Source: a virus (Duplodnaviria > Heunggongvirae > Uroviricota > Caudoviricetes). Taken from it: a stretch of 24,450 bases of DNA. A program made the translations under genes and the position numbers. How positions within the stretch are numbered: position 1 is the first letter of the stretch; each line of letters opens with the position of its first letter. Of the stretch, positions 1-24,450 are shown piece after piece. The notes under the pieces are model-generated. The model made no database searches. It was not told the origin of the DNA and saw only the letters and a list, made by a program, of their open reading frames with translations. The stretch is taken from the IMG/VR virus record IMGVR_UViG_2534681774_000030; one strand, written 5' to 3'.

Positions 1-1284
1 TTACTTCTTCGCCTCTGCAACCACTTTACTACCCACGCCGCGGTTATTGTATTCCCACATGCGGTTGTAGTTAGTGTCATTCAGATTGCGCTGTATTTCG
101 TCGTTATCATCTACGCTGCCGGTATTACCCGCAAACGGACGATTAGAGATCACCGCATCGGCCCACGGTTTAGCCGTGTTAAAACCTTCGTTGATGGCGC
201 TATCACGGATCACCACCTGACCGTTGGTATTGGCATCAACATCCAGCGAGCGGCCCAGTTGCGCCACACCATCACCGAAAGCATTGAAACGGCTGTTTAC
301 GGCGAGGAAACCGTAGTAAATGTTGGACAGCGTAGCCGGTGCAAACACATACGCTTCTTGCTGAGTACGTGAGTTCACCACGCGGAATTCGGTGTTATCG
401 AACACCACTGCGCCGCGACCAGAAACGATATCCACATCCCCTTCAATGTAGCTGTTGGTCACCAGCGTACGCGGCTGACGGTTGGTTTCCAGACGGTTCT
501 GCACACCGCTGTTGGTGACAAAGAAGGTGTTCTGACGACCGAGAATGTTAACGTTGTTAATCTGTACCTGGTCACCATCAGTACGCAGTGCCACCGCCGG
601 ATGGTTACCTGCATCTACGCTATCGCCCAGCGTGTTTTCGATGGTCAGATTTTGCAGTTGCAGGCCATTGTTTTGTGACCAGAAGACCGCAGAGCAGAGA
701 ACACCGATACTGTCGCTGCGTTTGCTCTGGCAGCTATCGTACATATACCACGCTGGTTTACCTGGCATATATTTGCCGCGCGGGTTGACGTCGTGACGCC
801 AGTCGGCAGGGCTCATGCCCCCATCAAGGGAAAGCCCAATCTTCACATCAATCGGTTTTTCACCTGTACCGTACAGAGTAATTCCACCCGGAGCAGCAGG
901 GACATACACCGTTCCCTGATACTCACCAGGCATCACGGCAATATACTGGCGCTTGTTAGTGCGCTTGATAATTGCCGCATCTACCGCCGCCTGAATCGTG
1001 GTATGCGTTACACCTTGAGTACCCGCCGGGCCGACAACAAAGTCAGGTTGCGCAGGCAGGGTAATCGGGGAAGGATTCCACGCTGCAGCACCTGGTGTCA
1101 GGGATGCAAAATAGTGTTGAGCATCGAAATTCTGCGCTTCTTTTGCCGACAGAATCGGGCGAGAAGAGGTACCAGGCGCGGTTTGATCAGAAGGACGTTG
1201 ATCGGGTGGTGTTGAGCTACAGGCGGTCAGCGTCACGCCAAAAGCCAATGCCAGCGCCAGACGGGAAACTGAAAATGTGTTCAC
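1..1284 (-). CDS. ybhC: YbhC, pectinesterase-family outer-membrane lipoprotein (host gene flanking lambda attB)
   Basis: 427-aa ORF with signal peptide and lipobox LTAC; sequence recognised from memory as E. coli YbhC; TAA stop at 1-3. Confidence 0.88.
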   Translation of the reverse strand: MNTFSVSRLALALAFGVTLTACSSTPPDQRPSDQTAPGTSSRPILSAKEAQNFDAQHYFASLTPGAAAWNPSPITLPAQPDFVVGPAGTQGVTHTTIQAAVDAAIIKRTNKRQYIAVMPGEYQGTVYVPAAPGGITLYGTGEKPIDVKIGLSLDGGMSPADWRHDVNPRGKYMPGKPAWYMYDSCQSKRSDSIGVLCSAVFWSQNNGLQLQNLTIENTLGDSVDAGNHPAVALRTDGDQVQINNVNILGRQNTFFVTNSGVQNRLETNRQPRTLVTNSYIEGDVDIVSGRGAVVFDNTEFRVVNSRTQQEAYVFAPATLSNIYYGFLAVNSRFNAFGDGVAQLGRSLDVDANTNGQVVIRDSAINEGFNTAKPWADAVISNRPFAGNTGSVDDNDEIQRNLNDTNYNRMWEYNNRGVGSKVVAEAKK

Positions 1285-1330
1285 AGGTTGCTCCGGGCTA
1301 TGAAATAGAAAAATGAATCCGTTGAAGCCT

Positions 1331-1345
1331 GCTTTTTTATACTAA
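1331..1345. other. attL core (GCTTTTTTATACTAA) of lambda site-specific recombination
   Basis: Exact 15-bp lambda att core; left flank matches the bacterial B arm (gaagcct), right flank matches the phage P' arm (gttggcattataaaaaa...) leading into int. Confidence 0.9.
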
Positions 1346-1418
1346 GTTGGCATTATAAAAAAACATTGCTTATCAATTTGTTGCAACGAACAGGTCACTA
1401 TCAGTCAAAATAAAATCA

Positions 1419-2489
1419 TTATTTGATTTCAATTTTGTCCCACTCCCTGCCTCTGTCATCACGATACTGTGATGCCATGGTGTCCGACTTATGTCCGAGA
1501 AGATGTTGAGCAAACTTATCGCTTATCTGCTTCTCATAGAGTCTTGCAGACAAACTGCGCAACTCGTGAAAGGTAGGCGGATCCCCTTCGAAGGAAAGAC
1601 CTGATGCTTTTCGTGCGCGCATAAAATACCTTGATACTGTGCCGGATGAAAGCGGTTCACGACGAGTAGATGCAATTATGGTTTCTCCGCCAAGAATCTC
1701 TTTGCATTTATCAAGTGTTTCCTTCATTGATATCCCGAGAGCATCAACATGCAATGTTGTAGGGATGGCAATTTTTACGCCTGTTTTGCTTTGTTCGACA
1801 TAAAGATATCCATCTACGATATCAGACCACTTCATTTCGCATAAATCACCAACTCGCTGCCCGGTAACAACAGCCAGTTCCATTGCAAGTCTGAGCCAAC
1901 ATGGTGATGATTCTGCTGCTTGATAAATTTTCAGGTATTCGTCAGCCGTAAGTCTTGATCTCCTTACCTCTGATTTTGCTGCGCGAGTGGCAGCGACCGG
2001 GTTTGTTGTTATATGGCCTTCAGCTATTGCCTCTCGGAATGCATCGCTCAGTGTTGATCTGATTAACTTGGCTGACGCCGCCTTGCCCTCGTCTATGTAT
2101 CCATTGAGCATTGCCGCAATTTCTTTTGTGGTGATGTCTTCAAGTGGAGCATCAGGCAGCCCCCTCCTTATTGCTTTAATTTTGCTCATGTAATTTATGA
2201 GTGTCTTCTGCTTGATTCCTCTGCTGGCGAGGATTTTTTCGTAGCGATCAAGCCATGAATGTAACGTAACAGAATTATCACTGTTGATTCTCGCTGTCAG
2301 AGGCTTGTGTTTGTGTCCTGAAAATAACTCAATATTGGCCTGTATTGCTTCAGTGATTGCTATCCTCCTGTCTCGGCCTAAACCAAACTCTTTAGCCGTC
2401 CTTGGGTCCCTGTAGCAGTAATATCCATTGTTTCTTATATAAAGGTTAGGGGGTAAATCCCGGCGCTCATGACTTCGCCTTCTTCCCAT
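1419..2489 (-). CDS. int: Lambda integrase (tyrosine recombinase)
   Basis: 356-aa ORF, recognised as lambda Int (MGRRRSHERRDLPPNLYIRNNGYYCYRDPRT...); adjacent to attL. Confidence 0.97.
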   Translation of the reverse strand: MGRRRSHERRDLPPNLYIRNNGYYCYRDPRTAKEFGLGRDRRIAITEAIQANIELFSGHKHKPLTARINSDNSVTLHSWLDRYEKILASRGIKQKTLINYMSKIKAIRRGLPDAPLEDITTKEIAAMLNGYIDEGKAASAKLIRSTLSDAFREAIAEGHITTNPVAATRAAKSEVRRSRLTADEYLKIYQAAESSPCWLRLAMELAVVTGQRVGDLCEMKWSDIVDGYLYVEQSKTGVKIAIPTTLHVDALGISMKETLDKCKEILGGETIIASTRREPLSSGTVSRYFMRARKASGLSFEGDPPTFHELRSLSARLYEKQISDKFAQHLLGHKSDTMASQYRDDRGREWDKIEIK

Positions 2490-2685
2490 TTCTGATCCTC
2501 TTCAAAAGGCTACCTGTTACTGGTCGATTTAAGTCAACCTTTACCGCTGATTCGTGGAACAGATACTCTCTTCCATCCTTAACCGGAGGAGGGAATATCC
2601 TGCATTCGCGCACCCATCGACGAACTGTTTCAAGGCTTCTTGGGCGTCGCTGGCGTGCGTTCCACTCCTGAAGTGTCAAGTACAT
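2467..2685 (-). CDS. xis: Lambda excisionase
   Basis: 72-aa ORF MYLTLQEWNARQRRPRSLETVRRWVRE..., recognised as lambda Xis; 3' end overlaps int start as in lambda. Confidence 0.96.
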   Translation of the reverse strand: MYLTLQEWNARQRRPRSLETVRRWVRECRIFPPPVKDGREYLFHESAVKVDLNRPVTGSLLKRIRNGKKAKS

Positions 2686-2710
2686 CGCAAAGTCTCCGCA
2701 ATTACACGCA

Positions 2711-2733
2711 AGAAAAAGCCGCCATCAGGCGGC
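2711..2733 (-). terminator. Hairpin with T-run (GCCGCC-tgat-GGCGGC then TTTTTCT on the minus strand) spanning the orf55 stop codon
   Basis: Perfect 6-bp GC stem followed by T5 when read on the minus strand; seen directly in the sequence. Confidence 0.35.
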
Positions 2734-2892
2734 TTGGTGTTCTTTCAGTTCTTCAATTCGAATATTGGTTATGTCTGCATGTGCTATCTGCGCCCATATC
2801 ATCCAGTGGTCATAGCAGTCATTGATGTTCTCTGCTTCGATAACTCTGTTGAATGGTTCTCCATTCCATTCACCTGTGACTCGGAAGTGCAT
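2725..2892 (-). CDS. Small hypothetical protein (55 aa) downstream of xis
   Basis: Manual translation on minus strand: MHFRVTGEWNGEPFNRVIEAENINDCYDHWMIWAQIAHADITNIRIEELKEHQAA; protein-like composition; I recall a 55-aa hypothetical gene at this position in lambda. Too short for the ORF track. Confidence 0.55.
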   Translation of the reverse strand: MHFRVTGEWNGEPFNRVIEAENINDCYDHWMIWAQIAHADITNIRIEELKEHQAA

Positions 2893-3134
2893 TTATCATC
2901 TCCATAAAACAAAACCCGCCGTAGCGAGTTCAGATAAAAGAAATCCTCGTCAGTGCGAGGATGCTGTTCATTGCTGCTATACACTTTTTTGCTCTCAACG
3001 TAAGCGGTAGCTCATTCTGTTGGGTTGGTGCAGTTGCTTTTAGGAAATGCTATTTACCCCTTAAACGTCGGCTGAAAGAGCTAAAATCCATGCAAAAAAT
3101 TTACGCAATTTTGTGTATTATTGTGCAGTAAGTA

Positions 3135-3737
3135 ATGAGCTATTTTCTGCGCAAAAAATGGATGGTAAATTTGTCCGGGGCAGGAAAAATTTTATGGACG
3201 CTAAACATGAAAAAAGATTCGTATCCTTATTTGATTTGCATGACAGTTTCAGGCCTGATCTTTATTTTCCTTTTCTTCTGGTGGCGGGCAGATATTTACA
3301 GGGTCACGTTTCTTAATCAGAGTATATCCCACTATTACATTCTGTTTAGCATGGGAATAGCTTTTCTGTTATCTCTGTTTTGGGTTAAGAAGGGGATAGT
3401 AAAACAAAGCGGCTGGAAGAGTCTGTCAGCATACCTTAAGGTTTATGCAGGGATGTGCATATTTGCTGGATTTTTTCTGATTATACCCCTTACAACACTA
3501 ACTTATTTTTTGCCTGGAGAGACATCGTCTTATGTTGCACCGTATCGGTATACTTCCGGTAGTTCAAAAAGTTGTTCTGGAGCTGAGGTGGATGACCCCG
3601 ATCTACATGAGAATATTCGCATTTGCTATCCGTATGGCAATTATGAGTACGATAATATTATCTATGTTGAAAAGAAAATTAATACATTAGGTGCGGTAGT
3701 AACATATGCACAGACCGCGCGTGATGATACTGAATGA
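3135..3737 (+). CDS. Hypothetical multi-pass membrane protein in the b-region, oriented opposite to the int-xis operon (start uncertain: 3135, 3162 or 3207)
   Basis: 200-aa ORF with several long hydrophobic segments (LICMTVSGLIFIFLFFWW, ILFSMGIAFLLSLFWV, GMCIFAGFFLIIPL); AT-rich; not recognised as a lambda gene. Confidence 0.6.
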   Translation: MSYFLRKKWMVNLSGAGKILWTLNMKKDSYPYLICMTVSGLIFIFLFFWWRADIYRVTFLNQSISHYYILFSMGIAFLLSLFWVKKGIVKQSGWKSLSAYLKVYAGMCIFAGFFLIIPLTTLTYFLPGETSSYVAPYRYTSGSSKSCSGAEVDDPDLHENIRICYPYGNYEYDNIIYVEKKINTLGAVVTYAQTARDDTE

Positions 3738-3771
3738 GATAGTATATAGCGGGCAAGTTTTAGTTAATTTA

Positions 3772-3808
3772 TCGAGGTAATATAATTTACCTCGACTCGT
3801 TTATTCTG
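3772..3808 (+). terminator. Hairpin TCGAGGTAA/TTACCTCGA followed by a T-rich tract, downstream of the membrane-protein gene
   Basis: 9-bp inverted repeat with 6-nt loop seen in the sequence just after the stop at 3737. Confidence 0.35.
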
Positions 3809-3947
3809 GTATTAATATTTCGCTTTACGATCGATTTTTATCTGATGATATCATGCGGTTTTCATATACTGACTTACTGTCTTTTCTCCGTTAGCGATTT
3901 TCTCCTGCTCAGCGATGATTTTATCTTTGGCTTCTAGTTAATTTCGC

Positions 3948-4169
3948 TCACTTCGAACCTCTCTGTTTACTGATAAGTTCCAGATCCTCCTGGCAACTTG
4001 CACAAGTCCGACAACCCTGAACGGCCAGGCGTCTTCGCTCATCTATGGGATCGCCACACTCACAACAATGAGTGGCAGATATAGCCTGGTGGTTCAGGCG
4101 GCGCATTTTTATTGCTGTGTTGCGCTGTAATTCTTCAATTTCTGATGCTGAATCAATGATGTCTGCCAT
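3948..4169 (-). CDS. DksA/TraR-family C4 zinc-finger protein (resembles lambda Orf73)
   Basis: 73-aa ORF with CxxC-N17-CxxC motif (CCECGDPIDERRRLAVQGCRTCASCQ); size and motif typical of the TraR/DksA C4 family found in prophages. Confidence 0.75.
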   Translation of the reverse strand: MADIIDSASEIEELQRNTAIKMRRLNHQAISATHCCECGDPIDERRRLAVQGCRTCASCQEDLELISKQRGSK

Positions 4170-4267
4170 CTTCCATTAATCCCTGAATTGTTGGTTAATA
4201 CGCTTGAGGGTGAATGCGAACAATAAAAAAGGAGCCTGTAGCTCCCTGATGATTTTGCTTTTCATGC

Positions 4268-4549
4268 TCACCGTTCCTTAAAGACGCCGTTTAACATGCC
4301 GATCGCCAGGCTTAAATGAGTCGGTGTGAATCCCATCAGCGTTACCGTTTCGCGGTGCTTCTTCAGTACGCTACGGCAAATGTCATCGACGTTTTTATCC
4401 GGAAACTGCTGTCTGGCTTTTTTGATTTCAGAATTAGCCTGACGGGCAATGCTGCGAAGGGCGTTTTCTTGCTGAGGTGTCACTGAACAAGCCCCATGTC
4501 GGCAAGCATAAGCAAACAGAATATGAAGCCCGCTGCCAGAAAAATGCAT
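4268..4549 (-). CDS. Hypothetical protein (93 aa) at the lambda orf61 position
   Basis: ATG-initiated ORF directly downstream of orf63 in the leftward operon; identity not confirmed. Confidence 0.5.
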   Translation of the reverse strand: MHFSGSGLHILFAYACRHGACSVTPQQENALRSIARQANSEIKKARQQFPDKNVDDICRSVLKKHRETVTLMGFTPTHLSLAIGMLNGVFKER

Positions 4550-4559
4550 TCAGTGGTTG

Positions 4560-4751
4560 TCATACCTGGTCTCTCTCATCTGCTTCTGCTTTCGCCACCA
4601 TCATTTCCAGCTTTTGTGAAAGGGATGTGGCTAACGTATGAAATTCTTCGTCTGTTTCTACTGGTATTGGCACAAACCTGACTCCAATTTGAGCAAGGCT
4701 ATGTGCCATCTCAATGCTCGTTCTTAACTCAACAGGAGATGCTTTGTGCAT
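4560..4751 (-). CDS. Lambda orf63-like protein
   Basis: 63-aa [26 protein letters not shown]..., recognised as lambda orf63. Confidence 0.85.
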   Translation of the reverse strand: MHKASPVELRTSIEMAHSLAQIGVRFVPIPVETDEEFHTLATSLSQKLEMMVAKAEADERDQV

Positions 4752-4912
4752 ACAGCCCCTCGTTTATTATTTATCTCCTCAGCCAGCCGCTGGGCTTTCA
4801 GTGGATTTTGGATAACAGAAAGGTCGGGAAATACCCAGCCTCGCTTTGTAACGGAGTAGACGAAAGTGATCGCACCTACCCGGATATTATCGTGAGGATG
4901 CTTCATCGCCAT
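4724..4912 (-). CDS. Lambda orf60a-like protein
   Basis: [32 protein letters not shown]..., recognised as lambda orf60a; immediately upstream of exo in the operon. Confidence 0.85.
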
Positions 4913-5583
4913 TGCTCCCCAAATACAAAACCAATTTCAGCCAGTGCCTCGTCCATTTTTTCGATGAACTCCGGCACCATCTCGTCAAAACCCGCCATGT
5001 ACTTTTCATCCCGCTCAACCACGACATAATGCAGTCCTTCACGCTTCATACGCGGGTCATAGTTGGCAAAGTACCAGGCATCTTTTCGCGTCACCCACAT
5101 GCTGTACTGCACCTGGGCCATGTAAGCTGACTTTATGGCCTCGAAACCACCGAGCCGGAACTTCATGAAATCCCGGGAGGTAAACGGGCATTTCAGTTCA
5201 AGGCCGTTGCCGTCACTGCATAAACCATCTGGAGAGCAGGCGGTACGCATACTTTCGTCGCGATAGATGATCGGTGATTCAGTAACATTCACGCCGGAAG
5301 TGAACTCAAACAGGGCTCTGGCGTCGTTCTCGTACTGTTTTCCCCAGGCCAGCGCTTTAGCGTTAACTTCCGGAGCCACACCGGTGCAAACCTCAGCAAG
5401 CAGGGTGTGGAAGTAGGACATTTTCATGTCAGGCCACTTTTTTCCGGAGCGGGGTTTTGCTATTACGTTATGAACTTCTGAAGCTGTGATGACGCCGAGC
5501 CGTAATTTGTGCCACGCATCATCCCCCTGTTCGACAGCTCTCACGTCGATCCCGGTACGCTGCAGGATAATGTCCGGTGTCAT
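4903..5583 (-). CDS. exo: Lambda exonuclease (Red alpha)
   Basis: 226-aa [41 protein letters not shown]..., recognised as lambda Exo. Confidence 0.97.
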
Positions 5584-6365
5584 GCTGCCACCTTCTGCTC
5601 AGTGGCTTTCTGTTTCAGGAATCCAAGAGCTTTCACTGCTTCGGCCTGTGTCAGTTCTGACGATGCGCGAATGTCGCGGCGAAATATCTGGGAACAGAGC
5701 GGCAATAAGTCGTCATCCCATGTTTTATCCAGGGCGATTAGCAGAGTGTTAATCTCCTGCATGGTTTCATCGTTAACCGGAGTGATGTCGCGTTCCGGCT
5801 GGCGTTCTGCAGTGTATGCAGTATTTTCGACAATGCGCTCGGCTTCATCCTTGTCATAGATACCAGCAAATCCGAAGGCCAGACGGGCACACTGAATCAT
5901 AGCTTTATGCCGTAACATCCGTTTAGGATGCGACTGCCACGGCCCCGTGATTTCTCTGCCTTCGCGGGTTTTGAATGGTTCGCGGCGGCATTCATCCATC
6001 CATTCGGTAACGCAGATCGGATGATTACGGTCCTTGCGGTAAATCCGGCATGTACAGGATTCATTGTCCTGCTCAAAGTCCATGCCATCAAACTGCTGGT
6101 TTTCATTGATGATGCGGGACCAGCCATCAACGCCCACCACCGGAACGATGCCGTTCTGCTTATCAGGGAAGGCGTAAATTTCTTTCGTCCACGGATTAAG
6201 GCCGTACTGGTTGGCGACGATCAACAATGCGATGAACTGCGCATCGCTGGCATCGCCTTTAAATGCCGTCTGGCGAAGAGTGGTGATCAGTTCCTGTGGG
6301 TCGACAGAATCCATGCCGACACGTTCAGCCAGCTTCCCTGCCAGCGTTGCGAGTGCTGTACTCAT
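5580..6365 (-). CDS. bet: Lambda Bet (Red beta single-strand annealing protein)
   Basis: 261-aa [51 protein letters not shown]..., recognised as lambda Bet; ATGA overlap with exo. Confidence 0.97.
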
Positions 6366-6370
6366 CCGTT

Positions 6371-6787
6371 TTATACCTCTGAATCAATATCAACCTGATG
6401 GTGAGCAATGGTTTCAACCATGTACCGGATGTGTTCTGCCATGCGCTCCTGAAACTCAACATCGTCATCAAACGCACGGGTAATGGCTTTTTTGCTGGCC
6501 CCGTGGCGTTGCAAATGACCGATGCATAGCGATTCAAACAGGTGCTGGGGCAGGCCTTTTTCCATGTCGTCTGCCAGTTCTGCCTCTTTCTCTTCACGGG
6601 CTATCTGCTGGTAGTGACGCGCCCAGCTCTGAGCCTCAAGACGATCCTGAATGTAATAAGCGTTCATGGCCGAACTCCTGAAATAGCTGTGAAAATATCG
6701 CCCGCGAAATGCCGGGCTGATTAGGAAAACAGGAAAGGGGGTTAGTGAATGCTTTTGCTTGATCTCAGTTTCAGTATTAATATCCAT
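6371..6787 (-). CDS. gam: Lambda Gam (RecBCD inhibitor)
   Basis: 138-aa [58 protein letters not shown]..., recognised as lambda Gam long form. Confidence 0.96.
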
Positions 6788-6885
6788 TTTTTATAAGCGT
6801 CGACGGCCTCACGAAACATCTTTTCATCGCCAATAAAAGTGGCGATAGTGAATTTAGTCTGGATAGCCATAATTGTTTGATCCAT
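6742..6885 (-). CDS. kil: Lambda Kil (FtsZ inhibitor)
   Basis: 47-aa product [47 protein letters not shown] taken from the internal Met of the 89-aa track ORF; overlaps gam by 46 nt and cIII by 32 nt as in lambda. Confidence 0.9.
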
Positions 6886-7018
6886 TTTTTGGGACTCCTG
6901 GCTGATTAAGTATGTCGATAAGGCGTTTCCATCCGTCACGTAATTTACGGGTGATTCGTTCAAGTAAAGATTCGGAAGGGCAGCCAGCAACAGGCCACCC
7001 TGCAATGGCATATTGCAT
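6854..7018 (-). CDS. cIII: Lambda cIII (FtsH inhibitor)
   Basis: Manual translation [54 protein letters not shown] (54 aa); below the ORF-track length cutoff. Confidence 0.9.
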   Translation of the reverse strand: MQYAIAGWPVAGCPSESLLERITRKLRDGWKRLIDILNQPGVPKNGSNNYGYPD

Positions 7019-7090
7019 GGTGTGCTCCTTATTTATACATAACGAAAAACGCCTCGAGTGAAGCGTAATTGGTATGCGGTAACGCCGCGC

Positions 7091-7459
7091 TCAGGCGGCC
7101 TTGATAGTCATATCATCTGAATCAAATATTCCTGATGTATCGATATCGGTAATTCTTATTCCTTCACTACCATCCATTGGAGGCCATCCTTCCTGACCAT
7201 TTCCATCATTCCAGTCGAACTCACACACAACACCATATGCATTTAAGTCGCTTGAAATTGCTATAAGCAGAGCATGTTGCGCCAGCATGATTAATACAGC
7301 ATTTAATACAGAGCCGTGTTTATTGAGTCGGTATTCAGAGTCTGACCAGAAATTATTAATCTGGTGAAGTTTTTCCTCTGTCATTACGTCATGGTCGATT
7401 TCAATTTCTATTGATGCTTTCCAGTCGTAATCAATGATGTATTTTTTGATGTTTGACAT
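7091..7459 (-). CDS. ea10: Lambda Ea10 (Ssb-like early protein)
   Basis: 122-aa ORF recognised as lambda Ea10; same length and same 72-nt spacing from cIII as in lambda. Confidence 0.88.
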   Translation of the reverse strand: MSNIKKYIIDYDWKASIEIEIDHDVMTEEKLHQINNFWSDSEYRLNKHGSVLNAVLIMLAQHALLIAISSDLNAYGVVCEFDWNDGNGQEGWPPMDGSEGIRITDIDTSGIFDSDDMTIKAA

Positions 7460-7478
7460 CTGTTCATATCCTCACAGA

Positions 7479-7505
7479 TAAAAAATCGCCCTCATCTTGG
7501 AGGGC
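7479..7505 (-). terminator. Intrinsic-terminator-like hairpin on the leftward strand (GCCCTC-caagat-GAGGGC then GATTTTTTAT)
   Basis: Perfect 6-bp GC stem plus T6 run on the minus strand, between the unknown 293-aa ORF and ea10. Confidence 0.5.
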
Positions 7506-7647
7506 AAAGAAGATTTCCAATAATCAGAACAAGTCGGCTCCTGTTTAGTTACGAGCGACATTGCTCCGTGTATTCACTCGTTGGAATGAATACACAGCGC
7601 TGTGTTTATTCTGTTGTTTGCGTGAAAATGAAATCCGCCTGAGCGGG

Positions 7648-8525
7648 TTATGACCACTTTTTGTTTGGGTTTCGTTGGTGAGCGTGGTTTACAGGATTAT
7701 TTGATATACCCCATAACTCTGACTCGCTTATCTCTACACGAGAGAAAGACCTGCTTTCTTTCAGTTCTTTTATAAACCTAGAACCTAAGATGACATCTAT
7801 TGTACCAGAAAGTTCTTGTAAAAGATCTATGTTTTTTCTGAGGAAGAAAATATCTTCTTTATATTTAATTTTTACATAGAATTTATTCTGTATTTTTAAT
7901 ATATCAAAGCATGGCAGATATCTATATCCCTCATATTTTCGCCACTGCTTAACAATTATAACATCTTTTTCATTTACTGCATTAATCAGCCCAAGACCAA
8001 GTACAGGTATGAATATTCTATTGTCTGCCGAAAGCGTACAATTATCACCACCAGGCAAATATGTATAAATCATGTCGGAATTTTTATACGCATCAACGAA
8101 TGCACGTAAGAAGCGTACATATTTTTGCCATCCGTTTATACCGAATTTACCATATAAGTATTCTTTATTTGTTAGAAGAAAACTATTTGTATCAGGATCC
8201 TTATCTACAGACCTGTCGATAAGATCTCCAACTACGTTTACAAAGTCAAAGACAGAGTTTAATAAGAACAATTGTCTTTCAGTAGGGCGAATTTCAATTA
8301 TGTAGCCAGGATGAAGACGATATTGCATCTGCTTACGAAGTATACCGAACGCTTGGGTCCGAGCATCTGAAAGCAACTTCTTGTCGCCATCGCCGTGAGC
8401 ATTGTTTCTAATAAAACTGATATAATTTGCTAATTTTTCAGCCTCTTTTTTGTGTTTTTTTCGCTCTGATGCTGAGTCTATTGGTTTTGGTATGGACTTG
8501 TAATCAATCTTCTTCATTACGTACC

Positions 8526-8529
<4 letters not shown>
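7648..8529 (-). CDS. Hypothetical AT-rich 293-aa protein at the ral/sieB position of the leftward early operon; candidate superinfection-exclusion or defence gene (probable true start at the second Met, 8517)
   Basis: Long uninterrupted ORF; its ATG overlaps the N stop codon (ATGA); a GAGGT Shine-Dalgarno precedes the second Met; Lys/Ile/Asn-rich composition contrasts with the lambda genes on either side; not recognisable as any lambda gene. Confidence 0.6.
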
Positions 8530-10616
<2,087 letters not shown>

Positions 10617-10621
10617 GTGGT
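10617..10621. repeat. Target-site duplication GTGGT (right copy) of the IS100 insertion
   Basis: See left copy. Confidence 0.8.
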
Positions 10622-10808
10622 ATTCAGCCAGCACCGTAAGGTCTATCGGATTCAGTGCGCTTTCTACTCGTGATTTCGGTTTGCGATTCAGCGAGAGAAT
10701 AGGGCGGTTAACTGGTTTAGCGCTTACCCCAACCAACAGGGGATTTGCTGCTTTCCATTGAGCCTGTTTCTCTGCGCGACGTTCGCGGCGGCGTGTTTGT
10801 GCATCCAT
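10617..10808 (-). pseudogene. N: N antiterminator, N-terminal fragment (codons 1-64), interrupted by IS100
   Basis: MDAQTRRRERRAEKQAQWKAANPLLVGVSAKPVNRPILSLNRKPKSRVESALNPIDLTVLAEYH matches lambda N, then reads into the IS terminus (CHERCNSDPH...). The two fragments minus one TSD copy sum to 324 nt, the length of lambda N. Confidence 0.9.
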
Positions 10809-10965
10809 CTGGATTCTCCTGTCAGTTAGCTTTGGTTGTGTGTGGGAGTCGTAGTCCTGAACGAAAACACCCCGCAATGGCACATTGGCAGCTAATCCGG
10901 ATTCGCACTTCCGGCCAATGCTTCGTTTCGTATCACACACACCAAAGCCTTCTGCTTTGAATGCT

Positions 10966-10996
10966 GCCCTTCTTCAGGGCTTAATTTTTAAGAGCC
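10966..10996 (-). promoter_or_regulatory. nutL (boxA GCTCTTA... and boxB GCCCTGAAGAAGGGC)
   Basis: Minus-strand sequence GCTCTTAAAAATTAAGCCCTGAAGAAGGGCAGCATTC matches lambda nutL; boxB forms a 5-bp stem. Confidence 0.85.
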
Positions 10997-11041
10997 TCAC
11001 CTTCAATGGTGGTCAGTGCGTCCTGCTGATGGCTTAAAATT

Positions 11042-11109
11042 ACAAGGAAGATTGTATATTGTAAACAAGAAATATTGTAAAAAGGGGCGTGAAAAACAAA
11101 CTCCATTGT
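11042..11109 (-). promoter_or_regulatory. 434-type left operators OL1-OL3 with the pL promoter
   Basis: Three 14-mers of form ACAA-N6-TTGT: ACAAGGAAGATTGT (11042-11055), ACAAGAAATATTGT (11065-11078), ACAAACTCCATTGT (11096-11109). Confidence 0.8.
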
Positions 11110-11159
11110 TTTTAAACGGAAAATAGTTTGTTTTTTTGTTATCGAGATTGAGGTGGGGA

Positions 11160-12512
<1,353 letters not shown>

Positions 12513-12520
12513 GACATTCC

Positions 12521-12552
12521 CGCTCTTACACATCCCAGCCCTGAAAAAGGGC
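12521..12552 (+). promoter_or_regulatory. nutR (boxA CGCTCTTACA, boxB GCCCTGAAAAAGGGC)
   Basis: Matches lambda nutR boxA and boxB stem-loop; lies between cro and cII where the tR1 region is expected. Confidence 0.85.
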
Positions 12553-12631
12553 ATCAAAATAAACCACACCTATGGTGTATGCATTTATTTGCATACATTC
12601 AATCAATTGTTATCTAAGGAAATACTTACAT

Positions 12632-12925
12632 ATGGTTCGTGCAAACAAACGCAACGAGGCTCTACGAATCGAGAGTGCGTTGCTTAACAAAATCGCAATG
12701 CTTGGAACTGAGAAGACAGCGGAAGCTGTGGGAGTTGATAAGTCGCAGATCAGCAGGTGGAAGAGGGATTGGATTCCAAAGTTCTCAATGCTGCTTGCTG
12801 TTCTTGAATGGGGTGTCGTCGACGACGACATGGCTCGATTGGCACGACAAGTTGCTTCGATTCTCACCAATAAAAAACGCCCGGCGGCAACCGAGCGTTC
12901 TGAACAAATCCAGATGGAATTCTGA
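12632..12925 (+). CDS. cII: Lambda cII transcriptional activator
   Basis: 97-aa product MVRANKRNEALRIESALLNKIAMLGTEKTAEAVGVDKSQISRWKRDWIPKF... from the internal Met of the track ORF; recognised as lambda cII. Confidence 0.95.
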   Translation: MVRANKRNEALRIESALLNKIAMLGTEKTAEAVGVDKSQISRWKRDWIPKFSMLLAVLEWGVVDDDMARLARQVASILTNKKRPAATERSEQIQMEF

Positions 12926-12957
12926 GGTTATTACTGGAACTATCAACAGGAGTCATT

Positions 12958-13857
12958 ATGACAAATACAGCAAAAATACTCAACTTCGGCAGAGGTAACT
13001 TTGCCGGACAGGAGCGTAATGTGGCAGATCTCGATGATGGTTACGCCAGACTATCAAATATGCTGCTTGAGGCTTATTCAGGCGCAGATCTGACCAAGCG
13101 ACAGTTTAAAGTGCTGCTTGCCATTCTGCGTAAAACCTATGGGTGGAATAAACCAATGGACAGAATCACCGATTCTCAACTTAGCGAGATTACAAAGTTA
13201 CCTGTCAAACGGTGCAATGAAGCCAAGTTAGAACTCGTCAGAATGAATATTATCAAGCAGCAAGGCGGCATGTTTGGACCAAATAAAAACATCTCAGAAT
13301 GGTGTATCCCTCAAAACGAGGGAAAATCCCCTAAAACGAGGGATAAAACATCCCTCAAATTGGGGGATTGCTATCCCTCAAAACAGGGGAACACAAAAGA
13401 CACTAATACAAAAGAAAATAGAAAAGATTATTCGTCAGAGAATTCTGGCGAATCCTCTGACCAGCCAGAAAACGACCTTTCTGTGGTGAAACCTGATGCT
13501 GCAATTCAGAGCGGCAGCAAATGGGGGACAGCAGAAGACCTGACCGCCGCAGAGTGGATGTTTGACATGGTGAAGACTATCGCGCCATCAGCCAGAAAAC
13601 CGAATTTTGCAGGGTGGGCTAACGATATCCGCCTGATGCGTGAACGTGACGGACGTAACCACCGCGATATGTGTGTGCTGTTCCGCTGGGCCTGCCAGGA
13701 CAACTTCTGGTCCGGTAATGTGCTGAGCCCGGCCAAACTCCGCGACAAGTGGACCCAGCTCGAAATCAACCGTAACAAGCAACAGGCAGTCGTGACAGCC
13801 AGCAAACCAAAACTCGACCTGACAAACACAGACTGGATTTACGGGGTGGATTTATGA
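12958..13857 (+). CDS. O: Lambda O replication initiator
   Basis: 299-aa ORF recognised as lambda O; contains the ori iterons. Confidence 0.96.
   Translation: MTNTAKILNFGRGNFAGQERNVADLDDGYARLSNMLLEAYSGADLTKRQFKVLLAILRKTYGWNKPMDRITDSQLSEITKLPVKRCNEAKLELVRMNIIKQQGGMFGPNKNISEWCIPQNEGKSPKTRDKTSLKLGDCYPSKQGNTKDTNTKENRKDYSSENSGESSDQPENDLSVVKPDAAIQSGSKWGTAEDLTAAEWMFDMVKTIAPSARKPNFAGWANDIRLMRERDGRNHRDMCVLFRWACQDNFWSGNVLSPAKLRDKWTQLEINRNKQQAVVTASKPKLDLTNTDWIYGVDL
13306..13392. repeat. ori-lambda iterons (four repeats of about 19 bp, ATCCCTCAAAACGAGGG-like) followed by an AT-rich tract, inside O
   Basis: Tandem repeats tccctcaaaacgaggga / tcccctaaaacgaggga / tccctcaaattggggga / tccctcaaaacagggga, then an A-rich region at 13393-13440. 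Confidence 0.9.
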
Positions 13858-14555
13858 AAAACATCGCCGCACAGATGGTTAACTTTGACCGTGAGCAGAT
13901 GCGTCGGATCGCCAACAACATGCCGGAACAGTACGACGAAAAGCCTCAGGTACAGCAGGTAGCGCAGATCATCAACGGTGTGTTCAGCCAGTTACTGGCA
14001 ACTTTCCCGGCGAGCCTGGCTAACCGTGACCAGAACGAACTGAACGAAATCCGCCGCCAGTGGGTTCTGGCTTTCCGGGAAAACGGGATCACCACAATGG
14101 AACAGGTTAACGCAGGAATGCGCGTAGCCCGTCGGCAGAATCGACCATTTCTGCCATCACCCGGGCAGTTTGTTGCATGGTGCCGGGAAGAAGCATCCGT
14201 TATCGCCGGACTGCCAAACGTCAGCGAGCTGGTTGATATGGTTTACGAGTATTGCCGGAAGCGAGGCCTGTATCCGGATGCGGAGTCTTATCCGTGGAAA
14301 TCAAACGCGCACTACTGGCTGGTTACCAACCTGTATCAGAACATGCGGGCCAATGCGCTTACTGATGCGGAATTACGGCGCAAGGCTGCCGATGAACTGT
14401 CCTGTATGACCGCACGAATTAACCGTGGTGAGGCTATACCTGAACCAGTAAAACAACTTCCTGTCATGGGCGGTAGACCTCTAAATCGTGCACAGGCTCT
14501 GGCGAAGATCGCAGAAATCAAAGCTAAGTTTGGGCTGAAAGGAGCAAGTGTATGA
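13854..14555 (+). CDS. P: Lambda P (DnaB helicase loader)
   Basis: 233-aa ORF recognised as lambda P; ATGA overlap with O. Confidence 0.96.
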   Translation: MKNIAAQMVNFDREQMRRIANNMPEQYDEKPQVQQVAQIINGVFSQLLATFPASLANRDQNELNEIRRQWVLAFRENGITTMEQVNAGMRVARRQNRPFLPSPGQFVAWCREEASVIAGLPNVSELVDMVYEYCRKRGLYPDAESYPWKSNAHYWLVTNLYQNMRANALTDAELRRKAADELSCMTARINRGEAIPEPVKQLPVMGGRPLNRAQALAKIAEIKAKFGLKGASV

Positions 14556-14842
14556 CGGGCAAAGAGGCAATTATTCATTACCTGGGGACGCATAATAGCT
14601 TCTGTGCGCCGGACGTTGCCGCGTTAACAGGCGCAACAGTAACCAGCATAAATCAGGCCGCGGCTAAAATGGCACGGGCAGGTCTTCTGGTTATCGAAGG
14701 TAAGGTCTGGCGAACGGTGTATTACCGGTTCGCTACTAGGGAAGAACGGGAAGGAAAGATGAGCACGAACCTGATTTTTAAGGAGTGTCGCCAGAGTGCC
14801 GCGATGAAACGGGTATTGGCGGTATATGGAGTTAAAAGATGA
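14552..14842 (+). CDS. ren: Lambda Ren
   Basis: 96-aa ORF recognised as lambda Ren; overlaps the P stop. Confidence 0.93.
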   Translation: MTGKEAIIHYLGTHNSFCAPDVAALTGATVTSINQAAAKMARAGLLVIEGKVWRTVYYRFATREEREGKMSTNLIFKECRQSAAMKRVLAVYGVKR

Positions 14843-14915
14843 CCATCTACATCACTGAGCTAATAACAGGCCTGCTGGTAATCGCAGGCCTTTTTATTTG
14901 GGGGAGAGGGAAGTC

Positions 14916-15356
14916 ATGAAAAAACTAACCTTTGAAATTCGATCTCCAGCACATCAGCAAAACGCTATTCACGCAGTACAGCAAATCCTTCCAGACCCAA
15001 CCAAACCAATCGTAGTAACCATTCAGGAACGCAACCGCAGCTTAGACCAAAACAGGAAGCTATGGGCCTGCTTAGGTGACGTCTCTCGTCAGGTTGAATG
15101 GCATGGTCGCTGGCTGGATGCAGAAAGCTGGAAGTGTGTGTTTACCGCAGCATTAAAGCAGCAGGATGTTGTTCCTAACCTTGCCGGGAATGGCTTTGTG
15201 GTAATAGGCCAGCCAACCAGCAGGATGCGTGTAAGCGAATTTGCGGAGCTATTAGAGCTTATACAGGCATTCGGTACAGAGCGTGGCGTTAAGTGGTCAG
15301 ACGAAGCGCGACTGGCTCTCGAATGGAAAGCGCGATGGGGAGATCGGGCTGCATGA
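14916..15356 (+). CDS. ninB: NinB (Orf recombination mediator)
   Basis: 146-aa product starting MKKLTFEIRSPAHQQNAIHAVQQ..., recognised as lambda NinB; internal start within the 152-aa track ORF. Confidence 0.93.
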   Translation: MKKLTFEIRSPAHQQNAIHAVQQILPDPTKPIVVTIQERNRSLDQNRKLWACLGDVSRQVEWHGRWLDAESWKCVFTAALKQQDVVPNLAGNGFVVIGQPTSRMRVSEFAELLELIQAFGTERGVKWSDEARLALEWKARWGDRAA

Positions 15357-15880
15357 CTATCAAATCAAATACGCCAGCACACGACAAGGACTGCTGGCAA
15401 ACGCCGCTTTGGCTTTTTGATGCACTGGATATTGAGTTTGGATTCTGGCTGGATTCGGCAGCGAGCGACAAAAACGCTCTGTGCGCTCACTGGCTAACTG
15501 AGGCTGACGACGCGCTAAATTCTGAGTGGATAAGCCACGGTGCAATCTGGAATAACCCACCGTACAGCAATATCAGGCCGTGGGTGGAAAAAGCCGCTGA
15601 GCAGTGCATACAACAGCGACAGACGGTAGTGATGCTTGTGCCAGAGGATATGTCTGTCGGATGGTTCAGCAAGGCTCTGGAGAGTGTTGACGAAGTTCGT
15701 ATTATCACTGATGGACGGATTAATTTTATCGAACCATCGACAGGGCTGGAGAAGAAGGGAAACAGCAAAGGCTCCATGCTGCTGATTTGGCGACCGTTCA
15801 TTAGTCCTCGACGGATGTTTACTATCGTATCCAAAGCGGCATTGATGGCGATCGGGCAGGGCGTCAGGAGGGCGACATGA
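15353..15880 (+). CDS. Phage N6-adenine DNA methyltransferase (Dam-like, about 175 aa) at the ninC/ninD position
   Basis: Catalytic NPPY motif ([10 protein letters not shown]); start ATG overlaps the ninB stop; size and motif fit the small phage Dam-like family. Confidence 0.75.
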
Positions 15881-16059
15881 GGCGACAACGACGAAGTTTC
15901 ACCGACATCATCTGCGAAAACTGCAAATACCTTCCAACGAAACGCTCCAGAAATAAACGCAAGCCAATCCCAAAAGAATCTGACGTAAAAACCTTCAACT
16001 ACACGGCTCACCTGTGGGATATCCGGTGGCTAAGACATCGTGCGAGGAATACAAGGTGA
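15877..16059 (+). CDS. ninE: NinE
   Basis: 60-aa [30 protein letters not shown]..., recognised as lambda NinE. Confidence 0.88.
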
Positions 16060-16226
16060 TTGACCCAAATCGAAGTTACGAACAAGAAAGCGTCGAGCGG
16101 GCTTTAACGTGCGCTAATTGCGGTCAGAAGCTGCATGTGCTGGAAGTTCACGTGTGTGAGCACTGCTGTGCAGAGCTGATGAGCGATTCGAATAGCTCGA
16201 TGCACGAGGAAGAAGATGATGGCTAA
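16056..16226 (+). CDS. ninF: NinF (probable GTG start)
   Basis: [44 protein letters not shown]... matches lambda NinF; same 171-nt length as in lambda. Confidence 0.8.
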
Positions 16227-16830
16227 ACCAGCGCGAAGACGATGTAAAAACGATGAATGTCGGGAATGGTTTCACCCTGCATTCGCTAATCAGTGGTGGT
16301 GCTCTCCAGAGTGTGGAACCAAGATAGCACTCGAACGACGAAGTAAAGAACGCGAAAAAGCGGAAAAAGCAGCAGAGAAGAAACGACGACGAGAGGAGCA
16401 GAAACAGAAAGATAAACTTAAGATTCGAAAACTCGCCTTAAAGCCCCGCAGTTACTGGATTAAACAAGCCCAACAAGCCGTAAACGCCTTCATCAGAGAA
16501 AGAGACCGCGACTTACCATGTATCTCGTGCGGAACGCTCACGTCTGCTCAGTGGGATGCCGGACATTACCGGACAACTGCTGCGGCACCTCAACTCCGAT
16601 TTGATGAACGCAATATTCACAAGCAATGCGTGGTGTGCAACCAGCACAAAAGCGGAAATCTCGTTCCGTATCGCGTCGAACTGATTAGCCGCATCAGGCA
16701 GGAAGCAGTAGACGAAATCGAATCAAACCATAACCGCCATCGCTGGACTGTCGAAGAGTGCAAGGCGATCAAGGCAGAGTACCAACAGAAACTCAAAGAC
16801 CTGCGAAACAGCAGAAGTGAGGCTGCATGA
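16216..16830 (+). CDS. ninG: NinG (Rap recombination endonuclease)
   Basis: 204-aa ORF recognised as lambda NinG. Confidence 0.93.
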
Positions 16831-17492
16831 ATATCTACGAAAGAATTGATGGCAGCAAATACCGAAATATTTGGGTAGCTGGCGACCTGCACGGATGCTA
16901 CACGAACCTGATGAACAAACTGGATACGATTGGATTCGACACCAAAAAAGACCTGCTCATCTCGGTTGGCGATTTGGTTGATCGCGGTACAGAGAACGTC
17001 GAATGTCTGGAATTAATCACATTCCCCTGGTTCAGAGCTGTGCGTGGAAACCATGAGCAAATGATGATTGATGGCTTATCAGAGCGTGGAAACGTTAATC
17101 ACTGGCTGCTTAATGGCGGTGGCTGGTTCTTTAATCTCGATTACGACAAAGAGACTCTGGCTAAAGTTCTTGCCCATAAAGCAGAAGAACTTCCGTTAAT
17201 CATCGAACTGGTGAGCAAAGATAAAAAATATGTCATTTGCCACGCCGATTATCCTTGTGATAAATACGAGTTTGGAAAGCCAGTTGATCATCAGCAGGTA
17301 ATCTGGAACCGCGAACGAATCAGCAACTCACAAGACGGGATCGTGAAAGAAATCAAAGGCGCGGACACGTTCATCTTTGGTCATACGCCAGCAGTGAAAC
17401 CACTCAAATTTGCCAACCAGATGTATATCGATACTGGCGCAGTGTTCTGCGGAAACCTCACATTGATTCAGGTACAGGGAGAAGGCGCATGA
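16827..17492 (+). CDS. ninI: NinI, phage Ser/Thr protein phosphatase
   Basis: 221-aa ORF with metallophosphatase motifs GDLHG, GDLVDRG, GNHE; recognised as lambda NinI; directly follows ninG, so ninH is absent. Confidence 0.93.
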
Positions 17493-17578
17493 GACTCGAA
17501 AGCGTAGCTAAATTTCATTCGCCAAAAAGCCCGATGATGAGCGACTCACTACTGGCCACAGTTTATTGGTTTTCGTAA
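17489..17578 (+). pseudogene. Q: Lambda Q remnant: first 20 codons intact, then divergent sequence and stop after 29 codons
   Basis: [20 protein letters not shown] matches the lambda Q N-terminus, then LLATVYWFS*; ATGA overlap with ninI as in lambda. Confidence 0.8.
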
Positions 17579-17611
17579 CTGAGTCATTTTATTATTTTAT
17601 TGCAACTTTTA

Positions 17612-17662
17612 ATCTTTTATAGTGCGAAATAAATGGAGCTGGCATTCATTTCGCACTTTATG
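17612..17662 (+). terminator. Hairpin GTGCGAAAT(17 nt)ATTTCGCAC followed by TTTATGTTTTTGTT
   Basis: 9-bp perfect inverted repeat plus T-rich tract between the Q stub and the 3' end of the outer-membrane gene. Confidence 0.4.
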
Positions 17663-17703
17663 TTTTTGTTGGACTTATGTTATTTTGATTGAATTCAATT
17701 CAG

Positions 17704-18663
17704 TTAAAAAAAGAAGGTGATTGCTCCATTTATAAATGAATAGTCATCCCCTGTCTTGAATTCTGATGTTACTTTATTAAATGCTAGTGTGAAGGCTACA
17801 GGTGCATACCCAATTGTTGCGCCAACTTGATATTCATCAACAGTTTTGTTTAGCGATACTGTTGTTTGTTTCGTCTGTATTGTTTTTCCTTCGAGAGTAT
17901 AGTTGCGATTGACATCTCGTCTTTCCATACCTGCAAAAATCTTGTATTTGAATCCGCTTGTATCGGACATATGCATTAAACCACGGGGAGCCAGCAGACC
18001 AAAGCCATTATCCGAATTGAAGGTTTTATCATTACCAATGGCAATGGTTGCGCCATATGCTACATATTGAAATAAGTTTCCAGTAACAGCAGAAACTTCA
18101 GGGTATAATCCAACATTAGCACCTAAAATATCCATACTTGGTGTCATGGATAGCATCCCTTTTACAGTATAACCGTAGCGATTCTCTATTTGATCATCCC
18201 ATGCATGATATTTTTCTGCCCCAATAATCTCATGAGCTTTATTTTGTACTTTCTGACCGCCTGCGTCGGGGCCAACAACACCTATGTCAGTACCTAATCG
18301 ATAGCGAATCCAGTCATTCGCAAGGGAGTTCCATTCAATACCAGTGTGAGTGTATGCACTAAAAGCTCTGTCTCCAGTTACGGCTGTGTTGTGTCTTTTA
18401 TTACTGCCTGATGGAGAGTAAATATCTTGCGCAATATGGAGAGATAATTGGCTCGAGTCTGAGATATCGTGGCTATATCCCAGAAATAAGCCTTGTGAGT
18501 AATCATCTCTGTTTTCATGTTTATTGCCATAAATATCATTAAGTATTGGTTGAAACTTCCCTGCATCATCATTTGCTAATGATAATGCAAGGCTGTTCGC
18601 GATAGCTGAACACGTGGTAAATGACAGAGCAATAAAGACGCCAGCGATGACACTTTTTTTCAT
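17704..18663 (-). CDS. Outer-membrane beta-barrel protein (319 aa, signal peptide, C-terminal Phe); possibly LpxR-like lipid A 3'-O-deacylase
   Basis: Signal peptide MKKSVIAGVFIALSFTTCSAIA; alternating amphipathic beta-strand pattern; C-terminus ...AITFFF; the 319-aa size equals what I recall for the Salmonella LpxR precursor; AT-rich flanks. Confidence 0.6.
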   Translation of the reverse strand: MKKSVIAGVFIALSFTTCSAIANSLALSLANDDAGKFQPILNDIYGNKHENRDDYSQGLFLGYSHDISDSSQLSLHIAQDIYSPSGSNKRHNTAVTGDRAFSAYTHTGIEWNSLANDWIRYRLGTDIGVVGPDAGGQKVQNKAHEIIGAEKYHAWDDQIENRYGYTVKGMLSMTPSMDILGANVGLYPEVSAVTGNLFQYVAYGATIAIGNDKTFNSDNGFGLLAPRGLMHMSDTSGFKYKIFAGMERRDVNRNYTLEGKTIQTKQTTVSLNKTVDEYQVGATIGYAPVAFTLAFNKVTSEFKTGDDYSFINGAITFFF

Positions 18664-19138
18664 ATGTTATTGTCTTCCTTTTTTTTGAATGGTGCGCGTA
18701 TTTTACATACATGAGTTTGTAATACAAGGTGCGTAATCAATATGATGTTTTATAATTGCGTGAGACAATTGATTTATTTGTTTTTTATTGTGGTTTTTAT
18801 TATCTTTTAATGTAACGGTGTTTTTATTAAGTGTGTTTGCGTGGTGTTTTATGTTTTTTATAATTTTTATTTTATTAAATTTAAATGCATTAGTAATGGC
18901 TATTCTATATAGCAATATAAGAACTGTTACAAAAAAAGGGGGGGCAATTACAGGTAGTTATGGATGATGAGTGAAACAGATATTGGAGAACCGGGGAATG
19001 AATGATGTCTGAGTCTTATATATCAGAACTCCTTCGCTGTCGCTGGGGGCTCCTGTGCTTATGTCGTTTCCCCGATTCGGTTTTGAACGATTACCGAATG
19101 TTGAAGAATTATGCCAAAATATAGAAAGGATTTACTGC

Positions 19139-19828
19139 ATGAATACCCAATATTTACAGTATGTTCGTGAGCAACTTATGGCAGCTACTGCTGACTTGAA
19201 CGGAGCAACGAAAGGCCAGCTCGAAGCCTGGCAGGAGCATGCACAATTTGATACTGGTACATACAAACGAAAGAAGCCGCGCATTCTGGATGTGGTAACT
19301 GGCAAGATGATTACGCTGGATAATACGCCGACTTCCGGTAAGCAGTCGTACGCAAAAGGTTCATCCATTGCTTTGGTCAGCCCGGTTGAATTCTCAACCT
19401 CTTCATGGCGCCGCGCGGTTTTGTCTCTCGATGAACATCAGAAAGCATGGTTGCTTTGGTGTTACAGCGAAAGCGTTCGATGGGGGCATCAGGTCACCAT
19501 AACGCAATGGGCATGGAGCGAGTTTAAAGATTTGTTAAGTAACAGAAAAATTGCAGGTAAGACACTGGATCGCCTGAAGACGTTAATCTGGCTGGCTGCA
19601 CAGGATGTGAAGAGCGAACTTGCAGGGCGTGAGGCCTATGAATACCAGACACTGGCATCATTGGTGGGAGTGACAACAAAAAACTGGTCCGAGACATTTA
19701 CTGAACGCTGGGTTGCAATGAAGCACATTTTTCTACAGCTTGATAGTGATGCTTTATTGCTTGTGACGAGAACACGTTCAAAACAAAAGGCAGCATTTTT
19801 ACAGCAAAATATTGCAAAACTGGATTAA
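19139..19828 (+). CDS. Candidate late-gene antiterminator Q of a non-lambda (phage 82/Qin-type) family; start may be upstream at 19055
   Basis: About 230-aa ORF in the position between the nin region and the lysis genes, followed within about 50 nt by an intrinsic terminator; the family assignment rests on position and size, not on recognised sequence. Confidence 0.4.
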   Translation: MNTQYLQYVREQLMAATADLNGATKGQLEAWQEHAQFDTGTYKRKKPRILDVVTGKMITLDNTPTSGKQSYAKGSSIALVSPVEFSTSSWRRAVLSLDEHQKAWLLWCYSESVRWGHQVTITQWAWSEFKDLLSNRKIAGKTLDRLKTLIWLAAQDVKSELAGREAYEYQTLASLVGVTTKNWSETFTERWVAMKHIFLQLDSDALLLVTRTRSKQKAAFLQQNIAKLD

Positions 19829-19874
19829 AAGCCATATACTTCATGCAAATTTGGTATGTTGTAAAAAATGTATA

Positions 19875-19900
19875 AACCCGCTGCCGAGTGGGTTTTTTTT
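19875..19900 (+). terminator. Intrinsic terminator (ACCCGC-tgccg-AGTGGGT then T8); candidate tR' ending a short pR' transcript
   Basis: 7-bp stem with one G-U wobble followed by eight T residues, just downstream of the Q-like gene. Confidence 0.6.
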
Positions 19901-20039
19901 ATGCCCTGAGTTGTACTTGTACGGTAAACATGCTGGCTGCTATGTAATAGAGTTTTTTTAGCCTGTAACCTCTTGACGGCATTGAATTGCTTTTGTTATG
20001 AGTTGTAAGCCAATGTTATCATCTTGTATTGGGGTGGTT

Positions 20040-20756
20040 ATGAAGGATGGTGCGCTGCTCAGGAGTTCTTCACTTTTTATTGCCTACATGGGATGCCTTG
20101 GATGGGGGAGTGCTTATTTCTATGGATGGGGTACTTCTTTTTACTACGGCTTCCCATGGTGGATTGTAGGTGCAGGTGTTGATGATGTTGCCAGAAGTTT
20201 ATTTTTTGCAGTTATCGTCATTGCTATATTTCTTATCGGTTGGGGTATTGGTGTTGTATTCTTTTTCGCAGTGAAAAGAAAACATTCTATGCAAGAGCTA
20301 AATGTATTTCGCCTTTATTTTGCTGTGGAATTATTGTTTGTGCCGGCAATTATTGAGTTTTCTATATTGAGACAGAAGATTCAGGTACCTCTTTTGCTAC
20401 TGTCAGCAGCGATTGCGCTGGCGGTTACAATTTCGATAAGATCTTATGGGCGATTTTTATCGGTATCATGCTTCTATGATAAGCCATTTATAAAAAAACA
20501 TTTTTTTGAGATTGTGATGATTGCTTTTGTGGCATATTTTTGGCTTTTTTCATTTCTGACAGGATATTACAAACCACAGTTTAAGAAAGAATATGAAATG
20601 ATTAATTATAATGATGGTTGGTATTATGTTCTTGCTCGTTATGATAATTGTCTGGTTTTGTCTACTTCTTTCAATGCAGGTAGTAAAAGGTTTGTCATTT
20701 ATCAATCAGCACAAGATAAGAATCTTCAGGTTGATATTGTAAGGACCAGAATTTAA
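20040..20756 (+). CDS. Hypothetical polytopic membrane protein (about 238 aa) in the late-operon cargo slot between Q/tR' and nanS-p
   Basis: Start MKDGALL preceded by a GGGGTGG Shine-Dalgarno; Trp/Gly-rich N-terminus (GWGSAYFYGWGTSFYYGFPWWIVGAG) and at least four hydrophobic helices; AT-rich; unrecognised. Confidence 0.55.
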   Translation: MKDGALLRSSSLFIAYMGCLGWGSAYFYGWGTSFYYGFPWWIVGAGVDDVARSLFFAVIVIAIFLIGWGIGVVFFFAVKRKHSMQELNVFRLYFAVELLFVPAIIEFSILRQKIQVPLLLLSAAIALAVTISIRSYGRFLSVSCFYDKPFIKKHFFEIVMIAFVAYFWLFSFLTGYYKPQFKKEYEMINYNDGWYYVLARYDNCLVLSTSFNAGSKRFVIYQSAQDKNLQVDIVRTRI

Positions 20757-20889
20757 TTGGCTGCATAAATAATATTTTAAGTTGCAAGTTGGCTATTCGT
20801 AGGAATAGAACCTTAGGCATGCTGAATGCGTTTTCTGAACATTGTTTTATAAACTGTGTCTGCTTGCTGTTGTGATCCTGCTTTTAGTG

Positions 20890-21000
20890 ATGGTGATGAT
20901 GGATTTCACCAGCAGGATAATGTTGGTACTGACTGATGGCGCTCTGGTCTGCGGCATTGTGGTATTGCTGTGGCCGATGATGAAAGAACAGAATGAATAA
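20890..21000 (+). CDS. Possible small hydrophobic protein (36 aa)
   Basis: Manual translation MVMMDFTSRIMLVLTDGALVCGIVVLLWPMMKEQNE; one predicted transmembrane helix; no clear Shine-Dalgarno. Confidence 0.25.
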   Translation: MVMMDFTSRIMLVLTDGALVCGIVVLLWPMMKEQNE

Positions 21001-21185
21001 TTCTTGACTTTTTTGTTTACTGTTTATTAAAAAATCAACCGCATGGTGAATCCTCCTTGGAGGGGCTAAATGATCGAGTTTTAAGGGCACGTAGCGAGTT
21101 CTGTTTGATCATTGCAGAACTTAGCGGGAGGCGCCATGCGTACATCACTAGTGTTATTCCTTTTATCATTTTCCTTGTGAGTTCT

Positions 21186-21212
21186 GGCTGCGCATTGCGC
21201 AGCCTTTTTTTT
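21186..21212 (+). terminator. Strong intrinsic terminator (GGCTGCGC-att-GCGCAGCC then T8)
   Basis: Near-perfect GC-rich stem followed by eight T residues, about 90 nt upstream of nanS-p. Confidence 0.7.
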
Positions 21213-21298
21213 ATGACCTGCCACTGGCAGATGGTCATCCTGTGATTTGATTCCGCTTCCGGCTTTTTAACTCTGTTCCTCTACACGGGAGAAATTCG

Positions 21299-24450: not shown

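Follow-up and report, generated by a model that had tools for sequence, protein, structure and literature searches.

A probable mobile prophage cassette encoding a three-helix membrane protein, a tentative candidate for envelope-level superinfection exclusion

Which gene stands in a lambdoid prophage at the place where lambda has ea8.5 and ea22, and what might it do for the lysogen? We addressed this question in the window, that is, the whole stretch of 24,450 nucleotides analysed here (IMG/VR record IMGVR_UViG_2534681774_000030), where an AT-rich insert of about 946 bp occupies this interval and carries the gene of a membrane protein.

The insert and its reading frame

The features of the locus, in order of position, are as follows.

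1419–2489, minus strand: int
2467–2685, minus strand: xis
2725–2892, minus strand: ORF55, the neighbour on the low-coordinate side of the membrane-protein frame
2943–2962, minus strand: leftward terminator t-L4 (record M60848), immediately outside the insert, given for context
2989–3934, no strand: AT-rich insert, bounded by the ends of megablast matches, the lambda gene map and the GC profile
3207–3737, plus strand: membrane-protein coding sequence, 176 aa, from the ORF list, with its start set by homologues, and from AlphaFold2, hydropathy and dN/dS
3851–3951, minus strand: ea22-like gene remnants, found by direct reading of the sequence
3948–4169, minus strand: TraR/DksA zinc-finger gene, the neighbour on the high-coordinate side

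In a megablast search of the phage collection, the sequence shared with lambdoid phages other than the 434 type, lambda included, stopped at 2988 and restarted at 3935/3936. On the lambda gene map ea8.5 and ea22 fill the interval that matches the insert site, and GC content was 0.34–0.41 over positions 3001–3900 as against 0.45–0.52 on either side. The replacement of ea8.5/ea22 by an AT-rich segment, as claimed in the first-pass annotation, was thereby confirmed, with bounds at 2988/2989 and 3934/3935. Its placing of the gene in the "b-region" was wrong, since the site belongs to the xis–exo part of the pL operon, with att between it and the classical b region. The insert holds a single gene on the forward strand, antiparallel to int-xis and the pL operon; the orientation opposite to int-xis had been noted correctly, with the frame at 3135–3737 (plus strand, 200 aa) present in the ORF list of the window and int and xis on the minus strand. 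The exo, bet and gam genes also lie on the strand opposite to the membrane-protein gene.

At the high-coordinate edge, two remnants of an ea22-like gene were found. The first reads "MSEIN*" at 3951–3934, with a GTG start that overlaps the stop codon of the TraR-like gene, and the second is an out-of-frame C-terminal piece, LEAKDKIIAEQEKIANGEKTVSQYMKTA*, at 3937–3851. The alignment of lambda ea22 to the window begins at 3936, and a P2-like prophage of E. coli (locus L026) carries a longer ea22-like (pseudo)gene, beginning MSEINYQALRE, at the equivalent relative position. An upstream frame of 56 aa at 2961–3131, called a "putative membrane protein" in 434, spans the insert junction, has no PHROG match and is not kept in L026, and is probably not a gene. 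Likewise set aside was "ORF-22+" of record M60848, a partial ORF that runs in another reading frame. An Rfam scan of 2600–4300 gave no RNA family.

The frame is a genuine gene under purifying selection. We estimated the chance of a 200-codon open frame at 38% GC to be about 1e-6, and dN/dS against diverged homologues was 0.08–0.15, or about 0.1, with a value of 0.07 for the periplasmic domain when the window was compared with the L026 copy. The diverged homologues are 169–180 aa long and all start with MKK(D/Y)SYPYL, and one of them has an AAGGAGG ribosome-binding site 7 nt 5' of its start; because of these N-termini and this site, we take the real start to be ATG 3207. As a consequence, the size of 180–200 aa given in the first-pass annotation applies to the open frame (200 aa), but not to the protein, which is 176 aa. 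The annotated starts are TTG in the 434 record (window 3171, 188 aa) and ATG 3135 in RefSeq (200 aa). Both of these, as well as ATG 3162, were rejected, as they are located 5' of or inside the conserved -10 element described below and the N-terminal extension is not conserved.

Putative promoter region, repeats and hairpin

The sequences flanking the gene contain the following elements.

3074–3206, plus strand: conserved upstream regulatory region, about 80% identical to the region 5' of the 78%-identical L026 allele
3111–3128, plus strand: 10-nt direct repeats, TTGTGTAtta and TTGTGCAg, labelled "CII binding site" (TTGY-N6-TTGY) in OL657226
3143–3148, plus strand: -35-like hexamer TTTTCT, 17 nt 5' of the -10 and kept in the window, L026, L004 and L005
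3163–3171, plus strand: extended -10, TGgTAAATT, with a predicted transcription start near 3177–3180
3772–3795, plus strand: hairpin, candidate weak intrinsic terminator, 35 nt past the stop codon, with a 9-bp stem and a 6-nt loop

Synonymous sites of the coding sequence were only about 40% identical between the window and L026 (pS 0.60). The roughly 135 nt upstream, including the extended -10, are thus conserved far beyond synonymous sites, which suggests that the cassette carries its own predicted promoter. TG(G/A)TAA(A/T/G)TT is kept in seven of the eight aligned loci, among them P2-like prophages and a chromosomal copy in Cedecea. TTTTCT matches the -35 consensus at 3/6 positions and so falls below the threshold of a consensus scan, and from this conservation we infer a promoter of the sigma-70 extended -10 type. 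Since the gene points against the pL/int-xis unit, it should be transcribed in the repressed prophage, and would be overrun or silenced by antisense transcription in lytic growth; expression in the lysogen is what this arrangement leads us to expect.

The hairpin at 3772–3795 had a dG of -12.9 kcal/mol and a z-score of -3.45 against shuffled sequences. It is followed by the tail CUCGUUUAUUC, a poor U-tract, and its L026 counterpart is less stable (dG -8, z = -0.6); the role of the hairpin as a terminator is only moderately supported. Of the upstream region and downstream hairpin that had been proposed, the former stands as a conserved, putative promoter region, whereas the latter is present with a poor U-tract and a weak counterpart in L026.

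The CII consensus that OL657226 places directly upstream, at window 3111–3124, raises the alternative of a phage life-cycle gene under CII control, serving the establishment of lysogeny and not a conversion gene. However, the same repeats are found, in two to three copies, 5' of the P2-like copies L004, L005 and L026, at loci that show no lambdoid genes and have unrelated genes for replication and structure. They lie about 50–65 nt 5' of the predicted transcription start instead of straddling a -35, and the exact repeat dyad is out of register in L026. TTGYN6TTGY is moreover expected by chance about six times per 48-kb genome (estimate). With these positions, and with the alternative -10 AGCTAT (3138–3143) not conserved, we judged a CII-dependent promoter unlikely. 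A second form of the same alternative is a holin-like or other lysis function, in line with the three transmembrane helices of class I holins. Q is at 19055–19828, which puts the late region about 15 kb from the gene; a holin would be sought in a lysis cassette beside the endolysin and under late-promoter control, but this gene is found between xis and exo, on the strand opposite to the early-left operon. It is also missing from most lambdoid phages, and hence dispensable. In either form, a life-cycle role appears very improbable.

Distribution in phages, prophages and chromosomes

From 2900 to 3950 the window is 100% identical to the DNA of phage 434, where the gene is annotated as CPT_434_36, "putative membrane protein" (OL657226), and likewise stands between ORF55 and the TraR-like zinc-finger gene. 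The prophage of the window is nevertheless not 434, as it has no ORF114 and contains other modules. It also carries further conversion cargo, for example an LpxR-like gene. The membrane-protein gene was found in phages 2B8 and mEp332 as well, and its RefSeq entry is WP_000120063.1, "hypothetical protein". Among 50,697 phage records, the protein was encoded in only 5. Of 5426 complete E. coli genomes, 905, or about one in six, contain 80% or more of the region.

Outside the lambdoid phages, homologues of 52–78% identity occur as single genes between gpA and the portal gene gpQ in P2-like prophages of Salmonella, Klebsiella and E. coli, the closer P2-borne alleles being 70–78% identical. What recurs at this site is the cassette as a whole (window about 3074–3943). 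The gpA–gpQ locus, which holds old and tin in P2, was experimentally shown to be an anti-phage hotspot, and its catalogue (Rousset et al. 2022, Table S5B) lists a "system 4, 3 TM" with no Pfam family in 470 of 18,150 loci (PMC9122126). System 4 is the fourth commonest entry of this catalogue, and its protein is 52% identical to that of the window over 168 aa (BLASTP, E = 3e-57), with the invariant residues and the layout of three helices plus C-terminal domain common to both. It is a single gene that has the upstream promoter region and the downstream ea22-like fragment in common with the window cassette, but it belongs to a different phage family and to a cos-proximal hotspot instead of the xis–exo interval. 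In the tables of Rousset et al. (2022), system 4 is catalogued and we found no test of it (PMC9122126). The hotspot also takes up cargo unrelated to defence, such as partition systems and toxins (PMC9122126), and location alone is therefore weak evidence for defence.

In Enterobacter, Klebsiella sp., Cedecea, Proteus and Pseudomonas, the family is represented by more remote homologues on the chromosome, outside prophages and amid metabolic and regulatory genes; several of them adjoin LysR regulators, GGDEF or PTS genes. In Proteus, the copies share a variable islet with an Imm33-like immunity gene 4.5 kb away. No partner gene was conserved next to the homologues in any context examined, and no toxin gene was adjacent in the loci examined, save an unrelated YafO in one.

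Taken together, the locus is very probably a stand-alone, horizontally mobile accessory cassette of prophages (a "moron" in the sense of Juhala and Hendrix), with one gene and its own predicted sigma-70 extended -10 promoter, directed against the pL/int-xis unit. The first-pass annotation had read it as a moron too, and this reading is borne out by a bounded site at which related phages lack the segment, by the differing composition, by the recurrence of the cassette in P2-like prophages and by the conserved upstream region.

Predicted protein and possible functions

As the earlier annotation had it, the gene encodes a multi-pass membrane protein. AlphaFold2 and hydropathy predict three transmembrane helices, at about residues 5–29, 38–61 and 70–101, which have few polar residues able to line a pore. 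A conserved C-terminal beta-barrel domain of about 70 aa follows (residues 105–171) and contains the invariant residues Cys123 and Cys140. Over the whole protein the pLDDT was 86, and over the domain, modelled as a five-stranded barrel plus one strand contributed by loop 1, it was 90. There are two lysines and arginines in the N-terminus and five in loop 2, and the charges of the C-terminal domain sum to -6. In the predicted topology, the N-terminus and the lysine-rich loop 2 are cytoplasmic and the C-terminal domain is periplasmic. The latter, together with the strand of loop 1, probably forms a compact, acidic, disulfide-bonded OB-like barrel of about 85 residues on the periplasmic face. The C-x16-C spacing is constant and both cysteines are invariant, also in the homologues of Pseudomonas, Proteus and Providencia, as are the C-terminal motifs CSGA...ICYP...EKRSN..LG from E. 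coli to Pseudomonas. Within the protein, conservation is highest in the predicted periplasmic domain.

No curated family matches this protein, and its family has no assigned function; the first-pass annotation had not recognised it either. Scans of the protein against Pfam, NCBIfam and PADLOC gave nothing significant, nor did Pfam scans of all 22 family members, and no defence-protein model of PADLOC-DB v2 was hit at E <= 1. PHROG 1416 ("unknown function") matches residues 113–200 of the 200-aa frame only. In a profile search of all PDB sequences the best hit was no better than E = 0.5, and among predicted viral structures (BFVD) there was no strong match, with a weak one to an NfeD-like protein. 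A profile search of 1.8 billion representative proteins gave 61 matches. Fifteen of these were inspected at full length and proved to be proteins of 166–202 aa with a like layout, with the one exception of P0124, a repeat protein of 3074 aa, whose match is limited to the Cys hairpin and looks spurious. In the literature we found no mention of WP_000120063 and no functional study of the family. The homology and structure searches proposed at the outset thus led to homologues in P2-like prophages and to no known phage structural or lysis protein.

What might a protein of this design do? The reading that we prefer, tentatively and at somewhat less than an even chance, is that of a superinfection-exclusion or other envelope-level anti-phage protein expressed by the prophage. 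The periplasmic domain of the inner-membrane protein would bind either a conserved component of the envelope or the conduit by which incoming phage delivers its DNA. Foreign phage DNA would thereby be kept from crossing the periplasm and inner membrane, as with P22 SieA, T4 Imm or HK97 gp15, and the lysogen and its resident prophage would be protected. With its sole soluble domain predicted to lie in the periplasm, the protein fits a block of entry better than the sensing of cytoplasmic phage components.

The same topology bears on an abortive-infection effector, which would be inert in the membrane and, on infection, would oligomerise or open, depolarise the cell and kill it before the release of phage. 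Transmembrane proteins of defence loci are often suicide effectors, as discussed for the P2 hotspot (PMC9122126), and the gene is found in such a locus. However, in every case it is one gene on its own, unaccompanied by a sensor partner, and a soluble domain in the periplasm could not sense cytoplasmic phage products. The scarcity of polar residues speaks against a pore, and the high prevalence and strong purifying selection suggest a non-toxic protein. An effector of this kind seems quite improbable.

An orphan immunity protein against an envelope-acting toxin (a pore-forming colicin or microcin, or a membrane-targeting CDI or T6SS effector) would give the lysogen a competitive gain. Immunity proteins of pore-forming colicins are typically inner-membrane proteins of 110–180 aa with three transmembrane helices, so that both size and form are in keeping, as are the single gene with its own predicted promoter and the islet that the Proteus copies share with an Imm33-like gene. 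Against this, neither a colicin-immunity nor any other Pfam immunity family matched, and no cognate toxin gene was linked or adjacent in the loci examined. Immunity proteins are usually specific and variable, whereas the periplasmic domain is strongly conserved here. We regard this function as distinctly unlikely, if less so than abortive infection.

This conservation weighs on the preferred reading as well. It is contrary to an arms race with variable phage proteins and suggests instead a host ligand that is itself conserved; a physiological role would fit this just as well. A lysogenic-conversion or host-physiology factor would use its OB-like domain to bind some conserved part of the envelope (a sensor kinase, a protease/SPFH complex, the Tol/Ton system or the peptidoglycan machinery, for instance) and alter envelope stress signalling, permeability or gut fitness. 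The invariance of the domain motifs from E. coli to Pseudomonas, the chromosomal homologues outside prophages beside LysR, GGDEF or PTS genes, and the other conversion cargo of the prophage, such as the LpxR-like gene, are all in its favour. The architecture also loosely recalls short NfeD-type proteins (YbbJ/YuaF type, with N-terminal helices and a C-terminal OB-fold), which have the same order of three helices and then a five-stranded barrel of about 75 aa and gave the weak BFVD match. Nevertheless, the C-terminal OB domain of NfeD (Pfam PF01957) did not match, nor did other Pfam families; no SPFH partner gene was adjacent, and no partner gene was conserved nearby in any context. Repeated capture at hotspots of inter-phage competition is not specifically explained by such a role either. 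On balance we find it unlikely, although it is the strongest of the rivals to exclusion.

For superinfection exclusion, the closest known likeness is P22 SieA, an inner-membrane protein of 162–164 aa with three transmembrane helices that blocks DNA injection (PMC10883804). SieA is encoded by a single gene that the prophage expresses from its own promoter, as the window gene would be from its predicted one, and both proteins, of about 160–176 aa, have three predicted helices and a place, predicted for the window protein, in the inner membrane. Homology was rejected, as hhalign of the 22-sequence profile against SieA gave a probability of 0.2% over 10 aligned columns. The conserved C-terminal motif of SieA, FxRYPxEAxxFNK, is cytoplasmic (PMC10883804); it is absent from the family alignment, where the C-terminal motifs are CSGA, ICYP and EKRSNxLG. 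The conserved part is therefore a cytoplasmic motif in SieA but a predicted periplasmic beta-barrel in the window protein, and SieA is restricted to the interval between genes 16 and 9 of P22-like phages. A mode of action like that of SieA is our hypothesis by analogy. T4 Imm and Sp, HK97 gp15, SieB of lambda and P22, and Cor/Llp are also small proteins, in the membrane or facing the periplasm, that guard the host cell from incoming phage; they are unlike the window protein in helix number and domain structure, and no Pfam or PHROG match linked them to it. The family would thus be new within a known kind of envelope-level anti-phage genes, with the anti-phage role as a candidate only.

A more far-reaching version, to which we assign very little probability, is that the 10-nt repeats are binding sites for an envelope-stress response regulator or for the CII-type activator that a lambdoid phage brings in. 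The act of infection would in that case turn on the exclusion gene as a "sentinel" and close the route of DNA entry, through a new periplasm-facing inner-membrane family common to lambdoid and P2-like prophages.

In summary, the cassette, its predicted promoter included, has moved between two unrelated lineages of temperate phages, each time into a site for accessory cargo, and in P2 this landing site is a proven defence hotspot. The family is abundant and under strong purifying selection, with a confidently predicted fold that has no strong structural match. The cassette is easy to test, because it is carried by phage 434, a classical phage of the laboratory, which grows on K-12. If the protein does act in exclusion, its three transmembrane helices and periplasmic OB-like barrel would represent a new structural class, and the strong conservation of the periplasmic domain would suggest that the entry of phage DNA involves a host step that is itself conserved.

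Prophage and insert

The window is filled by a lambdoid prophage integrated beside ybhC. This prophage is a mosaic and not phage 434 itself; the ORF114 of 434, between xis and ORF55, is missing. Its gene map, with the last three genes assigned by Pfam, is as follows.

1-1284, minus: ybhC, flanking the lambda attachment site in E. coli
1419-2489, minus: int
2467-2685, minus: xis
2725-2892, minus: 55-codon ORF
3948-4169, minus: TraR/DksA-type zinc-finger gene
between the zinc-finger gene and exo, minus: orf61/63/60a-like genes
4903-5583, minus: exo
5580-6365, minus: bet
beyond bet, reading rightwards, minus: gam
10557-10940: N
11561-12193: cI-like repressor
19055-19828: Q

The only plus-strand gene in the int-to-gam stretch is the ORF at 3135-3737, which opposes the minus-strand int and xis as the first-pass annotation had stated. 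Window 2900-3950 matched 434 (OL657226/OL657227) at 100% identity and phages 2B8 and mEp332 at 98.8-99.9%, and 905 of 5426 complete E. coli genomes contained at least 80% of this 1051-bp query. The 434 record names the gene CPT_434_36, 'putative membrane protein', and its product is hypothetical protein WP_000120063.1 in RefSeq. In the remaining lambdoid phages of the collection, including lambda, shared sequence stops at 2988 and resumes at 3935/3936, and in lambda the corresponding interval is occupied by ea8.5 and ea22. The insert that these limits define, 2989-3934, measures about 946 bp and stands in place of ea8.5/ea22; its GC content is 0.34-0.41 over 3001-3900, versus 0.45-0.52 in both flanks. 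The replacement by an AT-rich segment with a forward gene, proposed earlier, was thus confirmed, but its assignment to the b region was loose: the site belongs to the pL operon, at its xis-exo end, and the b region lies on the other side of att. A 56-codon ORF at 2961-3131 (plus; CPT_434_35, 'putative membrane protein', in the 434 record) is probably not a gene, as it spans the junction 2988/2989 and has neither a PHROG match nor a conserved counterpart in the P2-like copy.

Four other features of the prophage were observed. An IS21-family element (8729-10530, minus; IstA-like transposase 9508-10530 and IstB-like ATPase 8729-9511, both minus) sits in the early-left operon between N and a 293-aa ORF. 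Expression of the pL operon is probably interrupted by this element, and the prophage may in consequence be defective. The 293-aa ORF (7648-8529, minus), in very AT-rich DNA (GC about 0.33), had no match in Pfam and PADLOC scans; its final 20 residues (...HAHQRNPNKKWS) align with the C-terminal end of PHROG 5632, a family of Nun-like transcription-termination (exclusion) factors (E = 7e-5). Together with its position just beyond N along the pL direction, this match raises the possibility of a Nun-related exclusion protein extended by a large N-terminal part. An LpxR-like outer-membrane lipid A deacylase gene (17704-18663, minus; Pfam E = 7e-40), opposing its flanking genes just upstream of Q, is a candidate second lysogenic-conversion moron. 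Downstream of Q, a 617-aa protein (21299-23152, plus) carries DUF1737, SASA (sialate O-acetylesterase-like) and DUF6645 domains; we take it to resemble the NanS-p esterases of Stx-type prophages.

Gene model, predicted fold and family

Among 5.8 billion proteins searched, 74 were relatives. All diverged relatives (42-78% identity, 169-180 aa) begin with MKK(D/Y)SYPYL, and in one of them AAGGAGG lies 7 nt 5' of the ATG encoding this sequence. The uniform start and this spacing place the start at ATG 3207 and give a product of 176 aa; the ORF first put at about 180-200 aa exists, but its product is shorter. The starts at 3135 (RefSeq) and TTG 3171 (434 record) were rejected, since both precede the conserved promoter or overlap it. 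Judged by comparison with the 78%- and 70%-identical alleles (pS 0.60-0.72, dN/dS 0.08-0.15), the protein is under strong purifying selection.

With a 22-sequence alignment, AlphaFold2 modelled the whole protein at a mean pLDDT of 86 and the C-terminal domain by itself at 90. Helices 5-29, 38-61 and 70-101 are followed by five strands spanning 105-171, and a short loop-1 strand (34-36, invariant T-F-L) joins the C-terminal sheet. Hydropathy gave the same three TM segments, in line with the multi-pass membrane protein originally suggested. K+R number 2 in the N-terminus and 5 in loop 2, which has no acidic residues, and the C-terminal domain holds 6 K+R versus 12 D+E. By the positive-inside rule, this distribution would place the N-terminus and loop 2 in the cytoplasm, and loop 1 and the C-terminal barrel in the periplasm. 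C123 and C140 (C-x16-C), invariant even in the most distant members, fit a periplasmic disulfide bond.

The first-pass reader did not recognise the protein, and neither did our scans: Pfam, NCBIfam and PADLOC gave no match, nor did Pfam for any of the 22 family members. No PDB sequence matched the profile at better than E = 0.5, BFVD gave no match at E <= 1e-3, and a match to PHROG 1416 ('unknown function') was confined to the C-terminal half. When 1.8 billion representative proteins were searched exhaustively by profile, 61 matched. The 15 examined in full had 166-202 aa and a shared layout, save one 3074-aa repeat protein whose match appears spurious. Named members come from Escherichia, Shigella, Salmonella, Klebsiella, Enterobacter, Cedecea, Erwinia, Proteus, Providencia and Pseudomonas.

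Predicted promoter, hairpin and ea22 remnants

The alignment with the E. coli P2-like copy (L026) runs from about 3074 to about 3943. The features of the cassette are listed below.

3111-3128, plus: 10-nt direct repeats TTGTGTA/TTGTGCA, two copies, upstream of the promoter
3143-3148, plus: -35 TTTTCT, almost invariant, 17-nt spacer to the -10
3163-3171, plus: extended -10 TGgTAAATT, almost invariant
3772-3795, plus: hairpin flagged by terminator scan, dG -12.9 kcal/mol, z = -3.45
3951-3934, minus: ea22-like remnant 'MSEIN*', right end of cassette/insert
3937-3851, minus: ea22-like out-of-frame C-terminal piece, right end of cassette/insert

Upstream of the gene, some 135 nt share about 80% identity between the two copies, versus only about 40% at coding synonymous sites, which argues for constraint on the upstream region. 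TTTTCT and TGgTAAATT form a predicted extended -10 promoter with a start near 3177-3180; TG(G/A)TAA(A/T/G)TT was kept in seven of eight aligned loci, the chromosomal Cedecea copy among them. In a simple consensus promoter scan, the -35 was too weak to register. The 434 record annotates the repeats as a CII consensus/site, and a phage life-cycle or CII-controlled function is very improbable. TTGTGCA-type repeats recur upstream in three P2-like loci in two or three copies (three in L005; also L004 and L026), their exact register not kept. The conserved promoter region favours the idea of an independent unit. The hairpin, though significantly stable, is a weaker candidate as a terminator: its U-tract is poor and the homologous hairpin in L026 is weak.

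At the matching relative position L026 carries a longer, frameshifted ea22-like (pseudo)gene (6622-7004, minus). The ea22-like pieces in both copies suggest that the membrane gene and the ea22 fragment travelled as one between lambdoid and P2-like phages, and these remnants would mark the recombination route.

The P2 hotspot and possible function

The most informative result is the placement of homologues from Salmonella (70%, 58%), Klebsiella michiganensis (55%) and E. coli (78%), which are single genes in P2-like prophages between replication gene A and portal gene Q. In P2 this interval carries old and tin, and it was shown to be a hotspot of anti-phage systems, with non-defence cargo as well (Rousset et al., 2022; PMC9122126). 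System 4 of its Table S5B is a 181-aa protein with '3 TM' and no Pfam domain, at 470 of 18,150 loci (PMC9122126); the window protein shares 52% identity with it (E = 3e-57). As far as the supplements of that paper go, its sequence is in the catalogue table alone and absent from the tested systems. In the Klebsiella hotspot a two-gene pair (L018/L019/L020 2281-5623, minus; 790 aa with a weak AAA_16 match, and 279 aa with no domain) adjoins the homologue and is possibly a defence system.

The evidence points with high confidence to a mobile single-gene cassette, probably autonomous, whose product is a small inner-membrane protein with a conserved barrel predicted to face the periplasm. Its orientation against the early-left operon suggests that the gene would be on in the repressed prophage and counteracted by pL transcription in lytic growth, and the periplasm-facing part would be placed to interfere with phage DNA entry. 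Our best reading, held tentatively, is superinfection exclusion at the envelope. Repeated capture at sites used for inter-phage competition genes argues for it, as does the lack of need for a partner gene. Orphan immunity against an envelope-acting toxin is improbable. The sole soluble part is predicted to lie outside the cytoplasm, suited to blocking DNA entry and not to sensing intracellular phage products, and an abortive-infection effector is still harder to credit. Size and TM count also parallel those of P22 SieA, although the protein is no SieA homologue.

Confidence in exclusion is limited by the non-defence cargo of the hotspot and by the distant members (42-56% identity, or family-profile match only), which occupy ordinary or variable parts of the chromosome in Enterobacter, Klebsiella sp., Cedecea, Proteus and Pseudomonas with no recurring partner gene. 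It is limited further by the strongly conserved, predicted periplasmic domain, which suggests a conserved host ligand; a physiological role would fit this equally well, and a host-envelope modulator, while rather unlikely, is to be considered on this ground.

The gene was already annotated, and the family appeared in one earlier catalogue, anonymously, under the label '3 TM'. What is added here is a corrected gene model, a predicted fold and topology, the link of the 434 gene to the P2 hotspot family, and evidence for joint travel of promoter and gene. This is a new family among prophage morons for membrane proteins and for probable exclusion functions, unsurprising in kind, yet abundant, without structural assignment, and directly testable in a classical phage, 434.

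Follow-up and report, generated by a model that had tools for sequence, protein, structure and literature searches.

The DNA analysed here, a stretch of 24,450 nucleotides of viral origin (the window), carries a λ-type pL operon in which the interval between N and ea10 is occupied by a single AT-rich gene. This is an open reading frame of 293 aa on the minus strand (7648..8529), with a GC content of 34.7%, the window as a whole having 46.8% and exo-bet-gam 51.5%. The same interval holds sieB, orf28 and ral in λ, where sieB is on the strand opposite to N and ral, whereas the single gene of the window is on the pL strand. In the DNA alignment, homology to λ restarts approximately 30 bp past the stop codon. 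A terminator-like hairpin followed by a T run (7486..7507, minus strand; terminator scan, terminator of the 434 record, λ alignment) lies between the gene and ea10, within DNA common to λ, and no gene-specific promoter stood out. Given its 290 codons in AT-rich DNA, and the existence of homologues at 36–68% identity, the frame is not a chance one.

Two start codons are available. The upstream ATG (8529-8527) overlaps the stop codon TGA of N (8528-8526), the tcat read on the plus strand at 8526-8529 being ATGA on the minus strand, and yields the alternative 293 aa form (7648..8529, minus strand). The second, Met5 of this long form (8517), is preceded at 5 nt by the ribosome-binding site GAGGT (8523..8527, minus strand), which extends across the N stop codon and is annotated likewise in the 434 record; it yields a coding sequence of 289 aa plus stop (7648..8517, minus strand). 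The PHROG 12139 profile spans residues 5-293 of the 293 aa form, and both the 434 annotation and all homologues likewise have Met5 as their first residue, so that the product likely starts there and has 289 aa. With either start codon, the gene is tightly coupled to N.

In the window, N itself is interrupted. Its 5′ part (MDAQTRRRERRAEKQ..., 64 codons, 10617..10808, minus strand) and its 3′ part (codons ~64-107 and the stop, 8526..8662, minus strand), recognised by translation and by comparison with the N genes of phage 434 and of the viral contig L019, are separated by a 1,954 bp IS100 element of the IS21 family, with istA and istB (8663..10616, minus strand). The insertion falls at codon ~64 of a 107-codon λ-type N, and a GTGGT target duplication is read at its ends (8658-8662 and 10617-10621). 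The element is 100% identical to annotated IS100 copies. L019, otherwise 99% identical to the window, has no IS100 and a collinear, uninterrupted N (blastn against the window); N is also intact in phage 434, where the same gene, CPT_434_48, has the same place from N to ea10. Because IS100 separates the gene from pL, the gene may be silent in the window. However, IS100 is oriented as pL transcription, so that read-through from the element could still reach it. The original prediction, made from the sequence, had described the long AT-rich frame in place of ral and sieB, its ATGA overlap with N, the GAGGT ahead of the second Met and the upstream break by IS100, and we found all of these as described.

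Elsewhere in the window, Rfam recognised the cIII thermoregulator (Lambda_thermo, 6973-7031, minus strand, 88.5 bits), as expected for the leader of a λ-type cIII. A 158 aa ORF with a lipoprotein-like signal (11160-11636, minus strand) immediately follows the cI-like repressor gene, with the end of which it overlaps, at the position of λ rex and 434 hex; it had no Pfam match, and the arrangement is the same in L019. Two AT-rich, moron-like genes flank Q (17704-18663, minus strand, and 19998-20756, plus strand): one of the pair is a homologue of the LpxR-family outer-membrane lipid A deacylase (E 7e-40), the other a 252 aa ORF without Pfam match.

The gene had been thought assignable to no family, and this did not hold. 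Its product is 99.7% identical to CPT_434_48 (GenBank OL657226), which is labelled ‘Nun C-terminal peptide-containing protein’, and as a whole it belongs to PHROG 12139, a group whose database label is function unknown. Among 5,426 complete E. coli genomes, at least 83 contain the gene, annotated there as hypothetical, and the 90% cluster of the protein comprises 1,042 member sequences. The gene is therefore already known as a sequence, and its Nun tail had already been noticed by the 434 annotators. Defence classifiers had been proposed as a check; PADLOC matched no family at E 10, Pfam and NCBIfam gave no match for the protein, and 21 family members were without match in PADLOC and in Pfam, even at E 5 for the latter. 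A literature search retrieved no functional study of the 434 gene and no report of its fold or relatives, and the 434 genome announcement does not discuss CPT_434_48 (PMC9119081). Three points presented below appear unreported: that the tail is under selection throughout a diverged family, that the predicted fold resembles TnpB but has no nuclease, and that relatives with another tail exist in defence islands.

The last 14 residues of the protein, VNHAHQRNPNKKWS, are identical to residues 96-109 of the HK022 Nun protein, up to the C-terminus (14 codons plus stop, 7648..7692, minus strand). With some upstream residues, the ends read ...MHRVVNHAHQRNPNKKWS in HK022 Nun and ...SNNPVNHAHQRNPNKKWS in the window protein, and both proteins close with this peptide, which follows a disordered linker. 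Nun (PDB 6ALG, chain N) was the sole match of the protein in a phmmer search of PDB sequences, and PHROG 5632, ‘Nun-like transcription termination factor’, matched aa 274-293 of the ORF alone (E 7e-5). In the complex of Nun with RNA polymerase (RNAP), only residues 87-109 are ordered, and they hold all known arrest determinants; contacts are made by N97, H98, H100, R102, K106, K107, W108 and the terminal carboxylate, and Nun truncated by its last 13 residues no longer binds RNAP (PMC5386594). The tail of the window protein carries the seven contact residues as well as the terminal S109.

The likeness to Nun stops shortly upstream. H93 and R94, which contact the upstream DNA duplex in HK022 Nun (PMC5386594), are not conserved, their equivalents being N-N in the window protein, D-K in the homologue P0004 and G-Q in P0005, so that affinity for RNAP may be lower than that of Nun. 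Over its N-terminal 275 residues, the window protein has no relation to Nun, and no RRR-type motif corresponding to the N-terminal arginine-rich, boxB-binding motif of Nun is present. Instead, the window protein, with 289 aa versus 109 for HK022 Nun, has a basic helical hairpin and a folded module predicted to be WED-REC-like, described below.

At the DNA level, the tail codons and approximately 30 bp past the stop form a mosaic module (7620..7692, minus strand; DNA alignments and blastn against phage records) common to the nun genes of HK022, HK75, mEpX1 and the PA28/Stx1a phages, and absent from λ. Identity with the nun genes begins abruptly at codon 276; in HK022, it extends approximately 75 bp beyond the stop, to an IS903 insertion. 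As the tail is placed at a mosaic recombination joint, its DNA near-identity to HK022 reflects a recent exchange rather than independent conservation. It could even be that recombination at a lambdoid mosaic joint left the tail behind as a functionless by-product, and that whatever the protein does resides entirely in the core and does not involve RNAP. Such a scar would fit with the abrupt start of identity, with its continuation in HK022 into shared non-coding DNA, and with the different tail borne by distant relatives.

The case for selection on the tail rests therefore on diverged homologues. Family members at 36–48% identity retain it (VNHAH-x-R-x-P-x-KKW) while their DNA has diverged, with many synonymous changes, which places the tail before the HK022 exchange; in those at 41–47% identity, the residues V, N, H, A, H, R, P, K, K, W and S are all retained. 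When the window is compared with the homologue in locus L015, eight of the 11 conserved tail codons differ synonymously. In the codon comparison, amino-acid changes were limited to the equivalents of Q101, N103 and N105, where Nun tolerates them; the N103A mutant of Nun is close to wild type in assay (PMC5386594). Synonymous divergence, together with the restriction of changes to these three positions, indicates purifying selection on the Nun determinants of the tail. A mere scar would decay, and this codon-level evidence makes the scar a quite improbable explanation.

A profile search of 1.84 billion representative proteins yielded only 24 relatives. When viral contigs were scanned for the tail pattern, 111 loci were found, in which the tail ends proteins of two architectures only, either of ~90–123 aa and bearing arginine-rich motifs of diverse kinds (Nun itself with its variants), or of ~290 aa, the family of the window gene. 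For this long family, an N-like gene ends between −5 and +11 nt from the start in 21 of 25 loci, and four types of N are found in this position, plus a fifth in L006. In L015 and L110 there is no N, and the long gene follows a leader homologous to the pL-putL region of HK022, at the exact position of nun. The long family thus occupies the Nun-type position at the head of the pL operon, either after put or directly after N. Short Nuns, too, are found directly after N, in 59 of 79 loci, and in the PA28/Stx1a phages a full-length Nun stands right after N, upstream of the same downstream DNA as the window gene. For these reasons the slot is the nun slot, of which the two architectures are positional alternatives; the window gene shares with HK022 nun its genomic position as well as its 3′ flanking DNA.

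Several of these loci deserve a description of their own. In L015, the leader (2790-3115) lies between the repressor gene and the family member, and its put core is nearly identical to that of HK022, from which this metagenomic phage is judged to be put-dependent, the long protein replacing nun. In PA28 (NC_041935; L004, 2193-2546), RefSeq annotates a ‘Nun-like transcription termination factor’ of 45 aa. A full 109 aa Nun frame (MVKKTIYVNP...) is open directly after a 933W-type N in PA28 as well as in L005, so that the annotated start in PA28 looks too far downstream; in Stx1a phage records of the LC645429 type, the nun frame is unannotated. Among the short Nun-tail proteins (L018-L128), at least eight different arginine-rich motifs are found. 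In the loci compared, L061 and PA28, the motif of Nun differs from that of the N just upstream, L061 having a λ-like N beside a Nun that bears NSKNRRYKERGELIAKRK. This difference suggests a network of exclusion factors specific for N types.

The association with N raises the possibility that the protein is an early-lytic host shut-off factor, or a brake on the operon. Made together with N, it would arrest complexes lacking the antitermination modification of the phage, on host genes and perhaps also during late or leftward phage transcription, and the WED-REC part would provide a general affinity that is not sequence-specific. The translational coupling to N is kept across at least five N types, and no promoter particular to the gene stands out. 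Moreover, Nun alone arrests any elongation complex, with a Kd of about 300 nM, its tail by itself being able to bind any such complex, and is toxic when overproduced (PMC5386594); λ N occupies the entry path beside upstream DNA (PMC8632103). However, since the short arginine-rich Nuns, known from HK022 as sequence-targeted exclusion factors, are likewise placed directly after N, such coupling is not specific to a shut-off function. In addition, the L015 gene is in the HK022 nun position without any N, and a conserved folded module of 250 residues exceeds what general binding would need. We consider this explanation rather unlikely, but one to be kept in mind.

The body of the protein was modelled with AlphaFold2 (AF2) from a shallow alignment of 14 sequences (pLDDT 75.6, pTM 0.73). 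It is predicted to begin with a basic helical hairpin (aa 1-65, pI 10; 8323..8517, minus strand), made of helices 16-38 and 43-65, with pLDDT values of 83–95 over aa 11-60. According to alignments, this hairpin is specific to the phage Nun-tail subfamily and is lacking in relatives of the BREX type (see below). The core (aa 72-217; 7867..8304, minus strand) is predicted to contain a strand, a four-helix REC bundle and the WED beta strands, and this arrangement, over aa ~72-217 of the model, matches the WED-REC fold of TnpB and Cas12. After the last WED strand (aa 217), only two helices (aa 223-258) and a disordered C-terminus follow, including an acidic linker (aa 259-275; helices and linker at 7693..7851, minus strand); pLDDT is below 50 from aa 249. 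A linker motif, S-R-S-F-S-R-V-E-I-S, is common to both subfamilies.

The resemblance of the core to TnpB and Cas12f comprises the predicted order of elements, strand, helical bundle and beta strands, and some look-alike short motifs (L-x-P-x-x-x-Q-x-x-x-L, I-P-x-L-G and a ‘kFYVkI’ hairpin). The assignment comes from predicted structures with pLDDT 75.6 and 63.6, built on shallow alignments (14 sequences). Homology to TnpB was not established at the sequence level, profile comparisons being insignificant: the family profile had no match among PDB sequences, TnpB included, the Pfam families OrfB_IS605, HTH_OrfB_IS605 and OrfB_Zn_ribbon matched neither the protein nor the 21 members, and hhalign of the family with a small alignment of TnpB N-termini covered 27 columns at a probability of 2.9%. 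We therefore file the core as TnpB/Cas12-like in predicted fold, and not as a member of the TnpB family. The differences are also substantial. The RuvC domain with its D-E-D triad is missing entirely, beyond mere inactivation, as no RuvC-containing region aligned and the protein is too short to hold one; the zinc finger, or target-nucleic-acid-binding domain, is absent as well (no CxxC pairs, two cysteines in all). No omega RNA or guide RNA and no transposon ends were found adjacent to the ORF. Finally, no protein of the TnpB family is reported to bear an RNAP-arrest peptide such as that of the window protein.

Much of the guide-RNA interface of TnpB is provided by the RuvC domain. This bears on the idea that the protein works like TldR or dCas12f, two cases in which the TnpB lineage was recruited to transcription control, in prophages among other places: a guide RNA, bound by the WED-REC part, would pair with target DNA, where RNAP would then be stopped by the tail. 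The predicted fold does belong to RNA-guided proteins, the structural matches include a dCas12f that works with the transcription machinery, and truncated, nuclease-dead homologues of TnpB (TldR) keep RNA-guided binding (bioRxiv 10.1101/2023.11.30.569447). Against this stand the lack of any RuvC remnant and of family-specific non-coding DNA at the 434-type, L015 and BREX loci. Downstream DNA of the 434 type is common to λ and nun loci, and the non-coding gap is 46 bp in L015 and 23–35 bp in the BREX operons. Rfam, applied to the window region and the loci of relatives, returned nothing relevant, only the λ cIII thermoregulator and matches at chance level. We give a guide-RNA mechanism hardly any credence.

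Beyond the phage family, relatives at 17–26% identity keep the core and the motif preceding the tail, and end in a different tail, GG-x4-GK(K/R)R, typically GGLPSLGKRR. The GGLPSLGKRR tail corresponds to no motif known to us. Three related clusters of these genes lie between brxC and pglX in BREX operons, as confirmed by PADLOC models, and are 17–20% identical to the window protein. One relative has NYN, RelA/SpoT, PLD and helicase genes as its neighbours in an island. A scan of GTDB genomes gave one relative, in Dechloromonas, without defence neighbours, and the contexts of further distant relatives are short and uninformative. In the light of the Dechloromonas relative, the link to BREX amounts to one operon lineage and one defence island.

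The BREX operons concerned (L007, L011, L012, L013) have an unusual gene order: brxA, brxB, brxC, the WED-REC relative and pglX, followed by two genes (376 and 423 aa), an HSP70-family gene and a second pglX. In L011 and L013, a WYL regulator and an ADP-ribosylglycohydrolase gene precede the operon. At another locus (L130), the distant relative P0052 is followed by more than 1.1 kb without called genes (8790-10398), made of complex repeats, with ~245 bp segments at a spacing of 1,214–1,215 bp and a 62 nt unit present three times; these repeats had no Rfam match.

λ Ral modulates restriction-modification, and the slot of ral in λ is that of the window gene. Could the gene be an anti-defence mimic, a phage copy of a BREX-associated host protein interfering with that system in a way comparable to Ral? 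The relatives of its core between brxC and pglX, and the one in the NYN, RelA/SpoT, PLD and helicase island, would make this plausible. However, the BREX-linked relatives are 17–20% identical only and come from one lineage of similar operons, the Dechloromonas relative is without defence neighbours, and selection on the Nun determinants would be left unexplained. The window gene is itself part of a lambdoid pL operon and not of a brxA-brxB-brxC-pglX operon, and no member of the family is covered by a PADLOC model. To our knowledge, no such component exists in the BREX system of E. coli. On balance, we view mimicry as very improbable.

We favour the interpretation that the product of the gene is a transcription-arrest exclusion factor of the Nun type, modular in build and with a new part for targeting, and we give this interpretation a probability of about 55%; the whole case is computational. 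As with HK022 Nun, the tail VNHAHQRNPNKKWS would thread into the active-site cleft of E. coli RNAP, beside upstream DNA, and cross-link the enzyme to DNA and RNA, so that translocation would no longer occur. A disordered linker of ~20–30 residues would tie the tail to a folded module of ~250 residues with the WED-REC core. This module would take the place of the arginine-rich boxB-binding motif and select the elongation complexes to be arrested, most likely by binding a nucleic-acid feature, which could be a structure in the nascent RNA or, at the upstream edge of the bubble, duplex or fork DNA. Like Nun, the factor would serve to exclude competing phages.

Phage 434 and the prophage of the window depend on N and nut of the λ type, and would thus be open to attack by a canonical Nun. 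The target can therefore not be λ boxB, and must differ from that of HK022 Nun. The gene is co-transcribed with N from pL, whereas exclusion of the classical kind would need expression in lysogens. RNAP modified by put reads through Nun-dependent signals (literature), from which complexes modified by N or put may be immune to the arrest. The pL complexes of the phage itself, modified before they reach the gene, would then be spared, and this immunity would also explain the conserved placement of the gene behind N or put.

Exclusion was already the leading idea of the original prediction, which had proposed a single-gene exclusion or abortive-infection function from the typical content of this slot, but had noticed neither the Nun tail nor the TnpB-like fold. 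The exclusion part stays the leading idea, but on another basis, the exact Nun arrest peptide and the nun position, while nothing was found in support of abortive infection. The N-ea10 interval of the λ pL operon is indeed a moron-type slot for functions directed against competitors or host defences, and the window gene shares it with ral and sieB; in sequence and fold, the protein is unrelated to Ral and SieB.

A wider interpretation may be put forward, tentatively, as possible though not probable: the proteins of a hitherto unrecognised WED-REC family without nuclease would serve to insert C-terminal plug peptides, exchangeable between members, into host machines. For the lambdoid phages, this plug would be the Nun tail and the product an RNAP jammer, in which a TnpB-derived reader replaces the arginine-rich motif; for some of the BREX operons and defence islands, it would be GGLPSLGKRR.

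Nun is the textbook case of exclusion of one phage by another through jamming of RNAP, and its targeting has been tied to the arginine-rich motif and λ boxB. Here, the same arrest peptide is found on a wholly different and much larger module, and this in a classical phage, 434, as well as in 83 or more complete E. coli genomes. If our interpretation is correct, the arrest peptide can act as an effector that moves between proteins, and exclusion among lambdoid phages forms a network that goes beyond N versus Nun. The predicted WED-REC fold would point to a possible further route of TnpB exaptation, in which the nuclease half was lost and a polymerase-blocking tail gained. The relatives in BREX operons tie the family to that defence system and, if GGLPSLGKRR also blocks a polymerase, they would provide a concrete starting point for testing by what means these variants of BREX act against phage.

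Follow-up and report, generated by a model that had tools for sequence, protein, structure and literature searches.

A T1 Dam-family adenine methyltransferase gene in the 434-type nin region of a lambda-like prophage

In phage lambda, the nin region is ordered ninB-C-D-E-F-G-H-I, with ninC encoding a PAPS-reductase-like protein and ninH an HTH protein. The stretch of DNA analysed here (the window; 24,450 nucleotides, IMG/VR record IMGVR_UViG_2534681774_000030) carries an adenine methyltransferase gene between ninB and ninE, a feature shared with phage 434, Shiga-toxin phages, and numerous further lambda-like prophages. The phage 434 counterpart, CPT_434_59 (UMO75323.1), is already annotated as a "DNA adenine methyltransferase," and prior literature covers the gene via phage 434, HK97, Stx phages, and T1. 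In VT2-Sakai, orf32 has the same position and length (175 aa), whereas the rest of that nin region contains ant, roi, and ninH and has no ninF or ninI at these positions. Phage T1 is virulent and its gene context is unlike that of the window; its Dam is a characterised GATC enzyme. The window, a lambda-like prophage, is about 99% identical to phage 434, but the 434 record (GenBank OL657226.1) covers only 82% of its whole length. Whereas 434 is a laboratory phage, the window represents a 434-like prophage adjoining ybhC.

The nin genes of the window lie on the forward strand. A tR2-type intrinsic terminator, recognised by a scan as a GC-rich hairpin with a T-run, is located just 5′ of ninB (positions 14868 to 14900), and a terminator is annotated at the matching position in phage 434. 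Next come ninB (orf), which encodes a recombination mediator (14916 to 15356; PF05772, E = 1e-53), the gene for a 175-aa phage N-6-adenine DNA methyltransferase (15353 to 15880; PF05869, E = 1.5e-64), and ninE (15877 to 16059; PF05322, E = 1.3e-42). The GTG start of ninF overlaps the ninE stop (16056 to 16226; PF05810, E = 2e-12), and its coordinates match the 434 annotation. The region closes with ninG (rap), encoding a junction-specific endonuclease (16216 to 16830; PF05766, E = 5e-90), and ninI (orf221), encoding a Ser/Thr protein phosphatase of the calcineurin-like phosphoesterase family (16827 to 17492, the last position being its stop; PF00149, E = 3e-16). NinI also matches NF008516 with an E value of 1e-81, yet stays under the equivalog cut-off of that model. 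All nin junctions are overlapping stops and starts (ATGA, GTGA, or an 11-nt overlap), and a Shine-Dalgarno-like purine run precedes every overlapping start. The Pfam assignments of ninB, ninE, ninF, ninG, and ninI and the exact ORF ends bear out the gene calls and coordinates of the preliminary description.

Comparison with lambda delimits what has been exchanged. Lambda and the window share the order of ninB, ninE, ninF, ninG, and ninI, which are about 97% identical at the DNA level, as well as the tight ATGA coupling and the upstream tR2; NinG is 99% identical to its lambda counterpart. The window differs in having no ninC, ninD, or ninH: a tblastn search of the whole window with the three lambda proteins gave no match (best E values of 1.7, 0.21, and 5.2, respectively). 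In the alignment, ninB is lambda-like as far as its stop codon, and the similarity returns within about 5 to 8 nt of the ninE start codon. Together with the overlap at 15353 to 15356, these junctions confirm that a methyltransferase gene coupled to ninB replaces ninC and ninD. Similarly, ninH is cleanly missing from the interval that begins at the ninG stop and ends at ninI codon 4, from which point ninI is lambda-like. At the site that ninH occupies in lambda, the joint consists of 5 non-lambda bases (16831 to 16835), and the stop codon of ninG and the start codon of ninI overlap. The alignment and the tblastn result thus agree with the earlier statement that ninI directly follows ninG.

This arrangement is widespread. 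The methyltransferase gene is present at 95% or more DNA identity in 1,566 of the 5,426 complete E. coli genomes, and the direct ninG–ninI junction, detected with a 50-nt probe across the joint, in 735 of them. The preliminary description called the region rearranged, which goes too far: it is a common mosaic allele, near-identical in the annotated phage 434, and hence a standard mosaic variant rather than a rearrangement. The methyltransferase gene is one of several interchangeable ninB–ninE cassettes of lambda-like phages, the lambda cassette being ninC plus ninD, and was probably swapped in by recombination at gene boundaries. The ninH-less junction probably arose by the same kind of exchange. 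A functional coupling between NinB and the methyltransferase was considered and rejected, as homologues in Yersinia, Providencia, and Edwardsiella prophages do not adjoin NinB; the Orf-family paper reports no link between the two. Separately, database entries for fused NinB–Dam or Dam–NinE proteins look like assembly or frameshift artefacts.

The methyltransferase matches two curated family models over practically their full length, PF05869 "Dam" (217.2 bits versus a cut-off of 28.1; profile positions 1 to 167 of 169) and TIGR01712, the phage_N6A_met equivalog (262.8 bits versus 97.05; positions 1 to 165 of 165), as well as PHROG 111, "DNA methyltransferase" (E = 3e-87). Judged from these profile scores, the family match is far beyond chance. 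The NPPY segment (residues 68 to 71; positions 15554 to 15565) corresponds to motif IV, the catalytic and adenine-binding loop; N68, P69, P70, and Y71 are invariant in an alignment of 38 homologues, down to 58% identity. In the AlphaFold2 model (pLDDT of 88.4), which has the class I Rossmann-like fold of AdoMet-dependent N6-adenine methyltransferases, this segment directly follows a predicted strand (residues 64 to 68). Upstream, the motif I-like FWLDSA segment (residues 31 to 36; positions 15443 to 15460) coincides with a predicted strand, and F31, L33, D34, and A36 are invariant in the same alignment. By analogy with the class I methyltransferase fold, FWLDSA is presumed to form the AdoMet-binding strand and loop. 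A sequence search of the PDB with the methyltransferase gave no significant match, the best hit, to SdiA (E = 0.18), being noise.

The family profiles, the invariance of the motif, and the predicted fold support the earlier assignment of an NPPY adenine methyltransferase. In particular, a chance occurrence of NPPY in an unrelated fold is excluded by its invariance in the 38 homologues and the confident methyltransferase model. Compared with the VT2-Sakai allele, the gene shows 10 synonymous and 3 non-synonymous differences (dN/dS of 0.08) and is under purifying selection. The broader idea of a remnant ORF without activity, or of a fortuitous motif, has practically no probability in view of the full-length matches to PF05869 and TIGR01712, the invariant motifs, this dN/dS value, the confident fold, and the DNA identity of at least 95% kept in 1,566 genomes. 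No nuclease gene adjoins the methyltransferase gene, its neighbours being those for NinB and NinE, and the same holds in phage 434 and VT2-Sakai; by its gene neighbourhood, the enzyme is an orphan with no partner restriction endonuclease.

The term "Dam-like," used in the preliminary description, fits the enzyme with regard to the GATC activity reported for its relatives but not with regard to ancestry. The protein belongs to the PF05869 family of T1 Dam and has no sequence link to E. coli or T4 Dam: PF05869 was the only match in a Pfam scan with E values up to 0.01, in which PF02086 was not found, and structural alignments with alpha-class Dam enzymes gave 8 to 9% identity. E. coli Dam, T4 Dam, and DpnM (alpha class, PF02086) are much larger and contain an inserted DNA-recognition domain, whereas the model of the window enzyme is a single domain without a separate target-recognition domain. 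The likeness in specificity to E. coli and T4 Dam is convergent.

The closest structural neighbours of the model are N6-adenine methyltransferases, with the mRNA cap enzyme PCIF1/CAPAM at the top. This raises the question of RNA as a substrate, instead of or besides DNA, all the more so as another Stx-phage "DNA adenine methyltransferase" proved to prefer 16S rRNA (PMC10810198). However, that enzyme, M.EcoPA8orf6770P, is not the one encoded here: it has a DPPW motif of the MT-A70 type as opposed to NPPY and PF05869, and it is gp5 of its prophage with the partner subunit PNB-2 encoded upstream, where the window has NinB. We consider RNA methylation highly improbable. Since the recognition domain is absent and PCIF1 is the closest structural relative, it is also conceivable, albeit very unlikely, that the main in vivo substrate or role is something other than GATC protection, be it RNA, single-stranded intermediates of replication or recombination on which the neighbouring NinB and NinG act, or the control of lysis versus lysogeny.

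The protein has the same residue as VT2-Sakai orf32, labelled "similar to DNA methylase," at 172 of 174 positions (99%). We infer that orf32 encodes M.EcoVT2Dam, because no other methylase-like ORF occurs in the VT2-Sakai stretches examined (record positions 1 to 19961), because the Phi24B orthologue is named "dam," and because M.EcoVT2Dam was reportedly grouped with T1 and HP1 Dam by Radlinska and Bujnicki in 2001. A possible second methyltransferase of VT2-Sakai, orf4, was ruled out, as it is a DUF551 protein. The phage T1 ORF (ST20, 237 aa) matches PF05869 with an E value of 1.7e-70 and is 33% identical to the window enzyme over 158 residues (E = 2e-26). The two share the motifs WxTP, LDxAAS, NPPYS, and GR..F, while T1 Dam is extended by about 45 residues at its N terminus and contains an insertion ahead of GR..F. 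The Phi24B "dam" CDS is 100% identical to VT2-Sakai orf32 (PMC3342100), and a passage of PMC6602927 that cites Radlinska & Bujnicki 2001 gives GATC as the target of M.EcoVT2Dam of prophage VT2-Sa. In SMRT methylomes of STEC strains with two copies of the gene, the authors predicted GATC for the enzyme and credited the single extra motif, CRARCAG, to a different one. A full-text literature search for "PF05869" retrieved just mentions from eukaryotes (oomycete, DIRS retrotransposon) and unrelated ones from phages.

By analogy with these relatives, the most probable target of the window enzyme is the adenine in GATC. A relaxed or non-GATC specificity of the Hia5 or M.EcoGII type, which would offer broad protection against restriction, would suit a single-domain enzyme of 175 aa with no separate recognition domain, and non-specific adenine methyltransferases do exist on phages (PMC3299994; PMC7556043). 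We nevertheless find it very unlikely, given the GATC specificity reported for M.EcoVT2Dam, the GATC prediction of the STEC methylome authors, and the membership of T1 Dam in the family. Hia5/Hin1523 was dropped as a lead, as the terms T1, HP1, VT-2, and lambdoid were not found in the Hia5 paper (PMC3299994). The window itself contains 70 GATC sites where 95 to 114 are expected, a mild deficit similar to those of AGCT and GGCC that says little either way.

With tR2 upstream of ninB, the nin genes can be transcribed from pR only if N provides antitermination. The methyltransferase gene is part of the delayed-early pR operon past tR2, translationally coupled to ninB and ninE. This position and coupling suggest that the enzyme is made during lytic growth, once N permits read-through. 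A scan of the sequence found promoter-like sites in no excess (7 versus 8.6 expected). In Phi24B, the transcript level of the dam orthologue changes significantly on prophage induction (PMC3342100).

Could the enzyme act mainly in the lysogen, where it would supplement host Dam and so stabilise lysogeny or reprogram host gene expression? The gene may be expressed to some extent outside full lytic growth, because the Phi24B protein was picked up by an antiserum raised against lysogen cultures; its authors proposed such a role, and stable 933W lysogeny requires host Dam (PMC3342100). However, lysogen cultures always include spontaneously induced cells, and the gene lies behind tR2 in a pR operon that CI represses and that shows no excess of promoter-like sites. 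As the orthologue transcript also changes on induction, altered host gene expression in a stable lysogen is the less likely of the two roles raised in the preliminary description, the other being protection against restriction, and we regard a main role in the lysogen as very unlikely.

E. coli hosts already possess Dam, and therefore the selective benefit of a phage-borne enzyme is not obvious. We propose that replicating phage DNA would be methylated at GATC faster than host Dam manages. Progeny DNA might thereby be shielded from methylation-sensitive restriction enzymes that cut at GATC, especially after growth in Dam-poor hosts, and GATC sites could be kept from the unmethylated or hemimethylated state read by MutH and SeqA. 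Virion DNA of lambda and P22, which have no such gene, is under-methylated at Dam sites (PMC8022706), and the function of phage-borne GATC methyltransferases "is still not well understood" (PMC7556043). As a whole, the reading of a minimal AdoMet-dependent GATC N6-adenine methyltransferase, encoded by a swapped nin cassette, expressed in lytic growth, and acting to the benefit of phage DNA, appears very likely to us.

Seen against known systems, the nin methyltransferase gene is genuine without being novel. The family to which it belongs, its position, and the specificity reported for it are public, so that it is an ordinary, already annotated gene of low discovery value. The contrast with lambda, which lacks the gene in a nin background near-identical to that of 434, provides a clean natural pair for addressing its benefit. 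The nin region of the window is a 434-type and not a lambda-type allele. Over the 2,601 bp from ninB to ninI it is collinear with, and 99.9% identical to, annotated phage 434 (GenBank OL657226.1), with the same gene neighbours, overlaps, and tR2, and the methyltransferase gene differs from CPT_434_59 by 1 nt, in the last codon (T175A). At the nin region, the window and phage 434 are thus essentially the same.

An ORF listing, together with inspection of the sequence at positions 14840-17720, revealed a run of plus-strand genes, which Pfam identifies as NinB (14916-15356), a 175-aa PF05869 protein, "DNA N-6-adenine-methyltransferase (Dam)" (15353-15880; E 1.5e-64), NinE (15877-16059), NinF (16056-16226, with a GTG start), NinG (16216-16830), and, at 16827-17492, a calcineurin-like phosphoesterase that corresponds to lambda NinI/orf221. 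These analyses show that the nin coordinates in the preliminary description were exact. Stop and start codons overlap at every nin junction (ATGA, GTGA, or 11 nt), and a purine-rich stretch resembling a Shine-Dalgarno sequence lies 5' of each; PMC8022706 describes tight ATGA packing of the nin genes as common to lambdoid phages in general. The order in lambda is ninB-C-D-E-F-G-H-I (J02459), and tblastn searches of the whole window with lambda NinC, NinD, and NinH yielded only noise (best E values of 1.7, 0.21, and 5.2, respectively). Alignment of the junctions shows that similarity to lambda ends at the ninB stop (15356) and picks up again no more than a few bases from where ninE starts (about 15877-15885), while ninI comes directly after the ninG stop, with five non-lambda bases (16831-16835) versus a ninH of about 190 bp in lambda. 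The joints coincide with gene boundaries, as is usual in lambdoid mosaicism.

The methyltransferase assignment is supported by family models. The window protein scores 262.8 bits against the equivalog-level model TIGR01712 (phage_N6A_met; cut-off, 97) and matches PHROG 111 "DNA methyltransferase" with an E value of 3e-87. A search of a large protein collection gave 262 homologues, every one of them PF05869; the source genera include Escherichia, Pectobacterium, Serratia, Edwardsiella, Providencia, Yersinia, and Photorhabdus. When 38 of these homologues, down to 58% identity, are aligned, N68-P69-P70-Y71-S72, T17-P18, F31/L33/D34/A36, P97/D99, G121-R122 with F125, and I145-W146-R147-P148 are invariant, and W15 is nearly so. 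A sequence search of the PDB found no solved relative, and AlphaFold2, run on the homologue alignment, gave a confident single-domain α/β model (pLDDT 88.4, pTM 0.86) in which NPPY directly follows a predicted strand (residues 64 to 68), the canonical place of motif IV. Compared with the allele of the Stx phage VT2-Sakai, the gene carries 10 synonymous and 3 nonsynonymous differences (dN/dS 0.08). Since family models, homologues, motifs, fold, and selection agree, a chance NPPY match in an unrelated fold is excluded, and the conservation and dN/dS contradict the idea that the gene is an inactive remnant. The earlier observation that a methyltransferase gene replaces ninC/ninD and that ninH is missing is confirmed, and its interpretation is supported.

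The VT2-Sakai counterpart, orf32 ("similar to DNA methylase"), is identical to the window protein at 172 of 174 residues. The 528-bp "dam" coding sequence of the Stx phage Phi24B matches orf32 at 100% identity, and the HK97 homologue is 99% identical to orf32 (PMC3342100). According to a passage in PMC6602927 citing Radlinska & Bujnicki 2001, M.EcoVT2Dam, the orphan methyltransferase of prophage VT2-Sa, "is known to target 5'-GATC-3'". In the stretches read of the VT2-Sakai record (1-19961), orf32 is the only methylase-like ORF. From this, the Phi24B naming, and a grouping of M.EcoVT2Dam with the T1 and HP1 Dam enzymes reportedly made by Radlinska and Bujnicki, we infer that M.EcoVT2Dam is orf32. 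The methyltransferase ORF of phage T1 also belongs to PF05869 (E 1.7e-70), and its alignment with the window protein (33% identity, E 2e-26) extends through all conserved motifs; T1 Dam is a GATC enzyme. A relaxed-specificity adenine methyltransferase, of the Hia5 or M.EcoGII type, is unlikely given the GATC specificity reported for M.EcoVT2Dam. In a SMRT study of STEC strains with this gene, the authors predicted GATC for its product and assigned the one extra motif to a different enzyme. E. coli and T4 Dam are not sequence relatives of the window protein: Pfam reports PF05869 only, and structural alignments give 8 to 9% identity. Therefore, the term "Dam-like" used in the preliminary description holds for the reported target, GATC, and not for the lineage. 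Activity directed at RNA might be considered from the similarity to PCIF1 and from an rRNA methyltransferase recently reported from an Stx prophage. The latter, however, is the product of a different gene: an MT-A70/DPPW protein that works with a partner subunit and is encoded at another place in the prophage. Counts over the whole window show strong avoidance of CTAG (5 sites versus 17.5 expected) and only a mild shortage of GATC (70 versus 95 to 114 expected); GATC, AGCT, and GGCC are similar in this, each at about 0.62 to 0.65 of expectation.

The methyltransferase gene belongs to the rightward early operon and is downstream of a tR2-type terminator (14868-14900) that was found by scanning and is annotated just upstream of ninB in the phage 434 record; promoter-like sites within 14500-19200 show no excess over shuffled sequence (7 versus 8.6). 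By established lambda biology, genes so placed would receive pR transcription only after N-mediated antitermination, i.e., during lytic growth or induction. The transcript level of the Phi24B orthologue changes significantly on induction (PMC3342100), which is consistent with pR/N-dependent lytic expression. The regulatory role at the lysogen stage put forward by the Phi24B authors (PMC3342100) sits poorly with this operon position. Virion DNA of lambda and P22 is undermethylated at Dam sites, "possibly because replication outstrips modification" (PMC8022706), and the most economical role for the window enzyme would be to bring GATC methylation of phage DNA to completion as it replicates. Full methylation may shield the progeny from restriction systems that cut GATC and are sensitive to its methylation, and could prevent MutH or SeqA from acting at un- or hemimethylated sites. 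In the words of a group that studies phage methyltransferases, what phage Dam enzymes do "is still not well understood" (PMC7556043).

Neither the methyltransferase gene nor the direct ninG-ninI junction is unusual. The former occurs at at least 95% identity in 1,566 of 5,426 complete E. coli genomes, where the matches listed are annotated "phage N-6-adenine-methyltransferase" with NinB and NinE on either side. It is also present in 244 phage records, among them HK140, mEp043, mEp213, Sf101, SfI, VT1-Sakai, VT2-Sakai, and many Stx phages. For the junction, a 50-nt spanning probe matches 735 of the 5,426 genomes. Beyond these, Yersinia prophages carry a 68%-identical homologue in an early operon whose start lies close to a YqaJ (exonuclease-like) gene and, in one locus, close to an integrase. 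In Providencia and Edwardsiella prophages, the homologue has other early-region genes on one side and a Q-type antiterminator on the other, adjoining RusA or unknown genes. In every case it either overlaps the gene before it or adjoins it without a gap, and in Providencia and Edwardsiella this holds for the gene after it as well. None of the homologues in these Yersinia, Providencia, and Edwardsiella loci (L006-L012) adjoins NinB. The methyltransferase gene is not tied to NinB and acts as a self-contained cassette that temperate phages carry in their early regions. The neighborhoods of these homologues (66 to 72% identity) differ widely: close to YqaJ exonuclease-like and DNA_pol3_theta-like genes, adjacent to RusA, or close to Lar restriction-alleviation genes. 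Several protein-search entries (P0001, P0013, P0022, P0117, and others) show the methyltransferase fused to NinE, NinB, RusA, or other neighbors; these are most likely frameshift or assembly artifacts at 4-nt overlaps rather than real fusions.

Right after ninI, and overlapping its stop, lies a 29-codon remnant of the lambda Q N terminus (17489-17578, plus strand), followed by a lipid A deacylase LpxR-family gene (17704-18663, minus strand; PF09982, E 7e-40) and a phage-82-type Q antiterminator, different from lambda Q (19055-19828, plus strand; PF06323, E 2e-91). The LpxR-family gene sits on the opposite strand between the two Q sequences, in a low-GC stretch (0.31 to 0.41). This arrangement looks like an old Q-module replacement plus a host-envelope "moron", and all three elements are already annotated in the phage 434 record.

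The left end of the window (1-1330) matches the ybhC side of E. coli chromosomes, and the window is therefore a 434-like prophage integrated next to ybhC, the lambda attachment site. Positions 1331-23506 match phage 434 at 99.3% identity over 82% of the window, leaving 1-1330 and 23506-24450 outside the match. Since phage 434 covers no more than this and none of the complete E. coli genomes in the collection covers more than 89%, this mosaic as a whole is present in neither collection. From ninB to ninI (2,601 bp), the window matches both published Escherichia phage 434 genomes (OL657226/7) in one piece at 99.9% identity, and the methyltransferase gene differs by one nucleotide, in its last codon, from the phage 434 copy, which the curated record lists as "DNA adenine methyltransferase" (UMO75323.1) between NinB and NinE homologues. 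The window nin region is a textbook-level lambdoid mosaic allele, the same as that of phage 434, already annotated and already known.

Follow-up and report, generated by a model that had tools for sequence, protein, structure and literature searches.

The window, by which we mean the whole stretch of 24,450 nucleotides analysed here, is an integrated prophage adjoining ybhC. Its segment 17489–19828 is very probably the late-control junction of a 434-type lambdoid prophage, at which a phage-82-type module was swapped in, with a working Q82-family antiterminator and with lpxR as a moron expressed in the lysogen. By moron we mean an additional gene that sits in a phage genome together with signals of its own. 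The junction is an ordinary one: annotations of phage 434 and of the EHEC prophage Sp3 already show this arrangement, which is also known from the literature. From left to right, the segment and its borders comprise the following features.

16827–17492, plus strand: ninI/pphA Ser/Thr phosphatase (Pfam Metallophos, E 3.4e-16; annotated as phosphatase in 434 and Sakai).
17489–17578, plus strand: lambda-family Q remnant, a 29-codon open reading frame (compared base by base with Q of J02459).
17560–18992, no strand: AT-rich lpxR cassette of 1,433 bp with 35.7% GC, between lambda-type and phage-82-type sequence.
17621–17657, minus strand: perfect 15-bp hairpin just 3' of the lpxR stop.
17704–18663, minus strand: lpxR, 319 aa with a signal peptide of ~22 aa, a lipid A 3'-O-deacylase of the outer membrane (PF09982; 3FID).
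18664–18992, minus strand: region upstream of lpxR with a GC content of 28% (minimum 23%) and a single sigma-70-like match at 18930–18902 on the minus strand.
18993–19001, plus strand: 3' end of rus (rusA), the last 9 nt including the stop (GGGGAATGA), from alignment with X92588.
19002–19124, plus strand: small ylcG-like gene corresponding to phage 82 orf45 (NCBIfam NF033498, E 7.4e-13; aligned with orf45).
19139–19828, plus strand: Q82-family late-gene antiterminator, 229 aa (PF06323; phage 82 Q).
19812–19840, plus strand: candidate late promoter PR' (TTGCAA, 17-nt spacer, TATACT), overlapping the end of Q.
19852–19860, plus strand: extended −10-like element TGGTATGTT, approximately positions +6 to +14 of the late RNA, read from the sequence.
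19874–19903, plus strand: intrinsic terminator tR', a 9-bp stem with a T-run, an annotated terminator in 434.

To the left, ninI/pphA is the last intact lambda-type nin gene; its stop codon and the start codon of Q overlap (ATGA). The initial annotation had described the following reading frame as a lambda Q gene cut to a 29-codon stub that matches for 20 codons and then loses identity. Both statements hold, as the frame is present at 17489–17578, with 20 perfect codons and 22 of the first 24 identical. The part derived from lambda Q is restricted to nt 1–71 (17489–17559). Nucleotides 1–61 (17489–17549) are identical, 17550 and 17553 are mismatched, 17554–17559 are identical again, and from 17560 onward the sequence is unrelated. 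The match is not due to chance, because the 360 bp at 17200–17559 are 96.4% identical to lambda (BLAST, E 1e-171). In the alignment with lambda Q proposed earlier for locating the breakpoint, lambda homology was observed to stop at 17559/17560, and it ends at exactly 17559 in every lambda-type phage found. Measured against the lambda-family Q (Pfam PF03589), of which the lambda protein has 207 aa, 24 codons are left and the frame closes after 29. RefSeq labels the stub "antitermination protein, incomplete", and the 434 record has "antiterminator-like, N-terminal fragment". Judged from its sequence, the stub is a pseudogene, a remnant and no functional member of the lambda Q family.

Past the breakpoint, the AT content rises as sharply as had been noticed before: GC falls from 49.2% (15000–17559) to 35.7% (17560–18992), with 28% in both intergenic parts and a minimum of 23% at 18700–18899. 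The cassette boundaries follow from BLAST comparisons with lambda, 2B8, phage 82 and Q82-type loci of E. coli. Phage 2B8 (NC_049952) has both flanks in common with the window at 96–97.5% identity, the left one to 17559 and the right one from 19875, and the exchanged block hence corresponds to 17560–19874. Between these flanks 2B8 carries a complete lambda-family Q with its own promoter (671 bp), whereas the window carries the 2,315-bp block of stub, lpxR, ylcG and Q82. At the sequence level, we read 2B8, with its lambda-type Q inside shared flanks, as allelic proof of the swap. The late-control module swap proposed in the initial annotation is thus borne out by the 2B8 flanks, together with the reduction of lambda Q to a stub and an intact Q82-family gene that has its own late promoter and putative pause element.

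On its left, the phage-82-type block begins with the rus remnant at 18993. From these last 9 nt of rus across orf45/ylcG as far as the Q stop, where X92588 ends and with it the comparison, the rus–orf45–Q module of phage 82 (X92588) is 89.5% identical in nucleotides. Phage 82 has rus, whereas in the window rus is lost except for 9 nt and the lpxR cassette stands in its place. In a further 522 E. coli genomes, the block homologous to it starts at window positions 18988–18994 and has an intact rusA in front of it. On the right, homology to other Q82-type loci continues across PR' as far as 19861, and tR' forms the start of the right flank common to 2B8, with homology resuming at 19875. The three joints were hence observed at 17559/17560, 18992/18993 and ~19862–19874, and their exact mapping is a modest addition to the known structure. 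The ylcG-like gene (19002–19124) and the 9-nt rus remnant (18993–19001) had not been described in the initial annotation; ylcG is also the annotated crossover point between 434B and the DLP12 prophage.

We may picture the origin of this block in a phage-434-type lambdoid prophage that would sit at the lambda attachment site beside ybhC. Illegitimate recombination would have joined a lambda-type nin region, broken at Q codon 24, to a phage-82-type rus–ylcG–Q–PR' block. The phage-82-type side would have been broken 9 nt before the rus end, with the 1.4-kb AT-rich lpxR cassette in between. As signs of a mobile element, the cassette ends displayed only repeats of 10–23 nt, a size expected by chance, and for a 12-mer near both joints (17533, 18963) we estimate ~3–4 chance occurrences. 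No intermediate, i.e. this Q allele at ≥99% identity without lpxR, was present among the E. coli genomes searched, so that the moron first, the swap first or a single event are all possible. A scan of genome contigs and a plasmid allele yielded no donor context for the cassette. The contigs contained a single Citrobacter lpxR locus (73% identity in amino acids) with homology limited to the coding sequence, and the plasmid lpxR allele (81% in nucleotides) shares the open reading frame and ~46 nt upstream only. No tRNAs were found. At gathering thresholds, Rfam detected only the lambda cIII thermoregulator in the window, and a permissive RNA-family scan of 17400–21400 gave nothing inside 17489–19828. 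An STnc240-like match on the PR' leader (28 bits, cut-off 55) was treated as chance. Elsewhere, the window also carries an IS21-family element at 8729–10530.

The same junction is found in other phages and prophages. Phage 434 (OL657226.1) is 99.5% identical in nucleotides over 17300–20000 (genes CPT_434_63 to CPT_434_67) and aligns with just 82% of the window as a whole. Its order is identical: phosphatase, lambda-Q N-terminal fragment, LpxR on the opposite strand, YlcG-like protein, Q82-like antiterminator and terminator. 434 was grown lytically, and its sequence was obtained from purified virions (PMC9119081), from which it follows that the arrangement supports lytic growth. Prophage Sp3 of O157:H7 Sakai (CP-933K type) has the same gene order at 99.7% nucleotide identity, with pphA as ECs_0813, lpxR as ECs_0814 (annotated lipid A 3'-O-deacylase) and Q as ECs_0815. 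ECs_0814 is the lpxR gene on which Ogawa et al. 2018 worked. O157 Sp3-type prophages are partly decayed, as in strain PV15-279 with IS1203 and truncated exo and O, and Sakai and PV15-279 lack the sialate esterase gene that in the window lies intact downstream of Q.

Among 5,426 complete E. coli genomes, 622 contain the lpxR cassette, 620 of them at ≥99% identity; the phage records with it are 434 and 434B only. The whole junction was observed at ≥99% identity in ~620 of the 5,426 genomes (~11%), in many serotypes. A chimeric assembly or a rearrangement confined to one strain, for which the abrupt change in composition and nothing more would speak, is refuted by this distribution and by the junctions in 434 DNA from purified virions (PMC9119081), and its probability is practically nil. 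At ≥99% identity, the Q82 allele occurs only together with lpxR, and this linkage, seen in ~11% of the complete E. coli genomes and in 434, is a second modest addition.

On the opposite strand, the 319-aa frame that had been noted with a signal peptide and a terminal FFF was confirmed at 17704–18663. Its N-terminus MKKSVIAGVFIALSFTTCSAIA reads as signal-like, alignment of the mature sequence after it begins at residue 24, and its C-terminus is ITFFF, as in 3FID. The initial annotation had placed LpxR first among the families proposed for comparison and would have given up its proposal had the protein resembled no lipid A-modifying enzyme; the resemblance is clear. Residues 10–318 of 319 match Pfam PF09982 (E 6.8e-40, 137.4 bits, cut-off 26) as the sole Pfam match. 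The sole PDB match is Salmonella LpxR, 3FID (E 3.6e-153; 220 of 296 residues identical, 74%), and the alignment of query 24–319 with chain residues 2–296 covers the whole 12-stranded barrel, a fold that the 319-aa protein would thus share. The Salmonella Typhimurium precursor has the same length, and the 74% identity extends over the mature protein with a conserved active site. In Salmonella, lpxR is chromosomal and is not known to be phage-borne.

The active and Ca2+ site of LpxR comprises Asn9, Asp10, Thr/Ser34, Gln118, His122 and Glu128 in mature numbering, as listed in PMC6863877 with reference to Rutten 2009. All six residues are kept in the precursor (N31, D32, S56, Q140, H144 and E150), with Ser at mature position 34 in the window protein and Thr in Salmonella LpxR. 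Another outer-membrane family, such as PagL, OmpX/Ail/Lom-type proteins or an uncharacterised barrel, would account for general features only, namely the signal peptide and the C-terminal FFF. It is refuted, with next to no probability remaining, by a sole Pfam match to LpxR over 309 of 319 residues, a sole PDB match to LpxR end to end at 74% identity and the complete set of active-site residues. The protein is identical to those of 434 and O157:H7, and for this sequence-identical EHEC protein removal of the lipid A 3'-acyloxyacyl group has been reported by Ogawa et al. 2018, as summarised in PMC6393859.

Three Q families have been defined (PMC9388147). The new Q-like gene that had been put forward as a candidate antiterminator is a member of the Q82 family (PF06323; E 1.7e-91, 306.3 bits, cut-off 25, full-length) and ends at 19828 as described. 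Its likely start moves to the ATG at 19139, in agreement with the length of phage 82 Q and an AAAGGA upstream, instead of the GTG at 19055 of the longest frame. The protein shares 203 of 229 residues (89%) with phage 82 Q at the same length and has identical counterparts in 434 and O157. By sequence match alone, the order downstream is that of a Q82-type locus: Q, then a sigma-70 promoter, an extended −10-like element and a terminator. Transcription from PR' would start at ~19847. Previous work on phage 82 pR' described a −10-like element just upstream of +15–17 and a pause at +25/26 (PMC5001585). In position and extended −10 character, TGGTATGTT matches this description (PMC5001585) and may serve as the sigma-70-dependent pause signal at which Q is loaded, although +15–17 of the late transcript is GTA in the window and GCC in phage 82 pR'. 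Unless Q is loaded, tR' would end a leader RNA of ~55 nt. While the stub is presumably dead, the Q82-family protein may turn on the late genes. In analogy to phage 82, it would be loaded while RNA polymerase pauses at this extended −10-like element, ~9–14 nt into the PR' transcript, and the loaded polymerase would pass the terminator at 19874–19895 into the late operon.

Regarding lpxR as a moron, the gene is absent at the same position in lambda, 2B8 and phage 82, and its GC content is 35.7% compared with 49% in the left flank. It may be read leftward, against PR transcription, from its own AT-rich control region, with a predicted start near 18895. Its own signals, one promoter-like site and one hairpin, are both statistically not compelling, and promoter-like sites in 17300–21400 are not enriched (9 compared with 11.6 expected from shuffles). 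On the minus strand, the 17621–17657 hairpin has −19.1 kcal/mol (z −6.2) and no U-tract after it; on the plus strand, it has −16.4 kcal/mol (z −2.9) and is followed by a U-rich tract. It is a candidate 3' end or stabiliser of the lpxR mRNA. MicF pairs with lpxR mRNA in Salmonella (PMC7534054). Here, the best duplex (−15.6 kcal/mol at codons 30–48) is not significant, as its energy was reached in 58 of 300 shuffles.

EHEC lpxR belongs to the Ler regulon and is co-expressed with the LEE (PMC9263587), with which it is also strongly associated (PMC6724679). As PMC6393859 reports from Ogawa et al. 2018, EHEC LpxR is a Ler/Pch-activated lipid A 3'-O-deacylase and leads to less phagocytosis. From this literature (PMC6393859, PMC9263587), 18664–18992 is presumed to be an H-NS-silenced, Ler/Pch-responsive control region. 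Expression in the lysogen fits both this regulon and an orientation opposite to PR and PR' (PMC6393859, PMC9263587). One might instead assign lpxR to the lytic programme, for envelope remodelling at lysis or a superinfection block, with no expression in the lysogen, as it sits inside the early-to-late transcription path. Its strand, however, is opposite to PR and PR' transcription, which makes the phage transcripts antisense to it, and together with the co-expression of EHEC lpxR with the LEE in the Ler regulon (PMC9263587, PMC6393859) this renders such a role very unlikely.

We attach equally little weight to lpxR being a decaying or silent passenger without a role, trapped at a recombination scar. 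Truncated genes flank it on both sides, the promoter and terminator predicted for it are weak, and in a K-12 host lacking Ler and Pch its silence is plausible. The reading frame, however, is intact with its catalytic residues kept, and LpxR is identical in 434, from a Paris sewer of the 1950s according to its record, and in modern O157:H7. Moreover, the cassette is ≥99% identical in 620 genomes, and published reports include activity, Ler/Pch control and reduced phagocytosis (PMC6393859) and the LEE association (PMC6724679). We hence favour lpxR as a moron of the lysogen. LpxR would then act as a Ca2+-dependent hydrolase in the outer membrane that cleaves the 3'-acyloxyacyl group of lipid A and lowers innate immune recognition, and in EHEC the virulence regulators Pch and Ler would turn its gene on.

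The position of lpxR between the nin genes and the sole functional Q, head-on to PR, leaves room for speculation that it is wired into the lysis–lysogeny circuit, an idea that we consider improbable. Either lpxR transcription or H-NS on the 28%-GC DNA, with the 17621–17657 hairpin, might block leaky rightward transcription to Q. Blocked read-through would stabilise lysogeny, and after induction N-modified PR transcription would silence lpxR. A related corollary, if true, is that classical 434 lysogens would undergo lipid A conversion once lpxR is de-repressed.

LpxR is medically relevant, since it lowers the immune stimulation by lipid A and the EHEC protein has been proposed as a vaccine antigen (PMC6863877). 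For lambdoid phages, the locus is a clean textbook example of mosaicism: the Q/PR' module was replaced in one piece by another of non-homologous sequence and equivalent function, and at the joint of this exchange lies a moron associated with virulence.

The initial annotation of 17489-19828, which described a lambda Q gene cut to a 29-codon stub with 20 matching codons, a sharp rise in AT content, an opposite-strand gene for a beta-barrel envelope protein and a different Q-like gene, was confirmed in all particulars, and its reading as a late-control module swap is supported. The locus is arranged as follows:

17489-17578: Q stub ORF, starting in an ATGA overlap as typical of ninI-Q
17559/17560: joint 1, lambda Q codon 24 to the AT-rich lpxR cassette
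17704-18663, minus strand: lpxR, 319 aa, with Pfam and PDB matches
18992/18993: joint 2, cassette to the final 9 nt of rus
19002-19124: orf45/ylcG, NCBIfam YlcG match, aligned to X92588
19812-19840: sigma-70-like promoter TTGCAA-17-TATACT, overlapping the Q end
between 19862 and 19874: joint 3, Q82 promoter and pause region to the shared terminator region
19874-19903: terminator with 9-bp stem and T-run, annotated as terminator in phage 434

Aligned with lambda Q, the stub is base-identical over its first 61 nt, mismatched at 17550 and 17553, identical for 6 further bases and unrelated from 17560. This places the breakpoint at 17559/17560, and 17559 was the last matching base for every lambda-type phage in our phage collection. 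GC content drops from 49.2% left of the break to 35.7% across 17560-18992, both non-coding parts of which have 28% (lowest 200 nt, 23%). The Q stub is a dead remnant. From 18993 the window shows 89.5% identity to the phage 82 fragment X92588, opening with the final 9 nt of rus (GGGGAATGA) and running on through Q to its stop codon at 19828. Read from the ATG at 19139, the window Q equals phage 82 Q in length (229 aa), shares 203 of the 229 residues with it and matches PF06323 at 306 bits. The families Q21 (PF06530), Q-lambda (PF03589) and Q82 (PF06323) are unrelated (PMC9388147); hence, one Q family was replaced by another.

Phage 2B8 (NC_049952), whose own feature is a complete lambda-family Q, matches the left flank up to 17559 and the right flank from 19875 (97.5%) as far as the sialate esterase gene. 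The exchanged block thus is 17560-19874 and measures 2,315 bp in the window versus 671 bp in phage 2B8. In phages and in 522 E. coli genomes, other Q82-type loci align from 18988-18994 through 19861 and follow an intact rusA. From these positions three joints follow. Q travelled together with its cognate promoter and pause element, which is to be expected, since a Q protein works at no loading site but its own. Taking the start near 19847, TGGTATGTT spans about +6 to +14 of the late transcript and, judged by sequence, is an extended -10-like element placed as in the phage 82 pR' pause signal, where +15-17 holds the discriminator and pausing occurs at +25/26 (PMC5001585). Given the terminator past the promoter, transcription without Q is expected to stop after a leader of about 55 nt. 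A Q82-family protein would control late transcription at its own promoter-proximal pause.

The 319-aa protein is LpxR. Its sole Pfam match was PF09982 (E 6.8e-40, residues 10-318), and its sole PDB match was Salmonella LpxR 3FID, end to end (E 3.6e-153, 220/296 identical). These searches returned no match to PagL, OmpX or any other barrel family. The catalytic and Ca2+ site residues, listed in mature numbering as Asn9, Asp10, Thr/Ser34, Gln118, His122 and Glu128 (PMC6863877, citing Rutten et al. 2009), are all kept as N31, D32, S56, Q140, H144 and E150. Together, the sole LpxR matches and these residues exclude another outer-membrane family. The identical protein occurs in phage 434 and O157:H7 strain PV15-279 (WP_000750155.1).

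Transcription of the gene would run leftward, starting in an AT-rich upstream region of its own. According to Ogawa et al. 2018, as reported in PMC6393859, activation of the identical EHEC gene needs Pch and Ler, it is co-transcribed with LEE genes, and EHEC LpxR has 3'-O-deacylase activity and lowers phagocytosis. EHEC lpxR belongs to the LEE/Ler modulon (PMC9263587), is strongly associated with LEE (PMC6724679) and was found in 97% of 224 EHEC genomes examined (PMC6863877). That lpxR is a silent, decaying passenger is unlikely, since the protein is perfectly conserved and phenotypes have been published. Lytic-phase expression is likewise unlikely, as both the orientation of lpxR and its Ler-regulon membership speak against it. 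From base composition and Ler dependence we infer that the 28%-GC control region is silenced by H-NS and that Ler lifts this silencing. Upstream of lpxR, a 23%-GC stretch holds two imperfect 43-nt T-rich direct repeats (18770-18887, plus strand; 72% identity, 75 nt apart), which may be curved DNA, regulator-binding DNA or plain low-complexity sequence. Salmonella lpxR is reportedly repressed by MicF (PMC7534054). In the window, lpxR mRNA at codons about 30-35 (AAUGAUGAU; 18555-18580, minus strand) is complementary to the MicF 5' end; the duplex energy was no better than that of shuffles (58/300).

At 17621-17657 lies a perfect 15-bp hairpin that scores -19.1 kcal/mol (z -6.2) on the lpxR strand and may form the 3' end of the lpxR mRNA. 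No U-tract follows it on this strand; on the plus strand it precedes a U-rich tract and could act as an additional terminator ahead of Q. The identical arrangement in phage 434, which was grown by lytic infection (PMC9119081), indicates that rightward transcripts from the early promoter PR can cross the cassette and express Q. They would run antisense to lpxR. We consider it improbable that the head-on position of lpxR, with the PR operon on one side and Q on the other, makes lpxR expression depend on the prophage state or shields Q from leaky transcription.

The surrounding prophage is lambda-like, with phage homology beginning at 1331. After the integrase, the gene order runs through O and P (replication), ren, ninB, Dam methylase and ninE/F/G to the NinI phosphatase:

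1-1284, minus strand: ybhC-type pectinesterase-family ORF, flanking the lambda attachment site
1419-2489: lambda-type integrase, after the ybhC-type gene
16827-17492: NinI phosphatase, end of the nin genes, before the Q stub

A lambda cIII thermoregulator RNA (6973-7031, minus strand; full-length Rfam match, 88.5 bits) is expected in lambda. The early region carries an IS21-family insertion sequence (8729-10530, minus strand) coding for IstA-like (340 aa) and IstB (260 aa; PF01695, E 7.7e-112) proteins; in the related strain FDAARGOS_1059, IS100 occupies another site, between cro and cII, and is oppositely oriented.

Beyond the late terminator, 19875-21298 is likewise AT-rich (39% GC). Its first ORFs, the first two entries below, lie where Stx phages carry stx:

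19998-20756, plus strand: multi-pass membrane protein, 252 aa, first ORF after the terminator, no family in Pfam or NCBIfam
20842-21000, plus strand: DUF3927 (TciB-like) protein, 52 aa
21011-21215, plus strand: STnc100-like sRNA, Rfam RF02076, 41.4 bits (below the gathering score of 47), E 9e-07
21299-23152, plus strand: sialate O-acetylesterase-type (SASA-family) protein, 617 aa, DUF1737, SASA and DUF6645

The sRNA, with a strong terminator at its end (21186-21204), lies directly upstream of the esterase gene and by position matches PasD; 2B8 pasD also directly precedes the esterase gene, and >98% of PasD1/PasD2 matches have Q and LpxR genes within 10 kb (2026 bioRxiv preprint 10.64898/2026.05.13.724894). 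The SASA-family gene is intact in the window, upstream of holin and lysozyme genes, but the O157:H7 loci examined, those of Sakai and PV15-279, lack it at the corresponding position.

Phage 434 (OL657226) is 99.5% identical over 17300-20000. In its record the phosphatase and the terminator are already annotated, along with an 'antiterminator-like protein, N-terminal fragment of lambda Q', an 'outer membrane beta-barrel lipid A deacylase LpxR', a YlcG-like protein and a 'Q82-like' antiterminator; its genome paper describes the morons of 21 and 434 as unlike those of lambda (PMC9119081). In O157:H7 Sakai prophage Sp3, pphA-lpxR-Q corresponds to ECs_0813 to ECs_0815, and the annotation given to lpxR is lipid A 3'-O-deacylase. 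Hundreds of complete genomes and the virion-derived 434 sequence rule out an assembly artefact. Phage 434B (OL657227.1, 41277-44868) retains both the Q stub and lpxR but from inside ylcG on consists of a K-12 DLP12 segment with a different Q and nmpC with IS5 (PMC9119081), so ylcG is a live recombination point beside the junction. A divergent lpxR allele (81% nt) lies on the 101-kb E. coli plasmid pJNE23-001_1 (NZ_AP045065.1, 48957-49916), surrounded by IS remnants and with an M91-family zinc metallopeptidase gene close by; its homology to the window is limited to the ORF plus about 46 nt before it. The lpxR gene is therefore carried by at least two kinds of mobile element.

Every part of the locus is of a known kind and near-identical to annotated records, and the arrangement is already known and ordinary. 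The cassette alone was found in 622 of 5,426 complete E. coli genomes (at least 99% identity in 620), nearly always in single copy, and about 620 carry both joints. In this comparison the window Q allele was never found without lpxR. The junction thus looks like one ancestral event that spread with the phage.

What the first reader, a model, noticed from the sequence alone, without database searches (positions are those of the whole stretch)
19829..19900. Promoter-proximal terminator after the Q-like gene, as in a pR'/qut/tR' unit
An intrinsic terminator sits about 50 nt downstream of the candidate Q gene, the same architecture as the lambda 6S RNA unit. This supports the Q assignment and predicts a short terminated RNA that Q would extend into the downstream cargo and lysis genes. 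Whether Q is intact matters for expression of everything through R.
Basis: inference. Interest (0 to 1): 0.4.

Follow-up and report, generated by a model that had tools for sequence, protein, structure and literature searches.

The report
Phage 82-type late promoter and terminator
This is the ordinary late-gene switch of a phage 434-like prophage: a constitutive promoter, a built-in pause site and a strong terminator about 50 bases on, which the intact phage 82-type Q protein overrides to switch on cargo and lysis genes.

Summary
A canonical intrinsic terminator lies 45 nt after the Q stop codon: core stem CCCGCT/AGTGGG at 19877-19892, flanking A/T pairs from 19874, then T8 at 19893-19900.

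- Q (19139-19828) is an intact Q82-family protein (PF06323), 89% identical to phage 82 Q.
- The whole region is 100% identical to phage 434, whose GenBank record already annotates the Q82-like gene and this terminator.
- The promoter -35 (19812-19817) lies inside the last Q codons. The -10 is at 19835-19840 and the inferred start is A19847.
- An extended -10-like pause element, TGgTATGTT, sits at +6..+14, and U is at +25. This register matches phage 82 pR', not lambda pR'.
- The predicted terminated RNA is about 52-54 nt, against 194 nt for lambda 6S RNA.

In 111 unique Q82-family loci this geometry is ungapped. 96 have a terminator within +110, against about 4 in shuffles.

The window belongs to a compact leader class, with the hairpin starting at +28-30. 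It lacks the GCC at +15-17 that lengthens the pause in phage 82.

No experiment exists for this exact leader. The unit is ordinary and of low novelty. Separately, the downstream holin gene carries a frameshift.

The parts
19139..19828 (+). Q antiterminator gene, Q82 family, 229 aa, intact
   Evidence: Pfam PF06323, E = 1.1e-91, model 1-216 of 220. 89% aa identity to phage 82 Q from X92588. 100% identical DNA in phage 434 and in more than 600 E. coli genomes.
19812..19817 (+). pR' -35 hexamer TTGCAA, inside the last codons of Q
   Evidence: Promoter scan. Positions -35..-30 are nearly invariant in 63 non-redundant Q82-family loci, although the anchoring pattern partly enforced this.
19818..19834 (+). 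17-bp promoter spacer holding the Q stop codon; the position of the Q-binding element (QBE) in phage 82
   Evidence: PMC4914094 places the QBE between -35 and -10. The first 11 spacer bases are identical to phage 82 X92588, and 14-15 of 17 match 82-like loci. Binding is inferred, not tested.
19835..19840 (+). pR' -10 hexamer TATACT
   Evidence: Promoter scan. The family consensus is TATATT; A-11 is invariant (63/63) and T-7 nearly so (62/63). The window is the only 1 of 63 with C at -8.
19847..19849 (+). Inferred transcription start, AAA (+1 to +3)
   Evidence: Only this register gives 82-like loci an AAA start, GCC at +15-17 and U at +25, as published for 82 pR' in PMC5001585. It lies 7 nt after the -10. 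Inferred, not mapped.
19852..19860 (+). Sigma-dependent pause element: extended -10-like TGgTATGTT (+6 to +14)
   Evidence: A at +10 and T at +14 are invariant in 63 of 63 non-redundant family loci, and T+14 was not part of the anchoring pattern. The 82 element is described as an extended -10-like sequence.
19871..19872 (+). Predicted promoter-proximal pause positions +25 (T) and +26 (A)
   Evidence: By register with phage 82, which pauses at +25/+26 with U at +25. T at +25 occurs in 56 of 63 family loci. Inferred.
19874..19900 (+). Intrinsic terminator tR': stem 19874-19895 (G+C core 19877-19892, loop GCCG) and T8 run 19893-19900, i.e. +28 to +54
   Evidence: Annotated as a terminator in phage 434. 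Hairpin energy is -12.1 kcal/mol with the A/U extension and -8.5 for the core.
19847..19900 (+). Predicted short terminated leader RNA, about 52-54 nt
   Evidence: Inferred from the start site and the terminator geometry. No Rfam family reaches its gathering score here.
21186..21212 (+). Second strong intrinsic terminator in the late operon, after the moron genes and before the SASA esterase
   Evidence: Annotated as a terminator in phage 434.
23237..23266 (+). Third strong intrinsic terminator, just upstream of the holin gene

Best explanation
This is the late-gene control unit of a phage 434-like lambdoid prophage, built on the phage 82 plan.

1. Sigma-70 RNA polymerase starts constitutively at pR'. 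The -35 is TTGCAA at 19812-19817, inside the end of the Q gene. The -10 is TATACT at 19835-19840. The start is A19847.
2. Sigma-70 stays on the polymerase and rebinds the extended -10-like TGgTATGTT at +6..+14. The polymerase then pauses near +25/+26 (19871-19872).
3. [quoted passage not shown] It releases an RNA of about 52-54 nt at 19898-19900.
4. Q is made from the early rightward transcript. When it accumulates, it binds the promoter spacer (the QBE position) and loads onto the paused polymerase, probably helped by NusA.
5. The Q-modified polymerase reads through this terminator and the two further terminators at 21186 and 23237. It then transcribes the cargo genes (membrane protein 20013-20756, DUF3927, SASA esterase 21299-23152) and the lysis genes.

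Shown here: the sequence elements, their register, their family-wide conservation, and identity with a viable phage. Inferred: the start site, the pause, the release point, and Q binding and action.
For: Q protein:
- Q is PF06323 and full length, and 89% identical to phage 82 Q.

Identity with a viable phage:
- Window 19000-20100 is 100% identical to phage 434 (OL657226.1), a plaque-forming phage. Its record annotates 'Q82-like' and this terminator.

Register with phage 82 pR':
- Published features of 82 pR' are an AAA start, an extended -10-like element, GCC at +15-17 and U at +25/26 pause (PMC5001585).
- Loci whose Q is 97-99% identical to 82 Q fit these features only in one register. That register places the window's start at 19847.

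Family survey:
- 111 of 119 unique Q82-family loci from 146 genome and viral contigs share the ungapped geometry.
- A+10 and T+14, the two bases sigma region 2 flips out, are 63 of 63.
- 96 of 111 have a terminator-like site within +110. Shuffles give 4.2 on average (maximum 9), and Q-coding control windows give 9 of 440.
- At least five unrelated hairpin sequences occupy this position.
- 17 unique sequences place the hairpin at +28-30, as here. Their Q proteins range from 34% to 100% identity to the window's.

This window:
- Its only three strong terminators are all + strand and all lie between Q and the lysis genes.
Against: - No experimental data exist for this exact (434-type) leader. The start, the pause and termination are all inferred by homology.
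- The window deviates from the family at conserved positions: C at -8 (1 of 63), G at +8 (1 of 63), and GTA instead of GCC at +15-17, with A at +17 in only 2 of 63.
- In phage 82, single G/C-to-A changes at +15-17 halve the pause half-life and the triple change cuts it about 5-fold. The pause here may therefore be short, while the terminator begins only 3 nt after it.
- The terminator core has a G-U pair and is modest: -8.5 kcal/mol, against -10.4 for the closest variant and -16.9 for the 82-like hairpin.
- The loose consensus scans are not enriched over shuffles.
- The conservation of the -35, -10 and GATAT positions was partly imposed by the pattern used to anchor the alignment.
Confidence: 0.85

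Rival explanations
1. The hairpin is only a gene-end terminator. It stops the early rightward (Q) transcript and insulates the downstream moron genes. The promoter-like and -10-like sequences between Q and the hairpin are not functional.
For: - It lies directly after the Q stop codon.
- A related terminator (about 79% identity over 60 nt) follows a lambda-type Q in phage SfV, and a decayed copy follows one in phage 2B8. It is therefore not tied to one Q type.
- The loose promoter scan is not enriched over chance.
Against: - The -35, -10, start and -10-like geometry is ungapped in 111 of 119 unique family loci. The sigma-contacted bases A+10 and T+14 are invariant in non-coding DNA.
- In phage 82 this same unit is experimentally a promoter with a pause.
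- In SfV and 2B8 the terminator also sits downstream of a lambda-like pR' with a pause element.
- The two roles are not exclusive. Only the 'no promoter' version is a true rival.
Confidence: 0.04
2. The unit works as described, and in addition the short leader RNA is a trans-acting regulatory RNA in lysogens. It would resemble StxS, the Hfq-binding RNA made by early termination at pR' in Shiga-toxin phages.
For: - StxS shows that pR'-terminated RNAs can be Hfq-binding regulators. Its authors suggest that other lambdoid leaders, including that of phage 82, may be too (PMC7547250).
- The predicted RNA has an A/U-rich single-stranded 5' part and a G+C hairpin with a U8 tail.
- The identical sequence is in at least 618 complete E. 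coli genomes.
Against: - No Rfam family reaches threshold. The sub-threshold STnc240 match is to an unrelated chromosomal locus.
- The +15..+27 segment is poorly conserved across the family, which argues against a conserved seed.
- No expression or Hfq-binding data were found for this locus.
Confidence: 0.1
3. The elements are present, but the unit is a decaying remnant in a defective prophage. The pause element is weakened (GTA at +15-17, C at -8), so Q no longer loads efficiently.
For: - The window is an outlier at four conserved positions.
- The holin gene downstream is frameshifted.
- Many E. coli copies, for example in O157:H7, sit in deleted prophages.
Against: - Exactly the same sequence, outlier positions included, is in wild-type phage 434. 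That phage was propagated lytically for sequencing.
- Other compact-class leaders have GTC at +15-17.
- Q itself is intact.
Confidence: 0.04

Closest known systems
Phage 434 late control region (GenBank OL657226.1; Feiss et al. 2022, PMC9119081)
   Same: 100% identical DNA over window 19000-20100. This covers Q, the promoter, the leader and the terminator. The record annotates 'Q82-like' and the terminator at the same bases.
   Different: - Nothing differs in the unit itself.
- The 434 record does not annotate pR', the start site or the pause element.
- The window diverges from 434 only after about 23506, where it carries a different lysis cassette.
Phage 82 pR'-QBE-pause-terminator unit (Roberts and Hochschild laboratories; PMC5001585, PMC4914094)
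   Same: - Same Q family, with 89% identity.
- Same promoter position overlapping the end of Q.
- Same 17-bp spacer, nearly identical in sequence.
- AAA start, extended -10-like element at +6..+14, and T at +25.
   Different: - +15-17 is GTA, not GCC.
- DNA homology to 82-like leaders ends at about +15.
- The terminator hairpin starts at +28 instead of about +50. The RNA is therefore about 53 nt rather than about 80 nt.
- The hairpin spanning the pause site seen in 82-like leaders is absent.
Lambda pR'/qut/tR' unit and 6S RNA
   Same: Same logic: a constitutive late promoter just after Q, a sigma-70-dependent promoter-proximal pause, a QBE in the promoter spacer, a terminator, and a short RNA in lysogens.
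   Different: - An unrelated Q family, PF03589 against PF06323.
- The lambda pause is at +16/17 with a different pause element.
- Lambda 6S RNA is 194 nt against about 53 nt here.
- The lambda promoter does not overlap the Q reading frame in the same way.
Stx-phage pR'-tR' leader, StxS (PMC7547250)
   Same: A short RNA made by constitutive early termination downstream of an antiterminated late promoter in E. coli prophages.
   Different: StxS derives from a 258-nt transcript processed to 74 nt, and has shown Hfq binding and targets. No sequence relationship to, or function for, the RNA here has been shown.

Membership tests
Phage 82-type (Q82 family) late control unit | Antiterminator protein of Pfam family PF06323 | tested here: met
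   E = 1.1e-91, model positions 1-216 of 220. 89% identity to phage 82 Q.
Phage 82-type (Q82 family) late control unit | Sigma-70 promoter overlapping the 3' end of Q, with a 17-bp spacer and an AAA start | tested here: met
   TTGCAA-17-TATACT at 19812-19840. The alignment with 111 family loci is ungapped. The AAA start of 82 is stated in PMC5001585. Promoter activity itself was not tested.
Phage 82-type (Q82 family) late control unit | Q-binding element between -35 and -10 | tested here: inconclusive
   The spacer is identical to phage 82 over the 11 bases available and matches 82-like loci at 14-15 of 17. Part of it is coding and stop codon, so its conservation is ambiguous. The QBE sequence itself was not available in any held text.
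Phage 82-type (Q82 family) late control unit | Extended -10-like pause-inducing element at about +6..+14 in the transcribed region | tested here: met
   TGgTATGTT at 19852-19860. A+10 and T+14 are invariant in 63 of 63 loci. Described for phage 82.
Phage 82-type (Q82 family) late control unit | G+C-rich segment (GCC) at +15-17 that sets and stabilises the +25 pause | tested here: not met
   The window has GTA. C at +17 occurs in 60 of 63 family loci. The effect of this segment in phage 82 is given.
Phage 82-type (Q82 family) late control unit | Pyrimidine (U) at the +25 pause end | tested here: met
   T at 19871. T at +25 occurs in 56 of 63 loci. The preference U > C > A > G is reported.
Phage 82-type (Q82 family) late control unit | Intrinsic terminator a short distance downstream of the pause | tested here: met
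   19874-19900. 96 of 111 family leaders have one within +110, against about 4 in shuffles.
Phage 82-type (Q82 family) late control unit | Sigma-dependent pausing at +25 and Q-dependent (NusA-stimulated) read-through | not testable with these tools
   Needs in vitro transcription or in vivo end mapping.
Lambda pR'/qut/tR' (6S RNA) unit | Lambda-type Q protein (PF03589) | tested here: not met
   Only PF06323 matches. A truncated lambda-type Q remnant is annotated upstream at about 17498-17587 in the 434 and O157 records.
Lambda pR'/qut/tR' (6S RNA) unit | Pause element at +1..+9 (AACGATGGG), pause at +16/17, and a terminated RNA of about 194 nt | tested here: not met
   Here the element is at +6..+14 and the predicted RNA is about 53 nt. 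The lambda-like element is seen instead in SfV, and in a more diverged form in 2B8.
Described small-RNA families (Rfam 15) | Match at or above a family's gathering score | tested here: not met
   The best hit is STnc240 at 28 bits against a gathering score of 55. STnc240 is an unrelated chromosomal locus.

The most novel reading that the evidence does not exclude
The leader RNA of about 53 nt would be made constitutively from pR' in lysogens. It is present unchanged in phage 434 and in more than 600 complete E. coli genomes, including O157:H7. The novel reading is that this RNA is itself a trans-acting, Hfq-binding regulator of host or prophage genes, as StxS is for Shiga-toxin phages, rather than a mere by-product. 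A related open point concerns the compact 434-type leader. It has no GCC at +15-17 and its terminator starts 3 nt after the pause. It may therefore work with a much shorter pause than phage 82, which would bear on how Q82-type proteins load.
Probability: 0.1. Interest if true: 0.5.

Novelty: already known. Interest (0 to 1): 0.15.

Why it matters
The result confirms that the gene at 19139-19828 is a working-type Q. It also shows that late and lysis expression in this prophage depends on antitermination through three terminators. This is textbook lambdoid biology, and the same sequence is already deposited and annotated as phage 434.

Two modest points of value came from the survey.
- Q82-family leaders fall into a compact class and a long class.
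- The 434-type leader lacks the G+C-rich element that phage 82 work found important for the pause.

Both are cheap to test in a system for which no Q82-family structure is yet in the PDB copy searched.

Tried and rejected
- **Rfam.** Nothing reaches a gathering score in the leader. The sub-threshold STnc240 hit (28 bits against 55) was checked in two papers. STnc240 is a chromosomal yeeY-yoeI locus at 2.83 Mb in EDL933, unrelated to this prophage.
- **Printed phage 82 pR' sequence.** I looked for it to fix the register directly. No paper in the library holds the sequence strings. The supplements of the two key papers are not held, and two older papers are not held. The register therefore rests on the published descriptors (AAA start, GCC at +15-17, U at +25) matched to loci whose Q is 97-99% identical to 82 Q.
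- **PDB.** No solved relative of this Q was found. I did not model the structure because it does not bear on the terminator.
- **Weak 5' hairpin in the window's leader.** The predicted hairpin at +8..+27 appears in only a few compact-class leaders, so I dropped it.
- **Antisense CII-dependent promoter ('paQ').** The TTGC-N6-TTGC box at 19804-19817 on the minus strand is annotated as paQ in the 434 record. It lacks a credible -10 at the usual distance, and its second half-site is not conserved across the family. I did not pursue it.
- **EHEC prophage small-RNA papers.** The EcOnc, HnrS and StxS papers give no data for this locus.
- **Loose consensus scans.** They are not enriched over shuffles and were not used as evidence on their own.

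Full report
**What is there**

Reading 18900-20700 shows the ORF 19139-19828, then 45 nt, then AAACCCGCTGCCGAGTGGGTTT followed by more T. The consensus scan reports this as a terminator-like site: stem 19874-19895, 9 pairs, loop GCCG. The G+C core is CCCGCT/AGTGGG (19877-19892) with one G-U pair, and the T-run is eight T (19893-19900).

The same scan finds one promoter-like site between the gene and the hairpin: TTGCAA (19812-19817), 17 bp, TATACT (19835-19840). The loose scans are not enriched over shuffles (11 against 12.9 promoters, 7 against 6.7 terminators), so on their own they prove nothing.

A stricter test is decisive. It requires a stem of at least 6 pairs, at least 4 G-C pairs and a T-run of at least 7.
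- The whole 24-kb window has only three such sites, all on the + strand.
- All three lie between this gene and the lysis genes (19877, 21186, 23237).
- Dinucleotide shuffles give 0.02 sites per window.

The predicted leader RNA folds at -15.3 kcal/mol (z = -3.4; 0 of 200 shuffles fold as well).

**Where the window comes from**

The window is a phage 434-like lambdoid prophage of E. coli.
- It is 99.3% identical to phage 434 (OL657226.1) over 1331-23506.
- The 1.1 kb around the finding is 100% identical to 434. It is at least 99% identical in 628 of 5,426 complete E. coli genomes, and the top-listed hits, including O157:H7, O26, O103 and O145 strains, are 100% identical.
- The 434 record annotates the gene as 'Q82-like' antiterminator. 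It annotates a terminator at bases that map to window 19877-19902.

**The Q gene**

The 229-aa product matches Pfam PF06323 end to end (E = 1e-91). This is the Q82 family, one of three unrelated Q families (PMC9388147). It is 89% identical to phage 82 Q. It is intact. No solved structure matches it.

**Fixing the register**

The phage 82 record ends at the Q stop codon, and no held paper prints the leader. I therefore used the published descriptors of 82 pR':
- a wild-type AAA start;
- an extended -10-like pause element;
- GCC at +15-17;
- pauses at +25/+26 with U at +25;
- a QBE between -35 and -10 (PMC5001585 and PMC4914094).

Loci whose Q is 97-99% identical to 82 Q read TTGCAA-17-TATATT-N6-AAATCTGATATTTTGCCAATGTTGTA. 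Only a start at the first A of AAA gives GCC at +15-17 and T at +25.

The window aligns to these loci without gaps. This puts its elements as follows:
- start at A19847;
- TGgTATGTT at +6..+14 (19852-19860);
- T at +25 (19871);
- the hairpin at +28..+49;
- the T-run at +47..+54.

The predicted terminated RNA is about 52-54 nt.

**Family survey**

I collected 146 loci encoding Q82-family proteins from bacterial genomes and viral contigs. They gave 119 unique Q-end and leader sequences.
- 111 share the ungapped geometry.
- In 63 non-redundant sequences, A+10 and T+14 are invariant. These correspond to the -11 and -7 positions, the most conserved bases of a -10 hexamer. T+14 was not part of my anchoring pattern.
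- C+17 is 60 of 63 and T+25 is 56 of 63.
- 96 of 111 have a terminator-like site within +110. Shuffled leaders give 4.2 on average (maximum 9), and Q-coding control windows give 9 of 440.
- The hairpins at this position belong to at least five unrelated sequence types. So the position is conserved, not just one sequence.

The leaders fall into two classes.
- **Compact class:** the hairpin starts at +28-30. There are 17 unique sequences, including the window/434, phage Flotzy, and loci from Kluyvera, Superficieibacter, Izhakiella and Pantoea. Their Q proteins are 34-100% identical to the window's.
- **Long class:** the hairpin starts at +43-55. There are 75 unique sequences, including the 82-like ones.

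DNA homology between the window and 82-like loci stops at about +15. From about +29 the window instead matches the terminator region that follows lambda-type Q genes in SfV and, in decayed form, 2B8. So the Q, promoter and pause element travel as one module, and the terminator and cargo travel as another.

**How the window departs from the family**

- It has C at -8 (1 of 63) and G at +8 (1 of 63).
- It has GTA at +15-17, with T+16 in 5 of 63 and A+17 in 2 of 63.
- In phage 82, single G/C-to-A changes at +15-17 roughly halve the pause half-life (45 s to 22-25 s), and the triple change gives 8 s.
- By inference the pause here may be shorter, and the terminator begins only 3 nt beyond it.
- The terminator core also carries a G-U pair where the closest variant has G-C (-8.5 against -10.4 kcal/mol).

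Because the identical sequence serves a viable phage (434), these are variations, not defects.

**Mechanism**

Polymerase initiates constitutively at pR' and pauses at +25 under sigma-70 control. Without Q it terminates at about +52-54. With Q bound at the spacer and loaded at the pause, it reads through this terminator and the two at 21186 and 23237. It then expresses the cargo (membrane protein 20013-20756, DUF3927 at 20842-21000, SASA esterase 21299-23152) and the lysis genes.

The sequence anatomy, register and conservation are shown. The start, the pause, the release site and Q action are inferred from phage 82.

**Rivals**

- A pure gene-end terminator with no promoter is contradicted by the invariant pause-element bases in non-coding DNA, and by the phage 82 experiments.
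- A decayed unit is contradicted by identity with phage 434.
- A regulatory role for the short RNA, in the manner of StxS (PMC7547250), is not excluded but has no support. No Rfam family fits, the STnc240 near-hit is unrelated, and the +15..+27 segment is poorly conserved.

**Verdict**

The feature is already known and ordinary.

Noticed in passing
window 23302-23518 (C-run at 23396-23400): The class II holin gene S is frameshifted. The window has five C where the holin of Stx2 phage 86 has four, and the two are otherwise identical over 241 nt. The N-terminal half (MYQMEKITT...LLDRVSP) and the C-terminal half ([10 protein letters not shown]...KAARGE*) are in different frames. This is either a real pseudogene, which would make the prophage lysis-defective whatever Q does, or a homopolymer sequencing error.
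   Followed up: yes
loci L008-L153, leader positions +11 to +39 (absent in the window): In the long (82-like) leader class a hairpin pairs about +11..+19, including the GCC at +15-17, with about +30..+39. The +25 pause site sits in its loop. The arms differ between subtypes in a compensatory way: UGCCA/UGGCA, GCUGCC/GGCGGC, UUUUGCC/GGCAAAA, GCCAA/UUGGC, GUCG/CGAC. The stems are 7-12 bp and rare in shuffles for some subtypes, but only 4-6 bp and not significant for others. I could not establish whether this is already described for phage 82.
   Followed up: partly
window 19804-19817, minus strand: An exact CII-box TTGCAATATTTTGC overlaps the pR' -35. The hexamer TTGCAA is its own reverse complement. 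The phage 434 record annotates it as paQ. All five TTGC-N6-TTGC matches in the window are on the minus strand (1.9 expected), and two are the known pI and pRE sites. This one has no credible -10 at the usual distance, and its second half-site is not conserved in the family.
   Followed up: partly
window 21186-21212 and 23237-23266: These are two further strong intrinsic terminators on the + strand inside the late operon. One follows the moron genes and one lies just before the holin. Together with tR' they are the only three strong terminators in the 24-kb window.
   Followed up: yes
window about 17498-17587, and 17704-18663 (minus strand): A short N-terminal remnant of a lambda-type Q gene follows ninI. 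Next comes an lpxR (lipid A deacylase) moron on the opposite strand, and then ylcG and the Q82-type Q. This is a mosaic joint where one Q type replaced another. It is annotated this way in the phage 434 and O157:H7 records.
   Followed up: partly
window 19993-20022: A promoter-like TTGTTA-18-TATCAT with a TG extension lies just upstream of the membrane-protein gene (20013-20756). It could be a moron promoter active in lysogens, independent of Q. It rests on the consensus match only.
   Followed up: no
loci L074-L086 against window 19893-19900: Among otherwise identical 434-type copies, the tR' T-run varies in length by two, from one T shorter to one T longer than the window's eight. One copy has TATATT instead of TATGTT in the pause element.
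   Followed up: no
window 6973-7031, minus strand: Rfam Lambda_thermo (the cIII thermoregulator) matches at 88.5 bits. It is the only Rfam family above threshold in the window, and there are no tRNA genes.
   Followed up: no
window 19139-19828 (protein): No chain in the 2026 PDB copy matches this Q82-family protein at E <= 0.01. This is consistent with the 2022 statement that the family's mechanism is still open.
   Followed up: no

Follow-up and report, generated by a model that had tools for sequence, protein, structure and literature searches.

An exact copy of the pasD2 small RNA gene in the late region of phage 434

Introduction

Among the small RNAs (sRNAs) of EPEC E2348/69 is PasD2, one of the RNAs named pathogenicity-associated sRNA D (PasD). 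It was mapped to the plus strand of NC_011601.1 at 741157-741328, where it is 172 nt long and lies between E2348C_0687 and E2348C_0688 (PMC8550237 Table S6; Pearl Mizrahi et al.). In that strain it was detected by RNA-seq at high abundance (baseMean 11,017), its size was confirmed by Northern blot, and Hfq RIL-seq recovered chimeras between PasD2 and many mRNAs (PMC8550237). Its target motif is CUCACA(GG), which is complementary to a seed placed before the terminator (PMC8550237 Fig. S5 and supplementary file 9). The EHEC homolog was given the name EcOnc13 (PMC8550237 Table S6); our literature search for EcOnc13 gave no paper text on this name.

Two other groups of phage-borne sRNAs invite comparison. 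PasD and STnc100 (Rfam family RF02076) were proposed to share an ancestor (Zhu, Shabalina and Storz, preprint 10.64898/2026.05.13.724894), and STnc100 includes EcOnc27/sRNA103, which lies downstream of stx2B in Stx2 phages. The AsxR/AgvB anti-sRNAs and their convergent partners (Tree et al. 2014) are short terminated units downstream of the Q-dependent late promoter; they are expressed in lysogens and associate with Hfq. The relation of PasD to STnc100, the synteny with Q, LpxR and the esterase, and the presence of sRNA genes in the moron site of lambdoid phages are published already. Phage 434 is not mentioned in the survey preprint of Pas sRNAs, which reports two phage genomes carrying a non-identical variant. 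Here, we describe the pasD2 locus of phage 434, its relation to STnc100, and the alternative readings that this locus allows.

Results

The window analysed here is a stretch of 24,450 nt from a virus (IMG/VR record IMGVR_UViG_2534681774_000030), and all positions given below without an accession refer to it. A preliminary description had placed in front of nanS-p a short non-coding unit, transcribed on its own into 150-200 nt and ending at 21212. Over 541 bases around this locus the window matches the phage 434 record OL657226.1 at 100%. Positions 20990-21300 are also 100% identical to the pasD2 locus in prophage PP2 of E2348/69 (alignment of 311 bases), and the pasD1 locus is about 98% identical to the same stretch. 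Since the published ends 741157-741328 lie inside the fully identical aligned locus, PasD2 corresponds to 21041-21212 on the plus strand of the window. The published Northern probe site falls at 21173-21196 and shows the one mismatch that was described for PasD2. The two loci share the whole 172 nt and its flanks, including the seed, the terminator loop and the probe site. They differ in the replicon, which is an EPEC prophage in E2348/69 and the free-living phage 434 here.

We are highly confident that the pasD2 gene occupies 21041-21212 (+) as a moron-type transcription unit of the late region of phage 434, and we take this as the best explanation of the whole locus. PasD2 is an already described and validated sRNA, not a new one. 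The proposed transcript was right in its extent, as the identical sequence yields the 172-nt PasD2 in E2348/69, and so was the guess that it might be a regulatory sRNA of prophages, as the same RNA was validated there and recovered by Hfq RIL-seq. The element exceeds what chance would give, as seen in its Rfam alignment, in its complete identity to pasD2 and in the comparison of its fold with shuffled sequences.

Gene order is the same in phage 434 and in E2348/69: LpxR, YlcG, a Q82-like antiterminator, a membrane protein of 248 aa, DUF3927/TciB, the sRNA and the SASA esterase nanS-p. PasD genes are recognised by an antiterminator Q and a lipid A deacylase LpxR within 10 kb, and both neighbours are found at the 434 locus, with lpxR at 17704-18663 on the minus strand and the gene of the Q82-like antiterminator ending at 19828. 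The element was matched in 696 of the 5,426 complete E. coli genomes, usually at several places per genome. Directly after the esterase stop codon the sequences of 434 and of PP2 diverge. PP2 has the PasA gene after the esterase and phage 434 does not: the PasA probe sequence is absent from 434 downstream of the esterase, even when three mismatches are allowed. In place of PasA, phage 434 has at 23152-23597 a terminator-like hairpin (23234-23262) and a pair of ORFs, 80 and 87 aa long, that overlap; these precede the holin gene.

The predicted promoter of pasD2 starts with the -35-like hexamer TTGACT at 21004-21009 (+), 3 bases past the stop codon of DUF3927/tciB (20998-21000). This hexamer was noticed in the preliminary description, is where it was said to be, and is invariant in the PasD1 and PasD2 loci. 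It is followed after 17-18 bases by an A-rich -10-like box, TTAAAAA, at 21027-21033 (+), 7-8 bases before the 5' end of the RNA. A simple scan for the sigma-70 consensus called no promoter at the pasD2 locus, because the A-rich TTAAAA/TAAAAA box lacks the final T. Among 54 distinct upstream sequences of the element and its relatives, which fall into at least two unrelated types of context, the spacing between the A-rich box (TGTTAAAAG or TATTAAAAA) and the +1 G is constant in almost every case. The -35-like hexamer of the relatives reads TTGACT, TTGATT or TTGTCT and lies at a comparable distance.

At its other end, the unit closes with an intrinsic terminator at 21186-21212 (+), found by our terminator scan and annotated in the GenBank record of phage 434. 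Its stem and loop, GGCTGCGC-ATT-GCGCAGCC, occupy 21186-21204 and are followed by T8 at 21205-21212. The strength attributed to it in the preliminary description is confirmed: the stem has 8 pairs, 7 of them G-C, around a loop of 3 nt, the hairpin alone is worth -14.7 kcal/mol, and this is the best terminator-like site in the scan of 19000-24450. As a class, such sites are not enriched in the scanned interval (7 found vs 5.5 expected). Between the structured part of the RNA and the terminator lies a U/A-rich tail with little predicted structure (21140-21185, +), which carries the seed CCUUGUGAG at 21173-21181, extended by a (U) to 21182. The core of the published motif, UGUGAG at 21176-21181, lies just 5' of the terminator and is complementary to the CUCACA target motif, as expected of a PasD sRNA. 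The arrangement typical of Hfq-binding sRNAs, a terminator with a long U tail next to a single-stranded seed, is found here with an 8-bp stem, U8 and a U-rich tail. Bases 21140-21175 have a mean probability of 0.65 of being unpaired; for the seed core the value drops to 0.26, and this core is predicted to be partly paired. The tail of PasD2 shares no homology with those of STnc100 members.

One potential target of PasD2 lies in its own neighbourhood. The minus strand carries at 18490-18499, within lpxR (nt 164-173 of the CDS), the candidate site ACUCACAAGG, an exact complement of the 10-nt seed. A fragment of E2348C_0684, the lpxR homolog of E2348/69, is among the PasD2 RIL-seq targets with the motif (PMC8550237). 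Taken from sequence alone the lpxR site is weak evidence, because 0.21 nine-mer matches are expected by chance in the window. By duplex energy between the tail and lpxR, the seed site does not stand out, since other windows score as well, and the case for lpxR as a target consists of an exact match over 10 nt and of the RIL-seq list published for PasD2. PasD2, a prophage sRNA, may regulate lpxR, its own neighbouring moron gene.

The first 99 nt of the RNA (21041-21139, +) form a structured 5' domain that is common to STnc100, as delimited by the Rfam alignment and by an alignment with 24 relatives. The same alignments place helix P1 at 21041-21048 with 21132-21139, hairpin P2 at 21053-21057 with 21061-21065 and hairpin P3 at 21096-21103 with 21115-21122, all on the plus strand. 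Two GGA motifs, at 21059-21061 and 21127-21129 (+), fall in the invariant part of the domain. Structure and covariance, named in the preliminary description as a way of checking the proposal, came out in its favour, with an Rfam STnc100 alignment over the full length and a 172-nt RNA that is more stable than its shuffles (z = -3.07). When 24 distinct domains are aligned, 93% of the cells of a five-helix structure are paired; sliding the partners lowers this to 49% or less. In this alignment, three pairs of P3 have changes on both sides. P1, P2 and P4 are uninformative on covariation, because they hardly vary at all.

Strand S1 (AAUGAUCGAG, 21069-21078, +), directly 3' of P2, is complementary to the loop of P3 (UUUGAUCAUU, 21104-21113, +), and the two segments co-vary in four sequence classes. 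In one class AUCAGC in S1 faces GCUGAU in the loop, in another CUGGUG faces CACCGG, in a third UAAUGAC faces GUCAUUG, and the 434 locus represents the class in which AAUGAUCGAG faces UUUGAUCAUU. Duplexes between S1 and the P3 loop average -9.6 kcal/mol when matched vs -2.6 kcal/mol across classes. Counting the longest helix with G-U pairs allowed separated matched from cross-class combinations poorly, so that the separation is that of the duplex energies. In the formal count of pairs, 4 of 4 counted pairs of this helix changed on both sides; this count is limited to classes B-D because MAFFT sets the S1 of class A one column off.

Since S1 sits 5' of P3, the S1/P3-loop helix and P3 cross. The pairing can be either a pseudoknot, i.e. 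a kissing-type contact, or an alternative fold. The nested minimum free energy fold (-37.7 kcal/mol) includes S1 paired with the P3 loop. With P1, P2 and P3 enforced the energy is -30.2 kcal/mol, to which the S1/P3-loop contact adds about -9.9, so that the two folds are predicted to be close in energy. A helix of 10 bp in a loop of 11 nt is sterically unlikely and hence, probably, either only the core of the complementarity pairs or the folds alternate. The contact is mentioned in neither of two papers examined, which used RNAalifold, a program that cannot predict pseudoknots; the preprint on Pas sRNAs and STnc100 does not mention a pseudoknot.

This structure also accounts for two features to which the preliminary description had given another meaning. 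The palindrome CCTCCTTGGAGG is present at 21052-21063, and so are GGAGG (21059-21063) and the four codons and stop ATG ATC GAG TTT TAA (21070-21084), described as a mini-ORF behind a Shine-Dalgarno sequence. The sequences stand and the translation signal does not: GGAGG forms the 3' arm of P2, and S1 contains the AUG (21070-21072), i.e. both are structural parts and not a translation unit. The association of a Shine-Dalgarno with four codons is incidental because relatives with other S1 sequences have no AUG at that place.

The locus matches the STnc100 family as modelled by Rfam, without reaching its threshold. Positions 21011-21215 (+) align end to end with RF02076 (model positions 1-206) at 41.4 bits and E 3.8e-7, a score just below the gathering score of 47. 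At gathering thresholds, Rfam gave nothing at the pasD2 locus and no STnc100 match for PasD1; the match to PasD2 was found by a search on E-values. The score falls below threshold because PasD has a shortened P2 loop, lost P4 and has its own tail and terminator. The helices P1, P2 and P3 of the STnc100 consensus can all form in PasD2. The P4 hairpin CCGGGAGGCACCCGG is not kept: it is replaced by AGCGGGAGGCGCC and its 3' arm is missing. On this comparison of sequences, we assign PasD2 to the PasD/STnc100 family.

A scan of viral contigs with a variable-gap pattern gave about 120 loci with relatives. Those tested against the Rfam model score 77-148 bits and are true members of STnc100; L004, a locus returned by another pattern, proved to be unrelated sequence. 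The relatives share the order of elements in the 5' domain, namely GCAUGGUG (the 5' strand of P1), AAUC, P2, S1, a variable insert, P3, P4 (CCGGGAGGCACCCGG) and CACCAUGC (the 3' strand of P1). The tails and terminators that follow are not homologous between subgroups. STnc100 and PasD2 have in common the geometry of the promoter, the +1 G, P1-P3, the S1/P3-loop contact and a location in the moron site, between pR' and nanS-p. They differ in the P2 loop (6 nt in STnc100 vs 3 nt in PasD2), in P4, deleted in PasD2, and in the 3' tail, seed and terminator, which are not homologous.

Some of these loci have compositions of their own. The relatives scored at 77-148 bits include hybrids. Three hybrids (L040, L034 and L097) combine an STnc100 5' domain with a PasD-type terminator and nanS-p leader, which links the two groups. 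The 3' modules of STnc100/PasD units look freely exchangeable. Units of the STnc100 type also occur in tandem, with two to four copies, each with its promoter box, in about 1.3 kb upstream of a single nanS-p (four copies in L009, two each in L122 and L124).

Discussion

Taking the published data on the identical RNA together with the organisation of the 434 locus, we propose that RNA polymerase would start at a promoter proper to pasD2 (TTGACT, 17-18 bases, A-rich -10 box), with the G that opens P1 as +1, and would end at the strong intrinsic terminator, producing in lysogens an abundant non-coding RNA of 172 nt. P1 would close a domain holding P2, P3 and the covarying S1/P3-loop contact, and this domain may be a stabilising or protein-docking scaffold. 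The 3' module, exchangeable and non-homologous among relatives, would consist of a U-rich single strand with the seed CCUUGUGAG and then the terminator. The seed (21173-21182) would pair with CUCACA(A/G)G motifs in its targets, which for the identical RNA are published as mRNAs from both the core genome of the host and accessory elements, and the U8 tract would bind Hfq at the 3' end of the RNA. In a lysogen, the terminator would shield nanS-p and the lysis genes from a constitutive sRNA promoter. During lytic growth, the polymerase from pR', modified by Q, would read past it into the same genes. This organisation resembles that of the AsxR/AgvB anti-sRNAs in the short terminated unit downstream of a Q-dependent late promoter, the expression in lysogens and the association with Hfq. 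PasD2 is about three times longer than these RNAs of 51-60 nt, has a large structured domain, and no convergent partner gene typical of AsxR/AgvB pairs is visible beside it in phage 434.

The role of Hfq is less straightforward than the RIL-seq data would suggest. According to the main text of PMC8550237, the Pas sRNAs depend on Hfq for stability, as judged by Northern blot. In Table S2 of the same study, PasD1 and PasD2 are unchanged or slightly up without hfq, unlike PasA, PasB and PasC, and for PasD2 the RNA-seq change in the hfq deletion is a non-significant log2FC of +0.55. A level that stays steady without Hfq is unusual for a classical Hfq-dependent sRNA, and it points to protection of the RNA by the compact 5' domain or by another protein. 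The main partner of PasD2 might then be CsrA and not Hfq, with the GGA-bearing 5' domain as its docking site; PasD2 would either titrate CsrA or guide it to the RNAs paired with the seed, as PasE does. Among CsrA ternary complexes, the pair of PasD2 with the yjbJ 3'UTR ranks first in abundance, at over 23,000 chimeras or 20% of the total (preprint 10.64898/2026.08.12.744399). PasE, in the same strain, guides CsrA by means of a seed and two GGA sites, and two GGA motifs also occur in the invariant part of the PasD2 domain. Yet, there are just two such motifs, of which the second is predicted to be fully paired (probability of being unpaired 0.00) and the first is half in a stem, at the edge between the P2 loop and its stem. 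Moreover, the association of CsrA with PasD2 comes from chimeric reads in a preprint, and it was Hfq RIL-seq that gave a coherent seed motif. We regard a primary role of CsrA as rather unlikely, although it is compatible with the identification of the locus as pasD2.

More generally, the invariant 5' domain of PasD and STnc100, with P1-P4 and the S1/P3-loop contact, might be a dedicated docking or sensing module, an idea that we consider doubtful in the present state. In one version it would bind CsrA, and the family would be made of guides that combine a constant scaffold with an exchangeable seed, their 3' modules being swapped by phage recombination. In another version the nested and pseudoknotted folds would be the two states of a switch coupling a signal to the expression of the downstream nanS-p.

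This last version touches on the second option of the preliminary description, an attenuator controlling nanS-p. The element would be a cis-acting leader, possibly riboswitch-like, whose domain senses a ligand or a protein, and the sRNA would arise as a by-product of termination, which might also act in trans. SreA and SreB of Listeria have this organisation, with a structured 5' domain, a terminator and a co-oriented gene, and their terminated product acts in trans. We know of no ligand for the 5' domain of PasD2. The promoter, the structured domain, the terminator and nanS-p are indeed co-oriented, with 86 bases from the U tract to the ATG, and the invariant segments, covarying helices and pseudoknot-type contact make an aptamer-like pattern. 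A nanS-p homolog also lies 257-1291 nt downstream, on the same strand, in 103 of the 132 occurrences of the family in viral contigs, which are not independent of each other. But the linkage is not obligate, as PasD1-type loci lack the esterase, and it can be explained by joint inheritance of the moron block. PasD1 is the same RNA followed directly by the lysis genes, so that, in contrast to riboswitch sRNAs of the SreA/SreB type, the downstream gene is dispensable. Nor did we find an alternative antiterminator. Before the 3' arm of the terminator has been transcribed, the competitor of its 5' arm is modest (-12.6 vs -14.7 kcal/mol) and lies inside the variable insert, relatives share no homology between the domain and the terminator, and neither the search for competitors of that arm nor the comparison of the relatives' 3' modules gave conserved, mutually exclusive terminator and antiterminator pairings. 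Many relatives have at least two terminators and a convergent sRNA gene before nanS-p (see also Tree et al. 2014), and trans targets are documented (PMC8550237). We find a leader function unlikely; the attenuator has gained no positive support, given that no conserved antiterminator was found and that PasD1 has no esterase downstream. The 86-nt leader of nanS-p contains, right after the U tract at 21213-21238 (+), an imperfect hairpin (AUGACC UGCCA c UGGCA gau GGUCAU), which the PasD1 locus has without any change and the STnc100/PasD hybrids in almost identical form.

Another question is whether the RNA starts where it is transcribed. PasD2 might be cut from a longer transcript, either the tciB mRNA or the late pR' transcript, with the P1 helix setting the 5' end that survives. 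The 5' end falls exactly at the base of this 8-bp helix, as expected for a nuclease-resistant end, and the -10 box is non-canonical. Furthermore, the published 5' end was derived from RNA-seq read coverage and not from an assay of primary transcripts (TSS), and that study assumes that PasA arises by processing of a longer RNA (PMC8550237). Against this, two unrelated types of upstream sequence both place the A-rich box and the -35-like hexamer at a fixed distance from the +1 G. Expression of E2348C_0687, the gene upstream, is about 300-fold lower than that of PasD2 (baseMean 37 vs 11,017). Late transcription in lysogens should stop at the tR'-like terminator at 19874-19904, yet PasD2 is abundant there, and for the STnc100 promoters of Salmonella an RpoD ChIP-exo signal was reported (PMC10794520). 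Processing is thus quite improbable in our opinion, and transcription of pasD2 from its own promoter is the reading that we retain.

That the locus is instead a protein gene is scarcely credible: a 62-codon ORF with a TTG start does exist, is annotated in OL657226.1 as the 62-aa putative membrane protein CPT_434_70 with an RBS (21057-21245, +), is mostly called hypothetical protein in many RefSeq E. coli genomes, and some EDL933 copies of STnc100 have ribosome footprints, their ribosomal coverage reaching 3.2 (PMC5331693), but the frame is not a gene because it passes through the intrinsic terminator, its stop codon lies beyond the RNA 3' end at 21212, the ORFs over the element match no Pfam family, and an additional T in PasD1 shifts the frame after residue 34 and replaces the whole hydrophobic C-terminal half. 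RefSeq has pseudogenes or opposite-strand ORFs at this place in E2348/69, and conservation follows base pairing, not codons. The preliminary description had seen no convincing protein product, which the lack of a Pfam match and the broken frame in PasD1 bear out. CPT_434_70 and the RefSeq hypothetical proteins at this locus are most likely mis-annotations, and an ncRNA feature should replace them.

What may be new here is the exact copy of PasD2 in phage 434, the covariation between S1 and the P3 loop, and the exact complement of the seed in lpxR, all of them minor. The case serves as a positive control, in that a validated sRNA gene was recovered from sequence alone at a locus that the public annotation of phage 434 calls the CDS of a membrane protein. 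Phage 434 in E. coli K-12 is a safe and classical genetic system, which would allow PasD2 to be studied outside a pathogen. We see leads for experiments, and not discoveries, in the structural observations (how S1 co-varies with the P3 loop, and the modularity of the 3' ends) and in the match of the seed within lpxR.

Finally, other elements of the window deserve mention. A scan for tRNAs found none in the window. The early-left region, on the minus strand at 6973-7031, has the lambda cIII thermoregulator (Rfam RF01804, 88.5 bits), as expected for a lambdoid phage. Right after the Q82-like gene, the interval 19812-19904 (+) carries a promoter-like site (TTGCAA, 17 bases, TATACT) followed by a terminator at 19874-19895 and a run of T, which looks like a short pR'-tR' late leader. 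It matches Rfam STnc240 weakly, at 28 bits and below threshold. This interval could encode a second small terminated RNA, presumably comparable to StxS of Stx phages.
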